Program-made: the position numbers and the translations under genes
The notes under the pieces: generated by a model
The model's database searches: none
Seen by the model: only the letters and a program-made list of their open reading frames with translations
What the model was told of the DNA's origin: nothing
Source of the DNA: a virus
DNA: 64,000 bases
Reading direction: 5' to 3' (one strand)
Virus record (IMG/VR): IMGVR_UViG_3300028558_000001
Coordinates: 1-64,000 of that record
Shown here: positions 1 through 64,000 of the stretch, piece by piece
Numbering within the stretch: the stretch's first letter is position 1
Layout: the number at the start of each line of letters is the position of its first letter

Positions 1-101
1 AACCATTAGGAACAGATGAAGATAATTTTTCCTTCGTTTCACTAGCGTCCAAATCAGTTTCCAAAACGGTAGTGGTTGTCGTCCATATCCTATTTTCATA
101 A

Positions 102-761
102 TTACTCCTTAAAATCAATATCAATGAATTCTAGTTCACCTAGACCACGGAACATGGTTCCCTTATATTCATGGGAATAAGAATAGTGCCAATGTCCATG
201 TATCCAAAGCTTTGGTTGGTGTAGATAAAGCATTCCATCAAAAGCCTGTCTAGTTCTAGAATCAATATCAAGTTTACGCCTACCAGAAAGAACCTCAATG
301 ACCTTAGCCATTTCTTCTGGAATCTCATGAGAAACCATAACATCAGGCTTTTCAACTTCATAGAGAGTAATGATTTCCTGTAGCTTATGATAGCTTAGTT
401 CCTCATCAGCCCAATAATCATATCCCTCAGTACGCCAATCACGGTCAATAGAGATACCTCCACCAACATACATGATCTTGGTTCCATTAATTACTTCAAT
501 GGTTCCATCGGGAATCCAGTATGATTGCTGTTGGCAGACATGAGGGTTATCATGATTACCACGAATAAACTTATGATCACCCTTCATGATAGCGTCATAG
601 GGCGGATTGGTAGATGCAATTTTCTTGGCTTCGTGATAATCCCAACGAAAAAAACCAACTCCAAAATCACCAACCTGACGCGAATGCTCTACGTCCTTGA
701 TAAGCTTCTTATATGGTTCAAACTTACCATGAACGTCTCCAATAAATCTTACTTTAGTCAT
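102..761 (-). CDS. Calcineurin-like metallophosphoesterase
   Basis: Motifs GDVHG, GD, GNHD and HGHWH in canonical order. Confidence 0.88.
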   Translation of the reverse strand: MTKVRFIGDVHGKFEPYKKLIKDVEHSRQVGDFGVGFFRWDYHEAKKIASTNPPYDAIMKGDHKFIRGNHDNPHVCQQQSYWIPDGTIEVINGTKIMYVGGGISIDRDWRTEGYDYWADEELSYHKLQEIITLYEVEKPDVMVSHEIPEEMAKVIEVLSGRRKLDIDSRTRQAFDGMLYLHQPKLWIHGHWHYSYSHEYKGTMFRGLGELEFIDIDFKE

Positions 762-1018
762 TTTACTTCCTTAATAATATCTTCCTCACCATATACGACA
801 GAATATGAAATTCCAAATTCTTTTGTAGGGCCATAACCTTCAACAAAATCATCAATCATTTCCCTAGCTGCTAGTTGCGCTAGGTGTTTTACATGATCTT
901 CAATACAATCAGTATAAAACATATATGATGAAAATTCTTCCATAAATTCGTCTGTGAATTTAGTTTCATCTAATGTTATTTTAATAATTTGCGTTACCTC
1001 GACCTCATATGTTTTCAT
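758..1018 (-). CDS. Hypothetical protein
   Basis: ORF with GGAGGA SD, directly downstream of a consensus sigma70 promoter; 4-bp overlap with next gene. Confidence 0.8.
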   Translation of the reverse strand: MKTYEVEVTQIIKITLDETKFTDEFMEEFSSYMFYTDCIEDHVKHLAQLAAREMIDDFVEGYGPTKEFGISYSVVYGEEDIIKEVK

Positions 1019-1048
1019 AAAAATTCCTCCATTTCTAAATCTTTTCGG

Positions 1049-1077
1049 ATTATAAATACTTTATCGTTCCCTGTCAA
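1049..1077 (-). promoter_or_regulatory. Sigma70-type promoter
   Basis: TTGACA-N17-TATAAT on the minus strand, upstream of 758..1018. Confidence 0.85.
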
Positions 1078-1102
1078 GTCATTTTTGACAGGTGTATTAT
1101 CG

Positions 1103-1110
1103 TATAAATA
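1103..1110 (+). promoter_or_regulatory. T4-type late promoter
   Basis: TATAAATA about 30 nt upstream of the first gene of the tail-fibre module. Confidence 0.75.
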
Positions 1111-1138
1111 GTTATATTACGGTTCATAAAAAGGATTT

Positions 1139-1462
1139 ATGATGGCTCTAAATATAATTATAGGCGATCCATTTATAGCACAAGTTTCAATTAATGATGA
1201 TACGGCTAATACCCTGTTGGATATTTCATCAGGATATAGCGTTGAATTTCTATTAAAACAGAGTCTTACCAATGGTAAGACTCTTTCTGGCGTTAACTAT
1301 AATGTTTCATCTAACAATATAATCACTATACAAATTGCTGATACTGATACGGCAACTTATCAAAGTGGCCTTGGTGCCTTATATATGAAAGTCAATAATT
1401 CTGATAATTCGGTTATTTTACGTCATAGAGAAAATGTAAACTTTATTAAAGAAGAAATTTGA
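1139..1462 (+). CDS. Putative virion structural protein (beta-sandwich, BppU-N-like)
   Basis: First ORF after the late promoter; beta-rich composition. Confidence 0.5.
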   Translation: MMALNIIIGDPFIAQVSINDDTANTLLDISSGYSVEFLLKQSLTNGKTLSGVNYNVSSNNIITIQIADTDTATYQSGLGALYMKVNNSDNSVILRHRENVNFIKEEI

Positions 1463-1815
1463 TGGCAGTATTACCAACCCCAACTACAAATACATATACA
1501 ATTACTTTTACTACATTTGCTGCTACAGTAAACTCTGTAACAGAAGCACCAAATGCGTTTACGGTAGATTTGGGGCAAATTATAAATCTTAATACTGCTG
1601 GTGGCAATCTCAATGCGCCCATCCAATTTACCGCACAAACAAGTTTTTCTAATATTAATGTGACCATGCCAATTACCCCAAATGCTAATTCTACTAATGT
1701 TTATATAAATGGATTACTACAATCTCAATCATCTTTTATCATAAATAGTAATATAATTACTATACCAAATACCCTAAACGTTGTCGCAGGTGATTTGGTC
1801 AGCATAACTTACTAG
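1462..1815 (+). CDS. Putative virion structural protein
   Basis: Thr/Asn-rich; VYINGLLQ...AGDLVSITY module resembles the C-terminus of the next gene. Confidence 0.55.
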   Translation: MAVLPTPTTNTYTITFTTFAATVNSVTEAPNAFTVDLGQIINLNTAGGNLNAPIQFTAQTSFSNINVTMPITPNANSTNVYINGLLQSQSSFIINSNIITIPNTLNVVAGDLVSITY

Positions 1816-1826
1816 GAGTTTAAAAA

Positions 1827-3017
1827 TTGGCACAGACACAAATTAACGGCAATACACAGATTCAAGCGGCTACAATTCCGCTTTCTAAGCTTGTGTCTGG
1901 GTATTCAATTCCAACTTCAAATCTTGTAGATGGAGCTAACTTCGTCAAGAAAGACGGCTCAGTTACTATGACTGCCGCCTTAAATTTTGGTGGTTTTACT
2001 GGTCAGAACTCAGGAGCACCAACAAACGCATCTGATCTTGCAACTAAAGCATATGTTGATGCTAAAACTGGTGGTATTGGTGGTTTACATGATGTTAGAA
2101 TTTTATCAGCATCAAACGTTGCTTCTTTATCTGGATTAACAGCAATTGATGGTGTAACTCCAGTTGCTAACGATCTTATTCTTCTAACAGCACAATCAAC
2201 CGCTTCTCAGAACGGGCCTTGGGCTGCTGCTTCTGGTTCATGGACTCGCCCTTCTTGGTGGACTACTGCAACTGTTGTAAATGAAGGTCAATACTTCATG
2301 GTCGCAGAAGGTACTTCTTATAAGGATACTAAGTGGTGGTGTACAAATACTGGTACAATTACTGTTGATACTACTTCAACTACATTCGTTCAAGACAATT
2401 CAGGAACTACATACACTAACGGTACTGGTCTATCATTAGCTGGTGGTACTTTCTCTGTCAACTATGGTACTACTTCAACTACTGCTGCTGTTGGTAACGA
2501 TGCTCGTATCACTGGTGCTCTACAAACATCTTCACTAGGAACTAACGTATTAACTGCTCTTGGAGTAGCTGTTGGTTCTGTTGGTGCATTTGTTACATAT
2601 AATGGTGCATTAGGAACTCCATCAGGCGGTTCTTTAGCTAACTGTTCTGGTCTATCTGCTGCTACTGGTCTAACTGGTACTCTTGCTACTGCCGCTGTAC
2701 CAGCATTTACTGGTGGTGACGTAACCTCTGTTGGTGGCTCACTTTCACTAACAGTAAATAATACGTCTGGTACAGGTTTCGTAAAATACGGTAACTTTAT
2801 TTGGAATGAAACACCAACTGGTCTAGTTAATGGTTCTAACGTTACTTATACTCTAGCACATAGCCCTGCCAATTCTGGTGTTGCATTATCTCTAGAATTG
2901 AATGGTATTACACTAGAACCCGGTTCTGGTAATGACTATACTATTTCTGGTACTACCGTTACCATGTTGTTCACTCCTCAAACAGGCGACAAACTAAGAG
3001 CATATTACCTATACTGA
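1827..3017 (+). CDS. Tail/collar fibre-type structural protein
   Basis: TTG start with AGGAG SD; ATKAYVD and IDGVTPVANDLILLTAQSTASQNG modules typical of phage fibres. Confidence 0.7.
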   Translation: MAQTQINGNTQIQAATIPLSKLVSGYSIPTSNLVDGANFVKKDGSVTMTAALNFGGFTGQNSGAPTNASDLATKAYVDAKTGGIGGLHDVRILSASNVASLSGLTAIDGVTPVANDLILLTAQSTASQNGPWAAASGSWTRPSWWTTATVVNEGQYFMVAEGTSYKDTKWWCTNTGTITVDTTSTTFVQDNSGTTYTNGTGLSLAGGTFSVNYGTTSTTAAVGNDARITGALQTSSLGTNVLTALGVAVGSVGAFVTYNGALGTPSGGSLANCSGLSAATGLTGTLATAAVPAFTGGDVTSVGGSLSLTVNNTSGTGFVKYGNFIWNETPTGLVNGSNVTYTLAHSPANSGVALSLELNGITLEPGSGNDYTISGTTVTMLFTPQTGDKLRAYYLY

Positions 3018-3034
3018 TAATTGAAAGGATTTAA

Positions 3035-3310
3035 ATGAGTACAATTGATTTAACTAATGATCTTGCCTTACGTTTAATTGACAGATGTAAGAAAGAATAT
3101 GGTGAAACTTCTATTGCTAACTTTGCACTAGATTTAATTTTAACTGATCTTGCTAATGAAAATGAATTTTTGAAACAAGAACAAGAAGCATTATTGAAAG
3201 AAAAAGAAGTGCTTCTAGAAAAAATTAGACAGCAATCAAATTTAATTGCAGAACTACAAGAACAGGCATTTCCTGAGCGCAAATTCAATAAGAAAGTACG
3301 CGAACATTAA
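3035..3310 (+). CDS. Small coiled-coil hypothetical protein
   Basis: Heptad E/K/L/Q-rich; AAGGA SD. Confidence 0.65.
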   Translation: MSTIDLTNDLALRLIDRCKKEYGETSIANFALDLILTDLANENEFLKQEQEALLKEKEVLLEKIRQQSNLIAELQEQAFPERKFNKKVREH

Positions 3311-4245
3311 TGGCAAGAACGTTAATCAATGGACCAGAGGGAATACTCTCTGGTTCTGTTACTAGAGGACTACTAAATACAGCCACTTCCGGCTCGGCAG
3401 TAATTGCGAAAGTTCTTACTGACGGTACGATAAGCCTTGGTTATACTGGTGCTGACTCTGGTACAGGTGACGTTACCCTATCATTAAATCAAGCATATCA
3501 CTTTACTTTTACAAACACTATTACATTTTCTAATACTGTTACTGTTGGTAACTCTACTGCAAACGTAGTTGTTACTGGAACATCGCTTGTATTAGCTAAT
3601 TCTACTAATTCATTAACCATCAATCCAGCATCTACTCTCGGTGGTACTGGATCAGTTGGTGGTTCTAATACACAAATTCAGTTTAATGATTCTGGTTCAG
3701 CCAATGGTTCTGCTGGATTTGTGTTTGATAAAACTTCAAACAGCGTAACAATTGCCAACAATTTAACTGTTTCTGGTAATACCAATATTACTACTGCTGG
3801 ATTTCTAATCGGAAATTCTACAGTAAATACGTATATAACATCAACGTCTATTGTATTAGCCAATTCCACTAATTCATTAACCATCAATCCAGCATCTACT
3901 CTAGGTGGCGGTGGTGGCGGTGTAGCTGGTTCTAATACACAAATTCAGTTTAATGATTCTGGTTCAGCCAATGCTTCCGCTGCTTTTACATTTAATAAAA
4001 GCACCAATACAGTAAACATTGCTAATAATTTAACTGTTGCTGGTAATACTAATATTACAACTACCAGTTTTTCTATTGGAAATTCTACAGTAAATACTAA
4101 TATTCTACCAACAAGTATTACACTAAGTAACAATTCTAACAGTATTTTTATTGATACTGCCACTTCAAACATTTCAGTTAATGGCGCTATAGTGTGTGTT
4201 CTTGGTAGAGCTTTTGCAATAGCCGCTGGCTTTAGTTTAACATAA
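3310..4245 (+). CDS. Tail fibre-like protein with internal duplication
   Basis: Two copies of an ~88-aa unit containing GSNTQIQFNDSGSAN; Thr/Ser/Asn-rich. Confidence 0.7.
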   Translation: MARTLINGPEGILSGSVTRGLLNTATSGSAVIAKVLTDGTISLGYTGADSGTGDVTLSLNQAYHFTFTNTITFSNTVTVGNSTANVVVTGTSLVLANSTNSLTINPASTLGGTGSVGGSNTQIQFNDSGSANGSAGFVFDKTSNSVTIANNLTVSGNTNITTAGFLIGNSTVNTYITSTSIVLANSTNSLTINPASTLGGGGGGVAGSNTQIQFNDSGSANASAAFTFNKSTNTVNIANNLTVAGNTNITTTSFSIGNSTVNTNILPTSITLSNNSNSIFIDTATSNISVNGAIVCVLGRAFAIAAGFSLT

Positions 4246-4254
4246 GAGGATAAC

Positions 4255-5067
4255 ATGCCTAATATTTCCCCAATCTTTTCTCGCGTAGGTGACGTACAAG
4301 GTTCTGTTCTGTTACAGAATCCAGTTGCTGCTACTGGTACTGGTTATACAGGCGCAGATGCAAACACTGTTGCAATTTATCAGTCAGACGCAACCAATGG
4401 TGGATTCGTTCAGCGTATTCGTATTAAGGCAATGCAAACTCAGCCAGCAAATGTTGTTCGTTTTTGGTTAGCACAACCTTATGGTCAATTAACTACTACA
4501 ACAACTGCCCCACAGACACCTACAGCAACTATTTCTGCTTCTGCTGGAACAATGACTCCCGGTGTATATTATATGAAGGTACAGGCAATTGATGCATTCG
4601 GACAGCCCGGAGCATTTTCTACTGAAATTTCAAATACTGTTCCTTCTACTGGTAATAATATTGTTTGGGGATGGTCTGCCCCTGCAACTGTAACTCAGGG
4701 TGTTTCAAACTACAGACTTGCTATTGGTTTAGCTTCTGGTCAGGAACAGTTTGTTATTGCAAATACAGGTAACGTTCTAACTTATACACAGAACACTTCA
4801 TTTTGGGTAGGTCAGTCAGGAAACCAAGTTGGTTCATTTATCGTAACTGGTAACTCATCTGCATCTTTCACTACTCCATTAACTTTGAATACTACACTTA
4901 TTGGGGAACTTTCAATTCCAGCAATTACTTTATCTGCATCTGCTGCAACTGCTGATTTTGATTATCCAATCAACATCGCTGTTCCTCCCGGTTATCGTAT
5001 TCTTGCTGGTCTAGGTACTGCTTCTGCAAATGGTTTAATTGCTACAGTAATCGGTGGGAAATATTGA
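4255..5067 (+). CDS. Virion structural protein (FN3-like central domain)
   Basis: YYMKVQAIDAFG...FSTE segment; position in the fibre module. Confidence 0.55.
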   Translation: MPNISPIFSRVGDVQGSVLLQNPVAATGTGYTGADANTVAIYQSDATNGGFVQRIRIKAMQTQPANVVRFWLAQPYGQLTTTTTAPQTPTATISASAGTMTPGVYYMKVQAIDAFGQPGAFSTEISNTVPSTGNNIVWGWSAPATVTQGVSNYRLAIGLASGQEQFVIANTGNVLTYTQNTSFWVGQSGNQVGSFIVTGNSSASFTTPLTLNTTLIGELSIPAITLSASAATADFDYPINIAVPPGYRILAGLGTASANGLIATVIGGKY

Positions 5068-5988
5068 TTGTTAGACTTTTTTCATGTTCCACAGTTTCCA
5101 AAAGGTGTAGACCAACAGATATTTAATGCTAATTCTCCTACTACTGGAGTTAATTGGGCAACATGGACTAAACCGCGCGGAATCAATTGGGTAGAATTTT
5201 TTGTATGGGGCGGTGGTGGTGCTGGTGGCGCAGGAGCCGTTGGTGCATCAGGTTCCGCCGCTGGTGGTGGTGGTGGCGGATCGGCTGTCCAAATGCATGT
5301 AGTTTATCCAGCTTGGGCGTTACCAGATTTACTTTATATATCTGTAGGTGAAGGTGGATTAGGTGGTTCTGGTGCTGGTGGTAATGGTATTCCTTCATGG
5401 ATTGGACTTTACCCATCTAGCACTTGGCCTCAATGGATATTAGCGAATTGTGCTGGTGGCGGTGGTGGCGGCGCGGCTTCTGCTGGAACTGGTGGCGCTG
5501 CTGGAGGCGGTGGTGGTGCTACTGGTATAGCACAACAATGTATGCTTGGATTATGTATTCCCGGATATATGGGAAGCACTTCTAATAATCTAGGTGGTCA
5601 AGCAGGAATTGTTGGTAGTTCAGGTTCGGCTTCCGCACTTACACTACCAACAACTGGACTGCTTGTTACTGGTGGTTCTGGTGGTGGCGGTTATGCAACG
5701 GGAAATGGCGGTGGAATGAATACTCCGGGCTATCCATTTCCCGGCGGTACGATTGCTTCCGGTGGTCAATCATATCAAAATAATGGTTCTAATGGATTTC
5801 AAGCAATACCAAAACTATTATATTTTTATGGTGGTATGGGTGGTGGTGCAGGTACAGTTAATGGTGGTAATGGTGGTAATGGTTCTTATGGTTGCGGCGG
5901 CGGTGGAGGCGGTGGAGCATTTACTGGTTTTGCCGCTGGAAACGGCGGTAATGGTGGTCCCGGTCTAGTTATAGCAACATCTTGGTAA
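5068..5988 (+). CDS. Glycine-rich adhesin-like protein, paralog 1
   Basis: Polyglycine runs alternating with variable segments; MLDF...WTKPRG start; ends GGPGLVIATSW. Confidence 0.7.
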   Translation: MLDFFHVPQFPKGVDQQIFNANSPTTGVNWATWTKPRGINWVEFFVWGGGGAGGAGAVGASGSAAGGGGGGSAVQMHVVYPAWALPDLLYISVGEGGLGGSGAGGNGIPSWIGLYPSSTWPQWILANCAGGGGGGAASAGTGGAAGGGGGATGIAQQCMLGLCIPGYMGSTSNNLGGQAGIVGSSGSASALTLPTTGLLVTGGSGGGGYATGNGGGMNTPGYPFPGGTIASGGQSYQNNGSNGFQAIPKLLYFYGGMGGGAGTVNGGNGGNGSYGCGGGGGGGAFTGFAAGNGGNGGPGLVIATSW

Positions 5989-6001
5989 GGATTTATAATT
6001 A

Positions 6002-6985
6002 ATGTTAGACTTTTTAAATCTTTCAACTAATCAAAAAGGTGTAGACCAACAGATATTTAATTCTACTGGAGGTACGGCTGGTTCTAATTGGTTAGTTTGG
6101 ACTAAACCACGCGGCATTAGTTTTGTTGATGTATTCATGCTTGGTGGAGGCGGTGCTGGTGGTGCTGGTGCTGTTGGTGCAGCATCAACCGCTGGTGGTG
6201 GTGGCGGCGGTGGTTCTGGAGCACAATATCATGCAATATTTCCTGCATGGGCATTACCAGATATTTTATATATTTCCGTTGGTTCTGGTGGATTAGGTGG
6301 TTCTGGTGCTGGTGGTGCTGGTGCTGGTTCATGGATATCATTAACATCAACTGCTAGTTCTGCTAATTATGTATTAGGAGTAACAGCGGGTGGAGGCGGC
6401 GGTGGCGCTGGTGGCGCTGGTACTGCTGGTGGCGCTGGTACTGCTGGTGTCGCACAAGCAGTAAGCGTAGCTAGTTTATATGGTATGTCTATGTCTGGTT
6501 ATACTGGTTCTGCAACTAACTGTTCTTTAGCAGGACAAGCAGGAATTGCTGGCGGAACTACTGGTGGTGCTTCCGCCCTTACTTTACCATTAACTGGTTT
6601 AGTTGTTACTGGTGGAACTGGTGGTGGTGGTCTTGCATCACTTGGTTCTACTGGTGGTGGTGGTGGTCAGTTTACTGTCCCTGCTGGTGGCGTGTTTCCT
6701 GCGCCACCAAATGCTTCCGGTGGCGCAGGACCATCTAATAGTCCCGGAACAAATGGTTCTAATGGATTTCAAGCAATACCAAAACTATTATATTTTTATG
6801 GTGGTATGGGTGGTGGTGCAGGTGGATTAGCATCTGGTGGTGGAGCTACTACTTCTGCTGGAGGCATTGGTGGTAATGGTTCTTATGGTTGCGGTGGAGG
6901 CGGCGGCGGTGGCGGATTCACTGGTGCGACAGTCGCCAATGGCGGTAATGGTGGTCCCGGTCTAGTTATAGTAACAAGTTGGTAA
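6002..6985 (+). CDS. Glycine-rich adhesin-like protein, paralog 2
   Basis: Same architecture as paralog 1. Confidence 0.7.
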   Translation: MLDFLNLSTNQKGVDQQIFNSTGGTAGSNWLVWTKPRGISFVDVFMLGGGGAGGAGAVGAASTAGGGGGGGSGAQYHAIFPAWALPDILYISVGSGGLGGSGAGGAGAGSWISLTSTASSANYVLGVTAGGGGGGAGGAGTAGGAGTAGVAQAVSVASLYGMSMSGYTGSATNCSLAGQAGIAGGTTGGASALTLPLTGLVVTGGTGGGGLASLGSTGGGGGQFTVPAGGVFPAPPNASGGAGPSNSPGTNGSNGFQAIPKLLYFYGGMGGGAGGLASGGGATTSAGGIGGNGSYGCGGGGGGGGFTGATVANGGNGGPGLVIVTSW

Positions 6986-6994
6986 GGATTTAAT

Positions 6995-7963
6995 ATGTTA
7001 GATTTATTTCATGTACAACAATTTGGTAAAGGTGTAGACCAACAGATATTTAATGTTAATAGTGGAAGTGCATCAGGATGGGTTACTTGGATAAAACCTA
7101 GAGGAATCAATTGGGTTGATTTCTTCATGCTTGGTGGAGGCGGTGCTGGTGGTGCTGGTGCTGTTGGAGCATCATCAACAGCGGGGGGCGGCGGTGGTGG
7201 CGCTGGTGGCGCTCAATTTCATGCTATTTTTCCTGCATGGCTATTGCCTGATATTTTATATATTTCCGTTGGTTCTGGTGGATTAGGTGGTTCTGGTGCT
7301 GGTGGTGCTGGATTAATTTCATATATATCAATATATCCTGTTGCTACTGCTAATTATTTACTTGGGTCTGCATCTGGTGGTGGTGGTGGTGGGTTAGGAG
7401 GCGCTGGTACTGGTGGTACTGCTGGTGCGTCTGCTGGTTCTTCATCAATAGGAAATGCAAGTCTTTTTGGTTTGTGTATATCTGGATATACTGGTGGTGC
7501 TTCCATTAATTTAGCAGGACAAGCAGGAGTTGTTGGTGGATCAGTTAGTGCTGCTGGAAATATAACTCTACCTACTACTGGTTTAGTAGCTACTGGTGGA
7601 ACTGGCGGCGCAGGAATTGGTGTTGCTTCTTTGGGTGGCTATAGCGGAGGATCATTTAACTCTCCTGCTGGTATTTTTCCGTTTCCTTCTCAAAATGGTG
7701 GAATTGGTGGGGGACATGCTCCAGCAACGGCTGGTTTACCCGGTTCTAATGGATTTCAAGCAATGACAAAAACACTATTCTTTTATGGTGGTACTGGTGG
7801 AGGTTCTTGTGGTCAAGATGCATCGGCAGGTTCTAATGGTGGTAATGGTGGTTTTGGTTCTTATGGTTGTGGCGGTGGAGGTGGAGGCGCAGCATATACA
7901 GGAAATATAGCAGGTATTGGTGGCAATGGTGGTCCCGGTATAGTTATAGCAACAGCTTGGTAA
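6995..7963 (+). CDS. Glycine-rich adhesin-like protein, paralog 3
   Basis: Same architecture as paralog 1. Confidence 0.7.
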   Translation: MLDLFHVQQFGKGVDQQIFNVNSGSASGWVTWIKPRGINWVDFFMLGGGGAGGAGAVGASSTAGGGGGGAGGAQFHAIFPAWLLPDILYISVGSGGLGGSGAGGAGLISYISIYPVATANYLLGSASGGGGGGLGGAGTGGTAGASAGSSSIGNASLFGLCISGYTGGASINLAGQAGVVGGSVSAAGNITLPTTGLVATGGTGGAGIGVASLGGYSGGSFNSPAGIFPFPSQNGGIGGGHAPATAGLPGSNGFQAMTKTLFFYGGTGGGSCGQDASAGSNGGNGGFGSYGCGGGGGGAAYTGNIAGIGGNGGPGIVIATAW

Positions 7964-7971
7964 GATAAATA
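7964..7971 (+). promoter_or_regulatory. Late promoter variant (GATAAATA)
   Basis: NATAAATA in the intergenic gap 26 nt before 7998. Confidence 0.45.
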
Positions 7972-7997
7972 TAGTAATACTATTTGAGGGAATTATA

Positions 7998-8444
7998 ATG
8001 ACTATTACATCAGTATCATATCAGAATGACGGTTCAGTTTTAGTAAATTATAGTGATGGGTCATCACTAATTACTACTGATGCTGATGTGAATGTAAATG
8101 TATGGAAAACATCTGGTGGTATAATATCTCCTTATGTACCTCCTGTACTTCCACTAGACCCAAATACTTCTGTTTCTGATCGTCAATTCTTTCAGGCTGC
8201 TGCTGTTATAGGATTAATAACTGATTCTGATGCACTAGCTATGATGTCAGTTGGAACAATACCAAGTACATTAGCTTCTGCTATTAATATGCTCCCTTTA
8301 GACCAACAATTTTCAGCTAAAATGAAAATAATTGGTGCGCGTACATTTATCCGAAACGATCCATTTGTTGGGGCATTAAGTACGGCAATGGGACAAACAT
8401 CTACCCAAGTAGATGCATTATTTTCTTTGGCTATGTCATTATAA
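7998..8444 (+). CDS. Tail fibre-associated (chaperone-like) protein
   Basis: W..SGG.I.PY.PP N-terminal motif and SDRQFFQA...QVDALF C-terminal domain typical of fibre accessory proteins. Confidence 0.55.
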   Translation: MTITSVSYQNDGSVLVNYSDGSSLITTDADVNVNVWKTSGGIISPYVPPVLPLDPNTSVSDRQFFQAAAVIGLITDSDALAMMSVGTIPSTLASAINMLPLDQQFSAKMKIIGARTFIRNDPFVGALSTAMGQTSTQVDALFSLAMSL

Positions 8445-8455
8445 GTAGTAATTAA

Positions 8456-9802
8456 ATGGCCTTAGCAATTCGATCAAACTCAACTATTACATATTCAAGT
8501 AGAACAAATACAACTGTTTCTGCACCCTCTGGTATTGTTAATGGTGATATTTTAGTTGCAACCATATTCGTTGCTGCTACTGGTTCAAGTCCTTCTGTTA
8601 CTGCACCAACTGGATTCACAGAAATTTCTATTTCTCCAACTTCTGTAAGTTCTGCTGGTTTCTATGGAAATCTACATGTCTATTGGAAACGTGCTGCATC
8701 AGAAAGTGGAAGCTATACTTTTACGCATACTACAGCATCTACTGAATGTGTAATGATTGCTGTTTCTGGAGCACTTACCTCTGGAAGCCCAATAGACGTA
8801 AGTTCTGCGAATACTGGTATTGCTGGAACAGAAACAAATACTGGACTAACATTAACTTCAACAAATGAATTGGTATTATATCTATCTCAGAATTGGGGTG
8901 ATAGTAATACTGGAACGGCACCAACCGGATATACACAGACTTATAATGGTACTGTTGTATATACTGCATCAAAAAACTTTACATCTTCTGGTGCTACTGG
9001 ATCAACCAGTCGTGCTAATGGAAATAACTCAGGTGATCCTTGGGGAGTTATTCTTGTTGCTATTTTACCAGCAGTTATAATAACAAATCCATCAACTGTT
9101 ACTATAGATGCAACTGGAACGGAAACATTACAAGCAACTTCCGTATACACATTCAATTACACTGGATTAACTAGTACGGCAGCATTGACTGGTGGTTATG
9201 GAGCAATCCTTGTTCTCCTAAACATTCAAGGAACGGGTCTTGATCCTGTGACAGTTGTTTATGATCCGACTGGTGCCAATCAGTCTATGACACAACTTGG
9301 TAAAATTGGCGGTACGGCAGATACTTCTTGTTATCTATTTGGACTATTAAATCCAACTACATATGGGAATAAAACCATTGTACCTACATGGTCAAGTTCT
9401 ATTGCAGAATGTTATATACAAGCAGTTTCATTAATAGGTGTACTTCAAACAAGTATTTCTACTGCATTTACAAATTATAATTCTGCATCAGGAAGTAGTA
9501 CTTCTCCGTCAGTAAACATTACTAGTACATCTAGTGGACTTGTATTTGGTCAAATTGGTGTTGATTCATTCACTCCAAGTTTAAATTCTGTAACAAAAAC
9601 CCAATTATATATTGATAATACTCATGCTGGCTCTGGGGCTGAATATGCAACTGGAACTGGTTCCGCCATATCAATGGGAGGAACATTAAGTACATCTGGT
9701 CCGTGGGTCATACAAGGAATAAATGTAGTTTCATCTACATACATTTCTTTAACTTATAATATCATTTTTGGTAGCAATACAACATTCTCTGGTGGACATT
9801 AA
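8456..9802 (+). CDS. Virion structural / fibre protein with two beta-sandwich domains
   Basis: GDILVA, PTGFT, VYWKRA motifs; Thr/Ser/Gly-rich. Confidence 0.6.
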   Translation: MALAIRSNSTITYSSRTNTTVSAPSGIVNGDILVATIFVAATGSSPSVTAPTGFTEISISPTSVSSAGFYGNLHVYWKRAASESGSYTFTHTTASTECVMIAVSGALTSGSPIDVSSANTGIAGTETNTGLTLTSTNELVLYLSQNWGDSNTGTAPTGYTQTYNGTVVYTASKNFTSSGATGSTSRANGNNSGDPWGVILVAILPAVIITNPSTVTIDATGTETLQATSVYTFNYTGLTSTAALTGGYGAILVLLNIQGTGLDPVTVVYDPTGANQSMTQLGKIGGTADTSCYLFGLLNPTTYGNKTIVPTWSSSIAECYIQAVSLIGVLQTSISTAFTNYNSASGSSTSPSVNITSTSSGLVFGQIGVDSFTPSLNSVTKTQLYIDNTHAGSGAEYATGTGSAISMGGTLSTSGPWVIQGINVVSSTYISLTYNIIFGSNTTFSGGH

Positions 9803-9811
9803 GGATTTTAA

Positions 9812-10624
9812 ATGAGTAGTGCAGCAATTTTTATCGGCGGAACACATTTTAATATACCATCTGTATCTGTGCATTATCCAGATACACGAAATACGGGTGT
9901 TCCTTCTGGCACTTCATTAACATCTTCTGGCAGTTTAACTATCACTACTAGAGGTCAAGTTGTAGCAAATCTTAGCATTGCGAGTGGTAGCATTACTGTT
10001 AATGCTAATGATGTTATTATTCAGAACTGCTATATAGCTGGAGCTACATCAACGGCTGTTGTTTACGTAACATATGGTTATGGAAACTGTACAATTCAAA
10101 ACTGTACAATCAATGGTATTGGAACAACTAATGATGGTTCTAATGGTATTCAATCAACTGGATCAATCATTGGATGTAATATTTACAATGTTGAAAATGG
10201 TATTAACGTATCTGGCGCTGATACAACTCAGCTTATAACTGGCAATTATATACATGGTCTACTTGCATCTGGATCACCTCACTATGACGGTATCCAGATG
10301 GATGGTGGTTGTAAGAACATTACGATTTCTAATAATACTATTATTAATCCAAATCCACAAACTTCATGTATTATGATTGATAACTATTTTGGTTCATGTA
10401 ATAACATTACCGTATCTAATAATGTTCTATCTGGGGCAGGATATTGTATCTATTCTGATGCTAGTCAGGCCAACTCAACTACATATCCAATTACAAACAT
10501 AACTATCACAAATAATCATCTTGGAAATGGTTATTATGGAGATTATACTACCAACCAAAATACACCAACATATACTGGTAATGTTGATGACGCTAATACT
10601 GTATTAGCAACACTATCACTATAA
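9812..10624 (+). CDS. Right-handed parallel beta-helix protein (possible depolymerase/tailspike domain)
   Basis: Repeated Asn-ladder motifs (IQNC, ITGNYIH, ITISNN, ITITNN) and HYDGIQ. Confidence 0.7.
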   Translation: MSSAAIFIGGTHFNIPSVSVHYPDTRNTGVPSGTSLTSSGSLTITTRGQVVANLSIASGSITVNANDVIIQNCYIAGATSTAVVYVTYGYGNCTIQNCTINGIGTTNDGSNGIQSTGSIIGCNIYNVENGINVSGADTTQLITGNYIHGLLASGSPHYDGIQMDGGCKNITISNNTIINPNPQTSCIMIDNYFGSCNNITVSNNVLSGAGYCIYSDASQANSTTYPITNITITNNHLGNGYYGDYTTNQNTPTYTGNVDDANTVLATLSL

Positions 10625-10633
10625 GGACAAAGC

Positions 10634-11998
10634 ATGTCAACAATTTCAGTTAACAATATACAAACAACAGATGCTAATACCGACTTAGCAATTTCTACGG
10701 GAACTGCTAATGCTATTGTGGTTGGAGCTAATGGCGAATTAATAATCGGTTCAAATAACCTTGTTTCTAATTCATCATCCATTAGTTTTATGAGTAATAC
10801 ATTCTTTGTTAATACTTCTGTTATTTCTACTAATTTAGCAATTATTTCAAATACAGCTAACATAACAGCAAATAATATTACTGCAAATAATATTACTGCA
10901 AATAATATTACTGCAAATAATATTACTGTTGGAAATACAACTGCAAATACTTTCATTAATTCAACATCTATTTCACTTTCAAATACATCATCTTCACTTA
11001 TCCTAACACCATCTAGTAGTCTTGGTTTTAGAAATAGAATCATTAATGGTCAATTTTGGATAGATCAACATCAGGGTGGAATATTAATTACTCCTACAAA
11101 TGGGGCATTTATGTGTGATCGTTGGAGATATGGAGGTACACAAGCATCAAAATTTAATACCCAAGTAGTAATTAGCGGAGCAACTGGAATTGCTGGATTT
11201 AATAATTGCCTTACCGCAACCGTAGCATCTGCATACTCTGTAACATCAACAGATTATTTTTATATGACACAAGCAATTGAAACTCCTTATTTTGCAGATT
11301 TTGGTTTTGGCACATCAAATGCTAAATCCATTGCTTTATCATTTTGGGTACAATCTTCTATAACAGGTACACATTCTGGTACTTTAAGAAATTATGCTGG
11401 TACTAGAAGTTATCCATTTACTTTCACTATTTCGTCAGCAAATACATGGACGTATATTACTACCATCATACCAGCAGATACAACAGGAACTTGGGTGTCA
11501 TGGGGAGCAACTGGTTGTACACTTCTTACCTTTAATCTTGGTACTGGATCGAGCTATCTAGGTACGGCTGGATCGTGGGTATCAGGAAATTATACAGGTG
11601 CAACTGGTTCTGTTAATATTGTAGGAACAGCAAGTGCTACATTTTCAATTGCTGGGGTACAACTTGAACCAATTACCGTTACGCCATTTGAAAACAGAAT
11701 TTATGGTTTAGAATATATGTTATGTCAAAGATATTATCAAGTACTACAAGGGGCACTTGTAACATGGACAAGTGGCAATGGTACATATGGTGGTGCTCTT
11801 GATTCTAGAACTCTTCAAGTTCAATTGAGAGCTAGTCCAACAGCAACAGTGTCAACAGTGTCATCTGGCGGTGGATGGGTTGGAACTGGTTGGAATTATA
11901 CTGGAGATACTGGATATTACCAAGTTTGGCCTAGTAATGCTAGTATCGTTCAAGGTTCATATGCAGCATACTCAATAAGACTTACAGCGGAATTATAA
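10634..11998 (+). CDS. Tail fibre protein with carbohydrate-binding-like C-terminal domain
   Basis: RNRIING...DRW...VQLE...TPFE.R...LCQRYY signature. Confidence 0.75.
   Translation: MSTISVNNIQTTDANTDLAISTGTANAIVVGANGELIIGSNNLVSNSSSISFMSNTFFVNTSVISTNLAIISNTANITANNITANNITANNITANNITVGNTTANTFINSTSISLSNTSSSLILTPSSSLGFRNRIINGQFWIDQHQGGILITPTNGAFMCDRWRYGGTQASKFNTQVVISGATGIAGFNNCLTATVASAYSVTSTDYFYMTQAIETPYFADFGFGTSNAKSIALSFWVQSSITGTHSGTLRNYAGTRSYPFTFTISSANTWTYITTIIPADTTGTWVSWGATGCTLLTFNLGTGSSYLGTAGSWVSGNYTGATGSVNIVGTASATFSIAGVQLEPITVTPFENRIYGLEYMLCQRYYQVLQGALVTWTSGNGTYGGALDSRTLQVQLRASPTATVSTVSSGGGWVGTGWNYTGDTGYYQVWPSNASIVQGSYAAYSIRLTAEL
10868..10927 (+). repeat. In-frame 15-bp tandem repeat (GCAAATAATATTACT x4, encoding ANNIT)
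   Basis: Four exact copies. Confidence 0.95.
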
Positions 11999-12000
11999 AC

Positions 12001-12489
12001 ATGTCATATACATTAACAACTAATAATACAGTAGTAAGAGATTTAGATGGAGCATTTATTCCAAATGATCCTAATAATCTTGACTGGCAAATATATCAAG
12101 GATGGTTAAATCAAGGTAATACGCCAAATCCAGAACCATCAACTATACCAACTATTCCTAATCTAATTGCTTATGCAGCAAATAAGAGGTATACACTTGA
12201 AACTGGTGGGATTACTTTAAATGGTACATCAGTCAGTACATCTAGGGATAGTCAAGCAATGATTGATGGAGCTTATACATATATTACTACATCAGGTGCT
12301 TCAACTATTTCATATAAATCAGATTCAGGTTGGATCACAATGGATGCTGCTACTGTAAAAGCAGTTGCACTTGCTATTGGTCAACATGTACAGAACTGTT
12401 TTACATCAGAACAAGCAGTAGATGCAGCTATTAATGCAGGAACAATTACAACATTTGCTCAAATTGATTCCTATAACTGGACGACATAA
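12001..12489 (+). CDS. Tail fibre assembly protein (DUF4376-like C-terminus)
   Basis: AFIPNDPNNLDWQIYQGWL N-terminus; YAANKRYTLETGG...HVQNCF C-terminus. Confidence 0.7.
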   Translation: MSYTLTTNNTVVRDLDGAFIPNDPNNLDWQIYQGWLNQGNTPNPEPSTIPTIPNLIAYAANKRYTLETGGITLNGTSVSTSRDSQAMIDGAYTYITTSGASTISYKSDSGWITMDAATVKAVALAIGQHVQNCFTSEQAVDAAINAGTITTFAQIDSYNWTT

Positions 12490-12498
12490 AGGGAAACA

Positions 12499-13011
12499 AT
12501 GACAACGATTTCAACAGTAGTTTATATGGAAAATGGATCAGTGTTAGTTACTAACACTGATCAAACACAATTAACAACAACAGATGCAGATTCAAATGTC
12601 GCATCATGGGTAGCGGCAGGGAACGTAATTACGCCTTACATTCCTCCATTAGTTGACGATTCATATCCACCAACTATTCCTAATCTAATTTCTTATGCAG
12701 CAAATAAGAGGTATACACTTGAAACTGGCGGAATAACTATAAATGGTGTATCTGTTGATACCTCTAGAGATAGTCAAGCTATGATTAATGGAGCTTATAT
12801 TTACATAACTACATCTGGAGCACCATCAATTGCCTATAAATCCGATTCAGGATGGATCACAATGGATGCTGCTACCATTAAAGCAATTGCCCTTGCTATT
12901 GGACAGCATGTACAGAACTGCTTTTTATCAGAACAAGCAATAGATATTGCTATTAATGCAGGAACAATTACAACATTCGTTCAAATTGAGTCATATAACT
13001 GGACGACATAA
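12499..13011 (+). CDS. Tail fibre assembly protein paralog (DUF4376-like C-terminus)
   Basis: C-terminal ~110 aa nearly identical to 12001..12489. Confidence 0.7.
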   Translation: MTTISTVVYMENGSVLVTNTDQTQLTTTDADSNVASWVAAGNVITPYIPPLVDDSYPPTIPNLISYAANKRYTLETGGITINGVSVDTSRDSQAMINGAYIYITTSGAPSIAYKSDSGWITMDAATIKAIALAIGQHVQNCFLSEQAIDIAINAGTITTFVQIESYNWTT

Positions 13012-13039
13012 AAAAGAGGGGCTAAATGCCCCTCTTTTT
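13011..13039. terminator. Bidirectional intrinsic terminator
   Basis: AAAAAGAGGGGC-TAAAT-GCCCCTCTTTTT between convergent genes. Confidence 0.9.
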
Positions 13040-14396
13040 ACTGGTTACTTAATTCACGAATATTAGCTAATGTCTGAGTCCGAAGGGTCTTACCATCAAT
13101 CCAAACATCTTCTAATAGGTTCTTGTTCTTCCCTACCTCAATTTCAGGGACGGTCTTAAAGCCGTCTTCATCCTTAATTAGAGCTAGGCGACCTTTCTTT
13201 GAAACCTTATTTGGATCAGTCTTTGGAGCCTTGTAAATATCTCCCCAAAAACCAGAAGCGTCCTTCTTGGCAGATGCTTTCATAGCAAATCCGAGAGTAT
13301 CACGATTCACGGTCTGTAGAAGTTCACCGCCCATACCGAATGTGATATTGTCAGTAGAAAAACCTTCTACATTGATGTTTTCAAGACATTCTTTAATTGA
13401 ACGCTCATTAACACCATCACCCTGAATTACACGAATACAAGATGGCAGAACCTTATAACCCTTATCATTAGTTACTGTACCAAAATCTCTGGCTAATTGT
13501 TCAATAACTTCAAGTGGAATAAGAGTAGGATCACCAGAATCAGGACGAACTACAAGAGTTGCACCAGATTCAAGAATCTTATCCTTAAGAGCATAACCCC
13601 AAATATGCTTAACTGCATACATTAGATCATATGAATCAGAAACTACCGCTACTAAGCGTCCCGGTTTAGCGAACTTGTCTAGCATATTCTCATATGCCTG
13701 AAATTCACTGTTCTTTCCCCATGACGTGATAGTGGAATGTTCGGCTGCTGGAATTGAGAAACCGGCCATTGTTTCACCATAGACTTCTCTAGCAGTTACC
13801 AGAGCGCCTAAAGTGTCAGTTCCCATAAAGTTAACTAGATGGGCTGTTCCACCAATCTTTCCTGATTCCTCAGATGAAACTCCACGGAAACCAAAGTCAT
13901 GTAGTTTGAAATTGATAAGTGAAGGATCACCAGTCTCATATAAGCTCTGTAGAATGATATTCTTAATGAACTTAGAACGAGTTGCAACCGTGATTGGATA
14001 CCAGATACGTAGAAGCATTGTTTCTACGAAAGAAGTTAACCAAGGGAAACGAGGATCAGTATTGATTACCTGTACAAGAACATTGTGATTTGGAACAATT
14101 AGTCCTTCCTTAACAGCCTGAATACGAATTGGAAGATAACCAAGAGCGGCAATATCTAACCAACCCTTGAGGTTGAACTCAAATCCATGAGAAGTTAAGA
14201 TTTCATTGGCCTGAATAACTTCTGGGATAGTTGGACACTTTAACTTATCCAGAATCATTTGAAGACCAAAGAACACTGAATAAGTGTAACTCTTATCAGA
14301 ACGTGCCTCGATGTAACTTGAAATGTATTCAGTTCCATCGGGGTACTGTAAGTAGTGACTCGCCTTATATGAATCTGCGTTTAATAGAATACTCAT
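13038..14396 (-). CDS. nadV: Nicotinamide phosphoribosyltransferase
   Basis: ADSYKASH, LHDFGFRG, AAEHS, VSDSYD, VRPDSGDP, IQGDG motifs. Confidence 0.95.
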   Translation of the reverse strand: MSILLNADSYKASHYLQYPDGTEYISSYIEARSDKSYTYSVFFGLQMILDKLKCPTIPEVIQANEILTSHGFEFNLKGWLDIAALGYLPIRIQAVKEGLIVPNHNVLVQVINTDPRFPWLTSFVETMLLRIWYPITVATRSKFIKNIILQSLYETGDPSLINFKLHDFGFRGVSSEESGKIGGTAHLVNFMGTDTLGALVTAREVYGETMAGFSIPAAEHSTITSWGKNSEFQAYENMLDKFAKPGRLVAVVSDSYDLMYAVKHIWGYALKDKILESGATLVVRPDSGDPTLIPLEVIEQLARDFGTVTNDKGYKVLPSCIRVIQGDGVNERSIKECLENINVEGFSTDNITFGMGGELLQTVNRDTLGFAMKASAKKDASGFWGDIYKAPKTDPNKVSKKGRLALIKDEDGFKTVPEIEVGKNKNLLEDVWIDGKTLRTQTLANIRELSNQ

Positions 14397-14445
14397 TAGG
14401 AAACTCCTTCCTGTTTGTGATAATAACTATTCACTCCGAATAGTC
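14397..14445 (-). promoter_or_regulatory. Tandem GGAGU-loop hairpins in the nadV leader
   Basis: GACTATTC-GGAGT-GAATAGTT then AGGAA-GGAGT-TTCCT immediately before the ATG. Confidence 0.7.
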
Positions 14446-14599
14446 AGTTTTTTCTTAAGATACGTTCTCTAATACTTAAGAAGTTTTTACTAGTAGAGTA
14501 ATTAATGAAATGTTCAGCTATTTCTCTACTAACATATATTCCTTCAACAAATCCAGTTGAAGTCCATTCAACAACGTATACTCTATCATCAATCATCAT
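14444..14599 (-). CDS. Small hypothetical protein (51 aa, not in the ORF track)
   Basis: MMIDDRVYVVEWTSTG...; fills the gap between nadM and nadV; weak SD. Confidence 0.45.
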   Translation of the reverse strand: MMIDDRVYVVEWTSTGFVEGIYVSREIAEHFINYSTSKNFLSIRERILRKN

Positions 14600-14613
14600 A
14601 ACCGTCTGGCATT

Positions 14614-15660
14614 TCACTTTCCTAACATAGTTTGAATAATGTGGTAGTGGTCATCATGAAATTCTTCTGGTTTTAGATCACCAAGAGGATACCATTGTGC
14701 TGATTCGGCGTCGTCATCACCCCTGACATGAAACAACTTAGTCCGATTCGGTAGTTCGAAAAGATAGGCCATTGTGATAACTCTTGCACGTAATGAACGA
14801 TTAGGATCATCAAATAGCTTTTCTTTAGTAATGAAGGACTTTAACATAGCTGGTGGTAGTTCACCTTTATCATCAGAAATCCGAGTTTCTTCTTTTAGTT
14901 CTCTGATAGCTGCTGGTTCTAGTCTTTCAGTGATATTAACATGTCCTCCCGGTAGAGCCTTAAGACCCTTCCCCGGATGATCCTTTCTAGTAATGAGAAG
15001 AATATGACCAGATTGGACAACTACTGCATCTACACATACCACAAACACATCAAATGCTTTGGGGTTGTAGTTCTTATTAAACTTATTTGCCGTGACTAGC
15101 CACTTGAAGTTCTCTGTCATAGCAAAGAAGGCCATAAAGTCAATGACTGCTTGAGGACAATGTGCAATATCGGGAATACGGTAGTAATCCGTAAAATATT
15201 CTGCTCTAATATTGGATGAGTTTAGAGTAGAGAATTGAGTTTCAACATTGATTGGTTCCCAATTAGGAAACATCTTTAGGTAATATGAAGTATGATCCTT
15301 GGCATAACCAACTAGACCAACCTTGATATTATCCTTATTAATACCAAGACTCTGATATGAGATTGGTAAAATCGCAGATACCGTCTTCTGCACTTCTGCA
15401 ATCCATTGATTATCATTATATGGATAATCATTAATACTTGCAGTAGTGATACGACCATCAGCATACTCTCTAGATAGAGACTTGATGATCATATTTTCTC
15501 GTTCATCGGCAGTAAATGGATTTCTTGGATTTCTTGCAGAATTGGCAGAACCAATTAAGATGATAACATGTTTAGAAACTTCTAAAGCTTTTCTAATAAC
15601 ATGTACGTGGCCTTGATGTAATGGTGCAAAACGGCCAATAAAAACAGCGTAATCTAACAT
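14614..15660 (-). CDS. nadM: Bifunctional NMN adenylyltransferase / Nudix hydrolase
   Basis: FIGRFAPLHQGH (HxGH) N-terminus and Nudix box GG...AAIRELKEET; start placed at MLDY after the GGAG SD. Confidence 0.93.
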   Translation of the reverse strand: MLDYAVFIGRFAPLHQGHVHVIRKALEVSKHVIILIGSANSARNPRNPFTADERENMIIKSLSREYADGRITTASINDYPYNDNQWIAEVQKTVSAILPISYQSLGINKDNIKVGLVGYAKDHTSYYLKMFPNWEPINVETQFSTLNSSNIRAEYFTDYYRIPDIAHCPQAVIDFMAFFAMTENFKWLVTANKFNKNYNPKAFDVFVVCVDAVVVQSGHILLITRKDHPGKGLKALPGGHVNITERLEPAAIRELKEETRISDDKGELPPAMLKSFITKEKLFDDPNRSLRARVITMAYLFELPNRTKLFHVRGDDDAESAQWYPLGDLKPEEFHDDHYHIIQTMLGK

Positions 15661-15703
15661 AGGAAACTCCTTCCTTAACATAAGTACCAGACTCCCTGAT
15701 ACT
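15661..15703 (-). promoter_or_regulatory. Tandem GGAGU-loop hairpins in the nadM leader
   Basis: AGTATCAG-GGAGT-CTGGTACT then AGGAA-GGAGT-TTCCT before the ATG; GATAAATA at 15710-15717 just upstream. Confidence 0.7.
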
Positions 15704-15712
15704 CTTCTTTAT

Positions 15713-15910
15713 TTATCGAATATAATTAGAAGTATTTGTTGTATGAAAATAATTACATAATGGACAGTAGATAGAATAATAATCTCCATCGCGTGTATCT
15801 GAATGGTATGCAGCTTCTTCTGCTTTAAATTCAAATATAGTCCCACAACTACTACATTCTATTTGATACCTTCTTTGTGAAGGTAACTGTCCATACTTAA
15901 TAATTTTCAT
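15713..15910 (-). CDS. Small zinc-ribbon protein
   Basis: CSSC and CPLC pairs; AGGAGG SD. Confidence 0.7.
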   Translation of the reverse strand: MKIIKYGQLPSQRRYQIECSSCGTIFEFKAEEAAYHSDTRDGDYYSIYCPLCNYFHTTNTSNYIR

Positions 15911-15963
15911 ACCAACCTCCTTCTCTCACTATAGGTAGATTCTACCAGACACTTTACTTAGAG

Positions 15964-16245
15964 TCAACCCAAAATTTCTTGTTCCTTGGCTAGACGTTCC
16001 TTATCCTTCTTAAGATGTTCATCAAACCAGTTCCTATATTGCTCGATAGTAATTCCTGTTTCTTTGGTATCAACCCATTGATACACTGTTGTTAGTGTAT
16101 TCATATTAAGCAAAGCACTCATGATACCACAAAGCATTGCTTCTACTTTGTCCAATTCTTTCTTTAGTTTTCTGGCTTTCATATCAGAAACTTCTGATTC
16201 TTCCCTATAATGGTCTGCGACTTCACGACTATCATAGCATGGCAT
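15964..16245 (-). CDS. Hypothetical protein
   Basis: ORF with GGAG SD. Confidence 0.7.
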   Translation of the reverse strand: MPCYDSREVADHYREESEVSDMKARKLKKELDKVEAMLCGIMSALLNMNTLTTVYQWVDTKETGITIEQYRNWFDEHLKKDKERLAKEQEILG

Positions 16246-16255
16246 ATCAAATCTC

Positions 16256-16648
16256 CTACTGTACTTGAATATCGGGAATAATTGACGATGGTTTAAACAC
16301 TACCTTATAATGATAAGGATTGGAGGGAACAGAGTCAATCTGTTCCGCAAAATAAGTCACATTATCAGATACTCCAAGATAATGTTTCTTATACTGATCA
16401 GGACCAGTCTTACAAATTACAGAGATTTCTTTTGGTAAGTTAGTACCGGGCTTAATAGAGCATAATCCTTCAATGGTTAGGATATAATCATTAGTAATTC
16501 CATTATAGAATACTACTCTCCTATTAACTTTAAAGCTGTCAGCATCTATTGACAAGTTGTTAGACACTACAACTGAATCAGGACTACAACCAGATAAAGC
16601 AGCAAGTGCAATTACAAAAAACAGAGGTTTAATAATATTAATTTTCAT
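16256..16648 (-). CDS. Lipoprotein
   Basis: Signal peptide with lipobox LSGC. Confidence 0.8.
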   Translation of the reverse strand: MKINIIKPLFFVIALAALSGCSPDSVVVSNNLSIDADSFKVNRRVVFYNGITNDYILTIEGLCSIKPGTNLPKEISVICKTGPDQYKKHYLGVSDNVTYFAEQIDSVPSNPYHYKVVFKPSSIIPDIQVQ

Positions 16649-16941
16649 AATGATAATTCTCCAACTGTATCTACTCTAGAATCAAATAAAACCAATTCTA
16701 TCTTCCTACGAGTGACTTTATGGGTAGACTCTAGACTATCCGCCACCATTTGTAAAGTGGATAATACAAGGGACTCTGGAATTTTATAGTTGAAATGTCT
16801 AGTGGCATAGCACTTGATACCGTCCCCTAGAGTAGGATCACCATCAATTGCAGAGAACTTCCACTTAAGAGCCTCTACATCAGGTTTAATATCTACGGGA
16901 TTACCTTCCATTGTTACATGGCACTCATAATATTTCGTCAT
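16645..16941 (-). CDS. Hypothetical protein
   Basis: AAGGA SD; 4-bp overlap with next gene. Confidence 0.7.
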   Translation of the reverse strand: MTKYYECHVTMEGNPVDIKPDVEALKWKFSAIDGDPTLGDGIKCYATRHFNYKIPESLVLSTLQMVADSLESTHKVTRRKIELVLFDSRVDTVGELSL

Positions 16942-16969
16942 AATATTTCCTTTTTATTCAAAATAACAC

Positions 16970-16998
16970 TTGACATGGTATAAAATATTTGGTATAAT
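16970..16998 (+). promoter_or_regulatory. Perfect sigma70 promoter, antisense to local genes
   Basis: TTGACA-N17-TATAAT with no credible + strand gene downstream. Confidence 0.85.
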
Positions 16999-17072
16999 CA
17001 GTATGTTGAAAAGAAATAGTGATTCGTTTGTTACCACTTATTGTTAGACTTTGTTACTAACTAGTGAGTATC

Positions 17073-17118
17073 AGAATAGAGTCAACGAAGTTCTTTCCGA
17101 ATGTAATGAGGAAAGTCA
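17073..17118 (+). repeat. 46-nt structured element, copy A
   Basis: 44/46 identical to the reverse complement of 43830..43875. Confidence 0.92.
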
Positions 17119-17155
17119 TAGTGATCCAATAATGAACCACTATGACTAGATTGTA

Positions 17156-18106
17156 TCAAAGACTATTAATATCTTCGTTACGTGAACGAAGATAACGATC
17201 AAATGCCTGTTCTAGTTCTGGTTTGTTGCCAGCAAACTCTACAACACCATAAGTATTCTTCTTAAGATCAGTATGTGGATTGAATCCATGTTCAAAGAAC
17301 ATTTCCCATCTACCAATATAGTTTCTCTTAATCTTAGTTCCGTGGAATAGATGTTCAATAGTATTATTGACTACACCTAGTTTACCATTGATATGTGTAA
17401 CTGCTCTGGCTTCCCAACGCTTAACAACATCTTTATATTCCTGAGTAATCTTTTCTGGTAGTGACCAGTCAGCTTTACCAGCAATACCTAGTGCCATATG
17501 ATGATCGGCTGAACCCATACCGCCTAGTTCGAATAGTCCACCAAGACGATCTAGAATATCTCTAGTCCAAATCCAAGCATAACCGGAATGAGGATAATCA
17601 TATGGACCCTTATCATGCTTCCAGAAGTTTGAAGAGTTTGGTGCTACTGGTTCACCAGATTTGTAAACATCAGCGAATGAACGATGGACAGCTAGATTTT
17701 CATCATTTGGTCCTAGATCATAAGCATAACGCCAAGGCTGTGCAACTGGATATAGATGAAGTGTATTAATACAATCAGCAGCCCATCCAGACTTACGGAA
17801 AATAATGTCAGCATCAAAAGTACCAATGTACTTTGCTGAGAATGGGAGTCTTGCAATACCAATATTTAGAAGTGATTCTTTATTCCAAACAAGAGTAGAA
17901 GCCTTTACCTTAACTAAGGTTACATTAGGATTTGCTTCTAAATGACCTAATGAAAAGGGACGATCACCAAACTGACATTCAACGATTGTTACATGTACAT
18001 TTGGTTCTAATAGCCAGTTAGCGATAGCTTTCTTTGCTAATTCAATGCGAGAATCCCATTGAACGGGATTGCTCACACAAGTTACTATATGTAGTGTGTT
18101 AGACAT
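17156..18106 (-). CDS. Glycosyltransferase-like (GT-A fold) protein
   Basis: WNKESLLNIG followed by a DAD (DxD) motif; GxD and HLFH downstream. Confidence 0.6.
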   Translation of the reverse strand: MSNTLHIVTCVSNPVQWDSRIELAKKAIANWLLEPNVHVTIVECQFGDRPFSLGHLEANPNVTLVKVKASTLVWNKESLLNIGIARLPFSAKYIGTFDADIIFRKSGWAADCINTLHLYPVAQPWRYAYDLGPNDENLAVHRSFADVYKSGEPVAPNSSNFWKHDKGPYDYPHSGYAWIWTRDILDRLGGLFELGGMGSADHHMALGIAGKADWSLPEKITQEYKDVVKRWEARAVTHINGKLGVVNNTIEHLFHGTKIKRNYIGRWEMFFEHGFNPHTDLKKNTYGVVEFAGNKPELEQAFDRYLRSRNEDINSL

Positions 18107-18114
18107 TAATTCTC

Positions 18115-18537
18115 CTATACTAGTTCTCTAGTTTCGATTTCGGATTTGTGGAATAGTTCTTGAAGGCGAATCGTAAATTTGTTCGCAAAGTTTTCATTAC
18201 TAAATAAAGCTACTACTTTATTGTCCATGATTGTTACCCATTTAAATTCTTCATTAACGTTAATAGTCTCATCGGGTGTTTTTGGTTTTAATGTTACTGT
18301 ACCAATATTTATTGGATTGCTCTTTTCTGGGACAGGTATTTCTTGTTTTAATTCTACCATTTTAAAAATATTTGATGGCGCTTCTCCAAGATAAGTACCC
18401 TTAAGACTAGTTACAATATAGAAATCTACAAAACATGAAGAAAATTCTACCATATAACTGCAACCACCGTATAAACATGTTGTTGTAGTAGAGTAGTCGA
18501 TTTGACATATTGCCATTTTTTTCATTAGACGCTCCAA
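18115..18537 (-). CDS. Hypothetical protein
   Basis: ORF in the operon; start uncertain. Confidence 0.6.
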   Translation of the reverse strand: MERLMKKMAICQIDYSTTTTCLYGGCSYMVEFSSCFVDFYIVTSLKGTYLGEAPSNIFKMVELKQEIPVPEKSNPINIGTVTLKPKTPDETINVNEEFKWVTIMDNKVVALFSNENFANKFTIRLQELFHKSEIETRELV

Positions 18538-19043
18538 TTATATTTTAGTTGTTCTTTTAGAAGTGGTGTAAATACGGACGCCACGTTATTGGCTTCCTTT
18601 TCCCAAGGAAGATTGTTATATTCTGCTATAGTAAGATTTTGCATATCCCGCATTCCTATTTTGAAACCATTTTTCCAGCACAGATATGGGCCGTCAGGGA
18701 TAAGATCACCATTGGTATGTTGCTTGGCATGTTGAAGTTCATGAAGAATAACCTCACATACTTCAATATCAGTAATATCATCAAAAGAAAGAAACTTCTC
18801 ATTGATAAGAATGCGTTTCAAATCAAATTCATAATTGGCTGACCAAGAGGAAAGTATTGGCCGTCCAAAAATCAGAGGGACATGGGCGCTGATTTCTAGA
18901 ATATTCTTTGCTTCCCGGTACGCTGTTCTGAAAAAAAGCTCATTATGAACTTGTTTATTAACAACGGCGGGAGTAATGGAAGAAGAATATCCCTTAGCTA
19001 GCTTGGAAAGTTCGGCAAACATATCAGCAAAACTAGAAATCAT
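18525..19043 (-). CDS. Putative zinc metallopeptidase-like protein
   Basis: HELQH (HExxH) and PWEKEA. Confidence 0.6.
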   Translation of the reverse strand: MISSFADMFAELSKLAKGYSSSITPAVVNKQVHNELFFRTAYREAKNILEISAHVPLIFGRPILSSWSANYEFDLKRILINEKFLSFDDITDIEVCEVILHELQHAKQHTNGDLIPDGPYLCWKNGFKIGMRDMQNLTIAEYNNLPWEKEANNVASVFTPLLKEQLKYNWSV

Positions 19044-19096
19044 CGTTATCTCCAAAAAGTTGTCAAAATAAGTTAAAATCTCCGTACCTAGACTTT

Positions 19097-19125
19097 TTTA
19101 TAAGCCAGATACGGAGACTTGTCAA
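19097..19125 (-). promoter_or_regulatory. Sigma70-type promoter overlapped by an inverted repeat
   Basis: TTGACA-N17-TATAAA; TCTCCGTA...TACGGAGA arms flank the -10. Confidence 0.75.
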
Positions 19126-19132
19126 TGCCTAC

Positions 19133-22100
19133 TCAGAGATTATTATGGACGTGATCTGCTAATTTATCGAAATCATATTTGAAATCATGAAAATCAGCTA
19201 GAAGGTCAGATTGTTTAATATTAATTTGATATAAATCATCATTTAAAACGTTATTAGTAGTAGAAAGATCATTAATATGCTTCTCGACTTGGTCAAATGC
19301 CTCAACAACATGGTCAAAGTTCTCATTGAACTTGACAGTAATCCGGTTAATTTCTGAAACCAGATACTTATATTGAGCATCAGCATACTTAGAAATAGCT
19401 TTATGGGCCAAATATTTCTGTGGAAAGAGAATTTGCTGAAATTTCATCATAATTATTACTCCGGTAGAGGGTTTACGTCGTCTTCATATTCACACGGACC
19501 ATATAAATAGGTATCATTGATAGAAGTAATCATAAAACTATCTACATGTAGATAAGTTTGGTCTAATTGTTCTCTAATGAACTCATAAATTTCAGCTTTA
19601 GAAGGATTTGCCTCCCAAAATTCATCCCCTCCTTCTAACATTGTGACTTCAAAGGTAATTGTTTTCATATTAACTCCAAAAAATATGCCAAACTAAGGAA
19701 CGATCAGCGTTAAAGACAGTATCTAGATACTGTTCAACTGCAAATGAGGAACATAGACTATCATTAATTTCATGACCAGTTCCATAAATGGAGAAATATA
19801 ATACATCTGTTGTATCTTCATCAGAAGTATCATGAATAGTCCATACCACAACTAATCCGTATTGTACGTCAACACGAAGAATCTCAGAATAACGTGGTAC
19901 TTCAATCCGTTTATTATAACCATGATGTAGAATATCTACATGTCCAAGCTCATGTTTGAAAATCTTCTTACTCATTTCTTTCCCTCTACCTTATATAAGT
20001 CAATAAATTTATCTCTGGACCAGAAATAATTTGAACCATTGTCTCCAGTTACCCAAAGAGTAGTGCCATTAATAGCAATTACAGTTAAATCTCTGACCTT
20101 ATCACCAACCTTTGGTTCATAAGGAGGAACCTTATGTAGGTCATTAAGTGGAAAAACCCCACTAGAACCATCAACATTAGACTTAATCCAGACTTTATTG
20201 GCGTCCCTATCAATACCAAGGATTTTAAATACTAATTCACTGCCAAAAGAATTAACACCAACAGTAACTTCATCGCCAATTTCAAACTGTTCAACTACAT
20301 GAAATACGCGGTTTGCTGGCATATAAGATGCACCTACAAAATAAATCGCATCAACGCCATTCTCTTGTGTCTTGATATAATCAACTTCATGATAATGCTT
20401 TACTCCATTATTTGACTGAATGTAGTAAACCTTGTCACCCTTTTTAAACTTGCTCATTTTTAGTCTCCTTTTTCTCTTCTAGTTGTTCAATTAATTTATC
20501 AATAATCTCATCATCAGTAAATGGCGAGAATTCTTTAAATGAAAAGTAATGACTTACAATTGGATATGATGCAAGCTTACGAGGATAAACGTTAATATAA
20601 TCCCGTAATCGCCTTGGTAACATATCAAAATAGTAGAAATCCTTTTCTACTGAGGAAGTAAAACTTCCATTAGGTTGATTACTCATTACTTTTCCTTTGG
20701 AATCCAATGAACGTCAGCTATGAAATCCTTAAGAAGGAATGTATCAATATCTTCTTGGATATTTCTCCAATAGTAACCAGTATGCATATATGACTCTGCA
20801 CTATTGCCACGGTACACTTGACCAGTTTCCGTATCAACTAAGAGATACTTAGTTGGTGCTTTGGTAACTACTTTTAAAGTTACGGCAGCTTCTTCTGTTT
20901 CAATTTCAATTTCTGTAGCCAATACTTTTCTCATAATTGCTCCTTATAAATCATGTGCTTCAAGAAAATCATTATAACACTTGGAATTTTCATTAATAAC
21001 TTCTGCATGGTCATTAAGAACATCTGTATGCTCTAGTACAGCTTTTTTAAGAATTTGAATATGTTCTTCAAGAATAGTTCCCCTATGAGCATGGTTATTA
21101 ACCACTTTAGCCATGTATTGTAGTCTATCAATGATCCGCTTTTCCATGCTAGGTAAGCCCTTCTGGCGAACCTTAATCTTTGAATTATAATTCTTCATGA
21201 CCATTAATCTCCATTAAAAAGTTCAACATAACCATTATATTTCTGAAATAAATATTCTGCCCATTGCATTGAAATAGTCCCAATCCGATCAAAAGAATTA
21301 TCAGAATATACTAGTATTCCGTTTTTCTCAGAAGTGAATAAAACTATTCTATTCACTGTTTCAGACTCATAAATTCCAAGGTATGGATACTTATTCTCAT
21401 TCTCATTATTTTTTGTTACTTCGTTAATAACTGATTTAATCATCATTAAACTCCAATCTTATAGATAGGAACCGTTCCGTCTCTATATCCAGATTTATTA
21501 TAACAAGACATGGCATAACGCCCGCGATACCTAGAAGGCGGTTTAGGACCAACTATAATGGGTTGAGTATGAGACAGGAGAAAGTTTCCATAAACTTTAA
21601 AGCCAGCTACACAATGCTTCTTGGATAGCCTAAGAGGAAGTTCGCCGCTCTCATACATCTTACGAATTTCAGATGAAATCAATTCCCTGAAAGAACAGGG
21701 ATGATAATCATACTCAGCATAATTAGAAGTAATCCAATTCAACCGATTCTGTAATTGGTGAAGGACGGTCATTACCGCTTCCGTCCCTTGATTACCCAAT
21801 TACCATCTGTAAATATAGCGGCAATAGTTAGAATGGGAGAGATAGGGCCAACAAGGACACAGAAAAACAGCACCAGAACAACATCAGACATTGGAATGTC
21901 TTTACCATTGTTCCAATCAACATATGCAATAACAATAGTAGAAATAATTCCGGGTAAAACCCAATAAAGTAAAAATGTAATCATTGATCACCTTCCGTCC
22001 AAAAAGCAGTAGTCGTATTAAGGGGATATTCATAAAAGTTTTCTTTGGTAACATTATGCCACCATCCAGTATTAGTTTTGTTTACTTCCTTAAACTTAAT

Positions 22101-25100
22101 AAGAGCAGCTTCACGGCTTTCTGCTACACAGACAAACGCCCCAACCCATCCACAATCATACACATAAAGAAACATTTCTTTCATAACTATTTCCTTTTTG
22201 ACTCAATCAAGATAACAGTCGTCATCATCAGGAACGTACATCAATGAATGTTCCTTTGCAAGCCCTTTCGCGTACTCACATGCACTTTTTCTGTCAGGGA
22301 AAGCCTTCCTCGACGCCACGGCATAGTCATCTAGTTCATATGAAAGAGCATCCAAAATCTCTACGACATATAGTTTCTTTCTATCTCCAGATGGGAAAAC
22401 AATATGATATGTCGATTCATTCCAACTCATGGAGCAATCCCTTCATCATAAGTATATTCATACTCTTCTTCTATGGGGTCATAATAACCAAGCATATCCT
22501 TTGCCCAATCCAGATATTCTTTTGAAGGTTCACCTGTTTCTAGATAAAATTCAGTAACACGGCGGCTTTCAAATATCCATTCCTTCATGAATAGTTTAAG
22601 TGGAGTCCCTTTAAGGATGCGAGCAACCTGATCCATAACCCATGCTTTATGGTGCCCTCCTTCAATCTGACCATATCTTCTAATAAAGTACATAGCAAAG
22701 TCTGCTGTGCTATACTCTTTATACTTAGTAGAATCTTCAATATTTATTTCAGTTGCACCTAAATACCCATTCATTTATTTTCTCCATTAAGAGCATTAAC
22801 AACATTAGTGGCCGTATCTTCATCAAAGACGGCCTTGAGAGGATGCGGGAATAGAGAAGTCAGACAATTACCATCTTGAATAGTATAATCCTCGGAAGTA
22901 ATATAATAGAACACTTGCTTGGTTCCATTATCTATAACTTCTCTAGAAGAATATGGACCTTCACATTCAAGTTGATAAGGCATGTTATTGATTTGAATCG
23001 TTTTCATAATTCATTCCTTAGTGGTGGATGATGCCAAAGATTATTTGGAGAATGAGCATGAGTCCAGAAATAAAATCCGCTCCCATAATCAAATCTCCTT
23101 TTTCTTATAGAGTTTATAATGATCCCCTGATGAGTCTCGTTCATGACCAGAAGATACAAACTGTGAATAGTATTTTTTATCTTTTGAATAAACATCATCA
23201 TAACCATATGGTTCAAATCCATAAAGTTTATAGTCTCTATTCAAAATCTTATCCCCTGCGGAAGACCAATAAGGATAGTAAGATTCTATATACTCATAAC
23301 CTTCCGGTACTCCATCATTAGGATCAGGAAACAGTTCCTTCTCCAGTCTTTCAATCTCTTCATTGACCTGAGAATAGTTCTCGTCAAAGAATTTTTGAGA
23401 GACGAACTGACCAGCAATAAACCGATGCTTATACCGGATCAGATCAAACAGATCACGATCAATACTCATTCCAAGCTGTGCGGCTGCATAAGCATAATTC
23501 TCAGCAATACCGGCCATCTTGTTATTAGCCCCATGTCTCACCATAGAACCATCTTCATTTTCATGAGGAAGAGTAACAATGGAGTCAAAGGCCATGAGGC
23601 CCATCTTAAACATTTCCTCAATCTTGTTAACCGCATCATTAACAAAAAGGTTATAAACCTTCTTCTGTTCCTTGGACGGAAAGAATCGTTCAATACAATT
23701 GCTCATTCTGTTTCTCCTTTAATTAGATAATAGATTCCACGGAAAGAAAATGAATAGTAGAAGATGAGCAATGATAAAGGATGGTAAGTACTTTCCCGCT
23801 TCCCATTCCATCATAACCAATAGAGTAGTGATCCATGCAACGCCAATAGAAAAAGCAAGCGCCAACGAACCAGTAAACTTTAACATAAAAATAACAGAAT
23901 CAAAATAAGTCATTAGTCAATTTCTCCAATTGATTTCTTATATGCAGCGAGACATTCGGAAGGCCAATGAGAAGGGAGAAGATCAGTCATTCCCCAAATC
24001 TCATTACACGCTTTCCATGTAGGTTCATCCATTACCTTCCATGCCTCATGATCCGACAAATCAAAGTGCCTTCCATTAAGGGCAATCTGACCAATTTCAT
24101 GGAGCATTCCCCGAAGCTTCTTAATCTCCCATTGATCCCTAAAGTATTCAGGAACTGAATCAAACTCCATCATATTCTCATGAACCTTCCTAAGTTCCGC
24201 CACAACATTTTCAGGAGTCGCATTTGGCCCTAGAGATACATGAAGTTTTTTCGCGCCGATTTCCTTACGATATTCCTCTACTGCTTCATAAATCTTTTCA
24301 GTATTCATTCCGAATCCTTCCTTTCAAAATATTTCCCTCGTTCCTTGCATGGAGAAATTGCATTCCTAGAACAAAAAGGCGCATATGTTTCATCAATGCC
24401 AGTAACTAAATTAATTGATCCCCTCCTAAGTTCTGGATGATCACAATAACGACGACCATAATAATATCCACTTTCTTCTTCCCTATGATACTTGCATTCA
24501 GGGCAAGGCGGATTAATTTTCCTTTTAAAGAATTTAAATAAATTCATTCCGAGTCCCCTTCATGAGCTAAGTCCATGAGAGACGTAATACAATCAATATC
24601 ATCATAACTCATATAAATCCGAAACTGCTTGTCATTATCATCAATCTCAGAGACAAGTACAATATCACCTTCCTCGGACGTATAATATCGTGTAATAAAA
24701 CAATCAGAAGTAAGAACTTTATCCTTCCCTTGATCCCCATGCGTAGTAAATTTAGTTTGAATAATTTTCATAATTAGATTCCCACCATGTCAATAATAGT
24801 ATCCTCGGAAATTTCATATTCATCAAATGAAGACCAATGCGGAGGCCATTTCCTTAGATCAGCAAAGGTATCAGTTGGGTCATAATATTTCTTGACATAC
24901 TTCTCAACTGCCTCAGATGGAGAAGAAGCAAAACAAATAAATGCTCCATCATATCCCTCATCACGTACATAAAGTTTCATTTAATCAATCCATTCAATAG
25001 GAGAAAGAACATAGACAATACCAATAAACGAGAAGATACCGATTGCCCCATATCCCCCATAATGAGTAAGGATATAGTCAATACCCATAATAATAGAAGC

Positions 25101-25241
25101 AGCGATAAAAAGAGCGAGGAAAGAGAGACATAGAATAACAAGGAAAATACCTAGTCCCATTAGCTTAAAGACAATGGTTTCAAGATAAGTCTTCTTCCGA
25201 GTTAGATTAGAAAGAAACATATAACGTTCAGTGAGGGTCAT
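19133..25241 (-). other. Block of about 22 tightly packed small hypothetical genes (19133-19450, 19456-19668, 19670-19975, 19972-20457, 20444-20707, 20686-20934, 20944-21204, 21204-21446, 21446-21799, 21772-21984, 21981-22184, 22203-22430, 22427-22774, 22771-23007, 23089-23706, 23719-23913, 23913-24308, 24305-24547, 24544-24771, 24774-24980, 24981-25241)
   Basis: Abutting or overlapping start/stop codons and SD sequences, all on the minus strand; three ORFs are hydrophobic membrane peptides. Confidence 0.75.
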
Positions 25242-25305
25242 AGTGAATCTCCTTAGTATTTTTCATAACGAATCCTTTTTGTCCTTATTTCCACGTACTC
25301 GCCCT

Positions 25306-25334
25306 TTTATAAGGGGATACGAAATCCGAGTCAA
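25306..25334 (-). promoter_or_regulatory. Sigma70-type promoter driving the leftward block
   Basis: TTGACT-N17-TATAAA; the 15-mer GAAATCCGAGTCAAG recurs at about 25672-25686. Confidence 0.75.
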
Positions 25335-25502
25335 GCGAAAAATTTCATCTTAAATTTCCCATATATCAGGTTCCAGAGAATAGAGAGCAATCAGACATTT
25401 CCATTCTCCCGAGCCAAGCATTTTTTCAAATACCCAAAACTCATTAGTCCATTCAAACAGTTCATATATCATATACATTATAGTGCGCGTCCTTTGCCTT
25501 GA

Positions 25503-25588
25503 TACTTCGTAGGTACTTCGTAGGTACTTCGTAGGTACTTCGTAGGTACTTCGTAGGTACTTCGTAGGTACTTCGTAGGTACTTCGTA
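25503..25588. repeat. 11-bp tandem repeat (TACTTCGTAGG x7.8)
   Basis: Seven exact copies plus 9 nt. Confidence 0.98.
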
Positions 25589-25604
25589 CTTTTGATCATA
25601 AAAA

Positions 25605-25744
25605 TTTGGGCGAAAAAATTTTTAGGCGGTAGCCCTCAGTGGGTATGACGTGGCTTTTTATTATACATAGAGAAATCCGAGTCAAGTACTTTTCGGTTAA
25701 TTTTTTGGGCGGAAAAATTTTAGGCGGTAGCCCTCAGTGGGTAT
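25605..25744. repeat. ~41-bp direct repeat, two copies (25605-25646 and 25704-25744)
   Basis: TTTGGGCG(A/G)AAAAATTTT(T)AGGCGGTAGCCCTCAGTGGGTAT. Confidence 0.9.
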
Positions 25745-25846
25745 AGTCCTCTAAATTTTTGTGAGAAATATTTTGAGTGACCTATGGTCGAGTAAAAAAT
25801 TATCGAAAATATTTTGATCGCTTTTCGGAACCACCCCCACGATCAT

Positions 25847-26545
25847 GATTCGCGCCAAATGTCAATGGTCGAAAGTCACTTATCCACAACTTTTTCAGCC
25901 TCAAAAAGCCGCCTCCCAAAAACCGACGACTCGCGATTGCCTAACCCATTGATTCGACTAGCTTTTCGACTCGGATTCATGCTCTCCAGCTAGGCTTTTT
26001 CGCCCTGTTTTTTACCAGCTAGAAAGCCCTTATGCGACTAAAGGCTATGCCCATTTCCTGCCCTAGGCGTCGTCTCACAAGGACAAGCCCTGACTCGCCC
26101 TAGGCTATCCCCTGACGCTGTTTAGACGGGGTTCTAGACTCGAATCTGGCTTGCCCTGACATGCCCCTATCGTGGCGAGTCCTATCGTCAGGGCATGATC
26201 TAACGCCCCTGACATGGGCTATCCCCTGACTCTCTTTCAAAGCGATTTGGAGCGGCGAGCAAGGGCGACTTTGCCCCTACTCGGCTACTATGCTAGCGGC
26301 CTATGTATTCAAGCCCTGTCCTTGCCCTTCTAATGGCGTTCTAGAGCCTATCTAACGAGTCATCCTTGACCTAGTTCTACCATGCCAATGGAATCGCCTA
26401 TCGAATCCCTTTCAAAGCCATTTCAAACGGGGCGAATCCCTATCGCTTATGCCATAACCTGTTGTTTTCTAATGGGCTTCGAATGCGCGATTCCCTTCCT
26501 ATTGCCTCGTTTTTGCCTGAATCACGATCTCCTAACCCATTGTTT
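25847..26545. other. Origin-like / protein-binding region (16 GANTC, one DnaA box, three IHF-like sites, six CCCTGAC)
   Basis: TTATCCACA 25880-25888; TAACCCATTGATT 25942-25954 and one-mismatch sites 26455-26467 and 26533-26545. Confidence 0.5.
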
Positions 26546-26607
26546 TCTAACGTGTTTTTTTAGGGCTTTGGATCATACCGAATTCGGTTATTCTAATTTC
26601 AGTTCAA

Positions 26608-27300
26608 CGGCCCCGGCGGAACGCCCCGGCCACAAGCCAAGAGGCAAATGGAAGCTAACGCGCTAAGCGCCTTGTCACTCGCAAGTAAAAACAGAGTCGC
26701 AACCTGACCTAGCAGGCAATTGCGTTAGTATTGTGCGATATAGCATAAGCACAATTTGCAACCATATGTTCTAGCGGGCTATCCCTAGCTAAACACTTGA
26801 GAGGATAGACGGCGAGTGCAGTATATCGCATTGCGCCTAGTGGCTAAGACCACAAGTCGAAAGTATCATTTCGCGGGAATAGCGCCACAAGAGTCCCTTA
26901 TAATTCGCTGATATTAGGCGAAAGGGATTGAAAGACTTAAGACGCTGAAATGGGTTAGCTAATCGCCAAAATGGCCTAAGCATTGCTTAGAATAGGGTTA
27001 GTTAATACGTGAGAAAGCTTAAAGTCTTTCCAGTATCAAGAAATGTATCTCTTGCGCGTTGCCATACGTGAATAAGCTTTGTTGTGAAACAATCCTTATA
27101 TGGCAAGCTAACTCATAAGCTTCTAATTTGTGAGTCTCCAAACTACTAACTATGCCCTAGCAAAGCCTAGCCTAATTGCCATATGGCCGGATAATCGCAA
27201 GATTGTTTGGTTATGAGGCAAGATAAAGCAAAGCTTTGCTAGGCTTTTCCTATGCTTAGCTTTCATTAGCTTGGCATTGGCAAAGCAAACTAAGCTTTGG
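26608..27300 (+). ncRNA. Candidate large structured RNA or long structured leader (~700 nt)
   Basis: No credible ORF; more than 12 nested helices with G-U pairs favouring the + strand; family not recognised. Confidence 0.6.
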
Positions 27301-27316
27301 AAATAGGAGAAAAACA

Positions 27317-27469
27317 ATGCGAAACTTTCTGAATAGCCTGCGATTGGCAATTTTCGGCAAATCTCCTCTTATTGGCGAAATAATGCCTGAGCGGATTTAC
27401 TTAGCCGTTACGCCGCGTCAGGAGCGGATTATTTGCGGCCGCTGGAATTCAGACCGATATTTCCGATAG
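27317..27469 (+). CDS. Small hypothetical protein (50 aa, not in the ORF track)
   Basis: TAGGAGAAAAACA-ATG; MRNFLNSLRLAIFGKSP... Confidence 0.7.
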   Translation: MRNFLNSLRLAIFGKSPLIGEIMPERIYLAVTPRQERIICGRWNSDRYFR

Positions 27470-27621
27470 GAAATTAGATAAGTTCTAGCATTGGCAAGAA
27501 TTAAACTTGCCAATTGTAGAGCCTATTTAGACGACTAATAAATAGTCGCTTATTGCTCTAATATAGACACTTAACGAAATTAGGAAAACATATCGTTTCC
27601 TAATTGATAGGAGCAAATAAC

Positions 27622-27783
27622 ATGAAAAATGCGAGCAAAGCTAAGAAGGTTTCGCGCTCCTCTGCTTCCACTAAGAAGCAAAAGCCCCTGCCCTTCTTTG
27701 GCTTTCAAGATGAAATGGAAGAGATTCTTTCGGTTCATCTGGAAACGCGAGACTTTAACAAGTTTTGCGAGAATTATTATTGA
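27622..27783 (+). CDS. Small hypothetical protein (53 aa, basic N-half and acidic C-half; not in the ORF track)
   Basis: TAGGAG SD; MKNASKAKKVSRSS...ENYY; stop lies in the first junction hairpin. Confidence 0.75.
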   Translation: MKNASKAKKVSRSSASTKKQKPLPFFGFQDEMEEILSVHLETRDFNKFCENYY

Positions 27784-27846
27784 TTTAGTTCTAGGCAATG
27801 AAAGACTTGCCTAGGCATGAACCAATAAGACAATGGAGAAAAGAAA

Positions 27847-30800
27847 ATGTATATCTGCGAAGTGATAGACTTGGGCGACTTTTGCGCTCTCAAGTCTTCG
27901 GCGGTCTTTTTCTCTGAATCCAAAGCTTATACTTGGGGCGAAGAGAAAAAGAAAGAATTCCAAGATAAAGAGGAAGATGAATACTTCAAGAATTGTTTTG
28001 AAGTGAAAGTCTATCCTATCAACTGCCCTGAAATTGATTAGTTTAAACCTAGGCATTAGTAGCGCAAGCTGAATAGTGCCTAGTATTGAACTAATAAGTT
28101 CTAAGAGGAGAAAAGAAATGGAAAGCAAAGCGACTAAGGAAATGAACATCCTTTACATGCTTGCGGCAATTTTCTTCTTGTCGGTCATGCTGATTTGCAT
28201 GGTCAATGAGGAAGATCGGTCGGCTTGTGAGAAAATATATTCTCACGATACTTGCGTTGCACTAATCGACAGGTAAAGATTAGTTTAGTTCTAGGCATAT
28301 GATTGAATATGCCTAGGCATGAACTAATAAGTTCTAAGAGGAGAAAGTAAAATGAGCAATTTTCGTCAGACTTCTAAGCTTACCAAAGAACAATCTTTGG
28401 CTTTGCTTAAGGTTTATCATCGCGATTTGATGCGCGTTGCATCAAATTGTTCATATGAAGTCGAAAAGAAAGTAAATCTTGGGATTGATATGAAGACTCC
28501 AAGATGGAAAAGCTTTCTTGATTGTCGGCGGAAAGTTTCCCTTGGTTATGATTGCATCATGATACAGGTTGGAAACTACTGGCTTGGCATTGAAAAGGAC
28601 GGTTATTCGCATTCGTAAGTTTAAACCTAGGCAATGGTCAAACGTTGCCTAGTATTGAACTTATAATGAAAGTAAAAGGAGAAAAGAAAATGAAAGATGC
28701 AAATAAAACTGTTGCCGTTGCAATAGAGCCGGAAGATTTTCGGCGGCTTTCTGCAATTGCAATAAGGTTATATGACGGGAAAACTATGTCATATGACGAC
28801 CGGCGAGAATTAGCGGCACAAATCTCGGCTATTCTCGGAAGAGCGGAAGAATTACAGGCTGGCGATGTTATCTTATAACTGATTAGTTTGGTCATAGGCT
28901 AGGATAAAACTTAGCCTATGTATGAACTAATAAGTAAAGGAGAAATAAAATGGCAATGTCTATGCAGAATGCTTGGCAAGTTCTTAGTTCTATTGGTCTT
29001 TCTGGTAAGGAAGATTGGTATGAATTAAGTATTTCAAAGAAAAGCGAAGTATTTGAACTAGCAAAGAAGTGGAATTATACTTATCAATCGCCTTTAGGGC
29101 GGTCAGTTGGTTATTCTTTCTACCTTCATTTGCAGCGTAAACAAGGAAGGAAAGATTAGTCTGATTTGTTTTGCCTAATCGTGGCGCAAGCTAAAGGTTA
29201 GGCAAGGCAAACTAGATTAGAACTCTAGTTTAATAAGCAACGGAGAAAGCAAATGGCTATCGAAATCAAGCATCGTCCGACCTATAAGAATGTTTTTCAT
29301 AACTATTGGTCGGCGGAAACGATTGTTAAGTTTGAAAACAATCGGGAAATGCGTATTTCGACGCATAAAACATCTTCCGGCCAAATAGTTTCGTCGGCAA
29401 ATGTTGGAATTAATGAAAATGGCGGATGGCTTTGGGCGCCATTTTCTGACTTTGGAAAAAGGTTGCTTGTCACAAAAGGAAAAGCGACTGAAAAATATGT
29501 GACAAACCAACATAATGAAGCAATCAAAGATTTGGATACTTTGATTGCTCAAGCAAGAGCTTTCTATAAAAGCGAATAAGTCTGATTTAACTTGCTCAAC
29601 TAGGTTTAGGCTTAGTTGAGCAATGTAAACTAGATTTGTTTCTAGTGAATATAAAGGAGAAAAGAAATGGCAACTCGTTATCTTGTTGCGAATATTGAAA
29701 ACATTCGCAAAGTCAAGGCTGAGTGTACAGCCGCAAGGTTTAAATGGGCTTCTGAAAAGAAGTCTGTACTTTGTGACTTGTTTACGGCGTCTGCAATTAT
29801 TGCAGTATATGACGCCTTGAACGATGAAAACAAAGCAAAGGTTGAAAGAATGGTAGCAGCCTCACCAATGCTGTTTAGCAAGGTTGCTGGGTTTTGCTTT
29901 GAACATGTGAAGTAAAAGTATTGGTTTGGTCAATAGCATTTAGAAATAGATGCTATTGCATGAACTAATAGTAAAACAAAGGAGAAATACAATGGATGCG
30001 AAGCATTTGTGCGATTATATCGTCAATACTGGCGAGTTTTATCATATCCATGTTGATATGGCGAAAGGTAAAGCTTCCATTATTGAATGGCGCAATCGTG
30101 TTTTTGTTGGTCTTTCCAAGTATAGGATAGAATTTCATGAATATCATGAAGGTCTATCAACGTCCAACATTGAAAAATGCACTGATATGCTCAAAGAATA
30201 CTATGAAGAGCATATCAAAGAGTTGTAATTGTTAGTTTAAACCTAGGCATTAGAAATAGTGCCTAGTATTGAACTAATAAGGTTCAACATGGAGAAAAGA
30301 AATGGCAAATTATAACTTCATCGTTTACTTCACGCCTTATAAGTTTGAAGGTGACGATACTAATTGTTACTATAATGCCATAGGTTATGGATTCAAATGG
30401 AGATATATTCATAATATTGATCCTTACGAATATTATTATGATATAGTCTTCCGGCCTTCTGAAAGTATATTCATGGTCCCTAAAGCAATAGGCGATTGGG
30501 ATTGTGAATAAAAATTAGTTTAAGCCTAGCCATTAGAAATAGTGGCTAGTAGTGAACTAATAATGTTCAATAAAGGAGAAAGAAAATGTGCAAGGTTTAC
30601 TCTTTTCCTGCTTTGCAGACTCGCAAGGTTGTTAACGAATGCTTGCATATGCAAATGAAGGAACGCGCAACCTATGAAGAAATCGCGTTTATTCTTCTTA
30701 GGTTAAATGATACTGGCGAAAAGGTTTCGCTAGATGACTTCATTGCATGTATTGAATACATGCGGGAAGCAACTAAGACTGTTCATTAGTTTAGTTCTAG

Positions 30801-31440
30801 GCATATCTAAACAATATGCCTAGGCATGAACTAATAAACAATGGAGAAAAGAAAATGCGTTATGTTCAATATTATACTTCTGAAAATATGGAAGCTTTGG
30901 CAACTGATGGTTATTGTCCATTAGATGCAAGGTTTTCATTGTATAATGCAATGGCGCAAGCGCGGGAACATGGTTTGAAACTGAATAAAGACCTGAATAA
31001 AGGTTTCACTCACTTTCAAATTAGAAGGGCAGGAGGAAATAATATATTTTCCTCGTGGAGACCAGAAACGAAACTAATGAGACTGTAACTAGTCTTTATA
31101 AGTAGCATTAGAAATAGTGCTACTCAATAAACACTAGTAAAACAAAGGAGAAAAGAAAATGCTTTATCATCTTCACTTGTCGCGACATGTAAAAGGTATG
31201 GTTAAAGGGCCGGTTCATGCGGTTCCGCGCGGTATTGGATACGTTTGCGACTATGACGAAAATGGGGATGCGGTATGGCCGGATAATAAAGCGGTAAGGG
31301 AATGCTTACCAGCTTGTTATAGAAAGGCTTTCGATAGGTCATCCCCGTCAATGTATTCTAACTCTAAAGGAATACATTTCACGCTGTACGATACGCGGAA
31401 CAAGTATATTAATACAATATATTGTATTCCGAATATCTGA
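27847..31440 (+). other. Twelve small single-gene units between hairpins (27847-28041, 28118-28276, 28352-28618, 28690-28878, 28950-29159, 29253-29579, 29667-29915, 29992-30228, 30302-30511, 30586-30789, 30855-31088, 31159-31440); hypothetical proteins
   Basis: Each has a GGAGAAA SD; starts corrected to the ATG after the SD. Confidence 0.85.
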
Positions 31441-31510
31441 TTAGTTTAGTGAAGTACATTGGCAACAGTGTACTTCCATGAACTAATATAGTTCACAATG
31501 GAGAGAGAAA

Positions 31511-33046
31511 ATGAAAAGAGTTTGGTCGCCACAACAGAAGGCGTTTCTTGAATTCATCATGAACTCTACTAGTTCATGTGTTCTGATCGCTGTTGCTGGC
31601 GCTGGAAAGACTACGGTTATTCTTGCCGCTTGTGAGGATATTGCTGGTTCTTCTGCAATTCTTGCCTTTTCTAAGGCTATTGCCGAAGAGCTTAAAGCAA
31701 AACTCATTGCGATGGGAATTGACTGGAAAAAGGCTTTGGCCGGAACGGTTCATTCCTTTGGTTTTTCTGCGCTTCGCAAAGCTTTCCCGAATGTCAAGGT
31801 TGATAACTATAAGGTTGCCAATATCATTGGTGACTTTGTTAAGCTTGGCATATTCACAGAAGCGACGGCGGCCTATGCAGGAACTATTGGCAAGATTGTA
31901 AGCATGGCAAAGCAACGCGCTATTGGTGTGCTGGCTCGGCTCGATGATGTTAATCAATACTATGACATTATCGAGCATTTCGACGTTCTTGCTAATGACA
32001 ACGATTATCCTGAGCATGATGTTCTGGAAAATATTGTTCAGGCTGCTATCCGTGTACTGAAATCTTCGAATAGTCAGACTTCTATCGTCGATTATGACGA
32101 TATGGTTTACTTGCCGTTGATCCATCGTTGCCGGTTTTGGCAGTATGACAATGTATTCGTTGATGAGGCGCAAGATACTAATCCTGCGCGTCGTGCATTG
32201 GTTGCTGCATTGGTCAAGAAAGGCGGTCGAGTTATTGCTGTTGGTGATCCTTCGCAAGCAATCTTCGGATTTACTGGCGCGGATGCTGACTCGCTTGACT
32301 TGATTGCTAAAGACTTCAATGCTGAAAGACTTCCTCTGACGGTAACGTATCGTTGCCCGAAGGCGGTTGTTGCTTTCGCCCATCAATGGGTTGACCATAT
32401 TCAGGCACATGAAAGTGCGCCCGAAGGTTCTGTTACTGAAACCACTAAAGAAGCTTTCCTAGAGCGGAAAGATTTGGATGGCGAAGCGGCTGTACTTTGT
32501 AGAAATACAAAGCCTATTGTCGCCCTTGCCTTCGAATTGATCCGCCGCAAGGTCGCTTGCAAGGTGGAAGGGCGCGACATTGGTAACGGGCTAGTAAAGC
32601 TTGCTACTAAATGGTCGCGTATCAAAACATTGTCTGCCCTTCATGATAAGCTTACTGATTATTATGAAAGGGAGAAAGCTAAGCTTCTGCCTAAGAAGCA
32701 GGAGAACAAGCTTCAAGACATTGAAGACAGGGTTGAAACCTTGAAGGTTATTATTGAAGAGTGCCGCTCAAAGAATCAGGACAAGGTTTCCGATCTTGTC
32801 GTGGCAATTGAAGGTATCTTTGATGATAAAGTGAAAGGTATCCTTGTTCTTTCTACCATTCACAAGTCGAAAGGACGTGAATGGAAGCGAGTGTTCTGGC
32901 TTGACCGCAAGAATACTTGCCCTTCTAAATGGGCTAGGCAAGCGTGGCAAGTAGAACAGGAAAATAACCTGTGCTATGTTGCTGCTACTCGCTCAATGTC
33001 GGAACTGATTGAAATCATTGTTCCGGCCCTGCCCAAGGCCAAGTAA
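31511..33046 (+). CDS. UvrD/Rep-like superfamily 1 helicase
   Basis: AGAGKTT, VDEAQD, VGDPSQAI, TYRCP, TIHKSKGREW, YVAATR. Confidence 0.92.
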   Translation: MKRVWSPQQKAFLEFIMNSTSSCVLIAVAGAGKTTVILAACEDIAGSSAILAFSKAIAEELKAKLIAMGIDWKKALAGTVHSFGFSALRKAFPNVKVDNYKVANIIGDFVKLGIFTEATAAYAGTIGKIVSMAKQRAIGVLARLDDVNQYYDIIEHFDVLANDNDYPEHDVLENIVQAAIRVLKSSNSQTSIVDYDDMVYLPLIHRCRFWQYDNVFVDEAQDTNPARRALVAALVKKGGRVIAVGDPSQAIFGFTGADADSLDLIAKDFNAERLPLTVTYRCPKAVVAFAHQWVDHIQAHESAPEGSVTETTKEAFLERKDLDGEAAVLCRNTKPIVALAFELIRRKVACKVEGRDIGNGLVKLATKWSRIKTLSALHDKLTDYYEREKAKLLPKKQENKLQDIEDRVETLKVIIEECRSKNQDKVSDLVVAIEGIFDDKVKGILVLSTIHKSKGREWKRVFWLDRKNTCPSKWARQAWQVEQENNLCYVAATRSMSELIEIIVPALPKAK

Positions 33047-33112
33047 TATTGGTTTAGTCATTACCATAGGTCAAACTGTGGTAATGCATGAACTAATATA
33101 ATGGAGGGTACA

Positions 33113-35167
33113 ATGCAGAAAGCAAACTTTCTTGATAAGGTCGCTTCTCTCTATCGTTGTGGTAATCGTTCTGACCATGATGAGAAATTGAATAATGCGC
33201 CAGATGAGACTTGGACTAAGCCTGAAATGGCTGGAAAGGCTTGTTGTGCATTGCTTGATGAAATGCTTCAAGCAATGATTAAGTGCAATGCCCTGACTTC
33301 GGAAGATGTTCAGGAAATGTATGATAATCTATGATTAGTTAATAGTTGCTCATTAGAAATAGTGAGCAATCATGAACTAATGTAGTTCACAGTGGAGAAA
33401 ACAAATGAGCATGTCTTTTAATGAAGAGTCTGGCTATTACATTGCTAATCATAACAATGGTTATGCAATCTTTAGTTATGAAACCGAAGAAATGGTTTTC
33501 TTCCATGAAAACTTTCGGAAGGTTCTGACTCGCAAGAACAAACTCATGAAGAAGGTCAAGTAAAATGGTTCTTACTTCTGAAATCGTGAGAGACTATATA
33601 GTATCACTCTATGGTAATATCGAAATCTGTGATATTATTCATGGTGACGATCAAGAACCTAATCGAGACTTCTGGCAAGTCTTCTGTAATATCAATAATA
33701 CAGGTACTCGACTCGTTGTTTGGGTTGAAACCTCAGAAGACGGAGAGAAGTATATTGAGGTCGCTTGATTAGTTTAAGCCTAGCCATTAGTAGCGCAAGC
33801 TGTATAGTGGCTAGTAGTGAACTAATAAAACTAAGGAGAAAGCAAATGAATATTGTCAAGCAAACGGCAGAAGGTAAGACTGTCAAGCAGCTTCCTACTT
33901 ACTTTGAAGTTGTCGGCAATGACATTTATCTTGGTTCTCACAAGATCGGTACTCTCAATACTGAAATGTGGTCAACCATGACTGATCTTGTTGTTGAGAT
34001 GCTTGAGAATGATACTACTCAGCTTGAGAAAGATCATGAAGAAGCTTTGAAAGAAGCAGAAGATGATTATGCTCAGAAGCTTGAAGAGTGGGAAGATAAA
34101 GTAGAAGACCTGAAAGAAGAAGTTTCAGGTCTTGAGGCTCTCAATAGAGAGCAAGAGGAAATTCTGAATAGACTTGAACTTGCCGAAGGTGTACTTGGCA
34201 GGATCAAGGAACTTGAAGAAGAAAACGATGAATGGCGCGAGAAAGTCTCTGAGTTGTCACGTAAAGTCAGAGAGTTGACTCCTAAGCCCAAGAGAAACTA
34301 CAATAGGCGAGTTGCCTGATTAGTTAATAGTTGCTCATTAGAAATAGTGAGCAATCATGAACTAATAGCAATGAAAAGGAGAAAGCAAATGCGTCCGTAT
34401 AAAATGACGGATAACAAAGGTCTACAGCCTGATATGACGGTTGATCTTTGGGCTAAACGTGACAATACTACATCAGGCCGGGGCAAATGGCGCTTGGCGT
34501 GGTGGAAACGTGGTAAGGATAGCTTTGTATATGCCGAAGGCGAATGCTCAGCTAACTATTTTAATACTGCCAAAGATGCATTGGCATATGGATTGCGAAG
34601 GTATGATGAAAAAGGAAAGATTTGGCCTCGCAATGAATACTGATTAGACAGTTTTATTGTGTCAACTAGTTTAGTAAAAAGACTAGTTGACATAAGTAAA
34701 CCTATCTGATATGAGGATTGGTTTAGTAAGGAGAAAACAATGATCCAAGTTTATAGAGTGACAATAACCGTCCCTGATAATCATCCTGATAATAAGGATG
34801 GTTTCGCCCTCCGTCGTCAGTTTATTATCGGTCAGCCGGTTATAGACATTATCAGGGATAAGGTGGAAGCAAAGGGTTATGAATTCAGTTGGGCTATTGA
34901 CCATATCATGACGCCGACTGAAATCATGAACGAGATTGCCAAGGAGTTTGAACGATGAATTTCAGGGTCTATTACCCTGATCTTGGCTTCTATCTTTCTT
35001 CTGCATATCATACACTAGATGATGCTGTACAAGCAGGGAAGAAAATTAGAAACGATTACATCGTGAAGCACATGGGCGGCGAGTCAATTGCCTTTCATGG
35101 AAAATTCGTCGGTTTGGTTGTGGTTCCTGAAAAAAGTTCCAAAACCATGTTGACAAAGCCAAAATGA
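33113..35167 (+). other. Small hypothetical genes (33113-33334, 33405-33563, 33565-33768, 34389-34643, 34740-34958, 34955-35167)
   Basis: SD-preceded ORFs; 33405-33563 (52 aa) is not in the ORF track. Confidence 0.75.
33846..34319 (+). CDS. Acidic coiled-coil protein with basic tail
   Basis: Long E-rich heptads; ends PKPKRNYNRRVA. Confidence 0.8.
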   Translation: MNIVKQTAEGKTVKQLPTYFEVVGNDIYLGSHKIGTLNTEMWSTMTDLVVEMLENDTTQLEKDHEEALKEAEDDYAQKLEEWEDKVEDLKEEVSGLEALNREQEEILNRLELAEGVLGRIKELEEENDEWREKVSELSRKVRELTPKPKRNYNRRVA

Positions 35168-35178
35168 GTCTTTAGGTT
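35150..35178 (+). promoter_or_regulatory. Sigma70-type promoter
   Basis: TTGACA-N17-TAGGTT with GAGTC in the spacer and an A-rich upstream tract. Confidence 0.5.
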
Positions 35179-35239
35179 GTGGTCATGCTCAAGAAAAGGA
35201 GCGACGGCGAAAACGGAATGAAAAAAAGTAGCGATTGAG

Positions 35240-35302
35240 TGGTTTTTTATTGTTGCATTATCTCTAGTACCGTGCTACTGATAATGCAACAGCATGAAAC
35301 CA
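35240..35302 (+). repeat. Divergent copy of the two-tier hairpin
   Basis: TGGTTT/AAACCA lower stem; TGTTGCATTATC/GATAATGCAACA upper stem. Confidence 0.7.
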
Positions 35303-35367
35303 AACAAAAGACGGTTTCAAGTGTGGTAAGTGAAGTTAACAATTAACCCAAACTAGGAGAATGTAAC

Positions 35368-36069
35368 ATGACCAATACCAACGAAAACGCCGCTGTTGTC
35401 GCCGCTCCTGTTTCCAAGGGCCGTGGCAATCCGACCGCGATCAAGTATGGTGCGATCACTTTCAAGTCGATCCGTGCCGCTTCGAACTTCGTCGCCAAGA
35501 AGACTGGCGAGAACCCGAAACTGGTTTACTCCCGCGTTTATCAGCGCGTGAAGGCCGGTCATCCGGTTTCCGAAGCCCTTCGTGCTGCGCCCCTCAAGAA
35601 GGGCAAGGCTGGCATGACTGTTACCATTGGCGCGAAGACTTTCAATTCGCTCATGGATGCTCTCAAGCACAAGTTCAAGAAGGCGACTGCCGAAGAGTTG
35701 TCGGTTCTTTATACTCGCACTCTCGCGCGTATGAAGTCCGGTCTGTCCTTCGATGAGGCGATTGTTTCGCGTGACCTTCGTGGCAAGGCTAACTGCAACG
35801 AAATCACGGTCAATGAAGTGACCTATCCTTCGCTCATTGACGCTATCCGCGCTCTCTACACTGGCTTGACTACCAAGAATCAGGCGGCGGTCTACAATCG
35901 CTTCTCCACTGGCCTCAAGAGCGGCAAGAGCTTCATGGAAATCCTTGAGACTCCTGTTCGCGTCTATCAGAAGTCCAATACTCCGCTCTCCGCTCAGGAG
36001 TCGGTTGAGGCGCTTCTGGAAATGTATCCTGACGCTGATGAAGATGTTGACAACTCTGCTGCGGCCTGA
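35368..36069 (+). CDS. Putative DNA-binding protein with three tandem repeats
   Basis: Three ~60-aa units (T-F/Y-x-S-I/L-x-x-A ... K-x-G-x-x-x-x-E-A/I-L/I); GC-rich codon usage. Confidence 0.6.
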   Translation: MTNTNENAAVVAAPVSKGRGNPTAIKYGAITFKSIRAASNFVAKKTGENPKLVYSRVYQRVKAGHPVSEALRAAPLKKGKAGMTVTIGAKTFNSLMDALKHKFKKATAEELSVLYTRTLARMKSGLSFDEAIVSRDLRGKANCNEITVNEVTYPSLIDAIRALYTGLTTKNQAAVYNRFSTGLKSGKSFMEILETPVRVYQKSNTPLSAQESVEALLEMYPDADEDVDNSAAA

Positions 36070-36078
36070 TACGGAATA

Positions 36079-36106
36079 AGAGGGAAGGAAATCACTCCTT
36101 CCCTCT
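36079..36106 (+). terminator. Strong hairpin after 35368..36069 (terminator or stability element)
   Basis: AGAGGGAAGGA-AATCAC-TCCTTCCCTCT; no U-tract. Confidence 0.5.
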
Positions 36107-36283
36107 GCCCCTTGCAATAATTTCTATGAAAGGAATTTCATGATGAGCAAGGAATTTATGGGAATTGAGATTTTAAATGCCTTGAAAGCCATTACTGAAT
36201 TAATTTTTGGTAGTGGCTTTCTTTTACCTTGTTTTCTATGATTGCATATGCTAGATCATATGTGATTATACAAACCAAGTTAT

Positions 36284-36375
36284 GGGGAAGGCTAGTAGCC
36301 GATTGACAGGTAGCAACTGTACATTACGCTCTCGCTAAGCAGATGAATTTGTTGGTGCAATTCCAACGTTCCCCT
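36284..36375 (+). ncRNA. tRNA-like element (non-canonical)
   Basis: GGGGAA/TTCCCC acceptor-like stem; GTTGG-TGCAATT-CCAAC T-arm; ACAG-GTAGCAA-CTGT arm; no canonical D-arm. Confidence 0.35.
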
Positions 36376-36813
36376 TCTCTTTCTAATGGGTGATCCAATG
36401 TCTATGGATATGAGCAAGCTGAATAAGAATATCGTGAATGATGTAATTGCGTTTCACGATTGGGATAACGAGGAGTCCGGCGAAAGGGCTGCTCGTTATT
36501 TCCTCCTTGCCTCTCCAATTGACGTGCTGCTGGATTATCTGAATTATAATGGTATTCTTGGATATGATACCGATATTAAGAATATCCTGTCCTCTGGTAT
36601 CCATAAGGGAGAATGAAATGTTGGTATTTGACAATCTATACGGTCAGCCACTTAATTGTATCTGTTATATTTCTCCAACTAAACTTGGATATGAGATACA
36701 GCATAGAGGATTTAATGACTATTATAATCAGGAGGTAACAGAAGGAGATTGGCTATATTATCCTTCTGAAAGCCTCATGATGGTTCCCAAGGAAGTTGGT
36801 GATTGGGATTGTT

Positions 36814-36871
36814 AATCAGTTGACAGGGTAGCTATAGGAGCATATCTTATAGCTACCTCAGTGAACTTGTT
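36814..36871 (+). repeat. Divergent two-tier hairpin containing a sigma70-like promoter
   Basis: GGGTAGCTATAGGA/TCTTATAGCTACCT stem; TTGACA(36820)-N17-TATCTT. Confidence 0.65.
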
Positions 36872-36899
36872 ATCATAGAATACTCAAAGGAGAATAAAC

Positions 36900-37445
36900 A
36901 TGGCTATTCCTACCATTACCGTCAAGGTTCCTCACTCGCAGTATGATGGTTCTGTTATTGAACCTGATTCTTTTGCTTATGACATTACCGCTAAGAAGTG
37001 GAAGCATAAGCTTACCATCGCAAGGGAAGTGATTGAAAGCTATACCAAGTCTGTCATCACTCAGGACAACTTGGTTTCTCTTGGTGTTCCCCTGCTCCAA
37101 GAGAAGAATTTCGTGACTCATGATGTTGAGCGGGCTAATCTCCTGCGGGCCTCTGAGATTGCCCCGGAACAGCTTGTGGATGGCAGCATTAGCGGTATCC
37201 GTACTGTCTGCTCCAATGAGCTTACCAAGCTTCCTGAGACTTCTTCTGATACCGATTCCGAATCCTCTGAGAAGAAGGGCAGGGGACGCCGCTCGCGCTA
37301 TCCCTACGCCACCTGTGCGATTGGTGAAAGCTTTGAGATTGACGCTGGCTCTCCTGCGATCACTCTCAATCACAGCCTCATTGGTAATCGTGCCTTTCAG
37401 GTGGAAATCAAGAACGGTCGCTTCCTCATCACTCGCACCAAATAG
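36900..37445 (+). CDS. Hypothetical protein, possible DNA-binding C-terminal domain
   Basis: GRGRRSRYPYATCAIGESFEI motif; strong SD. Confidence 0.6.
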   Translation: MAIPTITVKVPHSQYDGSVIEPDSFAYDITAKKWKHKLTIAREVIESYTKSVITQDNLVSLGVPLLQEKNFVTHDVERANLLRASEIAPEQLVDGSISGIRTVCSNELTKLPETSSDTDSESSEKKGRGRRSRYPYATCAIGESFEIDAGSPAITLNHSLIGNRAFQVEIKNGRFLITRTK

Positions 37446-39383
37446 GAGCCTATTATGGCAACTAATTCTCTTGAATATGGTATCGTTACTTCTGCAACAC
37501 CAGAAATCAGGTTGTTTGATAGAAACGACGATAATGTTCATATGAACCCAATGCCCGGTAAAGGTTTCAGGTTCTATCGTAACTCTCCTGAGACTTGCGC
37601 CTTGCAAATCAGGGGAGAAAAGCGTTACGCTCATATCTCACTAAACGTTCCTGAACTGGAACTGTTGAGGGAAGCAATCAATAATGAGATTGATTATCTT
37701 CGTCCTCCTATGGGAACCAAACGATAAGGAGTTAATCATGAAGTACATGACTCGCAATATCTTCTCTAACAAACAATGGAATTGTCAAGCGGTAATCATG
37801 GAGGTTATGGATTCTGTTAGTCCATATGTTGTCATGATCCATCCTATGTATGGTCCCAACAGGATTCAACAGGAGCCTAGGGAATTCAAAACAGAGGAAG
37901 AGGCAATTGAATTTGCCAAGAAGGTGATTGGCGTTAACTAAACTTTGGAGGTTTGACTAATATCTAATTAGGATATGGTTGTTGGGATATAATGATCGTC
38001 AGAATAAAGAGTGTTTGATATAAAGGTTGACTAACCAGAATCCATATGGTTTTATAGCTATATGGATTCGAGTGAGTTTACTTCTTATGAAAGGAAATCA
38101 AAATGGACAAGGACATTAAGACGCTTGAGCAAGAGATTGCGACTCAAGAAGCCTTCTTGTTTAACCTCAAGAAGATTAAGAAAGAGAAAGAGGATGCAAT
38201 TCGAGAGAATGTCAAGCCTATCTTTAAATGGGTTGCTGTGAGGCGTCATCCTCGCCAGCATGATTCCTTTGACTTCATGTATGATACTTCAATTGTAAAG
38301 TATTACATATATCGTGAGTGCATGAACAAGGATGAAATGAGGGCTGCTAAGATTTCTGATTGGAATTGGTCTACTGGTGGCATGGATTACCTGTTTAATA
38401 CTGGTAATGGAATGCTAATCACTGGTATTTCTGGGGGGACTCTTATCTTTAATGCAGAAGAAAAGGATCGTCATCTTTGGCTAGAGGTATCGGAATTCCT
38501 TTGCAAGAATCCTGATGGCGGTGATCTTACTCATATCTTTGTGGGAGAATGAAACTATGGCCGACTTCATTCCAAAAAATATTCCTGCATCTGTAAAGAA
38601 AAGGCTCGTTGATTGGAGTGATGAGCGGAGAACAGAGGGCAGATACTTTCTAGCAACTGCCTATGGATGGGCATTTGAACCATCAGATAATGAAGATATT
38701 GCTCTTCATTGTAAATCATTTGGCACTAGAAAAGAAGCATTTGACTATGTTATGAAATATGTTAAGCCCTGCTCATGCGGAAGATGCATTCGTGGAAAGG
38801 AATGAAACTAATGATTAAGTATGTACAGATCAATGACTTTATCTATCAAGTTATTCTTGATGGGCAAGTCATTGGCAAGATCAATAGGAAAAATGAGGGA
38901 TGGCAATATACTCCGACAGGATCGAAGATAAGCGGGGGTTATTTTCCTACTCTTCGATCCTGTAAACAATCATTGGGGTGTTAACATGACATATACTGAT
39001 AGATTCCTTGGTCAAGATCATACAGTAGTTCAATATATAATTGAAGGACAATATAACCTAAACTGTTCAGATTCCTATGCTGGTAAATGGTCTTATCTAG
39101 GAGATAATATCTTCCCTGAACATTTTGGGGAACGCCATGCAAAGTATGGTGAAAAATGGGTTGATGTATGCCCATTTTTCCTTGCATATAAAGATGGGTG
39201 GCAAGTAACAGGCCATTCGGGATATGCTAAAGAAGAACTGGCGAAGGAAGCATTCTTGCGCTTTATCCAGAATTACCCGCGTGATGGATATTACATAAAT
39301 TTCCGCTTGACAAAGAGAATCGTGACGGTTAAAAACGAGACTGTAGATTCACTGTATTGACGAAATAATTTTGATAAGGAGTT

Positions 39384-40862
39384 ATGGCTAGCATGTTCAA
39401 GTTAATTGATTATGATACTAAAGAAGATTATTTAGATTCATCGGACAATCTTTTCTTATTCGATACTGGAGCCGAAGCCTCTAAGAAGGCCAAGGAAGTA
39501 GAATTTTGGTTTGGTATTAAAGTAGTTGTCAAACCATATATTGTTCCCACGGATGAATGGAAAGATCGTGAACAAGGGCGATTAGATTCGGGTGAGTATA
39601 CTAAGGTCATCCCCGAACTACAAAAGCATTGCTTACCAGAACATTTTGTTCATGTCTCTAAAAAGAACCCAAGTCTCATTGCATATACTGCTAATCCTGA
39701 CAAGGGCGTGGCAGATAAACAGACTCAATCTTCTGTCATGGGCTATCTAGAGCGTTTTGCTCCTACGTTATCTTATAAAGAACGAGAAGAAATTCATCAT
39801 ACTCATATGGATATGTATTGTGCCGTTGAATTAAAGTGGGCGCGTACTCCTGATGAAATTGAGTATGTATATACTCATTATAGTGAAGATGCTTGTTCTG
39901 TATCAGAATCATGTATGAGATATGCTGCTGATGAATTCACGTCTCAATTCCATCCTGTTCGGGTCTATGGCGACTCTGATCTTTCAGTTGCTTATCTAAC
40001 AGATGAATTTGGTTATACTGTTGCTAGGGCGTTAGTATGGGAGGAGAAATTAATCTATTCTCGCGTCTACGGTGGGAATGATGATGGTAATAAACTTCAT
40101 CATCTTCTTAGGAAGAAGGGCTTTAAGAAGTCCTGTGGTTATTATGATGATGGTGAAGAAGATGAGTATACATCTGACAAATCTTTTGATGGCGCATTGC
40201 TTCCTGCCTTCCTTTATGAAGGCGAGTTAGATAATCAGGTTGATGCTCATGTCATGCCATATATTGATGAGGGATCATTCGTTGATCTAATTAAAGTTGA
40301 TGGGAAGAAGAAGTTCAAACTCAATGCTAATTCTTCTTCTGAAAAGTATTATTGCCAGCATACTAATGGTTTAACTCATGATTGTGAAGAATTAGGCGAA
40401 AGGTATCAATGTTATCATTGCACTGATAGATATACCACTACCGATAGTATGCACTATGTTAAGGTAGATCATTGGAGCACAGAATTATTCTGTACCTACT
40501 GTTATAATAACAGAACCTTTTTCTGTGAGGGAACACAAAGGGACTATTATTCTGATAGTTTTGACTGTGTTATCGTTGATGGTAATATGTATGAAGAGTC
40601 ATATGCCGAAAAGCACTTCCGTAAGTGTGAAGACTGCGATGAGTATTCTAAAGAACCATTAATCACAGTAGAGAATAAAGATGACAAAGTAGAAATTTGT
40701 CATGATTGTTTTTGTAACATTTCTTCTACTCTATTCTATGATAGGAAAGATCATCGTCTATACTCAAATGATCTGAGGGAAGAATTTTCAGCAACGGGTG
40801 AAGTTATTCCTGTTAGGGGTATTGACATTACGGTTGCAACGTGTTTCCATGCTCATACGTAA
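39384..40862 (+). CDS. Conserved phage protein with Cys-rich C-terminus, paralog of 42750..43832
   Basis: SCMRY, HPVRVYGDSD, ARALVW..YSRVYG, MPYIDE; several CxxC pairs. Confidence 0.7.
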   Translation: MASMFKLIDYDTKEDYLDSSDNLFLFDTGAEASKKAKEVEFWFGIKVVVKPYIVPTDEWKDREQGRLDSGEYTKVIPELQKHCLPEHFVHVSKKNPSLIAYTANPDKGVADKQTQSSVMGYLERFAPTLSYKEREEIHHTHMDMYCAVELKWARTPDEIEYVYTHYSEDACSVSESCMRYAADEFTSQFHPVRVYGDSDLSVAYLTDEFGYTVARALVWEEKLIYSRVYGGNDDGNKLHHLLRKKGFKKSCGYYDDGEEDEYTSDKSFDGALLPAFLYEGELDNQVDAHVMPYIDEGSFVDLIKVDGKKKFKLNANSSSEKYYCQHTNGLTHDCEELGERYQCYHCTDRYTTTDSMHYVKVDHWSTELFCTYCYNNRTFFCEGTQRDYYSDSFDCVIVDGNMYEESYAEKHFRKCEDCDEYSKEPLITVENKDDKVEICHDCFCNISSTLFYDRKDHRLYSNDLREEFSATGEVIPVRGIDITVATCFHAHT

Positions 40863-40888
40863 TCGTTAATCAAAAGGAAATAGTTTTA

Positions 40889-41989
40889 ATGTCATTTTCA
40901 CCTGTTCCCACTGTTAGAAAGACATATGATTTGTCTACAATTGATGTACAATCATTGTTAGAAATGATTATCATTCGTCGCCCTGCTCGTTATGAGGGCG
41001 ACGAAGAACTGATTGAACGTTTTCTTGACCCTATTGACGGGATGCAAGAAGATGAGCATGGCAATCGTATTCTAAAGATTGGCGATGCTCCTGTCATGTG
41101 GTCATGCCATACTGATACGGTTCATTCATCTAAGAGCTTCGACAAGTATCAGCGAATTCGTTTTGATAAGGGAATCATTTCCCTTGCGAAGGATGAGAAG
41201 TCGAATTGTTTAGGAGCCGATTGTACTGCTGGTATCTGGATCATGCTCGAAATGATTAAGGGCGGCGTAGAGGGCTTGTATATCTTTCATAGGGATGAGG
41301 AAGTCGGCGGTTATGGCTCTAGCTATGTCGCCAAGCATCATCTTGATTTGATTAAAGATATTAAGTATGCGATTGCCTTTGATAGAAAAGGAAACAGTTC
41401 TATCATCACGCATCAGGCAATGGAACGCTGTGCATCAGATGCATTTGCGGAGTCACTGTCCAAGCTTCTACCTGTTGGTTATCTTAAGGATGATGGAGGA
41501 ACGTTTACTGATACAGCTAACTATACTTCAATCATTCCAGAATGTACCAATATTTCAGTTGGGTATGATGATGCTCATTCATCAAAAGAGTCATTGAATG
41601 TATATGATCTTTTGAGACTTAGGGAAGCAATGCTTAAGTTTGATCATACACAACTTGTTTGTGAGCGTGATCCATCTATCACTGAATATTCAGAAGACTT
41701 CATGCGATATTCTACAAGAACTTCTGCATATCGTTCTTCTTATGGTTTAGATGATTGGGAAGATCGTGATGCTATTTGGAGAAAGCCAGAAGGAAAAAAG
41801 GTTTTCGATCTGACTCCTCATATTGAGGGTATTGATTATGAAGATTATGATCCAGATGAATATCCAAATATGGCATGTAGGACTCTTAAGGAATTCATTA
41901 CCACCTATCCAGATGTTGCTGCTGATTATCTAGAACAACAAGGATATGCGGTAGAGGATTTCTATGAACAATTTCCTTGGCTCGCTTAG
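40889..41989 (+). CDS. M20/M28-family zinc peptidase-like protein
   Basis: CHTDTVH, LGADCTAG, DEEVGG, AFDRKG, FTD, NISVGY..AH. Confidence 0.85.
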   Translation: MSFSPVPTVRKTYDLSTIDVQSLLEMIIIRRPARYEGDEELIERFLDPIDGMQEDEHGNRILKIGDAPVMWSCHTDTVHSSKSFDKYQRIRFDKGIISLAKDEKSNCLGADCTAGIWIMLEMIKGGVEGLYIFHRDEEVGGYGSSYVAKHHLDLIKDIKYAIAFDRKGNSSIITHQAMERCASDAFAESLSKLLPVGYLKDDGGTFTDTANYTSIIPECTNISVGYDDAHSSKESLNVYDLLRLREAMLKFDHTQLVCERDPSITEYSEDFMRYSTRTSAYRSSYGLDDWEDRDAIWRKPEGKKVFDLTPHIEGIDYEDYDPDEYPNMACRTLKEFITTYPDVAADYLEQQGYAVEDFYEQFPWLA

Positions 41990-42000
41990 GACATTACGGA

Positions 42001-42030
42001 TTGACAGGGAGGATGCAGTCTAGTTAGGAT
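42001..42030 (+). promoter_or_regulatory. Possible sigma70 promoter followed by a structured leader
   Basis: TTGACA-N18-TAGGAT; AACTGAC/GTCAGTT stem downstream. Confidence 0.4.
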
Positions 42031-42149
42031 ACGAAATGGGCGGCGATTCCAACTGACGGATAGCCTTAAAAGAATGTCAAGTCAGTTATGGTTTATCCCC
42101 CACGGCCATAGATGGACATGAAGCCCAAACAAAATAGAGGGGTTAGAGC

Positions 42150-42737
42150 AATGATTTGTTTTGCTTCTGCTGACTTTATTACCAAGTTCAATAAAAGAAA
42201 AGGAGTTAGGACATATTGTAATCCTTATTGTTATGATTGCAGAAACAATTGTTTCTCAATTGAAGGACCAAGCCTGTTCATGATCATTCATGATATTATT
42301 CTTTTTCTTGATGAAGAAAATAGGAATTATTCTTGTAGATCAGCACAATATGCTTTTGAAGATTTGATTGGTTTTAGGCTACATGCAAGTGAAAACAAAG
42401 TTATCTTGTATTGGCCTATGATACCGTTTTGTGAAGAAAAAAGAGGAGTATATAACTAGATATGTCAAACATGTATACTAAATCCGGTCAGTTAAGCGCC
42501 GCTGCTCTCAGGAAGGGCTATCAGCATAAAGCCGATGTAAATTATAAAGATCATAAGTTTTCAACAGTTCTTGAATTTGTTGATCACTATAATATGTATC
42601 GCGTCAGACTTGTTCAGAATGATTATAATAACCTTAATTCATGGCATTTTTATTCTGTAAGTGAAACTCGAAAACAGTTTGAAACCGTTTTGGAAGCAGT
42701 TGTTGATGCTGCTGAAAAAGAATATTTACTTGTATAA
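42150..42737 (+). other. Two hypothetical genes (42150-42459, 42462-42737)
   Basis: Consecutive ORFs. Confidence 0.65.
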
Positions 42738-42749
42738 TTGGAGTGAAAT

Positions 42750-43832
42750 ATGTTTAAGTTAATTTCTTCATATGCCAAAGCTGACTTCTTAGTTAATGAT
42801 GAATTAAAGTTATTTAGTAAGGGAAAGGACGCGGCAAGGGCTGCTGCCAATCTCCAACTCATCTATGCTATGAGCTATAAGGTTGCTCCTTATGTTAAGC
42901 CATCTAATGAATGGAAGGAACGTGAGCAAGAGAGATTAGATTCTGGTTATCATAAGAAGGTACTGCCAGAACTACAAAAGTATTGCTTACCAGAACATTT
43001 CGTCCATGTCTGTAAGAAGTCTCCTTCTCTCATTGCATATACTGCTAATGATTATAAGGGTGCGAATGACCTACAGACTCAATCCTCAATCTCTGGTTAT
43101 CTAGAGCGGTTTGCTCCATCTGTAAAAGCACAAGAAGTAGAAGTCCTACAAGAAGCACATGATACTGCTTTTGCTTTCACTGATTTAATGTGGGCAAAGA
43201 CTCCAGATGAAATCGTTGAGTGCTATACCAATTTCGATCCTGATACCAAGGGTGTGTCTGACTCCTGTATGAGGTATGAAAACTTTTACGATGAAGGTTT
43301 TGATGGAGATGATGAAGAAAGAGGATGGATCACTCAGGTTCATCCAGTCTATGTATATGGTGACTCTGATATTTCTATTGCCCATCTAAAGAATCTAGAT
43401 GGAAAGGTAGTGGCAAGGGCTGCTGTCTTTGAAAAGAAGAAAGTATATTCTCGCGTCTATGGCTCCAAGGAAACAACCAATAGGCTTCATCAAATTCTAA
43501 AGAAGAAGGGATATAACAAGTCTTCTGGATACTTTAGTGATGCTGGACTAACAGAGTCTTTATATGGTGCTATGCTTCCAGCTATTAAATGGGATACTAA
43601 GTGTAGGTATTATAGGGATCATTATAATTATAGGCATTCTGATGTTTATTATGTAATGCCATATATTGATGAAGAAGATATTGTTACCCTAGTTAAAGGA
43701 GAGACTGAGAAGGATGATTACTTCTTACTTGGTGATCAGTCAATCAAGATTGCTAAAGAAGGAAAGAAGTATTATCTACTAGGCGCTCAAAGTGCTGATG
43801 GAATTACTTCCTATCATGACTTCTCTAAGTGA
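42750..43832 (+). CDS. Paralog of 39384..40862 lacking the Cys-rich tail
   Basis: Shared EWK.REQ.RLDSG, LPEHFVHV, SCMRY, YSRVYG, MPYIDE. Confidence 0.8.
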   Translation: MFKLISSYAKADFLVNDELKLFSKGKDAARAAANLQLIYAMSYKVAPYVKPSNEWKEREQERLDSGYHKKVLPELQKYCLPEHFVHVCKKSPSLIAYTANDYKGANDLQTQSSISGYLERFAPSVKAQEVEVLQEAHDTAFAFTDLMWAKTPDEIVECYTNFDPDTKGVSDSCMRYENFYDEGFDGDDEERGWITQVHPVYVYGDSDISIAHLKNLDGKVVARAAVFEKKKVYSRVYGSKETTNRLHQILKKKGYNKSSGYFSDAGLTESLYGAMLPAIKWDTKCRYYRDHYNYRHSDVYYVMPYIDEEDIVTLVKGETEKDDYFLLGDQSIKIAKEGKKYYLLGAQSADGITSYHDFSK

Positions 43833-43875
43833 CTTTCCTCATTGCATTCGGAAAGAACTTCGTTGACTCTGTTCT
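43830..43875 (-). repeat. 46-nt structured element, copy B
   Basis: Reverse complement 44/46 identical to 17073..17118. Confidence 0.92.
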
Positions 43876-43891
43876 AGTTATTTGCTATAAA
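43863..43891 (+). promoter_or_regulatory. Sigma70-type promoter (sense)
   Basis: TTGACT-N17-TATAAA with TGn extension. Confidence 0.65.
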
Positions 43892-43939
43892 ACTTAGTAG
43901 GTGACTAGAAACAGTTACTATCTTTCTGAAGACATATGG

Positions 43940-43968
43940 ATTATAACAAGTTTTTAAAAGTGTGTCAA
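43940..43968 (-). promoter_or_regulatory. Perfect sigma70 promoter, antisense to local genes
   Basis: TTGACA-N17-TATAAT on the minus strand. Confidence 0.85.
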
Positions 43969-43996
43969 GTGTAAAAATCAATTATAGGAGAGAAAA

Positions 43997-44656
43997 ATGC
44001 TAGTAAAGTGTATTGATGTTGGAGATTTTCCTTCGGTACTTACTAAAGGTATGGTATATGAAGCAGAGGATTATCTATACAACAAAAAGTGTTATATGAT
44101 TCGAAATGATAATGGAATGAACGCTCCATATTATAAGTCACGTTTTGAAGAAGTAGATGTTAAGGAAACTAAAGTGCAAGTAAAGTGTATTAAAGTTGAA
44201 GAGTGGGGAACCCATCTTACTCATGGGAAAGTATATACTGCAACCATTGATGGTAAATATTATAAAATTACTAATGACCTTGGTAGAGACAACGCCGGGT
44301 ATTCTAAAGACAGATTTGAAGTAGTGAAGGAGAATGAAATGAAGTTTGAAGTGGGAAAGATTTATGTTACTAATAATGCAACTAAGTATAAAGTTGTATG
44401 TATTGATAAACCCGGTAATGATCCAATTCTTGCCTACGATGTAAAAGAAGGCTATGTATATACCTTTGATAAGGATGGATACAACTATTATCGTGGGACA
44501 CTCAAGGCGTATATTGAACCCAAGAAGTGGTATACTTATGTTTATCTGAATGATAATGGAACTCCTTTTTCTGTTACTTCTGAAACTAGACCTACAGGAC
44601 CATATTATGATGATCGGAAGGTAATTCATACCTTTGAGTTTGAGCTAGGGGGATAA
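43997..44656 (+). CDS. Protein with tandem SH3-like repeats
   Basis: VKCI...LT.G.VY...I.ND.G....Y.K.RFE occurs twice. Confidence 0.65.
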   Translation: MLVKCIDVGDFPSVLTKGMVYEAEDYLYNKKCYMIRNDNGMNAPYYKSRFEEVDVKETKVQVKCIKVEEWGTHLTHGKVYTATIDGKYYKITNDLGRDNAGYSKDRFEVVKENEMKFEVGKIYVTNNATKYKVVCIDKPGNDPILAYDVKEGYVYTFDKDGYNYYRGTLKAYIEPKKWYTYVYLNDNGTPFSVTSETRPTGPYYDDRKVIHTFEFELGG

Positions 44657-44704
44657 TCCTTCAAAAATAATTTGGGCCATAATCGCTTTTTTTGAAAATA
44701 AGTG

Positions 44705-44732
44705 TTGACGCGAAATTGGATTCATATATAGT
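44705..44732 (+). promoter_or_regulatory. Sigma70-type promoter
   Basis: TTGACG-N16-TATAGT with GATTC in the spacer; hairpin GGGG...CCCC downstream. Confidence 0.7.
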
Positions 44733-44797
44733 GAGGACATGGGGAACGAGATACCCCTACGAAATTCTAGTCAAAACTAACTCAGGAGAAATTGATT

Positions 44798-45769
44798 ATG
44801 GCCCATGAAATTGAAAACCTTAACGGTAAAGACTGCTTCGTTTTCGCTGGTCAGCCCGCTTGGCATGGCCTTGGAACGGAAGTTCCTTCCGACCTTACGC
44901 CACTCGAAATGCTCAAGATTGCTGGTCTTGACTGGAATGTGCTTGAAGTGCCGGATACTTATGAATGGCATGGCAAGCAGATTCCGAATGGAAAGAAGTC
45001 TCTCATTCGTGACATTGACGGCAAGTTCCTTACGTCTGTTTCGGATGCATGGAAGCCCAATCAGAACATCGAAGCTTTCAAGTTCTTTAACGAATTTGTG
45101 GAAGCTGGCGATATGACGATGGAAACGGCTGGCTCTCTCAAGGAAGGCAAGCTTATTTGGGCGCTTGCGAAGGTGAAGGATACCTTTGAACTTTTCAATG
45201 GGGATACTGTTGAAAGCCATCTGCTTTTCTCCAATCCTCATGAATATGGCAAGAGCATCAATATTCGCTTCTGTGCTGAGCGTGTTGTTTGCGCTAACAC
45301 GATGGCGATTGCTCTTTCTGAAAAGGCCAAGAGCTTCATTCGCTTCTCTCATCGTCGTGAGTTTGATCCTGATCTTGCGAAAGAACTGCTTGGCATTTCT
45401 CACGAATATATGAACAAGTACAAGGAAGCGGCTGCTTTCATTGGTTCCAAGTTCTACACTCCCGATTCGGTCAAGGATTACATCACTGAATTGTTCCCTG
45501 TTGTTCAAGCTGCCAATGCCAACGGCAAGCCCCGCAAGGAAATCTCCAAGACTGCTCGCCAGATCATGGAAGAAGTGATTGACTCTCAGCCCGGACGTGA
45601 GTTTGCTCGCGGCACCTTCTGGAATGCTTTCAATGCGGTTACGTTCTACACCAACCATCTTGCTGGTCGGACTCAGGACAATCGCGTGAACTCCCTCTGG
45701 TTTGGTGAAGCTGCCAATATCAATATCAAGGCTCTTGATCTTGCTGTTGAGTATGCTAAAGCAGCGTAA
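44798..45769 (+). CDS. DUF932/DUF945-family phage/plasmid protein
   Basis: MAHEIE, PAWHGLG, AGLDWNV, ETAGSL..GK.IWAL, RVVCANT, GTFWNAFNAVT. Confidence 0.85.
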   Translation: MAHEIENLNGKDCFVFAGQPAWHGLGTEVPSDLTPLEMLKIAGLDWNVLEVPDTYEWHGKQIPNGKKSLIRDIDGKFLTSVSDAWKPNQNIEAFKFFNEFVEAGDMTMETAGSLKEGKLIWALAKVKDTFELFNGDTVESHLLFSNPHEYGKSINIRFCAERVVCANTMAIALSEKAKSFIRFSHRREFDPDLAKELLGISHEYMNKYKEAAAFIGSKFYTPDSVKDYITELFPVVQAANANGKPRKEISKTARQIMEEVIDSQPGREFARGTFWNAFNAVTFYTNHLAGRTQDNRVNSLWFGEAANINIKALDLAVEYAKAA

Positions 45770-45771
45770 AG

Positions 45772-45819
45772 ATTAGCTTTACAGGAGGCATCAGAAATGG
45801 TGCCTCTCATAAAGTTAAT
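45772..45819 (+). repeat. Outlying copy of the two-tier hairpin
   Basis: ATTAGCTTTA/TAAAGTTAAT lower stem; GGAGGCATCA-GAAA-TGGTGCCTCT upper stem; SD follows. Confidence 0.8.
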
Positions 45820-45832
45820 ATAGGAGGATATT

Positions 45833-48800
45833 ATGAAGCTTACTGATTTTTGGTTTAACCTTGGTAAAGCAGAATCCGTTTATTATGTGTTCCCTGATGG
45901 AAAGGGAGGAGAAATTCAATTCTATTGTTCTGATAGATATAATCCTCTCCAAGGAACCATGAAGCTAAACGCTGATGATGAAATTGCGGCGGCTATGCGT
46001 GGAAATTGTCTTTATATTGGCGTGAAGGAATAAATCATGAATGTTCTCTATGATACTGTTCACAAGAGAGCACAAGATACTTTTGATAGAAACATTGCTC
46101 TAACAAAAGATAACTATAAAGTTTATGTCGATCATTGGTTTAAAACTGCCAATGATCTTCGAGAAGAAATGATTTCTGAGGGTCTACTCAATACAGTTAA
46201 AGAACTTGATGAGTGGATCGAATGGAATAAGAAGTGGAGTATCACAAAATGACCGAGAAAGAATTGAACGAAACGCTTGACTCCATGTGGGAATGGGTTA
46301 TAAAGGATGAAGAAGTTTCCTTGATCCTAGCGCGTGAGCACTTTGTTAGGGTTAACCGTTTGATCATGGAGGAAATACTTATGGAAGGAATTTATGGATG
46401 TTTGATCCATTGAGTCTTGTCGTTGGTATTGTTTTGGGTGTTCTGGGCTGCATCATTATTGCTGCTATCGGAATTTTCTATATTCTAAATGGCTTTGATG
46501 GAGATAGACGTGATTGATATTGCTTTTCTTGTCCTTGGCATTCTTGTAGGTATCGTCTTGGGTGCCTCTCTAATTATTAGAGGAATTGTGAATTTCTTTA
46601 ATAACAACGGTTAATGGAGATTGATATGAAAGTTGGTGATCGTGTCAAGCTGATCCGTGATGGCGGATATGATGATGTAGATGAAGGCGCAGAAGGTACG
46701 CTTGTCGAGATTGATGAGAACCAATACGCGAAGCCTTTCAATTATATGGTTGAGTTTGATTGTCAGAAGAACCTTGACCCGTTCCCCTGTATGAAGAATG
46801 AAATCAAGCTGGTTAAGGAAGGGAAGGCTATCAAGCCAGATCATTCTGCTTCTGCTTATGTTAAAGCAATGAATGATGTTCTCAATATGCTCAATAAGCA
46901 AGACAGAACTAATACTTCTGTTAATGCTGTTCTGTTTGATCTTGAATCAGAAATCACTGGCCTGATTCGTGAAGCCAAGAAGTGGGGCTAATCATGGCAC
47001 AGTCAATCGGTAAACATAAGATTCTTTGTGTTACTCCAAACATAACAATTTGGTCCAATCCAACTACCATTTACCAACGTAAGAACGGTACTTATTATGT
47101 GAATTGGGACAAACGTGTTACTATCACAAAAGAAAAAGATCACTTTCTTTTTTCCCCTAAGTATGGAATTAAACAAGGATATTATAATGAATAAGTTTAA
47201 AGTTAAGGATCGTGTCAAGCTGATTGTTAATTATGGTAGTGATGACTACCTTAAGAAGGGTACAGAAGGGGAGGTTACAGACAACAGTGCTTCCACTATG
47301 TACCCTTATCGTGTCAGGTTTAAGGACATGACTACTTCTATTCTTTGTGCAGAAGAGGAACTTGAATTGGTGAAGGCTAACGTCAATATTCCTTATATTG
47401 ACAATGTTATTGCTCATCTAGAAAATGAAGCTAAGCAGCTTGAGATTGGCGCGGCTTATGGCGGTTCATGGGGAGACGGCGGCGCATCTGAAATCCGCAA
47501 GGCTATCTATTATTACAAATGTGGTATGAATGGAACTATCCCTGTGAAGTGGGTGCCACTCCATGATCATTTTGTTAAGGTTGGGATTGATCCTGATTAC
47601 CAGAAATATATGGAACTAAAAGATAAGTATGGAGATTGATATGGCACAAGAAAAGAAAATGGTCGATAGACGAGTAAGGGAATTTGATCCAGATTGTTGT
47701 ACTCTGAAACAAGTCAAGGATGAGATTGAACGTCTAATCAAAGATTATGGTTATGATGCTATGATTAAGGAATATGAGGATGATTACTCTGATCATCGGT
47801 ATCTTGGTATCTATATCAAAGAACTAGAAACTGATAAAGAGTTTAATACTCGTCTTCTTCAAGAAGAACAATATAAGGCAAGACAAGAACAACGTGATCG
47901 TGAGACTTTTGAACGTCTCAAGAAACAATTTGAACAGAAAGGAAAATGATTATGGATAATGATACAGAACAGAAGGTTCGGAGCAAGGTACTGAACATTG
48001 TTACGTTTGGTACTTGTATCGCAGGATTTGTCTTAGGGGCTTGGCTTGGTTGGTTTGGGATTTTTCTCTCATTACTTTTCGGACTAGCTATTGGAACGTT
48101 TATTTCTCTTGTTCCTATCTCTGACTCATGTAAGTTTATTGAAGATAAGGAACCTCTAATTCCAGAGATTACTTTTAGTGGTTTTGGTTACAAGACTTCT
48201 ATTGGAGCGATTTATCTTACTCAGCCAAACCAGCCACAAGAAGGCGGTCGGAGAGGCTTCTATATTGAAGCTGTTCGGGATGATAAGCGTCAGGAAAAGA
48301 GAATGTATATTTCTAGGGAAGCTATGTTCCGCCTAATGGAAATATATCTCTATTCTTTTAATGAAGAAGATCGTAAATTTGAAACAGTGGAGAATGATTA
48401 ATGTTTATTATTGTTGATGTTAGTTCAGAAGAATTTATTTGTTCTGCTGATACTCTTGAAGACTTACAGAAGACCTTCAATGATCTTGTTGTTTGTGGAG
48501 ACTATGACGATCCATACTCAACATTTAGTATCTTTGAACAGAAGTTTGATATTAGGATCGCCAGAACTGCTACTTATATTCCTACCGCCGAAAGCGTAGA
48601 AGCCCTAATTACCAAGAAGAGGAAGTGAAATGTCTGAGATTGCAAGCCGAATTGAAATTGAAATTCCCGTCATTACTAAGGAAACTAGAATCCAGTTAAC
48701 CTTGACTGAGCGACAGGCCGAAGTTCTAAAGGCCATTCTTGGTTCTGTTACTGGTCCATCTAGTGGCCCGCGCGGTCAGACCGACGCTATTTACTATTCC

Positions 48801-49192
48801 CTAGAGAAACTTAATATTGGGCCAGTGGGACTATACAAGGATATTGTTATTGATGGTAATATGTCATTAAAGGGAAGCAAATGAAATTTGTTATCACAAT
48901 TAATTATTCAATTGAATGGGTTGGTTCATGGACGGAATATGTTCCCGTTGAATATGAATCCATTGAAGCTTTATATATTGATTTAAATACATCAATTGTA
49001 GCAGCAAAGAGACTACAGAATCAGTATTGGTTAGAGGATTGGAGCACTCGCGGTAAGGCTCCACCAGATACAATTACTTTTGCTGGAAAGAAATTTGATT
49101 TAGATTGGTTTGAATGGGATGATCCAGAGCCAATTCGTGAATATGAGATTAATACTCTGGATCATTGGTTTGATAATACTTACTTGGGCTGA
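45833..49192 (+). other. Block of small hypothetical genes (45833-46033, 46037-46252, 46614-46991, 46982-47194, 47187-47639, 47641-47949, 47946-48401, 48401-48628, 48630-48884, 48881-49192)
   Basis: Abutting ORFs; two begin with a K-V-x-D-R-V KOW/SH3-like motif. Confidence 0.7.
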
Positions 49193-49671
49193 TTATACTT
49201 GTCGCAATCATCTTTCTTATCGGAATAGATATTGCAATAAGTTTTGATCCAGTCTTTAGAAATCTGTTCCTGCGCCTGTTCCTTGGTAATGATACCGTCA
49301 CAGATCATTCTATGTAACTTGTTTTCAAGTTTATCTTTGACGTGAGCATTCCAAGGCATGGTCGTATAAGACTGAGGCCATAGATTTGTAATATCATTCT
49401 TTCCACCAATCTCTAGTGAGATTAGATGATCAATTTCAAATTTATCTGCTTTGGGATCAATAGAATATTCTGCAAATACTTTCTTCTTGGTTGAAGCAGA
49501 GACATTTCTAACAGAACCAGTATAGCCAGCTAGGCATAGCTGTTCATTGGTGACGGCAGTATCAATAACTCCCGGCGTTAGATTATGATCTGGAAGGATA
49601 GGAAAATCCTTGGCTGCTACTGGTGATACAAATAGTAATGAAAGCAATAACGCGGATAAAAATTTTGTCAT
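49180..49671 (-). CDS. Signal-peptide-bearing HNH-like protein
   Basis: MTKFLSALLLSLLFVSPVAA signal peptide; EIDHLISLEIGGKNDITNLWPQ core. Confidence 0.7.
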   Translation of the reverse strand: MTKFLSALLLSLLFVSPVAAKDFPILPDHNLTPGVIDTAVTNEQLCLAGYTGSVRNVSASTKKKVFAEYSIDPKADKFEIDHLISLEIGGKNDITNLWPQSYTTMPWNAHVKDKLENKLHRMICDGIITKEQAQEQISKDWIKTYCNIYSDKKDDCDKYNQPK

Positions 49672-49702
49672 AATTCCTCTTGACTTTGAAATGGGCATGT
49701 AG

Positions 49703-49710
49703 TATTTATG
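49703..49710 (-). promoter_or_regulatory. Late promoter variant (CATAAATA)
   Basis: 32 nt upstream of the lone inverted gene; same octamer precedes the homing endonuclease. Confidence 0.6.
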
Positions 49711-49954
49711 GGACAGTGAATAGGGGAGAAATTGGTATGAAATGTGTTTTCGCAGTTTGGTGTAGAGACGATTATGATTATACGGATTATGTATGGAAAC
49801 TTTTCTCTACTAGAGACAAGGCAGAAACATTCATTACCGAATGGAGAAAAAAGAATCCATCAGGTTCTGAACCACTTCCAAATTCCACTATCTATAATAG
49901 ATATGGTCTTTTCATTCATGAATTTAACCTAGACGAAACAGAGGATTAATTATA

Positions 49955-50458
49955 ATGAGAACAACTGACACACATGTATTTTTTTGGGGATCATTCTTAT
50001 CTAACTTTTATTATGCCCCATTTGATGTAGCATTTGAAGGTGAAACACTTCATTTTAAATCTTCTGAGCAAGCCTATATGGCTTCAAAAGCTCTGTTCTT
50101 TGGTGATAGCGCGGCCTTTAGGAAGATTCTAGACGCCTTCGATGCTAGAGAAGCCAAGGCCATTGGGCGAACTGTAAACAATTTCGATGCTATCGCATGG
50201 GATGAAGTCTCATATGAAGCGATGTTTTCAGCCTGTGTCGCCAAGTTCGCCAACAATATCATCATCCGCGAAAAGCTTATTGAGACTGGCGATCTAATTC
50301 TTGTGGAAGCAAGTCCCCTAGATTGCATCTGGGGTGTTGGCCTTCATGAAGATGATGATCTAATTCTTAATGAAAAGAACTGGAAAGGCGAGAACCGCCT
50401 AGGGAAGGTTCTTATGGAAGTCCGTTCATTTATGAAAGAAAGTTTTCCCAATGAGTGA
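49955..50458 (+). CDS. NADAR (YbiA-like) family protein
   Basis: FLSNFY, SSEQAYMASKA, AKAIGR, LVEASPLDCIWGVG, GENRLGKVLM. Confidence 0.92.
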   Translation: MRTTDTHVFFWGSFLSNFYYAPFDVAFEGETLHFKSSEQAYMASKALFFGDSAAFRKILDAFDAREAKAIGRTVNNFDAIAWDEVSYEAMFSACVAKFANNIIIREKLIETGDLILVEASPLDCIWGVGLHEDDDLILNEKNWKGENRLGKVLMEVRSFMKESFPNE

Positions 50459-50625
50459 TGAGAAATACAATACTATGACGCTAACAATTGTTATTATTAC
50501 TTTCATTATTGCATTGGTTGTTGGCGCAAGCTATTCCAATAACCAGAGCCGACAGGTTGGCATTGAATGTATCAAAGCTGGTTTTGAATGGAAGTTTGGT
50601 AATTGTATTAAAGGGGAGAAATAAA

Positions 50626-51707
50626 ATGGCAGTTCGAATTGGTAAGTATATTTCATTTGATGATGAAAGTCGTTCTGAGACTACTACGTTTAGTCCAACG
50701 ATTGGTAAGGAAATACTGGTTTCTTTTAAGGATAATGATGGAGAAACAGGTTCACGAATTATCTTGAGGAAAGACATTCCTAAGTTAATTACTTATTTAC
50801 AGGATTTTGTGGATGATTACTCATGAAGTTAAATGTTAATATTGATCATACCTGTACTTATTCAAAACGTTCTAAGGAAGCTTATGGAGATTGGCGAAGT
50901 GACTACTCTAATGATTTAGAGTCAGTTACTATTTCAGAAGATGGTTATGGAGAACCAATTGACTTTGAAGTTGAAAATGGTGAAGAAGTCTTTGTGGTTT
51001 GGGCTGAGTATTCTACTGGTGACTCTTTCGGGCGTTCTTCTGGCTCTTTTGATGTTGTTACCGTCTACAAGAGTGAAGACAAAGCTAATAAAGCTGCTAA
51101 GATTTTAACTAGTCCTGTATCTGATGGTAAAGATTATTATGAGTCATGGACAGTTGAATTAACTACAGAAGGCGGTAGCCTTCTAAAGTATAATCGTCCT
51201 TGGATGGGATACTTTGAACATTTAGAAGGGGTTAATGTAACCCCTGCTATCATTGGTTCTGGAAGAAAGGGACGGAGATATGTCTGATTTTAAAGTTGGT
51301 GATAAGGTAACGATGTATGGCTACCACCCTGTTGCAAATGACCTTGATGAAGCTTACAATGGTGAAGTAGGAACAATTGTTGATATTGGTTCATACATTG
51401 AAGTTCAATTTGAAGTAGAAATTGATGGATTAGATAATTATCTTCTATTTGCAAATGAAATTGAATTAATTGAACCTTTTGAATTTAAGGAGGCACTTTA
51501 ATGTCTAAGAAAATTGAATTTGATTTAACTGGTCTTGAAGTTTTAAAGATCATGAATTTTTTTAATAAGTGTAATATCGACACTGATACTGTTTGTGTTT
51601 CTGTTGATATTAATGCGTCAGATAATACTTATGTCTGGCCCATGATTTTTACTGAGATTGCGACTGGCAAAGCAGTAGATGTTACTGATTACCGGGAGGA
51701 AGTTTAA
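50626..51707 (+). other. Small hypothetical genes (50626-50826, 50823-51287, 51280-51501, 51501-51707)
   Basis: Overlapping start/stop codons. Confidence 0.7.
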
Positions 51708-52714
51708 TGAAGCACTTATCATTTCCATCTATTGAACAGTTTCGTAATGTAGTAAAGTCTGTTTCTGATCGTACATATCATAATGGACATGTTCGTAAGC
51801 CAGTCATTATGTTTCGTGGTACTGTAAAGAGTCATGGAACCAATGCATCTATTGTATATGATCGAGAAGAGAATGTATTCTATGCTCAATCTCGTTCCAA
51901 TGTTCTTTCCCTAACTTCTGATAATGCTGGTTTCTGTCAGTATTTTGAGACTAATAGGGAATTTTTTGAGACGTGGTTAAGAAACACTGTGTCGGATGGG
52001 GAACGCTATTACTCTATCTATGGTGAATGGTGTGGTGGAAACATTCAGAAGGGTGTTGCTATCTCAGGTCTTCCTAAGATGTTTCTTATTTTCGCTCTTA
52101 GACTATCTAATTTAGATGAGGATAACAATCCAGTTTCTAACTGGTATTTTGATAATCTTGAAGTCCCAAAGAATGAAATTGGTTGTTATTCAATCGCTTC
52201 ATTTGGAACCTATGAGATTGCCATTGACTTTAACAATCCTGAACTATCTCAGAATCAGTTAGTAGAGTGGACAGAAGGTGTAGAAGAAGTCTGTCCAATT
52301 GGTAAGTTCTTTGGTAATGAAGGTGTTGGTGAAGGAATCGTTTATCATCCAGTGAGTGCCGATATTCCTAATTTTCATCTTTCAGAACTATTTTTCAAGG
52401 TAAAGGGTGAAAAGCACTCTGTTTCAAAGGTGAAGACCCTTGCGGCAGTTGACGTAGAAGTTATTAATTCTATTAATGAATTAGTTGCCTCTCTTGCTAC
52501 TGACAATCGCTTTAACCAAGGAATTCAGGTTCTAACGGAACGTGGCATTGACGTAAATGACTCCAAGAACACCAGAGACTTTATTACATGGGTCAAGGAC
52601 GATGTTATCAAGGAAGATCGGGATACAATCCTTGTTTCTGGCCTTGACTTCGGCAAGGTAATTGGTAATATCACGTCAATGGCCGGTAAGTGGTTTAATA
52701 GTCGGCCAATTTGA
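51707..52714 (+). CDS. RNA ligase 2 family protein
   Basis: KSHGTN motif I, YGEW.G.NIQKG, GEGIV, FKVK. Confidence 0.82.
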   Translation: MKHLSFPSIEQFRNVVKSVSDRTYHNGHVRKPVIMFRGTVKSHGTNASIVYDREENVFYAQSRSNVLSLTSDNAGFCQYFETNREFFETWLRNTVSDGERYYSIYGEWCGGNIQKGVAISGLPKMFLIFALRLSNLDEDNNPVSNWYFDNLEVPKNEIGCYSIASFGTYEIAIDFNNPELSQNQLVEWTEGVEEVCPIGKFFGNEGVGEGIVYHPVSADIPNFHLSELFFKVKGEKHSVSKVKTLAAVDVEVINSINELVASLATDNRFNQGIQVLTERGIDVNDSKNTRDFITWVKDDVIKEDRDTILVSGLDFGKVIGNITSMAGKWFNSRPI

Positions 52715-52738
52715 AATAATTATGAAAGGAAATAATGA

Positions 52739-53446
52739 ATGTCAAGTTACCATGAGTTAAAGAACGCTGCATTTATCACCGTTCTAAACAGTTATCTAAA
52801 TCTACATAACGTTCCTTCTGATATTGCCCTAATCATTAATGAATATATCATTGCTGATAAGATCAATTTCAAGCCACATGCTCACAATCCTTATTCTGTA
52901 GAAGATGGTCTTGGTATCATCGAGCAATTTTCTGGTCCAGTTGATGTTGCTGATCCAGTTTATGTTGAATATGTCAACACTCTACGGACTTCAATCAACT
53001 CTCTTGCTTCAATCATTAAGGTACTCAATCGGTATATTAATGATTGTGAGTTTAATAAGTGGATTGAACTTAATGCCAATATTGACTCTCCATACCGCCA
53101 TAACTTTCATAAGTTAATTGCAGCAGTTCGCCATGATCTTGTTTTTGATTATAATGAACTAATTGCTCTGCGTGTTTACTGGAAGGGTATGTATAAGGCT
53201 GTCCGTTCATACAATCAGAGTAATCTATCCCCATCAACAGTACATTAAGGGGAGCTTATAATAATGAATAAGAATAAGCTCACCAAGGAAGTATTTGAGG
53301 AAATTTTAGAAGTCGCTATTGATGCTTTTGGTTTCTCCTATGTTTGGGATACTATTAAGGATTTCAATAGAGAACTAAATTTTGATGATGATTGTTTAAC
53401 CGATCCTGATGAGGATTTCTATTGGACAGGAGAAGAGGATGAGTGA
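52739..53446 (+). other. Two hypothetical genes (52739-53248, 53264-53446)
   Basis: SD-preceded ORFs. Confidence 0.7.
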
Positions 53447-53804
53447 ATATACTACTAAAGATTTATCTGAACTAGTTTCCAAGATTAATTCAGATGTTGA
53501 ACTTGCCATTAAGATTTCTAATGAAGTTAGGACAGGTTTCGCTATTCGATACTCAGGAACTTGGTACGTTCCTGAGACAAGTCGTCTAACATATGAGGAA
53601 GTCCTAGAAGGCATTGAAAAGAATGCCTTTAGGGATGAATTACTTCCTTCTCTGTGTGAGGCACTAGATAACTATAAAAGGTTAGTAGAGACGTATGGTG
53701 AATCATATGTTTTCCATATTGATGATGATCATTGCTTTGTAGAAGAAGACTATGGTTATGACGGACAGTATACGGGTTGGCTAAATTCATCATCTAATTG
53801 TTAA
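53439..53804 (+). CDS. WxSSSxxC-family paralog 1
   Basis: Ends GWLNSSSNC. Confidence 0.8.
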   Translation: MSEYTTKDLSELVSKINSDVELAIKISNEVRTGFAIRYSGTWYVPETSRLTYEEVLEGIEKNAFRDELLPSLCEALDNYKRLVETYGESYVFHIDDDHCFVEEDYGYDGQYTGWLNSSSNC

Positions 53805-53829
53805 TAATTATCAAGAAAGGATTTATATT

Positions 53830-54198
53830 ATGAGTTATACTAATGAAGATTTAGACTCGGCTGTTAAGGAAATCTATGCGGCAGTAGCAAAGGCAGAAAC
53901 GATTTCAGAGGAACTTCGTGAGGGGTTTACTCTTGAGATTGCCTATGGTATGGGTGGCTGGTACGTTCCCAAGTCATCACGCCTTGATTATGAAACCATT
54001 CTGGCTAAGATCGAGGAAAATAGCTTTTCTGATGATGATCTAGAACTTGTCAAGGAACTTCTAGAGGAATATGCGGAAATGAAGGAAAAGAATCCAACCC
54101 GTAACTATGTGTTTGACTTAGAAGAAGGCGTACTATATCGTAAGTCTTTATATGAGGATGATTCGACTGGTTGGCGTTCATCTTCTTCCTCTTGCTGA
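53830..54198 (+). CDS. WxSSSxxC-family paralog 2
   Basis: AYGMGGWY; ends GWRSSSSSC. Confidence 0.8.
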   Translation: MSYTNEDLDSAVKEIYAAVAKAETISEELREGFTLEIAYGMGGWYVPKSSRLDYETILAKIEENSFSDDDLELVKELLEEYAEMKEKNPTRNYVFDLEEGVLYRKSLYEDDSTGWRSSSSSC

Positions 54199-54211
54199 AA
54201 AAGGTTTAATA

Positions 54212-54466
54212 ATGAGTGATCTGTTAACTTTCAAAGAGATTATTGATATTATTGCATCTTCTGATGATGTTTCTTCGGAAGATCGCCTTAAGATCAAGAC
54301 CCTTCTTAATCTTTATTATGATAAGAAGCGTTTTTATGAAACCGATTACAAGTTTGATATTGTTAATTGGAAGCTAGTTCCTGTTGATAAGTATGAATCC
54401 ACTTGGGATTCATCTTCTTGTTCTGGTTATGACGAAGATTGGAGTTCTTCTGATGCTGAATGTTGA
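54212..54466 (+). CDS. WxSSSxxC-family paralog 3 (two motif copies)
   Basis: WDSSSCSGY then WSSSDAEC at the C-terminus. Confidence 0.8.
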   Translation: MSDLLTFKEIIDIIASSDDVSSEDRLKIKTLLNLYYDKKRFYETDYKFDIVNWKLVPVDKYESTWDSSSCSGYDEDWSSSDAEC

Positions 54467-54812
54467 ACAGGCAAAGGATGCCCTAGATAAGGCAGTTAAA
54501 GATTTACAGGACGCCTCTGATCGCGAGGGCGTACCAGTTAGATATGTCTTTGGTGACTCAGATTATGGTGGCTTCACATATGTTCCTGATTCACTAAATC
54601 TTCTCACATTTGATCAGGTACTTGAAGCTATTGAATATGAGAAGTTCTCATCATATGAGCTTTCAACTGTTTCTCGTCTTATTAAAGAATATAACGAGAA
54701 GACTAAGAATAGCAAGTATGCTAAATTTAAGTTCAATCTAACTAAAGGAACACTTGACGAATCAGAATATGATGATACTGGTCGTTGGTATTCCTCATCA
54801 GAACGTTGTTAA
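54453..54812 (+). CDS. WxSSSxxC-family paralog 4
   Basis: Ends RWYSSSERC. Confidence 0.8.
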   Translation: MLNVEQAKDALDKAVKDLQDASDREGVPVRYVFGDSDYGGFTYVPDSLNLLTFDQVLEAIEYEKFSSYELSTVSRLIKEYNEKTKNSKYAKFKFNLTKGTLDESEYDDTGRWYSSSERC

Positions 54813-54824
54813 GGAGAAATTGTT

Positions 54825-55142
54825 ATGAAGCCTATTTCATTTTCTGAGTTATTAGATAAGATCACTGAGGGAGAGATTTCCAAGGAACAGATGGTGGCTA
54901 TCCGTCCACTCATTGATGATTATATGAGGATGAATACTTCTGTTACATCTGAGATTAAGTTTGTTCTAGAAACAAACCAACTATATTTAGATCAGTATTC
55001 AGAAAATCCTTATATGGATGACTGGATGGCTTCAACTGCAAGTTGTTCTGGTTATGAAACCGTTTATAATTATGACAAGTGGGCCAATCAGCGTATTGAT
55101 CCTGAATGGGGTGAGAAAGAGTTTTATCGCTTCGATGATTGA
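54825..55142 (+). CDS. WxSSSxxC-family paralog 5 (internal motif)
   Basis: WMASTASCSGY followed by a C-terminal extension. Confidence 0.75.
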   Translation: MKPISFSELLDKITEGEISKEQMVAIRPLIDDYMRMNTSVTSEIKFVLETNQLYLDQYSENPYMDDWMASTASCSGYETVYNYDKWANQRIDPEWGEKEFYRFDD

Positions 55143-55223
55143 TCCTAATGTTGGTTGTATCCTATTAGGATTAGTAATTATAAGCATCTATCTGTACGTA
55201 ACTACTAGATAAAGGAATATAAG

Positions 55224-56132
55224 ATGATTCTGACTGGTTCTCATGCACTTGCCAAATATATTGATATTGGTCGTGAACCCAAGGACATTGATTATCTTTG
55301 CTCATATGATGAATATGAAGCCTTCGTTTATTTTAATGAAAGCAAGATTGTTCATAAAGGCGATACCAAGTTTGGGCATTTCGTTATCATGCTCGGCTCC
55401 AAGCCAATTGAGTTTGATATTGCTGAGAAGTCAGAATCATCTAAAATTCTTTATGATGCATATAAGGGAAGGGAAGCACTTCCTCTCCATGTTCTATATG
55501 CCATGAAAATGTCTCATCGTTATCTTAGGAATTCTCCTCATTTTCTCAAGACGATGAACGACATTATTCTTATGCGTGATGAAGGAGCAGGAATTACCTC
55601 AAAAATGGCTGAGTGGATTAAGCTCCGTGAGAAGGAAACTTATGTTTACAAGCATCCTGACCTTACCGTTGATAAGGTGAACTTCTTTGTGGATAATTTC
55701 TATAAATTTGATCATGACGACGTTCATGAAGCTATCAAGGTAGGCGATGCTCCTGCTTATCAGGCTATCAAGATTCCCGGAGAAGATGTGAAGTGTTCCA
55801 AGGAACTATTTGATGCCCTTCCATATGAGAAGAAGCTTCTTTGCACCTATGAAGAGTCTTGCGTCCTTGCACTAGAGCGCCACCAGATTCCAAATAACTA
55901 CAATCCTGATCCTCTCAAGTCTTTCCAGATTGCTCTACAGAAGGTTTGTTCTTCTATTACTTCTGGATGGTTTCGTGAATGGTCATGGGAAAATTACTAT
56001 CAGGTACTTGACTTCTATGCTCAGAAAGGGCATAATGACTATGTTGATCGTCTCAGGAAGGCAGATGATGAAGGTCGTCTACGTCTTTGGGATGACGTTA
56101 AGCAAAAACTAATGAATAATAAAGCAGCTTAA
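55224..56132 (+). CDS. Nucleotidyltransferase-fold phage protein
   Basis: N-terminal hGS...DxD (LTGSHAL...PKDID) Pol-beta-type signature; KMSHRY, HDDVH, LALER downstream. Confidence 0.6.
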   Translation: MILTGSHALAKYIDIGREPKDIDYLCSYDEYEAFVYFNESKIVHKGDTKFGHFVIMLGSKPIEFDIAEKSESSKILYDAYKGREALPLHVLYAMKMSHRYLRNSPHFLKTMNDIILMRDEGAGITSKMAEWIKLREKETYVYKHPDLTVDKVNFFVDNFYKFDHDDVHEAIKVGDAPAYQAIKIPGEDVKCSKELFDALPYEKKLLCTYEESCVLALERHQIPNNYNPDPLKSFQIALQKVCSSITSGWFREWSWENYYQVLDFYAQKGHNDYVDRLRKADDEGRLRLWDDVKQKLMNNKAA

Positions 56133-56133
56133 T

Positions 56134-57132
56134 ATGAAAGGAAATTCCCTCTTGGTTGATATTAACCTAAATTATAATGATTCTCTATATTCGTCTGTAG
56201 AAGGTAAGTTTGTTTTAAAGCATTTACATGAGAATGTAGATATTGTTTGTGAAGAATTTGATTCTTCCAATACTCTACAGGAAATCATGGCGATTACCAA
56301 ACAAGTTATCAAAAATATTGTCATCATCCAACATTCTGTTCATACTGTTTATATGTTATCTGATAACTATCATATCCGTATGTTTAAGAATAATAAGATT
56401 GTTTCCCTATCCGTTAAAGGTTCACAAAAGAACGTTGACTATTTTAAGGGAATCATTAATGTAGCAGAAGAAGAACCTGTTGTGCATTGGTTCCATAAGG
56501 AAGGTTCCTCTTTCGCTCAGGAGAGCTTTCCTCTCAAGAATAACAATATGCCTATTGATGAAATGTATCCATTCATCAAGGATGGATTGACAGATTATTA
56601 TGATAGATATATGAAGTCTTCTGCATCTATCCTCCTACTCATTGGTCCTCCCGGCTGTGGTAAGACAACATTCCTTCGTGGTCTTCTCCATTATACCTCA
56701 TCTGATTCTATGATGACTTATGATGAACTTCTACTACAGGATGACCACTTCTTCATTCGGTTCATTAAGTCAGATGATCTATTCCTAATTATCGAAGATG
56801 CTGATACAATGATTAGACCAAGAGACGAAGGTAATAAGCTAGTTGCTCGTTTCCTAAACCTATCAGATGGTATCATGGATATTCAGAACAAGAAAATCGT
56901 TTTCACAACCAATCTTGATTCTCTTGCTAATGTCGATCCAGCACTTACCCGCGAAGGCCGTTGTTTTGATGTTCTTCACTTCCGTCATCTTAATTTTGAT
57001 GAGGCAACAAAACTAGCAGATAAGTGTGAGATTGATTTCAATCCAGCAAGACGCTCTGATGAGTTTCCAGTATCAGAAGTCTTTAATAACAAGCGCAACA
57101 ATGATCGCAAAACAAAGTTAGGATTCTTTTAA
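56134..57132 (+). CDS. AAA+ ATPase
   Basis: GPPGCGKTT, IIEDAD, FTTN, DPALTREGR. Confidence 0.9.
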   Translation: MKGNSLLVDINLNYNDSLYSSVEGKFVLKHLHENVDIVCEEFDSSNTLQEIMAITKQVIKNIVIIQHSVHTVYMLSDNYHIRMFKNNKIVSLSVKGSQKNVDYFKGIINVAEEEPVVHWFHKEGSSFAQESFPLKNNNMPIDEMYPFIKDGLTDYYDRYMKSSASILLLIGPPGCGKTTFLRGLLHYTSSDSMMTYDELLLQDDHFFIRFIKSDDLFLIIEDADTMIRPRDEGNKLVARFLNLSDGIMDIQNKKIVFTTNLDSLANVDPALTREGRCFDVLHFRHLNFDEATKLADKCEIDFNPARRSDEFPVSEVFNNKRNNDRKTKLGFF

Positions 57133-58144
57133 TGAAAGCATATGAAATTCTAGTAGACTCACAGATTGAACCAGAAGCCAAGGTCGGAACACTTTGTTAT
57201 GAACTAAAGGGAATTGATTTTGGTGCTGCCGAACATGACTCTCATGTTCTAGGCGTCGAATGTGTTGCCGTCTCTCTTAAGGAGTCCGGCGACTATCCAT
57301 TCTTCTGTATTCCTGCGGCCCATCTAAAGGAACTTAAATGACTCCTAAAGAATTGGAACAGTTGGATGAAGCACTCCATAATGCCAGAGTGTTTCTCAAC
57401 GTGTATATGTCTGAATTTGATTCCATTACTCCTGTAATGATGAAGCAAATGGATGATGCAATTGCTTTAGTTAAATCAAAGTTAGGGGAGAGTGAGAATG
57501 TCAAAGATATTTACAAACAACTGCCACACCAGATTATGCCCTAATATCTTCGCTGGTTATCTAACAACCTCTAATAATTATCTAATCGAATTAAATTGGT
57601 GGGATAAGATTTTATTATGTCTGCGGCTAACTAATACAAAGAAGTTAGATATTAAGTATGTAGCCAATATTAATAAGATGAGGAAGTGATGAGTAGAACA
57701 GAAAAGGTATATGGCTATACAACAAAAGATTTGTTAGTAGGAACTACACCACGAAAAGTACAAGTATTTGATAATGGTGCTGCTCGTTGGGTAACTCAAA
57801 GGGATGGTAAACTCACAATGATTTCAGGAAAAGCTACCGATTCAACATTCATTGCCAATAAGGATTCTGATAATGAATGGATTCGTAATAATTTCAAGGC
57901 TAAGCGTGATCGTGTGAATGTCCCTCAGTCACGCGAAGAACTTGCTGAGAAGCAGAAAGCCCTTCGTGAAGATATTAGGGCTACCTGTATTGCCAAGTAT
58001 GGTGAAAATGTAGAATATGAAGGCGAAATCCGTAAAATGGATTATTATAGGGTTGACGGCTTTGGTGCAATCAGTTATAAAAGCAATAGGATCACTGGTT
58101 GGAACCGTGGTGGACTTTTTATCAAATCAACTGCCGCTGATTAA
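57132..58144 (+). other. Small hypothetical genes (57132-57341, 57338-57544, 57498-57689, 57689-58144)
   Basis: Overlapping start/stop codons. Confidence 0.65.
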
Positions 58145-58172
58145 TTGTTAAATAGTGGCAAAGGAGAGAGAA

Positions 58173-58328
58173 ATGAAACATATTAAAAATCCTATTGCCA
58201 AAGACCTTCGTACTCCGAAGTACCGACTCAGGGTCGTGAAGGACAAGAAATCATATGACCGCAAGGCACAGAAAAGGGAGGATCAAAAATCCTCCCTTTC
58301 TGACGTTTATTATCCTGCAATAGTGTAA
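58173..58328 (+). CDS. ArfA-like small basic protein (51 aa, not in the ORF track)
   Basis: AAGGAG SD; MKHIKNPIAKDLRTPKYRLRVVKDKKSYDRK...; resemblance to ArfA judged by eye. Confidence 0.6.
   Translation: MKHIKNPIAKDLRTPKYRLRVVKDKKSYDRKAQKREDQKSSLSDVYYPAIV
58269..58302. terminator. Intrinsic terminator hairpin inside the ArfA-like ORF and after the convergent gene
   Basis: AAAGGGAGGAT-CAAAA-ATCCTCCCTTT. Confidence 0.8.
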
Positions 58329-58732
58329 CTGATTTCTTCTCTTGAGAATTTCTTGCGACCGTCATTTGGTGAGACTTTCGTAAGCTTCCCTGCTTTCACC
58401 ATTTTTGAAAGAACAGGTGAAAGACTGTTCTTAACCACCTTCGTTTCCTGCATGATCTGATCGAAATTACAGGCTTTCATCTTCTGAATAGCATGGAGAA
58501 TTTTCTTCTCCGCCGTATCGAGGATGATTGGTTTTTCTTTTTCTGGCTTCACCATAGAAACAACATTGTCGGTGTTGTCCTTCTCTATGGTCATAGTGAA
58601 CTCAATCTTCTTCAATATGCCAAGGTCTTCAAGGGCTGCTAGAGCGCCCGTTACCTTGGCTTGGTTCTTGAGGGAAAGATTGTTAATGTCCACAACTCCA
58701 TGATATTTCCAAGCCATATGAACCTCCATCAT
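58310..58732 (-). CDS. Winged-helix (MarR-like C-terminus) DNA-binding protein; likely start 58717
   Basis: EKKILHAI...FDQIMQET...SLSPVLSKMVKAGKL...DGRK. Confidence 0.65.
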   Translation of the reverse strand: MMEVHMAWKYHGVVDINNLSLKNQAKVTGALAALEDLGILKKIEFTMTIEKDNTDNVVSMVKPEKEKPIILDTAEKKILHAIQKMKACNFDQIMQETKVVKNSLSPVLSKMVKAGKLTKVSPNDGRKKFSREEISYTIAG

Positions 58733-58748
58733 GTACTAACGATTCGGG

Positions 58749-58787
58749 ATCATACCTGACTCATACCTACCCGTCAAGCGACGGGTA
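58749..58787 (-). promoter_or_regulatory. Sigma70 promoter with a palindrome over the -35
   Basis: TTGACG-N17-TATGAT; TACCCGTC-N4-GACGGGTA. Confidence 0.7.
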
Positions 58788-58790
58788 TCT

Positions 58791-60464
58791 TTAGAAATCG
58801 TAGAGGTCGCGTAGTCCTTCGTAAGTAGCCCATTCACCTTCGACAGGTTGTCTTGACGCCTTTTCATACATTCCTAGGCTTTCATACTCAGAAGTGAAGC
58901 CAAATGGAACTAGATCGGCCATGATTTCTTCCTCTGTTCTATCTCTTAGGTTTTGTAGTGTATAATTATCAGAGAATTCTTTAAAGTATCCCTGATCGGA
59001 TAGCCAAGCGAACAGTACCAGACCCATAACCAAATCGTCAGTGCTTCCAGTTTCCGCTTCATATGAATTGTTTTTTCTGGAGAATGTTGATAATTCATGG
59101 ATAGTATCAAAATCATTAACGATAAACTGGTTTTGTTCCACTAATAGTTTTAGAAGAGAACAACCAATGTTCTTGACCTGACGAGTCGTTCTGATGCCGC
59201 GATCCTGAGAAGATTGCTGGCCGAATCCAGAAGAAACCGTCTTGCCGCCGCGACCATTGTTAATGGTATAGATGATGTTTTCATATTCAAAATCGAATAG
59301 AACAGATGATGATACCTGTTCTCCAATATCATTGATTTCAACTAGGACATATGCGTTATGATAAATCTTAGCCATATTGTAGATGATCTGAGCGTAATCA
59401 AGGGGTGTAGTTAAATTAGAACGATAGACGCATACCTGTTGATATGGCATGTCCGTAACGTCAATTATAGAAAACGCTGAGTAATCTAAGCCCTTGCCTC
59501 TGGATACGTCAGCTACTAGGACGTATGAATGATCCTCTTGAGGAATAACATATTGTTTAATTCCAAGCTTTTCCTCAAGAACTCTTCCTTGAACAAGTTC
59601 CTTGAGCTTCCAACCGGCGATTAGTGTTCCTGATGAACCCATGAATTCACAATTGAATTCCTGATCAAACTTCTCAATATCATTATTCATTGATTGGAGA
59701 GTCATTGCTCTCCAAGCTTCGTCTCTACCGGGAACGTCTGACCAAATAGCTTCAATACGATTATATGGGTTGCGCCCTTCCTCTGCATCTTTCCAAATCT
59801 TATAGAAATGGTTAAGACCGCATGGAGTAGAAATCATGATGACTTTAGTTCTCTTACCTTCTGAAACGGTAGGATAAACAGATGCGAAGAATTCATCGAA
59901 GTTCTCAATGAAGGCTGTTTCGTCAAGTACTAGACACTGGAAAGTATAACCACGAACAGCATCAGATGAAGTCGCGGCGGCAATAACACGACAACCATTT
60001 TCAAGAACGAATGAGTTTTTATTAAACTCTTTTACGCCTTGCTGGAGCCATTTAGGTAGATGCTGGTAAGATGTTTGAAGCTTACCAAGAATTTCTTTGG
60101 CAGTATCGCCCTTGTTGGCTAGTAGACCTACAGTTTTTTGATCATTAAAGATAATATAATGAAGGAGGAATCCACGAACAGCTTCGGTCTTTCCACTCTG
60201 TCTAGCCATCTTGGCAATCGTATAACGATTATCAATCATTGACTCTACAAGATCAACCTGATAGTCTCTGAGTTTAAATGATGATAAACCATCTTCTGTA
60301 ATAATCTTTACATACTTCTCAATGAAATAGATAGGATCATTCTTACATTTAATTCTTTCCTGAATCATTTCAGGAGTGAAGTTAATCTGAACGCCTTCTT
60401 TCTTGAGAAGCGGATTACCGTTATATGGTTTATCTTCGATGATATAATTGTCGTCATCAATCAT
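58791..60464 (-). CDS. gp17: Terminase large subunit (T4 gp17-like)
   Basis: ARQSGKT, LDETAF, ISTPCG, ADVSRG, DDLVM. Confidence 0.96.
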   Translation of the reverse strand: MIDDDNYIIEDKPYNGNPLLKKEGVQINFTPEMIQERIKCKNDPIYFIEKYVKIITEDGLSSFKLRDYQVDLVESMIDNRYTIAKMARQSGKTEAVRGFLLHYIIFNDQKTVGLLANKGDTAKEILGKLQTSYQHLPKWLQQGVKEFNKNSFVLENGCRVIAAATSSDAVRGYTFQCLVLDETAFIENFDEFFASVYPTVSEGKRTKVIMISTPCGLNHFYKIWKDAEEGRNPYNRIEAIWSDVPGRDEAWRAMTLQSMNNDIEKFDQEFNCEFMGSSGTLIAGWKLKELVQGRVLEEKLGIKQYVIPQEDHSYVLVADVSRGKGLDYSAFSIIDVTDMPYQQVCVYRSNLTTPLDYAQIIYNMAKIYHNAYVLVEINDIGEQVSSSVLFDFEYENIIYTINNGRGGKTVSSGFGQQSSQDRGIRTTRQVKNIGCSLLKLLVEQNQFIVNDFDTIHELSTFSRKNNSYEAETGSTDDLVMGLVLFAWLSDQGYFKEFSDNYTLQNLRDRTEEEIMADLVPFGFTSEYESLGMYEKASRQPVEGEWATYEGLRDLYDF

Positions 60465-60901
60465 TCTTTATTCTTTCTTAGTGTTTCTAGTGCTTCGTCT
60501 AGGTCTTTTGTAGTACCAACAAATAGATTGTTAGTTACTGTCTTTGGTCCTTGCTGACTTGTTGACTGACCCATTTGTTTCTTTAGATCAATAGTCTTCT
60601 TTTGAAGGTCCATTAAATCTTGGTTGGCTTTAAGCATAGTAGCAAAAATAGTTCCTAATACTTCATATGCTCTGGGATTCTGGCTTTGTTCTGCGATCTG
60701 TGATAGCTGATCAATTGCATCGTTGCCATCTTCGATTAGCTTCTTGATATTTCCTCTGGCATATTCGAAGTCTGCTTTAACTGAGTCATCATTAGCATCA
60801 TCAATTATTTTTGATACTGCCGTAGATGGTTCAGCAGTAAAGATAGAATTTAGAGGCGAGAGGCCAAGTTTCTTGCCGATTGGATCGTTATTAGCGGTCA
60901 T
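60461..60901 (-). CDS. gp16: Terminase small subunit (T4 gp16-like)
   Basis: DFEYAR, PRAYEV, NNLFVGTT; position before gp17. Confidence 0.9.
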   Translation of the reverse strand: MTANNDPIGKKLGLSPLNSIFTAEPSTAVSKIIDDANDDSVKADFEYARGNIKKLIEDGNDAIDQLSQIAEQSQNPRAYEVLGTIFATMLKANQDLMDLQKKTIDLKKQMGQSTSQQGPKTVTNNLFVGTTKDLDEALETLRKNKE

Positions 60902-61692
60902 AGGTCACTCATAATTGTTATAATACCAAAATTATCCGTCGCTTTGATATTTGCTTGTGGAATAGAATTTGCAACTAAAGTAGTTGGATTGCCATTAGCA
61001 TCCAATCCGGGTTCAGTTGTCATAGTGAATACTTCTGAATTATCATCAGCTAGATATACATTAGATTCAATGAACTTGATAATCTTCTGTGTTCTTACTG
61101 GCCCATAGAGTGCCGCCTTAAGAGTAAAGTTTAGGGTCCAAATGATAACCTGTTTATCAGAAAACACTTCTGATGTTGTATTCTCTAATTCAATACCATC
61201 ATAGATGATTGGAACATCTACCGTAACACCCATTTCTGGAATAAGATTACATGTGACTGTATATTCTGGTTCAAAGAATGGCAGAATTTGTTCTACAATT
61301 TTAGTACCGTCACTCATATTCTTTACATAAACATAGAGTTTTAATCGTATGTTATATGGAACAGGAGAAAACTGATAGCTCATTGAATTAGGATCAGCGG
61401 TCATAATGGCGCGTCTATTGGTTGAAACGCCTTTGCGATCACCATCATAAGCTATTGAAACTATTTCGTAGGACATTCTTGGGAGAGTAATTGCCGCCTG
61501 TCTATCTAGGTTGGGGTCTTGCTCGTCTCTAACCAACATCTTTTCTTTGTTGGCAAAAGATAATGGAACAGTAATAGCTTGTGTTTCAGTATTAGAAATA
61601 CTTCTAGTAATTTGAATATCAGAAAACAATGCTCCGAAAAGAGACATGTATTTTCTTAAAAGATCGAAACCAAATGGTGCGTTGCTTAACAT
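60898..61692 (-). CDS. gp15: Tail sheath stabiliser / terminator (T4 gp15-like)
   Basis: FGALFSDI, VPLSF..KEK, LPRMSYE, EQILPFF.P. Confidence 0.92.
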   Translation of the reverse strand: MLSNAPFGFDLLRKYMSLFGALFSDIQITRSISNTETQAITVPLSFANKEKMLVRDEQDPNLDRQAAITLPRMSYEIVSIAYDGDRKGVSTNRRAIMTADPNSMSYQFSPVPYNIRLKLYVYVKNMSDGTKIVEQILPFFEPEYTVTCNLIPEMGVTVDVPIIYDGIELENTTSEVFSDKQVIIWTLNFTLKAALYGPVRTQKIIKFIESNVYLADDNSEVFTMTTEPGLDANGNPTTLVANSIPQANIKATDNFGIITIMSDL

Positions 61693-62420
61693 TAGTGTTC
61701 AATTTCTCCAAATGGATTATCTTCTGTGAATACAACAAACGTATCTGCTTCTTTAAGTAATTCTTCATTATCTGCAAGTGGATCAATATGGATAAGATCA
61801 TATAGTTCGGAGATAATATAGTTTCCATCTTCGTCAGTCATTAGACCTCCGACTTCGTTTTCAACGGCATAAGCTAGCTCATCAGTTGTAAACTTCTGTT
61901 CAAGAATATCAATAGCAGGAATACCAGTATTGAAAGTTTCATTTGAATATTCAAATAATTCACATGTAAGTCTATATGAATATAGAGTACCTAGTTCATA
62001 GAAGATTTCTCTGTTATCAGTAAATTTGATCTGAAATAACTTCTGGTGAATTGGAAGGAAGATTAAATCTCCTTCCATTGGTCTAGAGATAGAATAAGGT
62101 GTACCGATAACTGTTTTGAATCTATCAATGGATACTGCTAGTGTAATCTGTGATCTAACTTGCATACCAAACTTGGAATAGATCGTATCTTGTGGAGCGT
62201 TATTGAAACCTGAAATAGATTCGATAAGCATTTCAATTGTGATTGGCGTATCATAGACTGACTGATCATCTGTAAAATAGATTTGATCGAAATTCTGTAG
62301 GTTTCTAGGAATATAGATTACATCTTGTCCGTAAATTTGAATCATTTCATCTACAAGGCTTTGGACCAAGCCTTGTTCAGAAGCATATGTAGTTTGATTA
62401 AAGTACGGATTAACTGTCAT
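61692..62420 (-). CDS. gp14: Neck protein (T4 gp14-like)
   Basis: NPYF, EMIQIYG.D..YIPR, SKFG, RP.EGDLI, ELFEYS.E, NPFG. Confidence 0.92.
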   Translation of the reverse strand: MTVNPYFNQTTYASEQGLVQSLVDEMIQIYGQDVIYIPRNLQNFDQIYFTDDQSVYDTPITIEMLIESISGFNNAPQDTIYSKFGMQVRSQITLAVSIDRFKTVIGTPYSISRPMEGDLIFLPIHQKLFQIKFTDNREIFYELGTLYSYRLTCELFEYSNETFNTGIPAIDILEQKFTTDELAYAVENEVGGLMTDEDGNYIISELYDLIHIDPLADNEELLKEADTFVVFTEDNPFGEIEH

Positions 62421-63142
62421 TAAATATATTTCCAGTTTTTAAATCGTTCTGTTTTACTATTTAACCTACACGTAATGGTTCTAGGAGTAACATTATATAC
62501 TTTGGCTGCATCAATAAGTAGTTGATATTCTACTTCATCAATAATAAATGGCTTTGATTTAATTACTTTATTTCTATACTCTGGATTTTCCCATAACTTT
62601 TTAGTATTATTACGGTGAACTTCTTTTAACTCACTTGAATCTTTATCAAGCCAAGTTTGTCTGTTTTCAACTGGAGATTTTTCTTCCCAATATTTGATCA
62701 TAGCTTCTCTATGGCTGCGAGCGCCATCATCCGACTTTTTATAAATCCTAGTTTTAAGACCTTCTTTATATTTTTCTTTTACTTCTGGCCTTTGCATGGC
62801 TTCCTTCGTTTTTTTAGAAATCTTTTCTTTAATAGTTAGAGCTTTATTTTCATCAGTAGTCCAACGTGCTACAGTTGTGTGTAAATTGTAGTATCTTACT
62901 TTTATCTCTTCTTTTTTAACCATATTAAGGTAATATTGTTCTTTTTCAAACAGGTCTTTTTTATTAGTATATATTCTAATAATAATACGTCTTTTAAAAT
63001 CATCTGGTCTTCTTTTATAGGAAGCTTTCATCCATCTAGAAGAACAAATATATCCATCATCTTCTGTTCCCCAATGACAACCTACATAATATCTCTTATG
63101 TTTTCGGTCGAACCAGATGTAAACGAAACCATATTTTTCCAT
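62420..63142 (-). CDS. Free-standing GIY-YIG (Seg-like) homing endonuclease
   Basis: GFVY...YYVG.H...GYICSS, E-Q and YYN motifs; basic C-terminal DNA-binding region; inserted between gp13 and gp14. Confidence 0.85.
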   Translation of the reverse strand: MEKYGFVYIWFDRKHKRYYVGCHWGTEDDGYICSSRWMKASYKRRPDDFKRRIIIRIYTNKKDLFEKEQYYLNMVKKEEIKVRYYNLHTTVARWTTDENKALTIKEKISKKTKEAMQRPEVKEKYKEGLKTRIYKKSDDGARSHREAMIKYWEEKSPVENRQTWLDKDSSELKEVHRNNTKKLWENPEYRNKVIKSKPFIIDEVEYQLLIDAAKVYNVTPRTITCRLNSKTERFKNWKYI

Positions 63143-63150
63143 AAAATTTT

Positions 63151-63182
63151 CTCCTGTAATTGTTTCTACAGAAGTATTTATG
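63151..63182 (-). promoter_or_regulatory. Late promoter plus SD-sequestering hairpin of the homing endonuclease
   Basis: CATAAATA-CTTCTGTA-GAAACAAT-TACAGGAG. Confidence 0.7.
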
Positions 63183-63197
63183 GTAAAAGTGTACCCC

Positions 63198-63956
63198 TCA
63201 GCCTATATAAACACCCATAGGAGCAAAGTATGTTTCTCTCATTTCCTTTTCAAGCTTTTCCTGTTCAATAACAGCTTCATCATAAATCTGCTTACCATTG
63301 AAAGTAATACCAGAAGGAAGAGTCATTGGACCGTACTTAGATGTATTAGTTCCGTATTGCTTTTTGATTAGAGCCGTGGCATACTTCTGTAGCCAACGAT
63401 TACCCCAAATTCTAGGATATTCATCTGGATCAATAACGTTATATGCTTCAACCATAATGAAGATACCGGGATTGATACCTGTCCAATCCATATCAATATA
63501 TAGAGTATTCTTAAATCTATTGTATCTTACTGGCTTCTCACCAACTAGAATCTGTTCTAGGAATTCTAGTCTTGATAGAGCCATGTAATATGGAACCATT
63601 GAGACAGATGTTAGATTATGAAGATCGTTTAACATGATCTGATAATGTAGGGAGAACATGTTATTAGTACTCATTTCCAAATCAATTGGGAAAATGCGTA
63701 CTGCCCCGACAAAGTTATCAGGGAGAGTAATGTACTTGTTATCAATATCTTGTTGTGTTAGACAATATGCATAATACGTCTGTTCTGTACCATCATAATG
63801 AAAGTCAGTGAAGTAATTTAGGGCTTCGTCAATTCTATCATCCAACTGATTAGCCAAATCAACTGTATCACCTTGAATGTTGATTTGTAGAACTGGCGCA
63901 CCTAATGCTCTTAGGCAATATGCTGCAAATTCATCCCTTGAGGTAGGTACTGCCAT
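63198..63956 (-). CDS. gp13: Neck protein (T4 gp13-like)
   Basis: YCLRALGAPV..IN, IDEAL..F..FHYDG, WLQKYATALIK.Q.G.N..KY. Confidence 0.93.
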   Translation of the reverse strand: MAVPTSRDEFAAYCLRALGAPVLQINIQGDTVDLANQLDDRIDEALNYFTDFHYDGTEQTYYAYCLTQQDIDNKYITLPDNFVGAVRIFPIDLEMSTNNMFSLHYQIMLNDLHNLTSVSMVPYYMALSRLEFLEQILVGEKPVRYNRFKNTLYIDMDWTGINPGIFIMVEAYNVIDPDEYPRIWGNRWLQKYATALIKKQYGTNTSKYGPMTLPSGITFNGKQIYDEAVIEQEKLEKEMRETYFAPMGVYIG

Positions 63957-64000
63957 GTCTTATTCCTTACTTAATGATGAGCACATAATTGGAAATGCAT

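Follow-up and report, generated by a model that had tools for sequence, protein, structure and literature searches.

Why would a phage place a perfect consensus promoter so that it fires against the genes that flank it, and what is the short, foldable element downstream of that promoter for? The question is raised by positions 16970-17118 of a window of 64,000 nucleotides, which comprises bases 1-64000 of a 176,660-bp virus record. Judged by its gene content, the record is a T4-like phage, a metagenomic genome of 176.7 kb with a G+C content of 37% and 24 tRNA genes; no tRNA or tmRNA gene lies within the window. The genome encodes the late sigma factor gp55, UvsW, UvsY, gp47, the gp61 primase, gp59 and RegA, and its large terminase is about 50% identical to those of the Sinorhizobium phiM12-type phages and of cyanomyoviruses. 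The two ends of the record share an overlap of 127 nt, so that the assembly is effectively circular. Close kin of the phage were found neither in phage nor in IMG/VR collections. To our knowledge, T4-like phages of environmental bacteria lack the MotA protein and the middle-promoter apparatus of T4. Profile searches of the present genome gave no match to MotA_activ and none to a single-subunit RNA polymerase, as was also the case for the control genomes.

The promoter at issue, TTGACA-N17-TATAAT, occupies 16970-16998 on the plus strand (-35 at 16970-16975, -10 at 16993-16998), matches the consensus at 12 of 12 positions and carries a TG before the -10. Both neighbouring ORFs are on the minus strand, so the promoter does run against the local genes, as an earlier note on this DNA had stated. 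One of them (16645-16941) starts 28 nt from the -35, and its 98-aa product is conserved in many phage contigs. The other (17156-18106), into which the promoter points, encodes a 316-aa protein that is glycosyltransferase-like according to Atlas. The whole unit, copy A, spans 16970-17118 (+) and ends with a block of 46 nt at 17073-17118. The leader extends from the predicted start at about 17005, which we place by the position of the -10, to the module (17005-17082). Directly 3' of the module comes an extra 9-bp hairpin, GTCATAGTG...CACTATGAC, at 17115-17146 (+), the fold of the 147 nt as a whole having a z-score of -2.9. The extra hairpin is not followed by a T-run and has no counterpart in copy B.

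The block recurs as copy B on the minus strand at 43830-43875, where 44 of 46 positions are identical to copy A and the two differences fall on the fifth base and on the middle base of a triloop (GTA in copy A, GCA in copy B). Except for the fifth base, this too had been described in the earlier note, and every coordinate and element that it gave for the two copies was found in place. Copy B reads from 43968 to 43830 and consists of another 12/12 promoter with a TG upstream of the -10 (43940-43968), a leader (43866-43933) and the block, the last three bases of which are the complement of the TGA stop of the gene that copy B points into (42750-43832, +, 360 aa, no known family). Behind its promoter lies a 219-aa gene, also of no known family (43997-44656, +). 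In both copies the 46-nt module begins about 74 nt downstream of the promoter. The family is larger than the two copies counted at first. A search of the whole genome for more copies, which the earlier note had proposed, brought out a third one, copy C, outside the window at genome 153221-153359 on the plus strand (L003 1402-1540, L005 3222-3360). It has the same 12/12 promoter with an extended -10, its block is identical at 43 of 46 positions with GAA as the second triloop, and it is placed between the 3' end of uvsW and gene 55, the late sigma factor gene with its true start at about 153182. A covariance model found no further module copies in the genome beyond A, B and C. The recurrence is not expected by chance: the 40-nt core pattern matches twice in the window and never in 100 shuffles, and the genome has nine perfect promoters against 0.4 expected, three of which precede the 46-nt element. 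The others include those at 105708 (+), 138675 (-), 91974 (+) and 108159 (+); one is found about 250 nt upstream of the first tRNA array, another stands directly before the tRNA-Cys of the second array, and two are within genes, those of the primase and of gp59. Since perfect promoters precede two tRNA arrays and gene blocks, this class of promoter looks functional in the phage.

What do the three copies share, and do they encode anything? All of them are antisense to their flanking genes and sit inside one-directional gene blocks. None has a downstream gene on its own strand, nor the SD and start codon of such a gene, and when the frames of copies A, B, C and of two related loci (L009 and L012, described below) were compared by eye, no conserved ORF was common to them. 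Peptide coding was rejected, as no frame runs through the 46-nt block without a break in one copy or more; the ATG-NAA-TGA mini-ORFs and the MRKV peptides are not conserved and lack an SD. The order of elements from the -10 is a conserved initial region (TATGT, then CAGnAAGATAnTAA), a middle hairpin whose stem varies between copies while its loop keeps a CAC-containing box, and the constant module. In copy A the leader is 69% A+T; two of its boxes, TATGT and AGnAAnATAGTnA, are conserved in part, and its hairpin region contains the box CCACTTA. Copies B and C have near-identical promoters and first ~35 nt, differ in the middle and converge again in the block, whereas copy A has diverged from both everywhere except in the block. 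The middle regions of the paralogues are only about 50% alike, as compared with 43-44 of 46 positions in the block. Such a distribution suggests that selection, or gene conversion, has acted mainly on the module.

The leader is not confined to the cassettes. At genome 91027-91135 (+) the same perfect promoter and leader occur a fourth time and drive the gp61 primase gene; the first ~35 nt of the copy B and copy C leaders are near-identical to this mRNA leader. Besides promoter and leader, the primase copy has in common with the cassettes the AACAGTTA stem arm and CGAAGTT, after which come an SD and a start codon whose ATG lines up with the one in hairpin 2 of the module. The primase leader has a U.G wobble where the middle hairpin of copy C has a C-G pair, a substitution that fits pairing at the level of RNA. 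Back to back with the primase promoter, a one-mismatch promoter at 90965-90993 (-) is directed into the end of the upstream 'DNA end protector' gene.

Is the fold of the module real? The earlier note had proposed that the element folds as two hairpins, which in copy A are hairpin 1, AAC-GAA-GTT (17084-17092, +), a 3-bp stem closed by C-G with a GNA triloop, and, abutting it, hairpin 2, CTTTCC-GA-AT-GTA-AT-GA-GGAAAG (17093-17115, +). In copy B the same pair covers 43833-43864 (-), with hairpin 1 at 43864-43856 and hairpin 2 at 43855-43833 and triloops GAA and GCA. Relatives of this locus were reached through gp55 among Logan and JGI contigs; their gp55 is 76-78% identical, one further contig has UvsW at 65%, and all have a perfect antisense promoter at the uvsW-gene 55 junction. 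The full unit comes from two lineages, L009 (identical to L111) and L012 (identical to L110), so that together with this phage only three are independent. In both lineages the whole unit is kept antisense at the junction. Hairpin 1 is AAC-GAA-GTT in this phage, TACC-GAA-GGTA in L009 and TATC-GGA-GATA in L012, its middle pair thus being A-T, C-G and T-A, respectively. Hairpin 2, which is CTTTCC-GA-AT-GNA-AT-GA-GGAAAG in this phage, becomes CTTCC-G-T-A-AC-GAA-GT-G-A-A-GGAAG in L009 and CTTCAT-GA-GT-GAA-AC-GA-ATGAAG in L012. It has ten stacked positions, including the tandem G.A/A.G, and a GNA triloop, and five of the ten covary. Over the 32-column alignment of the three lineages, 6 of 13 pairs were changed on both sides and none on one side; no standard pair was broken, and the sole non-standard cells were the G.A positions. 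Registers slid by 1-3 columns gave zero or one double change each. RNAalifold run on the full-length units also predicted hairpin 2, with compensatory changes in 5 of 8 pairs.

The G.A mismatches do not vary, nor do the first and last bases (G and A) of the triloops, between which T, C, A or G is found. Loss of the GNA loops and the GA pairs in homologs was among the outcomes that the earlier note had named as refuting its proposal, and both are kept in L009 and L012. The complementary strand would present C.T mismatches and TNC loops, which indicates that the functional strand is the RNA-like, non-template strand. Compensatory changes in the stems together with the kept G.A pairs and triloop G and A argue that the twin-hairpin fold is real and strand-specific, as far as three lineages can tell. 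Folding energy gives no such signal. The module is unremarkable with RNA and DNA parameters alike (z-scores of -0.0 to -1.7), and energy was dropped as evidence for it. The DNA parameters give no exceptional stability, and neither nearest-neighbour parameter set predicts hairpin 1, which consists of 3-4 bp and a triloop. There are no G.U pairs in the module. A covariance model of the twin hairpins, run on 90 loci and the genome itself, returned the known lineages only. Near copy A, a perfect 9-bp hairpin, ATCTTCGTT-acgtg-AACGAAGAT, occurs at window 17171-17193 in the last codons of the ORF at 17156-18106; the AACGAAG of hairpin 1 recurs in its 3' arm. Between the cassette promoter and gene 55, the relatives of the L009 type have an ORF of 66 aa with NUMOD3-like repeats (GRKLSEEHKQKL, PMSEETKLKIS; L009 ~385-530, L111 2039-2239); it looks like the remnant of the DNA-binding part of a homing endonuclease.

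The gene 55 junction was compared more broadly in a sample of 80 T4-like IMG/VR contigs (L014-L093) chosen by a gp55 profile, 79 of which were counted. A perfect antisense TTGACA-N16-18-TATAAT is present within 300 nt upstream of gp55 in 27 of the 79, whereas any other 300-nt bin on either strand has 0-6 perfect promoters. With at most one mismatch allowed, the antisense promoter is found at 41 loci. These promoters lie about 30-300 nt upstream of gp55 and fire into the end of uvsW or into a small gene inserted there. Distant phages usually have a mini-hairpin at the start site (4-6 bp, a loop of the TTATC/TATG type), the stems of which vary in a manner that looks like covariation. The cultured Synechococcus phage Syn9 (NC_008296) has TTGACA-N17-TAGAAT antisense just upstream of g55, directed into gp143 (L108 1916-1944, -); a weaker form is present in S-SRM01. 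At the gene 55 junction of the distant T4-like phages it is the promoter only that is conserved, and neither the twin GNA module nor the RNA body. Copy C is thus one instance of an antisense promoter shared by T4-like phages, with the same junction, orientation and promoter quality, whereas the twin GNA module, the predicted long structured RNA and the extra copies occur only in this lineage. Judged by this distribution, the antisense promoter at the gene 55 junction is ancient and widespread, and the predicted long structured RNA and its spread to two further sites are specific to this lineage. That distant phages keep the promoter and not the RNA body suggests that part of the function may lie in the promoter itself.

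Megablast of the copy A and copy B loci against 50,697 phage records gave no close DNA relative, exact-pattern scans of IMG/VR found no cassette, and scans of metagenome collections gave 0 hits and then 5 chance hits that had neither a -35 nor the module. Rfam yielded no match at the gathering score for the whole window, nothing overlapping the element at E up to 10 for the loci of copies A, B and C, and no match at E up to 0.1 for 20 related loci. The flanking proteins of copies A and B gave no relatives in IMG/VR. Relatives of the 98-aa gene beside copy A, at 66-73% identity, carry no cassette at that site, which fits acquisition of copy A by duplication.

What, then, are the cassettes? The reading that we favour, tentatively, is that they constitute a three-member family of early small structured RNAs. 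From the promoter, the absence of an ORF, the fold and its conservation, all of them observed, we infer a transcript and its ends and, beyond these, a protein partner and any target. Each cassette would be an independent early transcription unit, from whose consensus promoter the host sigma-70 RNA polymerase would produce an abundant non-coding RNA some 110-145 nt long. Such an RNA would begin with a leader that is conserved in part, continue with a middle hairpin that differs from copy to copy and end in a constant handle, and the handle, with its abutting GNA-triloop hairpins and tandem G.A pairs, would serve as a protein-binding platform. The three paralogues might then act in trans as regulators or decoys. 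That the cassettes and the primase mRNA have the leader in common suggests a shared binding factor, and hence a role as decoy or competitor: the primase mRNA has the same promoter, leader and first half of the handle, and the RNAs would compete with it for the leader-binding factor. Placement on the opposite strand would give the RNA defined ends and insulate a small gene inside long operons. Support comes from the cassettes' own 12/12 promoters, equal in quality to those of the tRNA arrays, from the lack of a conserved ORF, from the strand-specific covarying fold and from the hairpin that follows the unit in copy C, L009 and L012. The earlier note had offered a small-RNA family as an alternative; the idea fits, its size of two members being replaced by three members and a related primase mRNA leader.

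Several results count against small RNAs. No intrinsic terminator was called after copies A, B and C. The hairpin that follows the unit in copy C, L009 and L012 has a weak U tail, and the copy A hairpin has none; the one directly after copy C, TAAGACTAGT...ACTAGTCTTA, is oriented as a uvsW terminator and has a tail of 2-3 U on the cassette strand. A search for a complementary antisense target in the phage genome gave only matches of 10-15 nt, at chance level. The unremarkable folding energies and the lack of any wobble pair in the module belong on the same side. Short structured non-coding phage transcripts with their own promoter are known; examples are c4 of P1/P7 and, in T4, the stable RNAs rnaC and rnaD, both of which are co-transcribed with tRNAs. 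The cassettes, known from sequence, resemble them in being short, promoter-driven and structured, but they have no Rfam or sequence relationship to them, no target complementarity and no clear terminator.

The conserved promoter at gene 55 invites a different explanation, that strong early antisense initiation, or the mere occupancy by RNA polymerase, head-on to the operon, is the key act, and that the hairpin module merely stabilises or stops a short RNA. We regard this as unlikely, though by no means far-fetched. Copy C would early on occlude the transcription of gene 55, block read-through or silence uvsW by antisense; as the early promoters shut off, the late sigma factor and UvsW would rise, and copies A and B would act likewise on two other gene pairs. 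A 9/12 sense promoter-like site upstream of gene 55 (TTTAAA-N18-TACAAT) does overlap the antisense -35 of copy C, and the antisense promoter faces the uvsY-uvsW operon, for which a separate near-consensus promoter lies at 155842-155870. In T4, UvsW is made late and clears R-loops from origins (PMC3016281), so its timing matters. The explanation also accounts best for the distant conservation, that is, the perfect promoters in 27 of 79 contigs, the 41 loci with at most one mismatch and the Syn9 promoter, at sites where the RNA body is not conserved. It leaves unexplained, however, why the three paralogues keep a 33-nt twin hairpin almost unchanged and why that hairpin covaries in relatives. Inspection by eye showed no sense promoter that overlaps copy A or copy B, and between the unit and uvsW there is a terminator hairpin in copy C, L009 and L012. 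As to simple mobility, T4-type phages carry repeated cassettes of a consensus promoter and a stem-loop that recombine, the promoter-early stem-loops (PeSLs) of RB49 and phi1 (Arbiol et al. 2010, PMC2839356). Copies A and B could accordingly be functionless by-products or remnants, for example of lost downstream genes, of a promoter and stem-loop module copied to new intergenic sites by recombination. The copy A site, unoccupied in the relatives of its flanking gene, and the fourth promoter-leader copy, which drives primase with its ATG aligned to that of hairpin 2, fit such a history. The PeSLs are likewise short repeated intergenic modules with a consensus sigma-70 promoter, a stem-loop and evidence of mobility (PMC2839356). 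The resemblance ends there: PeSLs are in the sense of a gene and end in the SD and start codon of the downstream ORF, whereas all three cassettes are antisense and have neither SD, start codon nor gene, and the G/C-rich PeSL terminator overlaps or abuts the promoter, whereas the twin GNA hairpins lie about 85 nt after the -10. No stem-loop is seen between -35 and +1 in copies A, B and C. Out of three PeSL features tested, the promoter module is present, the terminator stem-loop and the SD with start codon are absent, and the primase copy alone has a gene. That the block remains identical at 43-44 of 46 positions between diverged flanks suggests that the module is under selection, its fold covaries in relatives, and functionless copies are in our view very unlikely.

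The first choice of the earlier note was an R-loop replication origin, in which the promoter transcript stays hybridised and primes the leading strand while the displaced non-template strand folds into the GNA hairpins and recruits the primosome (gp59/gp41/gp61). We consider such a mechanism rather unlikely here, and it is distinctly unlikely that the cassettes are early-promoter R-loop origins with primosome-loading GNA hairpins of which the gene 55 antisense promoter is the counterpart of T4 ori(uvsY). What fits it is circumstantial. The phage has gp59, primase, uvsW and uvsY; copy C is beside the last two, and ori(uvsY) is the other name of T4 oriF. The number of copies recalls the multiple origins of T4, and the structure is strand-specific on the non-template strand, which would be the one exposed. 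Very short C(GNA)G-closed stems with no wobble pairs suit DNA, in which C(GNA)G mini-hairpins are unusually stable, and neither a clear terminator nor an RNA target was found. In T4, oriF (uvsY) and oriG (34) each take up about 100 bp, made of a promoter and an element downstream of it, while oriE requires an early promoter (Kreuzer and Brister 2010, PMC3016281); the cassettes likewise have a promoter with no obligatory coding role and ~100 bp following it. The tests that were run do not favour an origin. The T4 origins share no sequence motif, and their A+T-rich unwinding element is sequence-independent and replaceable (PMC3016281), whereas a specific structured module and leader are conserved here, and the leader also heads an ordinary primase mRNA. 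The cassette leaders are only mildly A+T-rich, 68-69% as compared with 63% for the genome, which is the 76th-83rd percentile of 70-nt windows. While oriF and oriG use MotA-dependent middle promoters, the cassettes have a -35 TTGACA and no MotA box. The DNA folding parameters, as noted, show no exceptional stability. Finally, oriE, oriF and oriG are at points of transcription switch or skew shift, and the cassettes are at neither, as they lie within one-directional blocks with no inflection of the cumulative GC skew at 17, 44 or 153 kb. A T4-origin promoter is thus present by sequence, and the MotA middle promoter and the strand or skew switch are absent.

A better origin-like site is found elsewhere in the window. 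The cumulative GC skew of the genome is lowest at about 26 kb and highest at about 109 kb. Window 25800-26600 holds the densest GANTC cluster of the genome (15 in 700 nt against an average of about 2.3), and a perfect DnaA box at 25880 coincides with the skew minimum and with the divergence of leftward and rightward gene blocks. By these sequence features, the site at ~26 kb is the most conventional origin-like site. The skew is slightly positive across the minus-strand structural block at 66-84 kb (window 58000-64000 on to 86 kb), so that part of it is unexplained by the coding strand and may reflect replication from ~26 kb to ~109 kb. The GANTC cluster hints at a host with CcrM-type methylation.

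Other known elements were compared with the module and set aside. Hairpin 2 contains an SD-like GAGGAAAG and the phage has RegA, which suggested an SD mimic or a RegA operator; L012 has AUGAAG in place of GAGGAAAG, and this reading was therefore dropped. CsrA-type GGA loops were dismissed with GGA present in L012 only, and a CRISPR repeat, a retron, IS200/605 ends and an N4-type hairpin promoter had no supporting gene or repeat. In shape the module is close to the d(GCGAAGC)-type DNA mini-hairpins and to the hairpin promoters of the phage N4 virion RNA polymerase, which act as single-stranded or extruded DNA and have the same short C-G-closed stems with a GNA triloop. Unlike the N4 hairpin promoters, the cassettes are tied to a sigma-70 promoter.

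Taken as it stands, the finding is a non-coding phage cassette or small RNA under its own promoter, which combines a structural motif not described before with a genomic position that is conserved. The family gives a concrete non-coding element, backed by covariation and present in three copies, that is tied to the junction of the late sigma gene, and the backward consensus promoter at gene 55 extends to between a third and a half of the sampled T4-like contigs. As a motif, the twin GNA-triloop fold is both new and compact, and its partner would bind either RNA or single-stranded DNA. If the R-loop reading were true, the cassettes would be the first sequence-defined origin signal for T4-like phages outside the T-even group. 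Among cultured relatives, Syn9 offers a usable experimental proxy. Whichever reading is right, the element marks a conserved control of early infection that is absent from annotation and from Rfam.

Follow-up and report, generated by a model that had tools for sequence, protein, structure and literature searches.

The window analyzed here covers the first 64 kb of an IMG/VR virus record that is 176,660 bp long and has direct terminal repeats. It raises the question of what function, if any, is served by a 693-nt stretch without genes (26608 to 27300) that sits where the minus-strand and plus-strand gene blocks of this genome diverge. The source is an uncultured T4-like soil phage whose genes include a T4-type large terminase, a tail-sheath stabiliser, an RNA ligase, and NAD-salvage genes; the terminase is ∼50% identical to those of Sinorhizobium phages phiM12 and phiN3 and of cyanomyophages. 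Genes between 13.0 and 25.2 kb are on the minus strand, those between 27.3 and 57.1 kb form a co-oriented plus-strand block of about 30 kb, and the two are separated by a 2.07-kb zone (25242 to 27316) without credible open reading frames (ORFs), of which the stretch is the right-hand third. A preliminary description had placed the stretch at the head of the rightward block, and this is where it lies: it directly precedes the first Shine-Dalgarno (SD) sequence and ATG of the plus-strand genes, a position that fits a leader, and the first rightward gene (27317 to 27469, plus strand) encodes 50 aa. The G+C content of the region is 45 to 51%, compared to 37% for the genome, and the stretch falls within the most G+C-rich kilobase of the genome; structured RNAs of A+T-rich genomes are often G+C-rich. 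The interpretation that we favor, and hold tentatively, is that the stretch may serve the rightward early operon as a cis-acting, hairpin-rich untranslated 5′ leader.

The description of the stretch as ORF-free is borne out, with open frames inside it spanning no more than 36 codons. On the plus strand, only a 94-aa ORF (26382 to 26666) overlaps it, over its first 59 nt, and the small ORFs that overlap the stretch have no Pfam family. Recoding with genetic code 4 (TGA as W) or with TAG as Q, as compared with code 11, opens no convincing ORF in the stretch, and no interrupted ORF was found around it. Its stop-codon density is ordinary (0.071, compared to a genome mean of 0.067).

The dense base-pairing proposed for the stretch clearly exceeds that of dinucleotide shuffles, with the 693-nt plus strand folding at −239.5 kcal/mol compared to −192.8 ± 6.1 kcal/mol (z −7.7); the minus strand has a z of −4.1. 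The individual helices named on the plus strand are all present where they had been placed, and RNAfold recovers most of them with pair probabilities of 0.65 to 1.0; between 26635 and 26845, several are alternatives to the minimum free energy helices. The excess folding is concentrated in the 3′ 408 nt (26892 to 27299), which reach −139.4 kcal/mol on the plus strand (z −9.2) and −117.8 kcal/mol on the minus strand (z −4.7). The 5′ 300 nt alone (26608 to 26907) have a z of −2.0, which is the background for 300-nt windows of this genome (mean z −1.7, sd 2, with the extremes in the hairpin-rich early region), and 300-nt windows from 26908 onward have z values of −4 to −8. The G+C-rich left neighbor (25850 to 26607) has little structure (z −1.5 and −2.4 on the two strands). 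Of the large structured RNA of about 700 nt originally envisaged, the structure and its assignment to the plus strand stand, but a single ornate 700-nt RNA does not; only the 3′ ∼400 nt stand out, as a string of local hairpins. The predicted features are as follows.

26609 to 26631, plus strand: D1, a G+C-rich hairpin, GGCC..GGCG-GAA-CGCC..GGCC (pair probability 0.95 to 0.99).
26635 to 26845, plus strand: D2, a multibranched G+C-rich domain closed by AGCCA/TGGCT, its fold ambiguous, with several alternative helices.
26630 to 26891, plus strand: three copies of CCACAAG (26630, 26850, and 26885), each within a linker where domains meet, with 0.01 copies expected from the genome 7-mer frequency.
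26892 to 26929, plus strand: D3, a two-tier hairpin, AGTCCCTT/AAGGGATT around TCGCT/GGCGA (probability 0.88 to 0.99).
26930 to 27030, plus strand: D4, a long stem (GAAAGACTT/AAGTCTTTC), an 11-bp stem (GTTAGCTAATC/GGTTAGTTAAT), and two apical hairpins in a three-way junction (probability 0.91 to 1.0).
27037 to 27135, plus strand: D5 to D7, three hairpins predicted by RNAfold.
27154 to 27244, plus strand: D8, a 91-nt three-tier hairpin with a GCAA tetraloop (probability 0.99 to 1.0).
27252 to 27299, plus strand: D9 and D10, two short hairpins just 5′ of the ribosome-binding site, predicted by RNAfold.
27306 to 27319, plus strand: SD sequence GGAG (27306) and ATG (27317) of the first rightward gene, read from the sequence; the SD is of the GGAGAAA type, as in other early genes.

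The hairpin chain from 26892 to 27299 comprises eight stable, mostly local domains and ends 6 nt 5′ of the SD sequence of the first gene. Within it, the 3′ side of D4 bears ATACGTGAGAAAGCTT, D6 (TTGCCATA/TATGGCAA) has a GUGA loop and includes a second ATACGTGAATAAGCTT, and D7 is formed by ACTCATAAG/TTTGTGAGT. The element ATACGTGA, reported as occurring twice, has its two copies at 27005 and 27064, and it extends to a 16-nt motif, ATACGTGA-NN-AAGCTT, that is present twice, 59 nt apart. Other words recur in the stretch as well, including AAGCTT (five times, within 283 nt), CTAGC (five times), and GCAAAGC (three times).

Strand preference differs among the domains. D1, a possible 5′-terminal stem-loop, shows no difference in stability between the strands (z about −1), and D2 has a z of −3.9 on the plus strand compared to −2.2 on the minus strand. 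The plus strand folds better in D3 (−13.8 compared to −9.9), D7 (−6.3 compared to −1.5), and D4 (−33.0 compared to −20.8 kcal/mol; z −4.6 compared to −2.4), where there are four G·U pairs. The most stable element of the stretch is D8, at −45.5 kcal/mol on the plus strand compared to −34.8 kcal/mol on the minus strand (z −8.8 and −5.7), and its apical helix is a perfect 15 bp with six G·U pairs. DNA palindromes would fold equally on both strands and would lack this asymmetry, so any selection here is expected to act on a plus-strand RNA. The asymmetry in folding energy, together with the many G·U pairs, lends thermodynamic support to the predicted plus-strand RNA structure.

These comparisons bear on the alternative that the stretch has no RNA function, but is decaying or horizontally acquired noncoding DNA, with hairpins that arose by local duplication of palindromic words or that are protein-binding sites at the DNA level. 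The repetition of words, the background z of the 5′ part, and a G+C content far above the phage mean, as also seen in the helicase gene and in other pieces that were probably acquired, are all compatible with this, as is the status of the stretch as an orphan in every collection searched. Set against it, the plus strand gains 21.6 kcal/mol over the 408 nt through G·U pairs (16 of 134 pairs), which palindromic words would not produce, and 700 nt of useless DNA would be unusual in a tightly packed phage genome. We therefore regard an absence of RNA function as quite unlikely.

Could the stretch belong to a known RNA family? It had been placed in the size class of ROOL/GOLLD, and we searched Rfam 15 with cmscan, using the 64-kb window at the gathering score and the segments 25000 to 28000 and 24300 to 28820 at E ≤ 10. 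Neither family, nor any other, matches within 26608 to 27300 even at E ≤ 10. The same holds at this threshold for OLE, HEARO, raiA and other large bacterial noncoding RNAs, 6S RNA, and riboswitches, and also for group I and II introns, RNase P, and tmRNA, to which the preliminary description could likewise find no match. No tRNA or tmRNA (the latter by ARAGORN) was found in the 64-kb window, and no reverse transcriptase gene (RVT_1) in the genome. Within the reach of the Rfam models, the stretch belongs to none of these families.

Between the early genes downstream lies a recurring, stable two-tier hairpin with an internal loop (ATTAGTTTA..CTAGGCA..TGCCTAG..TGAACTAAT). A covariance model built from nine copies of this junction hairpin identifies 16 to 17 such hairpins on the plus strand between early genes from 27477 to 45820. 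We considered whether the leader might be a gene-less array of the same hairpins, but the model finds none in 26608 to 27300 at E ≤ 10 with filters off. The junction hairpins at 28036 and 28620 give sub-threshold matches to the Rfam family ‘freshwater-2’ (21 bits, compared to a cut-off of 49.9). The stretch is distinct both from the catalogued RNA families and from the junction hairpins of the phage itself, and it belongs to no described family.

ROOL, GOLLD, and OLE are large ornate RNAs whose assemblies have been seen by cryo-EM (PMC12286853). The stretch resembles them in size class, in forming a G+C-rich intergenic island, in its occurrence in a phage, and in its GNRA loops; it differs in having no Rfam match and no homologues, and in its predicted architecture, a chain of local hairpins instead of an ornate long-range fold. 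GOLLD also frequently has tRNA neighbors, unlike the tRNA-free window here. A free-standing stable noncoding RNA of ∼400 to 650 nt is nonetheless one alternative to a leader, either ending at D8 and the CUUUUCC that follows or cut from the leader, and acting in trans, for instance by serving a host or phage protein as decoy or scaffold. Its size would be near that of large bacterial and phage noncoding RNAs, the GCAA and GUGA loops are of the GNRA type, and the repeated single-stranded motifs at boundaries (the three CCACAAG and the two 16-nt motifs) resemble binding sites. Its 3′ end would be formed by the most stable element and a short U-run, a possible weak terminator as modeled, but the run has only four U after C, and a consensus scan, which recognizes simple short stems only, reports no terminator at D8 and CTTTTCC. 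Nor were long-range or tertiary motifs found, and a canonical 11-nt tetraloop receptor is absent, its components CCUAAG and UAUGG being present in the stretch but not facing each other. With neither a family nor a paralogue in the genome, a free-standing RNA appears unlikely.

In organization, the closest parallel is the start of the T7 early transcript, where a noncoding leader precedes small early genes with RNase III hairpins between them; here too, a noncoding head of several hundred nucleotides precedes small genes that are each separated by a stable hairpin. The T7 leader differs in having three strong sigma-70 promoters and little structure, whereas no promoter is recognized here and nothing is more structured than the leader. 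Cutting by RNase III, as at the T7 hairpins, would be hypothetical for the junction hairpins of this phage. The HK022 put antiterminator, whose two ∼35-nt stem-loops work on RNA polymerase, offers a second parallel: it too is a folded RNA that stands first in an early operon, as the stretch is predicted to do, and it acts in cis, as the leader would. A likeness to the put stem-loops themselves would be hypothetical.

If the stretch is a leader, then plus-strand transcription would start near 26600, and the hairpin chain could act in cis to keep host nucleases from the 5′ portion of the long early transcript; stable hairpins in series at the 5′ end are a standard means of protecting long transcripts. 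D8 and its U-run (27154 to 27250) might set the extent to which transcription and translation pass into the first genes, and a putative pairing of CTCC with the SD sequence might also gate entry into them. This pairing, between CTCC (27136 to 27139) and GGAG (27306), is predicted with a probability of 0.74, with only 4 bp; both it and pairings to the start codon are short and by estimate not significant. Similarly, 26859 to 26874 is predicted to pair with the first codons (27319 to 27329) with a probability of 0.8, yet this is estimated to be no rarer than chance over all positions. Stable hairpins also lie between the downstream genes, which suggests that RNA structure plays a large part in the early transcript of this phage.

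The evidence for a leader is the absence of coding capacity under three genetic codes, the excess folding specific to the plus strand, and the high pair probabilities. Against it, a scan for sigma-70-like promoters between 24900 and 28100 yields none that is convincing, there is no homologue, the 5′ 300 nt are at background, and short self-complementary words could arise by local duplication without selection for RNA. Perfect promoters of the form TTGACA-N17-TGnTATAAT are present only twice from 13 to 53 kb, at 16970 to 16998 (plus strand) and 43968 to 43940 (minus strand); both oppose the local gene direction, and both aim at the 26- to 27-kb zone.

The location suggests a further alternative, that the stretch encodes a structured pre-primer or R-loop RNA associated with a replication origin located within the gene-free 2 kb. 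ColE1 RNA II is a pre-primer and the T4 oriF and oriG transcripts are origin transcripts, and a predicted transcript of the stretch would resemble these in being long, hairpin-rich, and noncoding, beside origin-like repeats and a GC-skew minimum; it is unlike them in directly preceding a translated operon. The divergence of the gene blocks coincides with the global minimum of the cumulative GC skew of the whole 176.7-kb genome (26 to 27 kb, with the maximum near 109 to 110 kb), but the skew is confounded with gene orientation, which it also tracks, and is no marker of an origin alone. The adjoining 1.3 kb contains nine 11-bp tandem repeats, two 42-nt repeats, and repeated CCCTGAC, although the transcript would run away from this repeat zone. 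T4-type origins can also do without a large folded RNA, and to our knowledge none requires one. Taken together, we consider an origin-associated RNA improbable.

The repeats to the left of the stretch are of several kinds. At 25492 to 25599, an 11-bp unit, TACTTCGTAGG, is repeated nine times head to tail, one helical turn apart; this spacing is characteristic of iterons and of binding arrays for partition proteins or regulators, and the repeats may be of either kind. Two ∼42-nt copies of TTTGGGCG.AAAAATTTTTAGGCGGTAGCCCTCAGTGGGTAT (25605 to 25646 and 25704 to 25744) are 95 to 97% identical and 98 to 99 nt apart. The segment from 25850 to 26545 has the highest G+C content anywhere in the genome (up to 57%) and is not notably folded on either strand; it contains two copies of GGCTATCCCCTGAC, about six of CCCTGAC, and two of CTAACCCATTG.TTT, and has no match in 401 alphaproteobacterial genomes. 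Lastly, a near-palindrome centred on GAATTC, ATACCGAATTCGGTTAT (26573 to 26590), lies ∼20 nt 5′ of D1 between TTGGAT and TCTAAT hexamers and appears operator-like.

Relatives of the stretch were sought by several routes. There is no paralogue in the 176.7-kb genome, and a blastn search in ‘distant’ mode of GenBank phages and plasmids gave no match. Pattern scans of IMG/VR returned 44 matches for ATACGTGARWAAGCTT, 26 for the junction-hairpin arm, and at least 119 for three CCACAAG copies with gaps, all attributable to chance (single occurrences or repeat-protein matches), as blastn or nhmmer found no extended similarity; scans of JGI metagenomes for the junction hairpin and for the double 16-nt motif returned none for either. 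Twelve IMG/VR contigs reached through the terminase (TerL) and the helicase have only short chance matches, and a search of 401 alphaproteobacterial genomes with 1.5 kb of DNA likewise gave chance matches only. Following synteny from the UvrD helicase, none of the contigs of its relatives matches the RNA, and the small neighboring genes (131, 205, and 108 aa) have few or no relatives, on contigs that are short or non-syntenic. The synteny route failed because the genes flanking the stretch are ORFans or have relatives on tiny contigs only. Part or all of the stretch is contained in 12 rhizosphere metagenome DNA runs, among which no RNA run is listed; the four runs compared are 100% identical to the stretch where covered, with no variants.

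A more ambitious proposal is that 26892 to 27299, perhaps with 26608 to 26891, constitutes a discrete functional phage RNA of 400 to 700 nt and of an undescribed class, in which repeated single-stranded motifs (CCACAAG and ATACGTGA-NN-AAGCTT) would link hairpin modules and recruit a host or phage factor, through which the RNA would control the onset of the early program or of replication; we think it unlikely that all of this is so. Long folded leaders and large noncoding RNAs of lytic phages are little studied, and this one, if real, would be an example from the T4 superfamily placed where the early program, and possibly replication, begins. It would also illustrate that an RNA of this kind can be an orphan confined to one lineage and escape comparative methods. 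The ∼400-nt target, with its strand and predicted domains defined, is suited to structure probing and transcript mapping.

Finally, we note that the UvrD-type helicase gene (31511 to 33046), 4 kb downstream of the stretch, is G+C-richer than the phage, and that its closest relatives (55 to 70%) are in unrelated, mostly high-G+C phages and prophages (46 to 62%, mostly ∼60%). Some contigs carrying these relatives have alphaproteobacterial-type neighbor genes (GcrA, GapR, and a DnaA C-terminal domain), a hint that genes were exchanged with alphaproteobacterial phages and, by extension, that the host may be an alphaproteobacterium.

Follow-up and report, generated by a model that had tools for sequence, protein, structure and literature searches.

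RNase III requires little sequence, and REP hairpins stabilize mRNA segments upstream of them. The ideal substrate of the Escherichia coli enzyme measures 22 bp and is cleaved centrally, and loops or mismatches at RNase III target sites lead to single-strand cuts that leave stabilizing 3′ hairpins (PMC3867540). The early sites of phage T7 (R0.3, R0.5, R1, R1.1 and R1.3) are intercistronic hairpins of ∼50–60 nt in a polycistronic message, in which a lower and an upper helix enclose an internal loop over about two helical turns (PMC3867540; PMC6121014). Other repeated intergenic elements have been read differently. PeSLs, the promoter-early stem-loop cassettes of T4-type phages, consist of a terminator stem-loop and a sigma-70-like promoter (PMC2839356, PMC4122927). 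In the ESAS repeats of mycobacteriophages, departures from the inverted repeat do not, according to the authors, support RNA pairing, and they favored DNA-binding sites (PMC3203893, PMC7953290). Correia hairpins are bound and then cut or protected by RNase III, which alters neighboring gene expression (PMC2649163).

The window analyzed here comprises the first 64,000 nt of IMG/VR record IMGVR_UViG_3300028558_000001, from an uncultivated phage. The original prediction saw in it a covarying two-tier hairpin at nearly every junction of a gene block and proposed RNA processing sites in a T4-like phage. The phage assignment is borne out: the genome is T4-like, measures 176,660 bp, bears direct terminal repeats and encodes a large terminase whose closest match is gp17 of Sinorhizobium and cyanobacterial T4-type phages, at ∼50%.

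A hairpin family between small genes

Hairpins of one family occupy 18 of 19 consecutive + strand junctions between small genes at 27.78–34.74 kb, and each of the 18 predicted elements is present at its named junction. The only hairpin-free junction within 27783–34740 is the anticipated exception, 33563/33565, where stop and start overlap (TAAAATG); overlap coupling without a hairpin recurs at 34955/34958. The family is almost missing from the remaining 160 kb of the genome. The array sits in a region of ORFan genes: none of 10 scanned had a Pfam match, PHROG gave one weak match, and one ORF searched against 5.8 billion proteins had no homologue. A UvrD-type helicase gene (phrog_1967) directly follows hairpin 13.

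In the common design, a 2x2 or 3x3 internal loop separates a conserved lower stem of 9–10 bp from a covarying upper stem of 10–11 bp. We built a covariance model, R1, for the family, and all bit scores refer to it. The 15 canonical copies span 47–59 nt between stem bases and score 45–71 bits. All copies lie on the + strand, and every fold beats its dinucleotide shuffles (z −4 to −8.5, with 0/200 shuffles as good). Hairpin 1 (27779–27826; 57.9 bits, z −3.95) has 20 rungs. Twenty-two rungs are found in hairpins 3 (28279–28328; 66.2 bits, z −7.1; 9-[2x2]-11), 4 (28615–28664; 64.9 bits, z −8.3), 5 (28882–28931; 67.1 bits, z −6.6), 10 (30514–30561; 69.1 bits, z −7.1; 3x3 loop, GAAA), 11 (30785–30835; 64.5 bits, z −7.0), 13 (31440–31487; 63.6 bits, z −6.5; GCAA loop), 15 (33334–33381; 60.7 bits) and 17 (34319–34366; 63.8 bits, z −6.8), and 24 in hairpins 8 (29919–29970; 56.7 bits, z −6.9; GAAA loop) and 14 (33046–33099; 68.8 bits, z −8.5). 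Hairpin 9 (30230–30279; 70.9 bits, z −8.5) has a GAAA loop, as does hairpin 12 (31088–31138; 45 bits, z −6.6), whose lower stem has diverged. A GCGCAAGC mini-hairpin is inserted at the tip of hairpin 2 (28037–28095; 67.4 bits, z −7.9; 10-[2x2]-10-[1x2]-4) and of hairpin 16 (33768–33826; 61.4 bits, z −6.3). Overall, exactly 22 rungs occur in 10 of 18 measured copies and 20–24 in the other untipped canonical ones, with the internal-loop defect at the center of the ∼22-rung helix. The tetraloops are those predicted, GAAA in 7 copies and GCAA in 4.

Two variants have a longer stem that is divided differently: hairpin 6 (29157–29219; 7-[1x1]-16-[1x2]-4 with a GCAA tip; −33.1 kcal/mol, z −7.9, 6 G-U pairs) and hairpin 7 (29575–29640; 10-[1x1]-4-[2x2]-14; −29.2 kcal/mol, z −6.9, 5 G-U pairs). 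The final junction, 34643/34740, is atypical (34658–34725), folding into a plain 15-bp hairpin (34658–34694) and then a second hairpin (34697–34725).

Five diverged family copies lie near the array. The outliers proposed at 35240, 36814 and 45772, and more weakly at 38021, are real. The copy at 45772–45819 (38.3 bits, z −8.5) has 22 rungs, a GAAA loop and compensatory lower-stem changes (ATTAGCTTTA/TAAAGTTAAT). The other three are diverged: 35237–35305 (17.2 bits, 3′ arm GCATGAAACC), 36814–36875 (z −5.6, 3′ arm GTGAACTTG) and the weak 38026–38088, a two-tier fold of different sequence (junction z −4.3). To these we add a degenerate three-tier copy after the block's first small gene (27475–27530; 16.5 bits on the + strand and 23.5 on the −). 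The pattern TTAGTT...GAACTAAT is found 12 times, where chance predicts 0.03 occurrences.

The elements keep a fixed register with the flanking genes, as had been claimed for both stop codon and Shine–Dalgarno (SD) sequence. Relative to the first paired base, the end of the upstream stop codon lies at −3 to +5 nt; in hairpin 11 this codon is the TAG of ATTAGTTT, and in hairpin 4 a TAA lies within the lower stem and the 3′ arm compensates (U-A to A-U, columns 5/61). The SD lies ∼5–15 nt beyond the 3′ stem base, unpaired in the folds, and the start codon 13–25 nt past the last paired base. GGAG follows every copy, as GGAG[AG]A at 17 of 18 junctions and as GGAGGG at 33113, and 17 of the genome's 36 GGAG[AG]AA-start sites fall at 25–35 kb on the + strand. 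A fixed ribosome-binding leader closes each module, for example GGAGAAAAGAAATG at 30288–30304 (+).

At 9 of the 18 junctions, a rival small hairpin can form by using the lower stem's 3′ arm again. The example at 28088–28101 (+) pairs GAAC with GUUC, and the others fold at 28321–28334, 29209–29231, 29629–29646, 30269–30287, 30553–30569, 31479–31495, 33373–33389 and 34697–34725. Where the arm differs, the rival partner covaries with it (AAACTAGA/TCTAGTTT, ACTAGA/TCTAGT and AAACC/GGTTT).

Selection on the message strand and homogenization of the DNA copies

Across the 19 consensus pairs, 96.5% of cells are paired, compared with 29–47% in slid controls. The covariation test gave both-sided, compensatory changes at 9 of 10 upper-stem pairs, with 0/500 shuffles as good; all copies come from one genome, and shared ancestry therefore inflates these counts. 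None of the collections searched yielded a homologous element, so that the covariation is drawn from this genome. The quoted exchanges are all there: CTAGGCAT/GTGCCTAG becomes CTAGCCAT/GTGGCTAG, TTGCTCAT/GTGAGCAA or GAAGTACA/TGTACTTC, and TTAG/CTAA becomes TAAG/CTTA. The sense strand is the more stable in 19 of 19 tested copies (mean −23.9 versus −16.2 kcal/mol; Wilcoxon p = 1.3e-4), and the expected excess of sense-strand wobbles amounts to 53 G-U pairs versus 10 on the antisense strand, with U10-G54 conserved in 12 copies and U22-G42 in 9. With compensation, sense-strand stability and G-U bias in agreement, the structural reading of a covarying two-tier hairpin holds, and the hairpin structure is selected on the message strand. 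Invariant columns show stronger conservation of the 3′ arm than of the 5′ arm, an excess expected if that arm also serves the rival hairpin or becomes a new 5′ end.

The copies also carry a signature at the DNA level. Hairpins 15 and 17 are identical at 48/48 positions, both flanks are at background identity, and the identity stops at the element edges. Thus, identical copies in unrelated flanks show DNA-level homogenization with sharp boundaries. In addition, the one GCGCAAGC palindrome is found at the tips of two different stem subtypes.

A proposed processing and stability signal and its rivals

No junction has a sigma-70-like promoter or a T-run terminator, and none of the hairpins has a T-run, in keeping with the predicted lack of a U-tract. 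Near-consensus sigma-70 promoters number 27 genome-wide, with 0 on the + strand between 17 and 43 kb, and no T4-late-like promoter lies inside the array; a canonical T-run terminator occurs in the same genome at 36184–36221. Without sigma-70 promoters or U-tracts at the junctions, the hairpins are neither PeSLs nor intrinsic terminators, and these two identities are rejected. Since these promoter and terminator types are all missing from the array, we infer that it is read as a single long transcript; that the block forms one early transcript is an assumption.

We give a probability of about one-half to the reading that the junction hairpin is a structural element of polycistronic mRNA, a processing and stability signal of the T7 type. 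Its size and shape match the 22-bp ideal RNase III substrate, an ideal described for the E. coli enzyme (PMC3867540). The cut, its enzyme, its position and its effect on stability are what we infer here. Host RNase III (searches of the phage genome for RNase III, RegB, integrase and RAYT genes were negative) would bind the ∼22-rung helix and cleave it at or next to the central internal loop, with the probable cut on the 3′ side, close to CAU|GAAC. Upstream of the cut, the message would retain its stop codon and end in the stable upper hairpin, shielded from 3′ exonucleases, and the freed 3′ arm would start the downstream message. At half of the junctions, this arm and its GUUC partner would form a small 5′-terminal hairpin, followed by an unstructured GGAGAAA leader. 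Because RNase III needs little sequence, the strong conservation of the lower stem counts against this enzyme; recent copying or a sequence-specific factor might explain it instead. The 2x2 loop also speaks against it, being small and symmetric, unlike the asymmetric 4/5 loop of T7 R1.1 (PMC6121014).

The repeats might instead be joints for DNA recombination, short homologies through which cassettes are gained, lost or swapped as proposed for PeSLs, the RNA fold being secondary. Their location in an ORFan-gene region, the identical pair with background flanks and the tip insert shared by two stem subtypes all fit this idea, and PeSLs, which are linked to indels, occupy regions of this type (PMC4122927, PMC2839356). 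However, homology suffices without a hairpin, yet nearly all upper-stem pairs are compensated and the G-U bias follows the sense strand. No close relative was found that could show a swap. We consider recombination unlikely as the primary role; it is compatible with an RNA role alongside, and a DNA-level cassette function may be a second one. Of the DNA-cassette alternative originally raised, the sharp-edged, homogenized copies speak for it, whereas the promoter and terminator that define a PeSL are missing. A translation device that works without cleavage is similarly improbable. The hairpin would fold the 50-nt spacer away and deliver a ribosome stopped at its base to the next SD, or insulate the ribosome-binding site of each cistron from upstream sequence, and the rival small hairpin would report whether the upstream gene is translated. 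Indeed, the stop always adjoins the stem base, the SD lies just past the other side, and the leader is uniform across modules. A ribosome that terminates there has to unwind the lower stem, which frees the 3′ arm for the rival hairpin with its covarying partners. But the SD and start are unpaired in either state, so that no on/off switch of the ribosome-binding site is visible; the rival hairpin is missing at half of the junctions; the two hairpin-free junctions couple by plain overlap, and coupling thus needs no hairpin; and nothing obvious in this model calls for a constant length of 22 rungs.

Selfish or neutral palindromic repeats of MITE or REP type, spread harmlessly into gene gaps, are a still more doubtful explanation. 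Sharp boundaries, some identical copies, the recurrence of the small tip palindrome and the restriction of the family to one genome among the collections searched would suit such repeats. Yet the flanks show no target-site duplication, the transposase-type genes tested (tyrosine recombinase and Y1/RAYT) were not found in the genome, and structure is kept by compensatory changes. Moreover, random insertion would not produce a single orientation and stop/SD register in 18 of 19 consecutive gaps and almost none elsewhere. Transcription signals, whether factor-dependent terminators or attenuators, N4-type hairpin promoters or sites for a phage regulator, we regard as very improbable. The hairpins stand at gene ends, where terminators occur, and a protein could bind the conserved lower-stem sequence. 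But T-runs follow none of the copies although the genome has canonical T-run terminators, 18 serial terminators would silence distal genes including the helicase, and a double-stranded DNA operator needs no covarying stem. N4-like phages do use DNA hairpins as early promoters (PMC9163698), but here the non-template strand bears the better hairpin, and no single-subunit RNA polymerase match was found in a search whose control was uninformative. T4-type phages are not known to carry such a polymerase.

Comparison with known intergenic elements

Integron attC sites resemble the array in that an imperfect hairpin stands behind each of a series of small promoter-less genes and combines a conserved outer stem and an inner stem, with an unpaired spacer between them, and a tip that varies. 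They differ in that the array sits in a phage genome without an integrase, its arms lack RYYYAAC/GTTRRRY core sites, and it is on the sense (top) strand, with G-U-type pairs, that its hairpins fold better. Correia elements (CREE/nemis, Neisseria) and REP/BIME (enterobacteria) are likewise short repeated palindromes co-transcribed with genes. They are, however, chromosomal and dispersed, occur in either orientation and carry transposition signatures (TA duplication, RAYT), whereas the array has one orientation, a fixed stop/SD register, and neither duplication nor RAYT. The SAS/ESAS of Cluster K mycobacteriophages and the CR3/CR4 repeats and stem-loops of Cluster M (PMC3203893, PMC7953290) resemble the array in placement. 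These one-orientation repeats lie directly 5′ of non-structural gene starts, include the SD, often have an inverted repeat upstream and sometimes contain the upstream stop codon; unlike in ESAS, pairing in the array is maintained by compensation and sense-strand G-U pairs. PeSLs (PMC2839356, PMC4122927) share with the array repeated intergenic modules in plastic, ORFan-rich T4-type regions, a stem-loop followed by SD and start codon, and candidacy as cassette-exchange joints. In contrast, the array leaves only 13–25 nt from hairpin to start, without −35/−10 elements or a T-run, and its stems are long (∼20 bp), two-tiered and covarying.

In shape and size, the array hairpins match the early RNase III signals of T7. 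When folded from NC_001604 for comparison, these signals are two-tier hairpins of ∼48 nt with GCAA loops, including that of R1.1, and G-U wobbles. At the sequence level the two are unrelated (on the T7 early region, R1 scores at best 14 bits, E 0.8), and the R1.1 loop is asymmetric, 4/5 (PMC6121014), where array loops are symmetric, 2x2 or 3x3. In T7, five sites are spread over ∼7 kb and only some junctions have one; the array has 18 candidate sites in 7 kb, at 18 of 19 junctions, in a T4-like phage, with a rival second hairpin in half of the copies. Both place intercistronic hairpins of similar size in a polycistronic phage message, with two helices around an internal loop, GCAA (GNRA) tips in some copies, wobbles and sequence common among copies, and the same product would be expected, an upstream mRNA with a terminal hairpin. 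Overall, the size and shape of a T7 RNase III site at 18 of 19 gaps point to candidate cutting or stabilizing of mRNA at almost every gene boundary.

Hairpins at the junctions of a phage gene array

A two-tier hairpin of one family stands at 18 of 19 consecutive plus-strand gene junctions from 27783 to 34740, and we confirm the family as a strong observation. The original prediction had claimed a hairpin at nearly every junction except 33563/33565, and this is the sole hairpin-free gap among the 19, with stop and start overlapping (TAAAATG). The stretch holds one more hairpin-free junction, 34955-34958 (ATGA), and at both the stop and start codons overlap, as in ordinary translational coupling. 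The arm pattern was counted 12 times, where 0.03 were expected. Individual copies fold with z-scores of −4 to −8.5 relative to dinucleotide shuffles, none of 200 shuffles folding as well. Their GC content is 0.27–0.38, all lie on the plus strand in one register, and Rfam 15 gave no match over the whole window.

A covariance model built from the 15 canonical junction hairpins (R1) scores 45–71 bits on those copies. Across the 177-kb genome it finds one further clear copy at 45770-45821 (38 bits), which recovers the outlier predicted at 45772, and weak extra copies at 27476 and 35237. A genome-wide Lfold hairpin census was too noisy at loose thresholds, and the plus-strand block was instead folded junction by junction with shuffles. 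From 27.47 to 34.74 kb all gaps reach a z-score of −5 or below, except 27783/27847 (z −3.8). Past 34.74 kb that level is reached only at gaps 36815/36900 and 45769/45833, the later gaps of the block being mostly short or unstructured. Two other predicted outliers stand in part: that at 35240 has an R1 match at 35237, though a weak one, and that at 36814 has a structured gap, 36815/36900.

Parsed folds consist of 9–10 bp, a symmetric 2x2 (at times 3x3) internal loop, 10–11 bp and a 4- to 7-nt terminal loop, which is GAAA in seven copies and GCAA in four, the tetraloops expected. There are 22 rungs from base to tip in 10 of the 18 measured copies and 20–24 in the remaining untipped canonical copies. 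The helix defect falls at rungs 10–12 of 22, which is the centre. The upstream stop codon had been predicted to sit in or touch the 5′ arm, and indeed its last base falls within −3 to +5 nt of the stem's first paired position. One copy takes its stop codon from the TAG of AUUAGUUU; another has a TAA stop that arose within the stem, for which the 3′ arm compensates. The next start codon follows 13–25 nt past the stem in canonical copies, behind a uniform leader, GGAGAAA(A/G)NAAA-AUG, whose Shine–Dalgarno (SD) sequence is unpaired in the folds; 17 of the 36 such leader sites in the genome lie at 25–35 kb.

A 12-nt GCGCAAGC-type mini-hairpin is inserted at the tip of two copies, and a third tips the variant at 29157-29219, whose stem is divided differently from the canonical ones. 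The octamer GCGCAAGC itself (a C-GCAA-G mini-hairpin) has five genome occurrences, every one on the plus strand, at window positions 28062, 29184, 33793 and 50524 and, inside a gene, at 30954. Three are at junction-hairpin tips on different stem subtypes, and one is in a separate hairpin (~50510-50550) in the gap after gene 49955-50458.

The genome, from IMG/VR, is complete at 176,660 bp and 37% GC, with direct terminal repeats; the window covers its first 64 kb. The phage is T4-like; the closest sequences to its large terminase (~50% identity) are gp17 of Sinorhizobium phiM12/phiN3 and that of cyanobacterial T4-type phages. The stretch from 27.6 to 34.96 kb has 21 plus-strand genes, all but one of them small; the exception encodes a 511-aa UvrD-type helicase (phrog_1967). 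Ten array genes scanned against Pfam gave no match, one of ten scanned against PHROGs gave a weak match, and the ORF at 29253-29579 has no homologue at all among 5.8 billion proteins. No tRNA genes were found in the window. Directly upstream of 27317-27469, the first small gene of the hairpin-punctuated block, ~700 nt at 26600-27300 hold no convincing ORF and are GC-richer than their surroundings. At 25500-25590, GTACTTCGTAG stands in eight tandem copies, followed at 25600-25750 by two copies of a ~40-nt motif (GGGCG-A-run-TTTTAGGCGGTAGCCCTCAGTGGGTAT). This is a gene-poor stretch where minus- and plus-strand blocks diverge, and the region 25500-25750 may be an origin or regulatory region.

The folded strand and the copied unit

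The RNAalifold consensus has 19 pairs, 11 of them with double changes; 96.5% of its cells are paired, although these cell counts are not independent events since all copies are paralogues in one genome. No column shuffle (0/500) matches any of five covariation measures, and sliding the partners by 1–3 columns lowers pairing to 29–47%. Sequence is conserved in the lower stem (AUUAGUUUA/UGAACUAAU), and the upper stem is free to vary, apart from a C-G, A-U, U-G core below the loop, and compensation keeps 9 of its 10 pairs. Structure is thus retained under sequence change, as originally predicted, and the predicted G-U bias of the sense strand is equally clear, with 53 G-U pairs in sense versus 10 in antisense. 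Sense folds beat antisense folds in all 19 copies tested (mean −23.9 vs −16.2 kcal/mol, p = 1.3e-4). Together, this stability and this bias argue that the selected molecule is single-stranded sense RNA, that is, mRNA, rather than a double-stranded operator or a cruciform. The RNA-level reading is structurally well supported, and cleavage is a prediction.

The transcript may also have a second state. The lower stem's 3′ arm (GAAC...) has an alternative partner at 9 of 18 junctions, a GUUC lying a few bases downstream, and this partner changes along with the arm where the arm differs (AAACTAGA/TCTAGTTT, ACTAGA/TCTAGT, AAACC/GGTTT). The 3′ arm is more conserved than the 5′ arm, and this rival small hairpin leaves the SD uncovered.

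Selection on the RNA coexists with signs of copying at the DNA level. The elements at 33334-33381 and 34319-34366 are identical at 48/48 positions, and identity drops to background in the 60 nt flanking them on each side. Three further copy pairs have common arms and different loops, and the tip insert is present on two stem subtypes. Identical copies with unrelated flanks, and one insert on two subtypes, indicate that the family is homogenised or copied as a discrete unit. Because this would occur in a recombination-proficient T4-type phage, the copies are likely joints for cassette exchange.

Alternative classes and relatives

No sigma-70-like promoter was found at the junctions, save one chance match within the tip insert, and a terminator scan lists none of the 18 junction hairpins. 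No T-run follows any of them, in agreement with the U-tract's predicted absence. These findings separate the hairpins from PeSLs and from intrinsic terminators. PeSLs lie in hyperplastic ORFan regions associated with indels between close relatives, and the array is ORFan-rich. What defines a PeSL is the pairing of a promoter with a terminator stem-loop (PMC4122927, PMC2839356); here there is no −35/−10 between stem and SD, the stem-to-start spacing is only 13–25 nt, and the T-run is missing. An intrinsic terminator needs a GC-rich stem with a U-tract, for which no junction hairpin qualifies; canonical terminators do occur elsewhere in the genome, as at 36184-36221. A promoter hidden in the hairpin itself could be read as TAGAAA-N16-ACTAAT in the GAAA-loop copies, but we reject it for having only 8/12 matches, a −35 not conserved in other copies and C at position 2 of the −10. 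The T4 late promoter TATAAATA does not occur in the array. The genome carries 27 near-perfect TTGACA-N16-18-TATAAT promoters (11–12/12 matches), clustered at 90–109 kb (+) and 117–156 kb (−). The plus strand has none from 17 to 43 kb, so these standard strong promoters of the phage do not drive the array. No near-consensus sigma-70 promoter heads the block. A search for single-subunit RNA polymerase (PF00940) had no match in the genome but was uninformative, its control matching nowhere. From the lack of internal promoters and terminators, we infer that the array may be one long transcript.

Integron attC sites would be served by an IntI-type recombinase, and a search of all 176,660 bp gave no match to tyrosine integrase PF00589 (its control matched in 14/14 genomes); the arms ATTAGTTTA/TGAACTAAT moreover lack RYYYAAC/GTTRRRY core sites. 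For palindromes of the REP/RAYT or MITE type, Y1/RAYT transposase PF01797 has no match in the genome, the hairpin flanks show no target-site duplication, and the copies keep a single orientation and register. The lack of recombinase, transposase and duplication argues against both kinds of element. The hairpins resemble the ESAS of Cluster K mycobacteriophages in position, and their uniform leader contains the SD. The SAS/ESAS class, however, comprises a 13-bp asymmetric SD-containing repeat 3–7 bp before the start and 17-bp inverted repeats whose departures are non-compensating and, according to their authors, speak against RNA pairing (PMC3203893). The junction hairpins compensate throughout their inverted repeats, which places them outside that class.

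Two IUPAC patterns and R1 found no homologous element in IMG/VR, JGI metagenome contigs or GTDB genomes, nor did blastn in INPHARED; the element searches returned only single chance matches without the upper stem. The nearest relative by TerL (83% identity) is a 4.8-kb contig. Neither helicase-bearing relative loci (37–42% identity) nor five TerL fragments at 55–58% identity gave an R1 match. Homologues of a single array gene, 31159-31440, turn up in unrelated podovirus contigs of T7-terminase type (47–59% identity). In two of these contigs, some gene gaps hold non-homologous two-tier hairpins that are built alike: the lower stem is conserved (e.g. AACGG.TTAC / AATAAACCGTT), the internal loop is small, and the upper stem is covarying and GC-rich, with AGGAGA-ATG following. 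They include 5480-5560, 6676-6757 and 6983-7065 in contig L154 and 1847-1981 and 3598-3714 in contig L153. The presence of this build in unrelated phage contigs suggests that such phage RNA elements form a common class, uncatalogued and absent from Rfam.

RNase III punctuation in T7 as the closest known system

We put the chance that the junction hairpins are RNA processing or stability signals at about even (roughly 0.5). A T7-type RNase III signal has ~20–22 bp (two A-helical turns) in two helices with an internal loop at the target (PMC3867540, PMC6121014), and the junction hairpins have this shape and lie between cistrons of what may be one long transcript. The 60-nt R1.1 hairpin holds its in vivo cleavage site in the internal loop (PMC6121014). 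The ideal substrate has 22 bp and is cleaved centrally, and where its target carries a loop or mismatch only one strand is cut, which leaves a stabilising 3′ hairpin (PMC3867540); the helix defect here is likewise central. Folded from NC_001604, T7 R0.3, R0.5, R1, R1.1 and R1.3 are two-tier hairpins of ~48–60 nt with GCAA loops and G-U wobbles. The likeness is one of build. No sequence homology to the T7/T3 sites was found, the best R1 match in T7 400-7000 being non-significant (14 bits, E 0.8) and Rfam giving none. That best R1 match, at 5460-5488 of the T7 early region (T7 5859-5887), corresponds to the R1.1 upper stem.

The T7 cuts reportedly fall after 890 and 1468 in the coordinates of Dunn and Studier, within UUAU|GAU on the 3′ side of the loop. 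Most of the copies here have CAU GAAC at the matching place, a candidate cut position that serves as a lead rather than a test. RNase III (PF14622, PF00636), dsRBD protein (PF00035) and RegB (PF10715) have no match in the phage genome, so a host enzyme would act, as in T7. That this enzyme is RNase III is a tentative proposal, somewhat against the odds, and the main alternative is RNase E acting beside a protective hairpin. In the RNase III-type reading, the host enzyme would cut on the 3′ side of the internal loop, between CAU and GAAC. This would leave the upstream mRNA with its stop codon and a hairpin at its 3′ end, and the downstream mRNA starting at GAAC..., which at half of the junctions would form a 5′-terminal hairpin ahead of an open ribosome-binding site.

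A broader, improbable reading is a general and new phage scheme in which accessory genes are standard cassettes (leader, ORF and a stop set in the hairpin). Upstream translation would set a two-state junction RNA, host RNase III would cut the closed 22-rung state into single-gene messages with protected ends, and the hairpins would also join exchanged cassettes. We keep it open on account of the similarly built, non-homologous hairpins in the podovirus contigs, which hint at a widespread design that arose or diversified repeatedly.

Should the predicted cuts occur, every ORFan gene would become a separate message with protected ends, which would explain predictable expression of unrelated genes dropped into such arrays. 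Synthetic biology arrived at the same principle with RNase-processed insulators, and the junction elements are short, uniform and readily testable in reporter constructs.

In T4-type phages, many small early genes are thought to be expressed from numerous promoters, with decay under RegB and RNase E. An RNase III-shaped hairpin at 18 of 19 boundaries would be a different solution, nearer to that of T7 but ~4 times as dense and in a different lineage of phages. Of known systems, the T7 RNase III punctuation comes closest, and the array differs from it in this density, its T4-like lineage, the symmetry of the internal loop, the rival hairpin and the uniform leader.

Follow-up and report, generated by a model that had tools for sequence, protein, structure and literature searches.

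A second pairing partner for the 3' arm of intercistronic hairpins in an uncultured T4-like phage

Junction hairpins of the early region

The window analyzed here is a stretch of 64,000 nt (IMGVR_UViG_3300028558_000001:1-64000) from an uncultured T4-like phage known from a metagenome alone. The TerL of this phage is approximately 50% identical to those of Sinorhizobium T4-type phages, and its relatives in a large protein collection top out at approximately 65% identity. The early proteins of the array could be assigned to no family. The small early genes are separated by junction hairpins (Table 1), and the element, repeated between the ORFans of this T4-type genome, extends from the stop codon of one gene through the SD and ATG of the next. 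The element has a conserved lower stem of some 10 bp that begins at the stop codon of the gene before it. In 17 of 19 copies, this codon falls between -7 and +2 nt relative to the first nucleotide of the 5' arm; in J19, it is 76 nt away. The lower stem is separated by an internal loop, 2x2 to about 5x5 in the predicted folds, from a variable upper stem of 10-14 bp capped with a GNRA loop. The double-stranded length of the hairpin corresponds to about two helical turns.

Several observations identify the junction hairpin as an RNA structure of the + strand. On this strand, 94.6% of cells were paired, double-sided changes were found in 13 of the 20 pairs, and U-G wobbles were common. The covariance model scored the + strand far above the - strand and located the family only at 27.4-45.8 kb. 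We found 26 sigma-70-like sites in the region of 25.5-38.5 kb (28.3 expected), none of which was in J1-J19 and one of which was in an outlying copy (36820). Terminator-like sites numbered 18 across 25.5-38.5 kb, which is no excess, and not one of them coincided with a junction hairpin. The element is best explained as an intercistronic RNA hairpin in a putative long early transcript of a T4-superfamily phage.

The same junction architecture is shared by related uncultured phages (L266, L267, and L269). A search of the whole window against Rfam gave zero matches at the gathering score, and scans of viral and metagenome contigs for the element pattern gave single chance matches only, which scored below 30 bits with the covariance model. 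The covariance model matched none of the whole genome of Sinorhizobium phage phiM12. By eye, phiM12 instead has hairpins that carry a promoter hexamer in the loop. The phages with related helicases (40-70% identity; L009-L013 and L135-L139) were also considered, and their genes are tightly packed with no junctions of this type. The helicase does not mark the lineage of the phage.

The alternative helix

The original prediction held that the 3' arm of the junction hairpin can pair with a second partner located just before the SD, and all ten helices that it listed are present where it placed them. The two at 28088 and 28321, earlier given as 4 bp, are each one base pair longer, with 5 bp and a 4-nt loop. 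Each of the ten recruits bases of the lower stem, so that the two pairings exclude each other as had been claimed. In 10 of the 19 junctions (10 of 23 when the outlying copies are counted), the 3' arm and the pre-SD spacer can form a helix of 5 or more Watson-Crick pairs. Shuffling of the spacers (n=5000), set beforehand as the test that could refute the idea, yielded a mean of 1.15 (sd 1.0, maximum 6), and the observed 10 was never reached. The longer helices gave the same picture, with 7 of 19 junctions for at least 6 bp (0.26 expected from the shuffled spacers), 4 of 19 for at least 7 bp (0.05 expected), and 5 of 19 for at least 7 bp with G.U allowed (0.26 expected). A uniform automatic pipeline, in which the arms were not set by hand, detected the helix in 9 of 18 junctions versus 1.10 expected. 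These copies are not independent of one another, as the helices at 28088 and 28321 are identical and those at 31479 and 33373, as well as those at 30269 and 30553, are close to each other, but at least four independent lineages with a partner remain, still far above chance. The partner was absent in 13 of the 23 copies, including all four outlying ones (27477, 36813, 38029, and 45772).

No excess of complementarity was found between the spacer and the upstream coding sequence, or in the mirror pairing of the 5' arm with its upstream flank. Short perfect hairpins before the SD of 166 other genes were not in excess either, and in the partner-less copies the matches within the first 60 nt of the ORF stayed within chance. 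These results confirm the partner as a real, non-random feature in about half of the junctions.

Table 1. Positions of the junction hairpins and of their alternative helices, counted from the first nucleotide of the window.
Copy	Position	Strand	Alternative helix	Remarks
J1	27782..27828	+		Lower stem, internal loop, upper stem; no partner
J2	28036..28101	+	28088-28101, 5 bp, 4-nt loop	Helix ends 5 nt before SD
J3	28278..28334	+	28321-28334, 5 bp, 4-nt loop	Tail identical to J2
J4	28616..28666	+		No partner
J5	28881..28933	+		No spacer partner; 7-nt complement inside next ORF at 28984, within chance
J6	29154..29231	+	29209-29231, 8 bp, 7-nt loop	Second arm class
J7	29577..29646	+	29629-29646, 6 bp, 6-nt loop (ACTAGA...TCTAGT)	Second arm class
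J8	29918..29971	+		No partner
J9	30231..30287	+	30269-30287, 6 bp, 7-nt loop	7 bp with one G.U
J10	30513..30569	+	30553-30569, 5 bp, 7-nt loop
J11	30784..30837	+		No spacer partner
J12	31086..31140	+		Divergent arms; no partner
J13	31439..31495	+	31479-31495, 7 bp, 3-nt loop	Precedes UvrD-type helicase gene
J14	33047..33099	+		Spacer too short for partner
J15	33333..33389	+	33373-33389, 7 bp, 3-nt loop
J16	33767..33828	+		No partner
J17	34318..34368	+		Hairpin identical to J15; no partner
J18	34640..34725	+	34697-34725, 6 bp, 17-nt loop	Divergent, third arm class, weak lower stem
J19	35235..35319	+	35295-35319, 7 bp, 11-nt loop	Divergent, third arm class; helix 36 nt before SD
Outlying	at 27477			No partner
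Outlying	36813..36870	+		No partner; sigma-70-like hexamer pair inside
Outlying	38029..38075	+		No partner
Outlying	45771..45821	+		No partner; found by covariance model

The partner had also been described as covarying with the arm. It does change with the arm class, but there are three classes only, and no double substitution was seen within any of them. Covariation between classes can arise from templated (fold-back) mutation without selection. The bases of the partner were conserved at 19 of 21 positions versus 12 of 25 for the other spacer bases (P = 0.002), the loops of J6 and J7 differ completely, and the loop lengths of the alternative helices vary from 3 to 17 nt. In L266, L267, and L269, the partner was found in 5 of 16 copies (null 1.7, P = 0.013), or in 5 of 16 for helices of at least 6 bp with G.U allowed (null 1.24, P = 0.002), and G.U pairs occur in three of the helices of these relatives. 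The largest junction class of L266 has no partner. Orthologous slots gain and lose it: J7 and J18 possess a partner while the downstream copy of L269 and L267c, respectively, do not.

The folds predicted with and without the 5' arm agree with the expected switch: in the uncut RNA the second fold hardly occurs, and it prevails when the 5' arm is taken away. In silico, the probability of the alternative helix was at most 0.04 in the uncut RNA for 8 of the 10 copies, and rose to 0.55-0.97 (-2.5 to -7.4 kcal/mol) when the RNA begins just after the upper stem; in J18, the helix was predicted even in the uncut RNA (0.89). Several of the hairpins are weak, and those of 5 bp are marginal (-2.5 kcal/mol). 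In 9 of the 10 copies, the distance from the end of the helix to the SD is 3-10 nt, and in 6 of the 10 it is 3-5 nt. The SD was said to be left exposed, and the helix indeed never includes it, but its predicted accessibility after the cut is variable (0.04-0.96) and not systematically high. An RNA beginning right after the upper stem is predicted to have 2-5 unpaired bases at its 5' end. The start of the helix within the arm was no closer to the internal loop than that of chance matches, giving no support for a hairpin flush with the 5' end.

Proposed processing and refolding, and the competing explanations

We propose, with a probability of roughly 0.4, that RNase III-type processing of the junction hairpin is followed by refolding of the 3' arm into a protective 5' hairpin. 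Host RNase III would cut in or beside the internal loop, and the upstream message would keep the upper stem to cap its 3' end. Where a partner exists, in about half of the copies, the freed 3' arm would then pair with the short complement 3-10 nt before the next SD, and the downstream message would gain a 5'-proximal stem-loop with the SD uncovered. Such a stem-loop may slow the attack that depends on the 5' end, by RNase E, RNase J, or pyrophosphohydrolase, and the partner-less copies would yield shorter-lived messages. The cleavage, the cut position, the refolding in vivo, and the effect on stability are what we infer. The lower stem as a two-strand duplex amounts to only -2 to -8.5 kcal/mol and is thus too weak alone to hold the two cut fragments together. 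If two cuts were made within the lower stem, the arm needed for refolding would be lost. We found no match to RNase III in the phage, and none to RegB (the latter is a weak negative, as the RegB control also matched nowhere). Hence, the proposed cleavage depends wholly on a host enzyme. This part of the original prediction is partly supported by its structural premises in silico, the conservation of the partner, and the recurrence in relatives, but SD accessibility is not systematically high, and the 13 partner-less copies out of 23, the gain and loss of the partner between orthologous slots, its absence from the largest L266 class, its presence in only one of five T7 early sites, the marginal 5-bp hairpins, and the non-discriminating helix start count against it.

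The partner might instead be functionless, namely a by-product of fold-back (template-switch) mutation beside a strong inverted repeat, spread by recombination of the junction cassettes. Template switching is known to give rise to hairpins in RNA (PMC8794818). Because fold-back events copy the arm in reverse complement, the partner would match whichever arm adjoins, and the covariation seen between arm classes only, with stepwise double changes within a class never observed, fits this origin. In this genome, each of the ten helices is an uninterrupted Watson-Crick block, sharply bounded and closed by a short loop, which is the signature of templated copying, J2/J3 and J13/J15 are clear duplicates, and the partner was gained and lost across orthologous slots. 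On the other hand, no background rate of such events is visible on the mirror side or before the 166 other SDs, a partner is carried by at least four independent lineages among 19 short spacers, the partner bases are kept more than the neighboring ones while the loops of J6 and J7 differ completely, and the relatives carry G.U pairs. We regard this origin as unlikely.

The alternative helix may also form with no cut at all, if a terminating ribosome unwinds the 5' arm and the 3' arm snaps onto its partner, the transient hairpin tuning the initiation of the next gene through coupling or damping. Given the place of the stop codon in 17 of 19 copies, a ribosome that terminates there cannot avoid opening the lower stem. 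In 6 of the 10 copies, the gap between helix and SD is 3-5 nt, and a stable hairpin located a few nucleotides before an SD is reported to interfere with initiation (work cited in PMC3386247). Nevertheless, the SD is unpaired in both states, leaving no clear on/off logic, the lower stem is thermodynamically favored after the ribosome has departed, and in J19 the helix is 36 nt from the SD and the stop codon 76 nt from the arm. We consider the ribosome-driven switch distinctly unlikely.

It is improbable that the inverted repeats are sites for a dimeric protein, whether as an operator in the DNA or as a hairpin in the RNA that a translational repressor recognizes. Four copies do have identical half-sites with an identical 7-nt spacing, and a fifth such palindrome, of 8 bp, is found 81 nt past J13, within the helicase ORF (0.1 expected genome-wide). 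However, the sequence and spacing of the half-sites differ between classes (loops of 3 to 17 nt), the loops are unconserved, the half-site pair shows no genome-wide enrichment once tetramer frequencies are used, and the G.U pairs in relatives favor RNA pairing over a DNA site. Finally, next to no credence can be given to a mere extension of the lower stem, in which the partner would pair with the end of the preceding gene, as the spacer matches the 15 nt upstream of the 5' arm no better than shuffles do (P = 0.37-0.78), even though the minimum-energy folds of J2, J9, and J10 draw 3-6 such pairs.

Relation to known systems and implications

The sites R0.3, R0.5, R1, R1.1, and R1.3 in the early region of T7 are RNase III processing signals (PMC6121014, PMC1540722). 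Internal loops allow the enzyme a single cut only, and protective hairpins remain at the 3' ends (PMC1540722). T7 R1.1 is also cleaved by the RNase III of S. meliloti (PMC6121014). The phage junctions resemble these sites in being intercistronic, in having about two helix turns with an internal loop and the next ribosome-binding site downstream, and in an upper stem that would remain as a 3' cap. When we folded T7 R1.1, the 3' arm of its lower stem likewise found a 7-nt complement downstream, 1 nt from the cut position. A refolding partner is present in 1 of the 5 T7 early sites and in 10 of the 23 phage junctions. The two differ in that there is no sequence similarity between them, their hosts and phage families (T4 superfamily for the junctions) are different, and the lower stem of the phage junctions is conserved in sequence and starts at the stop codon. 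Cleavage is proven for the T7 sites, whereas the phage junctions are predicted substrates only. The junction element is best filed among the T7-type intercistronic processing signals, as a new variant.

In S. aureus cspA, RNase III shortens the leader, a small 5' hairpin refolds, and stability rises from <2.5 to >16 min (PMC3386247). The logic proposed here is the same, that is, a long hairpin is cut and the shortened leader refolds, giving an mRNA that is more stable and better translated; in cspA this has been tested experimentally. As far as folding predictions and this precedent go, it is physically plausible that the phage RNA is cut and then refolds with a hairpin at its 5' end. Unlike the repeated intercistronic cassette, cspA has a single chromosomal 5' UTR, and its host is Gram-positive with the 5' exonuclease RNase J1. 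In 5'-terminal stabilizing stem-loops, such as those of ompA-type leaders or the 5' roadblocks to RNase J (reviewed in PMC3997798), a small hairpin at the 5' end or close to it likewise stands upstream of an exposed ribosome-binding site. That hairpin is in the primary transcript, while the phage hairpin is latent and needs the 5' arm to be removed or unwound.

PeSL cassettes of T4-type phages combine a strong sigma-70 promoter with a terminator stem-loop (PMC2839356, PMC4122927). Like PeSLs, the junctions are repeats of approximately 70-100 nt that run from stop to start codon between small ORFans in plastic T4-type regions, with a stem-loop followed by the SD and ATG at the end, and both are likely substrates for cassette shuffling. 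They differ from PeSLs in having no promoter-like or terminator-like sites above chance and in the two-tier stem with an internal loop.

We tentatively extend the processing-and-refolding reading to a modular half-life dial, in which a shared processing hairpin is joined by an optional complement of the 3' arm that decides, gene by gene, on a 5' cap hairpin. This extension is doubtful. The optional complement would be easily gained or lost through templated mutation, the tuning element being only 5-8 nt long and a single mutational event being enough to create or remove it. If the partner sets message lifetime, it would provide dosage tuning for dozens of co-transcribed small early genes. If the dial is true, the same latent design may exist in T7 R1.1 and other phage punctuation hairpins, and, if general, it would be an overlooked layer of phage gene-dosage control. 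A functional partner would also offer a portable design for synthetic operons, a processing hairpin with an optional built-in 5' cap, while an inert one would be a clear natural case of new hairpins being built by templated mutation next to old ones. In both cases, the junction family would extend T7-style mRNA punctuation to the T4-superfamily phages, in which PeSLs (promoter-terminator cassettes) are the known pattern.

The early gene array and its junction hairpins

The source virus record is 176,660 bp long and carries direct terminal repeats, the window being its first 64 kb. In the large terminase, identity to the Sinorhizobium T4-type phages phiM12 and phiN3 is approximately 50%, and no terminase nearer than about 65% identity was found among 8000 scored candidates from a 5.8-billion-protein collection. 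These two observations place the phage as an isolated member of the T4 superfamily, and its host is probably an alphaproteobacterium. Between 27.8 and 35.4 kb, approximately 25 small + strand genes without family assignment are found together with one UvrD-type helicase gene, and the gaps between these early genes (63-96 nt) are all similar in appearance. A sigma-70 scan gave no promoter identified as driving the array.

Every junction gap folds into a two-tier RNA hairpin. The lower stem measures about 10 bp, and in 17 of the 19 junctions (J1-J19) its 5' arm starts from -7 to +2 nt relative to the stop codon of the upstream gene. A small internal loop separates the lower stem from an upper stem of 10-14 bp, mostly capped by a GNRA loop. 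Among 15 aligned copies, 94.6% of the cells were paired and 13 of 20 pairs had changed on both sides, while the paired share dropped to 28-45% in slid controls of the same alignment; two positions were mostly U-G wobbles. The covariance model built from this alignment scored 56-70 bits on the + strand versus 20-40 bits on the - strand, with its matches confined to 27.4-45.8 kb of the genome. Altogether, these patterns identify the junction hairpin as a structure of the sense-strand RNA. Rfam gave no match for the junctions, and neither sigma-70-like promoter sites nor terminator-like sites occurred at them above chance. Three upper stems share an inserted mini-hairpin (Table), and a GAAA tetraloop ends most of the others.

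Features discussed in the text and their coordinates
Feature	Source	Position	Description
Region before the early array	window	25800-27300	about 1.4 kb with no convincing gene, between divergent gene blocks, directly upstream of the array
Upper stems with mini-hairpin	window	28036-28097, 29154-29221, 33767-33828	shared insertion with GCAA tetraloop; stems otherwise different
Arm complement, J5	window	28984-28990	in first codons of next ORF
Arm complement, J11	window	30864-30868	in first codons of next ORF
Helicase-ORF palindrome	window	31558-31578	8-bp perfect palindrome, 5-nt loop, 47 nt after start codon
Hexamer-bearing hairpin	window	36813-36870	junction-like, sigma-70 -35-type hexamer within it, 10-of-12 match, 17-nt spacing
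Hexamer-bearing hairpin	L266	7337-7368	junction-like, sigma-70 -35-type hexamer in stem or loop
Hexamer-bearing hairpin	L267	6702-6733	junction-like, sigma-70 -35-type hexamer in stem or loop
Four-segment cascade	L266	5245-5345	attenuator-like layout
R1.1 refolded hairpin	phage T7 (L265)	5888-5910	7 bp, in downstream product
Repeated hairpins	phiM12 (L255-L264)	e.g. near 98,900 (+), 36,785 (-)	-35-type hexamer in loop, then AT-rich stretch and SD

A second partner for the lower-stem 3' arm

The original prediction held that the lower-stem 3' arm can also pair with a complement in the spacer before the next SD (hereafter the partner), and all ten alternative helices it named were present. We took the tail as the sequence from the upper stem to the SD and the arm as its portion pairing in the lower stem, and searched for the longest Watson-Crick helix with its 5' strand inside the arm and a loop of 3-20 nt. 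Helices of at least 5 bp were found in 10 of 19 tails, against 1.15 in spacer shuffles (maximum 6 in 5000); those of at least 6 bp (7/19 versus 0.26) and at least 7 bp (4/19 versus 0.05) were likewise in excess. A second pipeline with automatic upper stems and a fixed 13-nt arm gave 9 of 18 versus 1.10, and with G.U pairs allowed, helices of at least 7 bp numbered 5 against 0.26 expected. The partner was absent from all four outlying copies, and the overall frequency is thus 10/23. In the partner-less J5 and J11, pairing with the arm complements inside the next ORF would put the ribosome-binding site within a large loop, although hits of this kind are no more numerous than chance allows.

For 166 other genes in the same genome, hairpins were not in excess in the 32 nt that precede the SD (5 bp in 22% versus 23% of shuffled sequences), and no mirror partner of the 5' arm was detected upstream. 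The spacer was no more complementary than expected by chance to the 15 nt preceding the 5' arm, and the partner was therefore rejected as an extension of the lower stem. The helicase-ORF palindrome lies 81 nt downstream of the J13 alternative hairpin and has the same half-sites and the same 7-nt spacing; there are 5 such palindromes in the genome against 0.1 expected, the other four being junction copies.

The partner had also been proposed to change together with the arm. When arms were joined to the spacers of other copies, partner-bearing spacers paired best with arms of their own sequence class, albeit the separation was not absolute, with a few bases common to the classes, and no stepwise compensatory change within an arm class was seen in this genome. 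As the tails of J2 and J3 are identical and those of J13/J15 and J9/J10 are close, the ten cases perhaps represent four to six origins. Within the close pairs, partner bases were identical in 19 of 21 positions versus 12 of 25 for other spacer bases (P 0.002), and J6 and J7 keep the helix with loops different throughout. We consider that the partner has probably been kept by selection. All the alternative helices in this genome are perfect blocks, and this picture, including the lack of within-class stepwise change, is equally predicted if the partner is a neutral by-product of templated fold-back mutation, a documented source of RNA hairpins (PMC8794818); we regard such an origin as unlikely.

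Junctions in related phages

Pattern scans and the relatives of the helicase and the terminase reached no related junctions. Homologues of two early proteins led to the uncultured phage contigs L266 (from JGI sample 3300045806, also the source of the closest terminase fragment), L267/L268 (from Logan), L269, and L270/L271, which share the same small-gene layout with two-tier junction hairpins. The covariance model of the window junctions matched several of these hairpins at 25-43 bits, and additional arm classes were found among them. Among 16 coordinate-defined junctions in the relatives, a partner helix of 5 bp or more occurred in 5 (null 1.70, P 0.013). When G.U pairs were counted as well, 5 of the 16 had a helix of 6 bp or more (null 1.24, P 0.002), while 7 bp or more was found in 3 (null 0.37, P 0.002). 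The partner is a real feature and is replicated in related phages.

In the second arm class (J6/J7), 5 of 6 copies from three phages had a partner, the loops measuring 3 to 12 nt, and the L266 slot orthologous to J19 retained a helix of 6 bp, in which a G.U pair accommodates an A-to-G change of the arm. In contrast, the commonest junction class in L266 had no partner, an L267 copy with a J18-type arm passes directly into the SD, and the L269 copy downstream of the J6-gene homologue had no partner whereas J7 has one. The partner is recurrent but labile among these phages. In the L266 cascade, the 3' arm pairs with the 5' arm but can alternatively form 9 bp with a complement lying downstream; in the minimum-energy fold, this complement is paired with the fourth segment.

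Folding energetics, precedents and a possible role

When whole junctions were folded, the probability of the alternative helix was 1e-6 to 0.04 in 8 of 10 copies, the exceptions being J3 (0.25) and J18 (0.89), in which the lower stem is weak. For RNA starting just after the upper stem, and thus free of the 5' arm, it was 0.55-0.97, with 2-5 unpaired bases left at the 5' end. The alternative hairpins by themselves amount to -2.5 to -7.4 kcal/mol. As a two-strand duplex, the lower stem has only -2 to -8.5 kcal/mol, with implied dissociation constants in the micromolar to millimolar range, and the cut halves would therefore separate. These energetics predict no equilibrium bistability between the two folds; the second fold would have to be triggered, by a cut or by a ribosome on the 5' arm. 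We consider it unlikely that a ribosome triggers the refolding and tunes initiation with no cut, slightly more so than the mutational origin. A protein-binding palindrome is very unlikely, and a genome-wide operator was rejected, since the half-site pair is not enriched against real tetramer counts.

We lean slightly towards the junction hairpins serving a host double-strand RNase as processing and stability signals. Neither an RNase III gene nor a RegB gene was found in the phage, the RegB search being a weak one whose control gave no match. Following cleavage by the host enzyme, the halves would separate and the 3' arm would pair with the partner, forming a 5' cap hairpin on the downstream RNA. 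We put the probability that the partner is such a latent cap, as originally proposed, at about 0.4.

We folded the five early sites of phage T7, in which the conserved upper stems and the RNase III cut positions map to the 3' side of the internal loop. At R1.1, a 7-nt complement lying directly downstream pairs with the lower-stem 3' arm, and the resulting hairpin is 1 nt from the RNase III cut and overlaps promoter phi1.1B. The other four sites gave no similar refolded hairpin. RNase III substrates such as R1.1 comprise two helical turns with an internal loop and lie between cistrons (PMC1540722, PMC6121014), and the predicted folds of the window junctions match them in form; S. meliloti RNase III also cuts R1.1 (PMC6121014). 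In S. aureus cspA, a 32-bp hairpin of the leader is cleaved by RNase III and a smaller 5' hairpin then forms; the half-life increases from below 2.5 to more than 16 min and ribosome binding improves (PMC3386247), which is an experimentally tested instance of the logic proposed here. The PeSL cassettes known from T4-type phages occupy the same position as the window junctions and probably have the same role in cassette shuffling, but their defining parts are a sigma-70 promoter and a terminator stem-loop (PMC2839356, PMC4122927), both missing from the window junctions. The repeated phiM12 hairpins are PeSL-like, unlike the two-tier junction, and the hexamer-bearing hairpins of the window, L266 and L267 are closer to PeSL cassettes than the core array is. 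Cleavage followed by refolding is a reasonable hypothesis with precedent.

Follow-up and report, generated by a model that had tools for sequence, protein, structure and literature searches.

A phage cassette pairing tandem cysteine-tailed small proteins with a nucleotidyltransferase

Whether five small acidic genes in tandem, a gene with a Pol-beta-type GS...DxD signature and an AAA ATPase gene form one functional unit, and on what its enzyme would act, is the question raised by a locus in a window of 64,000 nucleotides of viral DNA (positions 1 to 64,000 of IMG/VR record IMGVR_UViG_3300028558_000001). The region holds one copy of a cassette that has two components and is confined to phages: one to five tandem, fast-diverging small acidic proteins, with a C-terminal cysteine tail as their sole universal feature, and after them, on the same strand, a nucleotidyltransferase (Table 1).

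Table 1. Genes of the cassette and its neighbours in the window.
Feature	Position (nt)	Strand	Length (aa)	Characteristics
RNA ligase	51707..52714	+	335	PF09414, phrog_548 (E 1e-54); 0.7 kb upstream of paralog 1
Cys-tailed paralog 1	53439..53804	+	121	pI 4.3; C-terminus GWLNSSSNC-stop; tail-family profile A5 (E 5.8e-6)
Cys-tailed paralog 2	53830..54198	+	122	YGMGG turn; C-terminus GWRSSSSSC-stop; profile A5 (E 6e-16)
Cys-tailed paralog 3	54212..54466	+	84	without the N-terminal half; motif twice (WDSSSC internal, WSSSDAEC-stop)
Cys-tailed paralog 4	54453..54812	+	119	C-terminus RWYSSSERC-stop
Paralog 5	54825..55142	+	105	degenerate; WMASTASC internal, then 31 further residues
Nucleotidyltransferase	55224..56132	+	302	DUF7277 nucleotidyltransferase core and helical DUF7275 domain
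AAA ATPase	56134..57132	+	332	PF00004 (E 7e-9), phrog_14322

Sequence comparison identifies the five small proteins (84-122 amino acids, pI 4.24-4.63) as true paralogs. BLASTP matches connect the first and second (E 1e-16 to 8e-22), the second and fourth (3e-11), the first and second with the fifth (about 1e-4), and the third and fifth (4e-4), and residues I59, Y79, F92, Y105, W114, S117 and C121 are invariant in the alignment. The starts placed for the five genes are all ATG codons with a GGAG/AAGG-type ribosome-binding site upstream, that of paralog 4 lying within the end of paralog 3 (14-nt overlap). The array thus occupies the positions given for it in the preliminary description, and the tails are likewise as described there, with a cysteine directly before the stop codon in four of the five. 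If the tail family is taken to comprise small, acidic proteins with W-x-x-S-S-(x-x)-C-stop at the end and a DUF7275 gene downstream, paralogs 1-4 belong to it; the motif of paralog 5 is internal, as it is in some relatives, and therefore the C-terminus need not be free in every case.

The tail motif is not a product of chance, because no other open reading frame in the window (571 of at least 30 codons) has it at its terminus, and because 153 of 172 W-x-SSS-type cores on the plus strand of related loci lie 6-9 residues before the end of the frame. Selection acts at the level of protein, since the tail serines are encoded by both serine codon families, the stop codon after the cysteine is TAA in 79% of cases, and among 130 family members, whose mean column identity is 22%, the W, S, S and C of the tail vary little or not at all. 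The same predominance of TAA led to rejection of selenocysteine insertion or readthrough past the terminal cysteine. A family profile matches 833 representative clusters, the best 150 of which align to within 1-2 residues of the C-terminus, and the C-terminal part of paralog 2 matches phrog_899 (E 6e-9). A word-based homologue search with paralog 2 recovered only paralog 2 itself, no match to the small proteins was found in Pfam, PADLOC or NCBIfam, and comparison of the small-protein model with the PDB gave no analogue above Z 4.7. The Cys-tailed proteins are a family without prior description, part of phrog_899. In the AlphaFold2 model of paralog 2 (pLDDT 92.5), the tryptophan belongs to a beta-strand (E114-117) within the folded domain, so that the tail would not be a free, floppy peptide, and only approximately the last five residues look exposed.

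The neighbouring enzyme matches phrog_2141 (E 2e-91) and two Pfam domains (E 4e-68 and 3e-10; DUF7275 with 229 bits and DUF7277 with 41 bits, both above the gathering threshold of 27). Its AlphaFold2 model (pLDDT 95.9) resembles nucleotidyltransferases over residues 1-140 (Z 7.3-10.8), among them MenT1 (8an4, Z 10.8 over residues 1-141), ANT(2'') (Z 9.8), MenT3/TglT (Z 9.2), LnuA (Z 9.0) and MenT4 (Z 8.1), with TglT and MenT4 aligned to about residue 257. These fold neighbours move a nucleoside monophosphate to hydroxyl groups, either the 3'-OH of RNA (MenT) or a sugar OH (ANT(2''), LnuA) (PMC10435456, PMC11541572). The predicted catalytic residues, which fit the superfamily motifs hG[GS] ... 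[DE]h[DE]h ... h[DE]h, are G5 and S6, D21 and D23 (D21-I-D23), and E63; the first four are present in 81 of 81 enzyme sequences and E63 in 78 of them. As judged from sequence and model, the enzyme is a Pol-beta-superfamily nucleotidyltransferase with an intact predicted active site, in agreement with the signature first noticed. A search for solved structures by sequence found none related to the enzyme or to the small protein, and the enzyme has no match in PADLOC or NCBIfam. Conserved residues of the DUF7275 domain (H98, H164-D165, H168) suggested an HD phosphohydrolase, a reading that neither Pfam, searched to E 10, nor any fold match supported.

Co-occurrence of the two families had been set in advance as a test of the module, and it is strong in both directions. 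Searching viral records with the enzyme sequence by itself brought up no relatives; the enzyme profile recovers them, and the best 80 of 216 confirmed viral loci retrieved by this profile alone, on unrelated contigs, include 72 with tail-motif open reading frames, one to five per locus and 182 in total. All 182 lie on the strand of the enzyme and 181 lie upstream, at a median of 839 nt before it; the opposite strand of the enzyme loci has none among roughly 8,000 open reading frames. The pairing is present in 36 of 40 enzyme lineages (70% identity). Conversely, loci retrieved through a DNA pattern for AYGMGGTY, a stretch of the small proteins, with the enzyme ignored, have the enzyme downstream in all 20 testable tail-family cases; the same pattern drew 18 off-family loci, which were discarded (17 of one family ending in ...GRVVA.V.K[LV], and one other). 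A few loci (L026/L028, L027, L067 and L072) have no recognizable tail gene less than 6 kb from the enzyme, and enzyme variants at C242 or W249 do not track with tail-gene loss. Prediction of a complex of the enzyme with paralog 2 returned a score of 0.00, which is counted neither for nor against the pairing. Given co-occurrence in both directions and an enzyme whose nucleotidyltransferase fold retains an intact catalytic set, a module of enzyme plus tail proteins is the best reading of the locus.

Of the module proposed in the preliminary description, the pairing and the nucleotidyltransferase fold are retained, and the AAA ATPase, correctly recognized as such, is not. A three-part system, for example one in which the ATPase acts as an unfoldase on tagged proteins, might be suggested by the ATPase gene beginning 2 nt past the enzyme stop codon in the window, but only 2 of 80 loci have a homologue less than 6 kb from the enzyme, both times about 5 kb upstream and never adjacent, and the ATPase family is spread over 169 phage records of other groups (e.g. 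Pseudomonas jumbo phages and Campylobacter phages). This rarity effectively refutes the three-part system as a conserved feature and leaves it next to no credence; the ATPase of the window is an unrelated neighbour outside the conserved cassette. No further gene family is common to the 81 loci compared.

The cassette is widespread among phages. The enzyme is encoded by 733 of 50,697 deposited phage genomes, including T4-like coliphages such as VR7, Phapecoctavirus, phages of Acinetobacter, Aeromonas and Pseudomonas, and jumbo phages; RB69 is probably also a carrier, the sole indication being a weak fold match to its ORF139c. All members are annotated as hypothetical. Bacterial genomes almost entirely lack the family: 185,579 species yielded just 6 MAG contigs. 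The context of the cassette varies: in VR7 it lies between e.3 and e.2, in Phapecoctavirus beside Dcm and Sir2 genes, and in the window it adjoins the RNA ligase and the terminase block. Since the pairing recurs across very different phages and a literature search found no published description of the module, the two components probably constitute a so far unstudied phage system.

With respect to the activity of this system, we tentatively favour, at somewhat less than even confidence, nucleotidylation of a serine in the tail by an enzyme that recognizes the tail, with the small acidic proteins as the payload. The tryptophan and the terminal cysteine or its carboxylate would be the elements by which the enzyme binds the tail, and NMP would be moved from an NTP onto the hydroxyl of one of the two near-invariant serines (W+3/W+4). 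Multiplied and diversified and located in accessory early-gene regions, the variable acidic bodies would be effectors, decoys or adaptors dependent on the NMP mark. Transfer of NMP to hydroxyls by the fold neighbours and the universal conservation of G5, S6, D21 and D23 are consistent with this proposal. Several observations weigh against it: the nearest relatives by structure have RNA or small molecules as substrates, not proteins, the tryptophan is predicted to lie within a beta-strand, a few enzyme loci have no recognizable tail gene nearby, the motif of paralog 5 is internal, and RNA ligases are fused to the enzyme or flank it in several lineages.

Nucleotidylation of a protein by an adjacent nucleotidyltransferase has a precedent in HepT-MntA (HEPN-MNT, the type VII toxin-antitoxin system), in which the enzyme covalently modifies a small partner protein. 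By analogy, the mechanism of HepT-MntA would be the one proposed here. The acceptor in HepT-MntA is tyrosine, whereas serine is the candidate in the cassette, and the HepT partner has a HEPN domain and an Rx4-6H motif, whereas the cassette partners have neither, in keeping with their lack of Pfam, PADLOC, NCBIfam or close PDB matches. Unlike MntA, the cassette enzyme has a large extra helical domain (DUF7275), and MNT structures are absent from its top 50 fold matches. The antibiotic O-nucleotidylyltransferases ANT(2'')-Ia and LnuA, which also transfer NMP to a hydroxyl, differ from the cassette in being bacterial resistance genes with small-molecule substrates and no partner proteins.

The link to RNA ligases is new and comprises both a natural fusion and a flanking arrangement in several lineages, the window included. 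In one protein (P0271) the enzyme is fused to an OB-fold and an RNA ligase, and two tail genes still precede it; elsewhere an RNA ligase gene lies 88 nt downstream in L062 (the RSP15 record), immediately before the first tail gene in L054/L069, and nearby in L059, L016 and the window, where the ligase is possibly associated with the cassette. The fusion and the flanking genes point to an RNA substrate. Across 49 whole records, about 9 of 54 ligase matches fall within 10 kb versus about 5 expected, which is weakly above chance. No tRNA genes were found in the window.

This link is part of the main rival to tail nucleotidylation, a MenAT-like regulator, in which the enzyme would modify RNA (tRNA 3' ends, together with an RNA ligase, for repair or for taking over the host) and the Cys-tailed proteins would be inhibitors, pseudosubstrates or specificity adaptors, the serine-rich tail taking the place of the 3'-OH in the active site. 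The toxins of the MenAT/AbiE toxin-antitoxin group (MenA1-MenT1, MenA3-MenT3/TglT; DUF1814) share with the cassette enzyme a nucleotidyltransferase fold with the GS and DxD set, MenT1 being the best fold match, and in both cases the gene immediately before the enzyme, on the same strand, encodes a small partner; the strong acidity of the small proteins also resembles that of nucleic-acid mimics. However, an antitoxin-type partner requires one copy rather than one to five diverging paralogs, and the shared W-x-x-S-S-(x-x)-C tail has no counterpart in MenA or AbiEi. MenAT/AbiE systems are bacterial and chromosomal, whereas the cassette is confined to phages and, unlike toxin-antitoxin systems, is nearly missing from bacterial genomes. 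In Pfam at E up to 10 the enzyme matches only DUF7277 and DUF7275, not DUF1814 (PF08843), so that fold and gene order alone are shared, and the excess of nearby ligases is slight. On this balance the regulator is a serious but rather doubtful candidate.

Production of a free nucleotide, a competitor or decoy signal bound or carried by the small proteins through the tail and YGMGG surface, is improbable. Phage nucleotidyltransferases that make competitor cyclic dinucleotides exist (Ho et al., bioRxiv 10.1101/2022.06.09.495361; motif GS-x-AY[GAN]T-x4-SDxD, exemplar Av05_0062), and like the cassette enzyme they belong to the Pol-beta superfamily and are sited in anti-defence neighbourhoods, to which the accessory location of the cassette, beside methyltransferase and Sir2 genes in Phapecoctavirus, may be compared. 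Their family differs, however: its motif is another, tblastn finds no similarity between the Av05_0062 family and the enzyme, and Cys-tailed partners have not been reported for it, so that assignment of the enzyme to it was rejected. Furthermore, YGMGG occurs in only 39 of 189 tail proteins, and therefore no common pocket is evident beyond the tail.

The RiPP resemblance raised in the preliminary description has weakened to the point of being very improbable. Several genes in tandem with one enzyme recall precursors, and the Ser...Cys spacing with a C-terminal cysteine is similar to that of lanthipeptide and AviCys cores, such that nucleotidylated serine might yield dehydroalanine, to which the terminal cysteine thiol would add to form a lanthionine- or AviCys-like ring. 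The short form of the tail (W-x-x-S-S-C, 33 of 167 unique tails) is nevertheless ill-suited to a ring, with its serines next to the cysteine; the small proteins, instead of being leader-core peptides, are predicted to fold into domains of 60-120 amino acids with the tryptophan in a beta-strand; and no cyclase, decarboxylase, protease, exporter or maturase family is conserved in the 81 loci.

Tail nucleotidylation may be extended to a phage-specific system of protein tagging, in which the nucleotidyltransferase would write a nucleotide or a short protein-primed oligonucleotide on the C-terminal W-x-x-S-S-(x-x)-Cys tag of diversifying effectors or decoys, and the RNA ligase could extend or join the oligonucleotide; we regard this as speculative and on balance unlikely. 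If true, it would be a new kind of post-translational mark for host takeover or counter-defence. A strictly conserved C-terminal tag on diversifying small proteins, tied to a single enzyme, is what marks out a system dedicated to modification or targeting, and working out this cassette could reveal either a new protein modification in the conflict between phages and their hosts or a new control of an RNA-end-modifying enzyme.

The source virus is a distant T4-superfamily myovirus, represented by a complete record of 176,660 bp with direct terminal repeats, of which the window is a part; the virus encodes a gp15-like tail sheath stabiliser, a small terminase, and a large terminase sharing ~50% identity with its counterparts in Sinorhizobium phiM12-type phages and cyanophages. 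G+C content is 0.43-0.46 at 4001-8000, with GC skew up to +0.31, versus ~0.37 elsewhere. A gene whose product has weak MarR-type matches separates the early plus-strand block from the terminase genes. The NADAR gene (~1.2 kb upstream of an RNA ligase gene and ~3 kb upstream of the Cys-tailed genes) could be a counter-defence gene; NADAR enzymes strip ADP-ribose off nucleic-acid bases.

Features of the window discussed here
Feature	Position	Strand	Remarks
NADAR-domain protein	49955-50458		PF08719, E 3e-44
RNA ligase	51707-52714		within 1-2 kb of cassette
Very acidic 60-aa ORF	53264-53446		pI 4.05; directly before paralog 1, with an 8-nt overlap
Five tandem Cys-tail paralogs	53439-55142	plus	each with ATG start and ribosome-binding site
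Nucleotidyltransferase	55224-56132	plus	DUF7277 (residues 1-71), DUF7275 (residues 90-275, E 4e-68); phrog_2141
AAA ATPase	56134-57132		abuts nucleotidyltransferase
Small protein	58310-58732	minus	weak MarR-type winged-helix matches, E about 2e-4, below Pfam cut-off

The window contains a conserved two-gene cassette that combines an intact nucleotidyltransferase with small proteins bearing an invariant C-terminal tail. The tail genes encode products of 84-122 aa (pI 4.2-4.6), and their preliminary description as five tandem acidic paralogs with a Cys-ending tail was confirmed by ORF analysis, BLASTP (paralogs 1 and 2, E 1e-16 or better; 2 and 4, 3e-11; 5 and 3, about 1e-4) and alignment. Four of the five have W-x-S-S-S-x-x-C followed immediately by a stop codon; paralog 3 has an extra internal WDSSSC, and the motif of paralog 5 is solely internal (WMASTASC). 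No other ORF ending in the tail motif was found in the 64 kb. The 60-aa ORF ends ...DFYWTGEEDE, without a tail, and no similarity between it and the paralogs could be detected.

The tail proteins form one superfamily (181 of 189 joined by single linkage), the profile of which matches 833 representative clusters in 1.84 billion proteins; among the best 150 listed, the match reaches within 1-2 residues of the C-terminus. The universal core, W-x-x-S-S, is followed by Cys at W+7 in 124 of 167 unique tails and at W+5 in 33. Both serine codon families encode the tail serines, and TAA is the stop after the tail Cys in 79% of cases; thus, the constraint is on the protein level and the stop is a true one. 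Modelled by AF2 from a 130-sequence alignment (pLDDT 92.5), paralog 2 consists of an N-terminal helix, a beta-hairpin with the conserved YGMGG as its turn, a helical-pair insertion, and a last strand (114-117) that includes the Trp. The closing SSSSC residues are modelled with lower confidence. The tail is thus predicted to be tethered to the fold by Trp, leaving the Ser-Ser...Cys end exposed. The model has no similar solved structure (best Z 4.7), and its matches in a viral model library are uncharacterised phage proteins only, including RB69ORF139c.

The predicted nucleotidyltransferase fold was likewise borne out: in an exhaustive structural comparison of its AF2 model (33 homologues, pLDDT 95.9), with which Foldseek agrees weakly, residues 1-140 adopt a Pol-beta fold most similar to MenT1 (8an4, Z 10.8, 135 residues, rmsd 3.4), followed by ANT(2'')-Ia (Z 9.8), TglT/MenT3 (Z 9.2), LnuA (Z 9.0), JHP933 (Z 8.5) and MenT4 (Z 8.1), the next unrelated matches having Z <5. 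The helical C-terminal domain gave no clear match in this comparison. The enzyme is predicted to be active rather than a relic, because G5, S6, D21 and D23 are invariant in 81 homologues and E63 is present in 78, with similar conservation of K95, H98, K109, R135, H164, D165, H168, E210, E211, E218, R219, S247, G248 and R251. The most conserved C-terminal segment, C-[ST]-S-I-T-S-G-W-F-R (residues 241-251, window 55944-55976; C242, S244, S247, G248 and R251 invariant or nearly so), resembles the partner tail W-x-S-S-S-x-x-C reversed, with identical 7-residue Cys-to-Trp spacing, a likeness that may be fortuitous or may hint at pseudo-symmetric pairing. Tail-gene loss does not follow variation at C242 or W249 of the enzyme.

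Deposited phage genomes that encode the enzyme number 733 and span many genera. When the best 80 of 216 confirmed viral-contig loci, fetched by enzyme profile alone, were scanned in six frames, 182 ORFs ending in the tail motif were found across 72 loci (1-5 copies per locus), all on the enzyme strand and 181 upstream, with a median distance to the enzyme of 839 nt. Variant tails are present in two of the eight 'empty' loci, and 36 of 40 enzyme lineages (cut at 70% identity) show the association. With no terminal Cys required, the distance to the ORF end is 6-9 residues for 153 of 172 W-x-SSS-type cores on the plus strand. In the reverse direction, a DNA pattern for AYGMGGTY, a body motif of one tail subfamily, identified 21 tail-family loci: 16 have the enzyme downstream, four are short stretches of contigs where the forward search had already located it, and one is too short to score. 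An unrelated phage family ending ...GRVVA.V.K[LV] also has AYGMGGTY (L090, L091, L093 and 14 further loci), and no DUF7275 neighbour was found in its loci.

Both searches uphold the proposed co-occurrence of enzyme and tail families across phages. The AAA ATPase falls outside the conserved module: a homologue of this abutting gene lies within 6 kb of the enzyme in only 2 of 80 loci, never adjacent, and its family has a separate distribution in other phage groups, so a three-part module is unlikely. Clustering of all ORFs identified no third family common to the 81 loci beyond lineage-specific synteny. The setting of the cassette varies: in VR7, a T4-like phage, it separates e.3 from e.2, in Phapecoctavirus its neighbours are Dcm and Sir2, and in the window it is next to RNA ligase and the terminase block; thus, it moves and persists as a unit. 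It is essentially viral: among prokaryotes (one genome for each of 185,579 species), the enzyme is found on six MAG contigs only, five of which carry tail genes.

The enzyme may tentatively be proposed to recognise the tail of its partner protein and to nucleotidylate a serine within it, since its fold neighbours all transfer NMP onto hydroxyls and, in the partner, only the two tail serines provide invariant hydroxyls. A payload-plus-tag logic would fit, the body being diversified and the tag constant. Readings as RiPP-like ring formation or as a free nucleotide signal are both unlikely. The main rival, itself doubtful, is a MenAT-like arrangement in which RNA ends are what the enzyme modifies and the acidic Cys-tailed proteins serve as its regulators, substrate mimics or guides.

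An RNA-end substrate is consistent with a link to RNA ligase. A single 630-aa protein (P0271, L127:6001-7893), found when longer relatives were sought, joins DUF7277 and DUF7275 to a PHA02142 OB-fold and an RNA ligase domain, and its gene follows two Cys-tailed genes; as it derives from one metagenomic contig, the fusion may be an assembly or frameshift artefact. In the RSP15 record (L062) an RNA ligase gene begins 88 nt past the enzyme; in L054 and L069 such a gene immediately precedes the first tail gene, and in L059, L016 and the window one is within 1-2 kb of the cassette. Over whole records this proximity is, by rough estimate, modestly above chance at most, and in T4-like phages the ligase is 40-50 kb away.

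The module does not belong to MenAT or AbiE by sequence, nor to HEPN-MNT by partner domain, but plausibly works like one of them. The enzyme is also distinct from the family of competitor-CDN phage nucleotidyltransferases described by Ho et al. No paper that covers DUF7275, DUF7277, the motif or the enzyme-tail pairing turned up in full-text searches, and the module may be, with considerable doubt, a new tagging system. The fusion or adjacency of the enzyme with RNA ligase is a new lead that leaves room for an RNA substrate.
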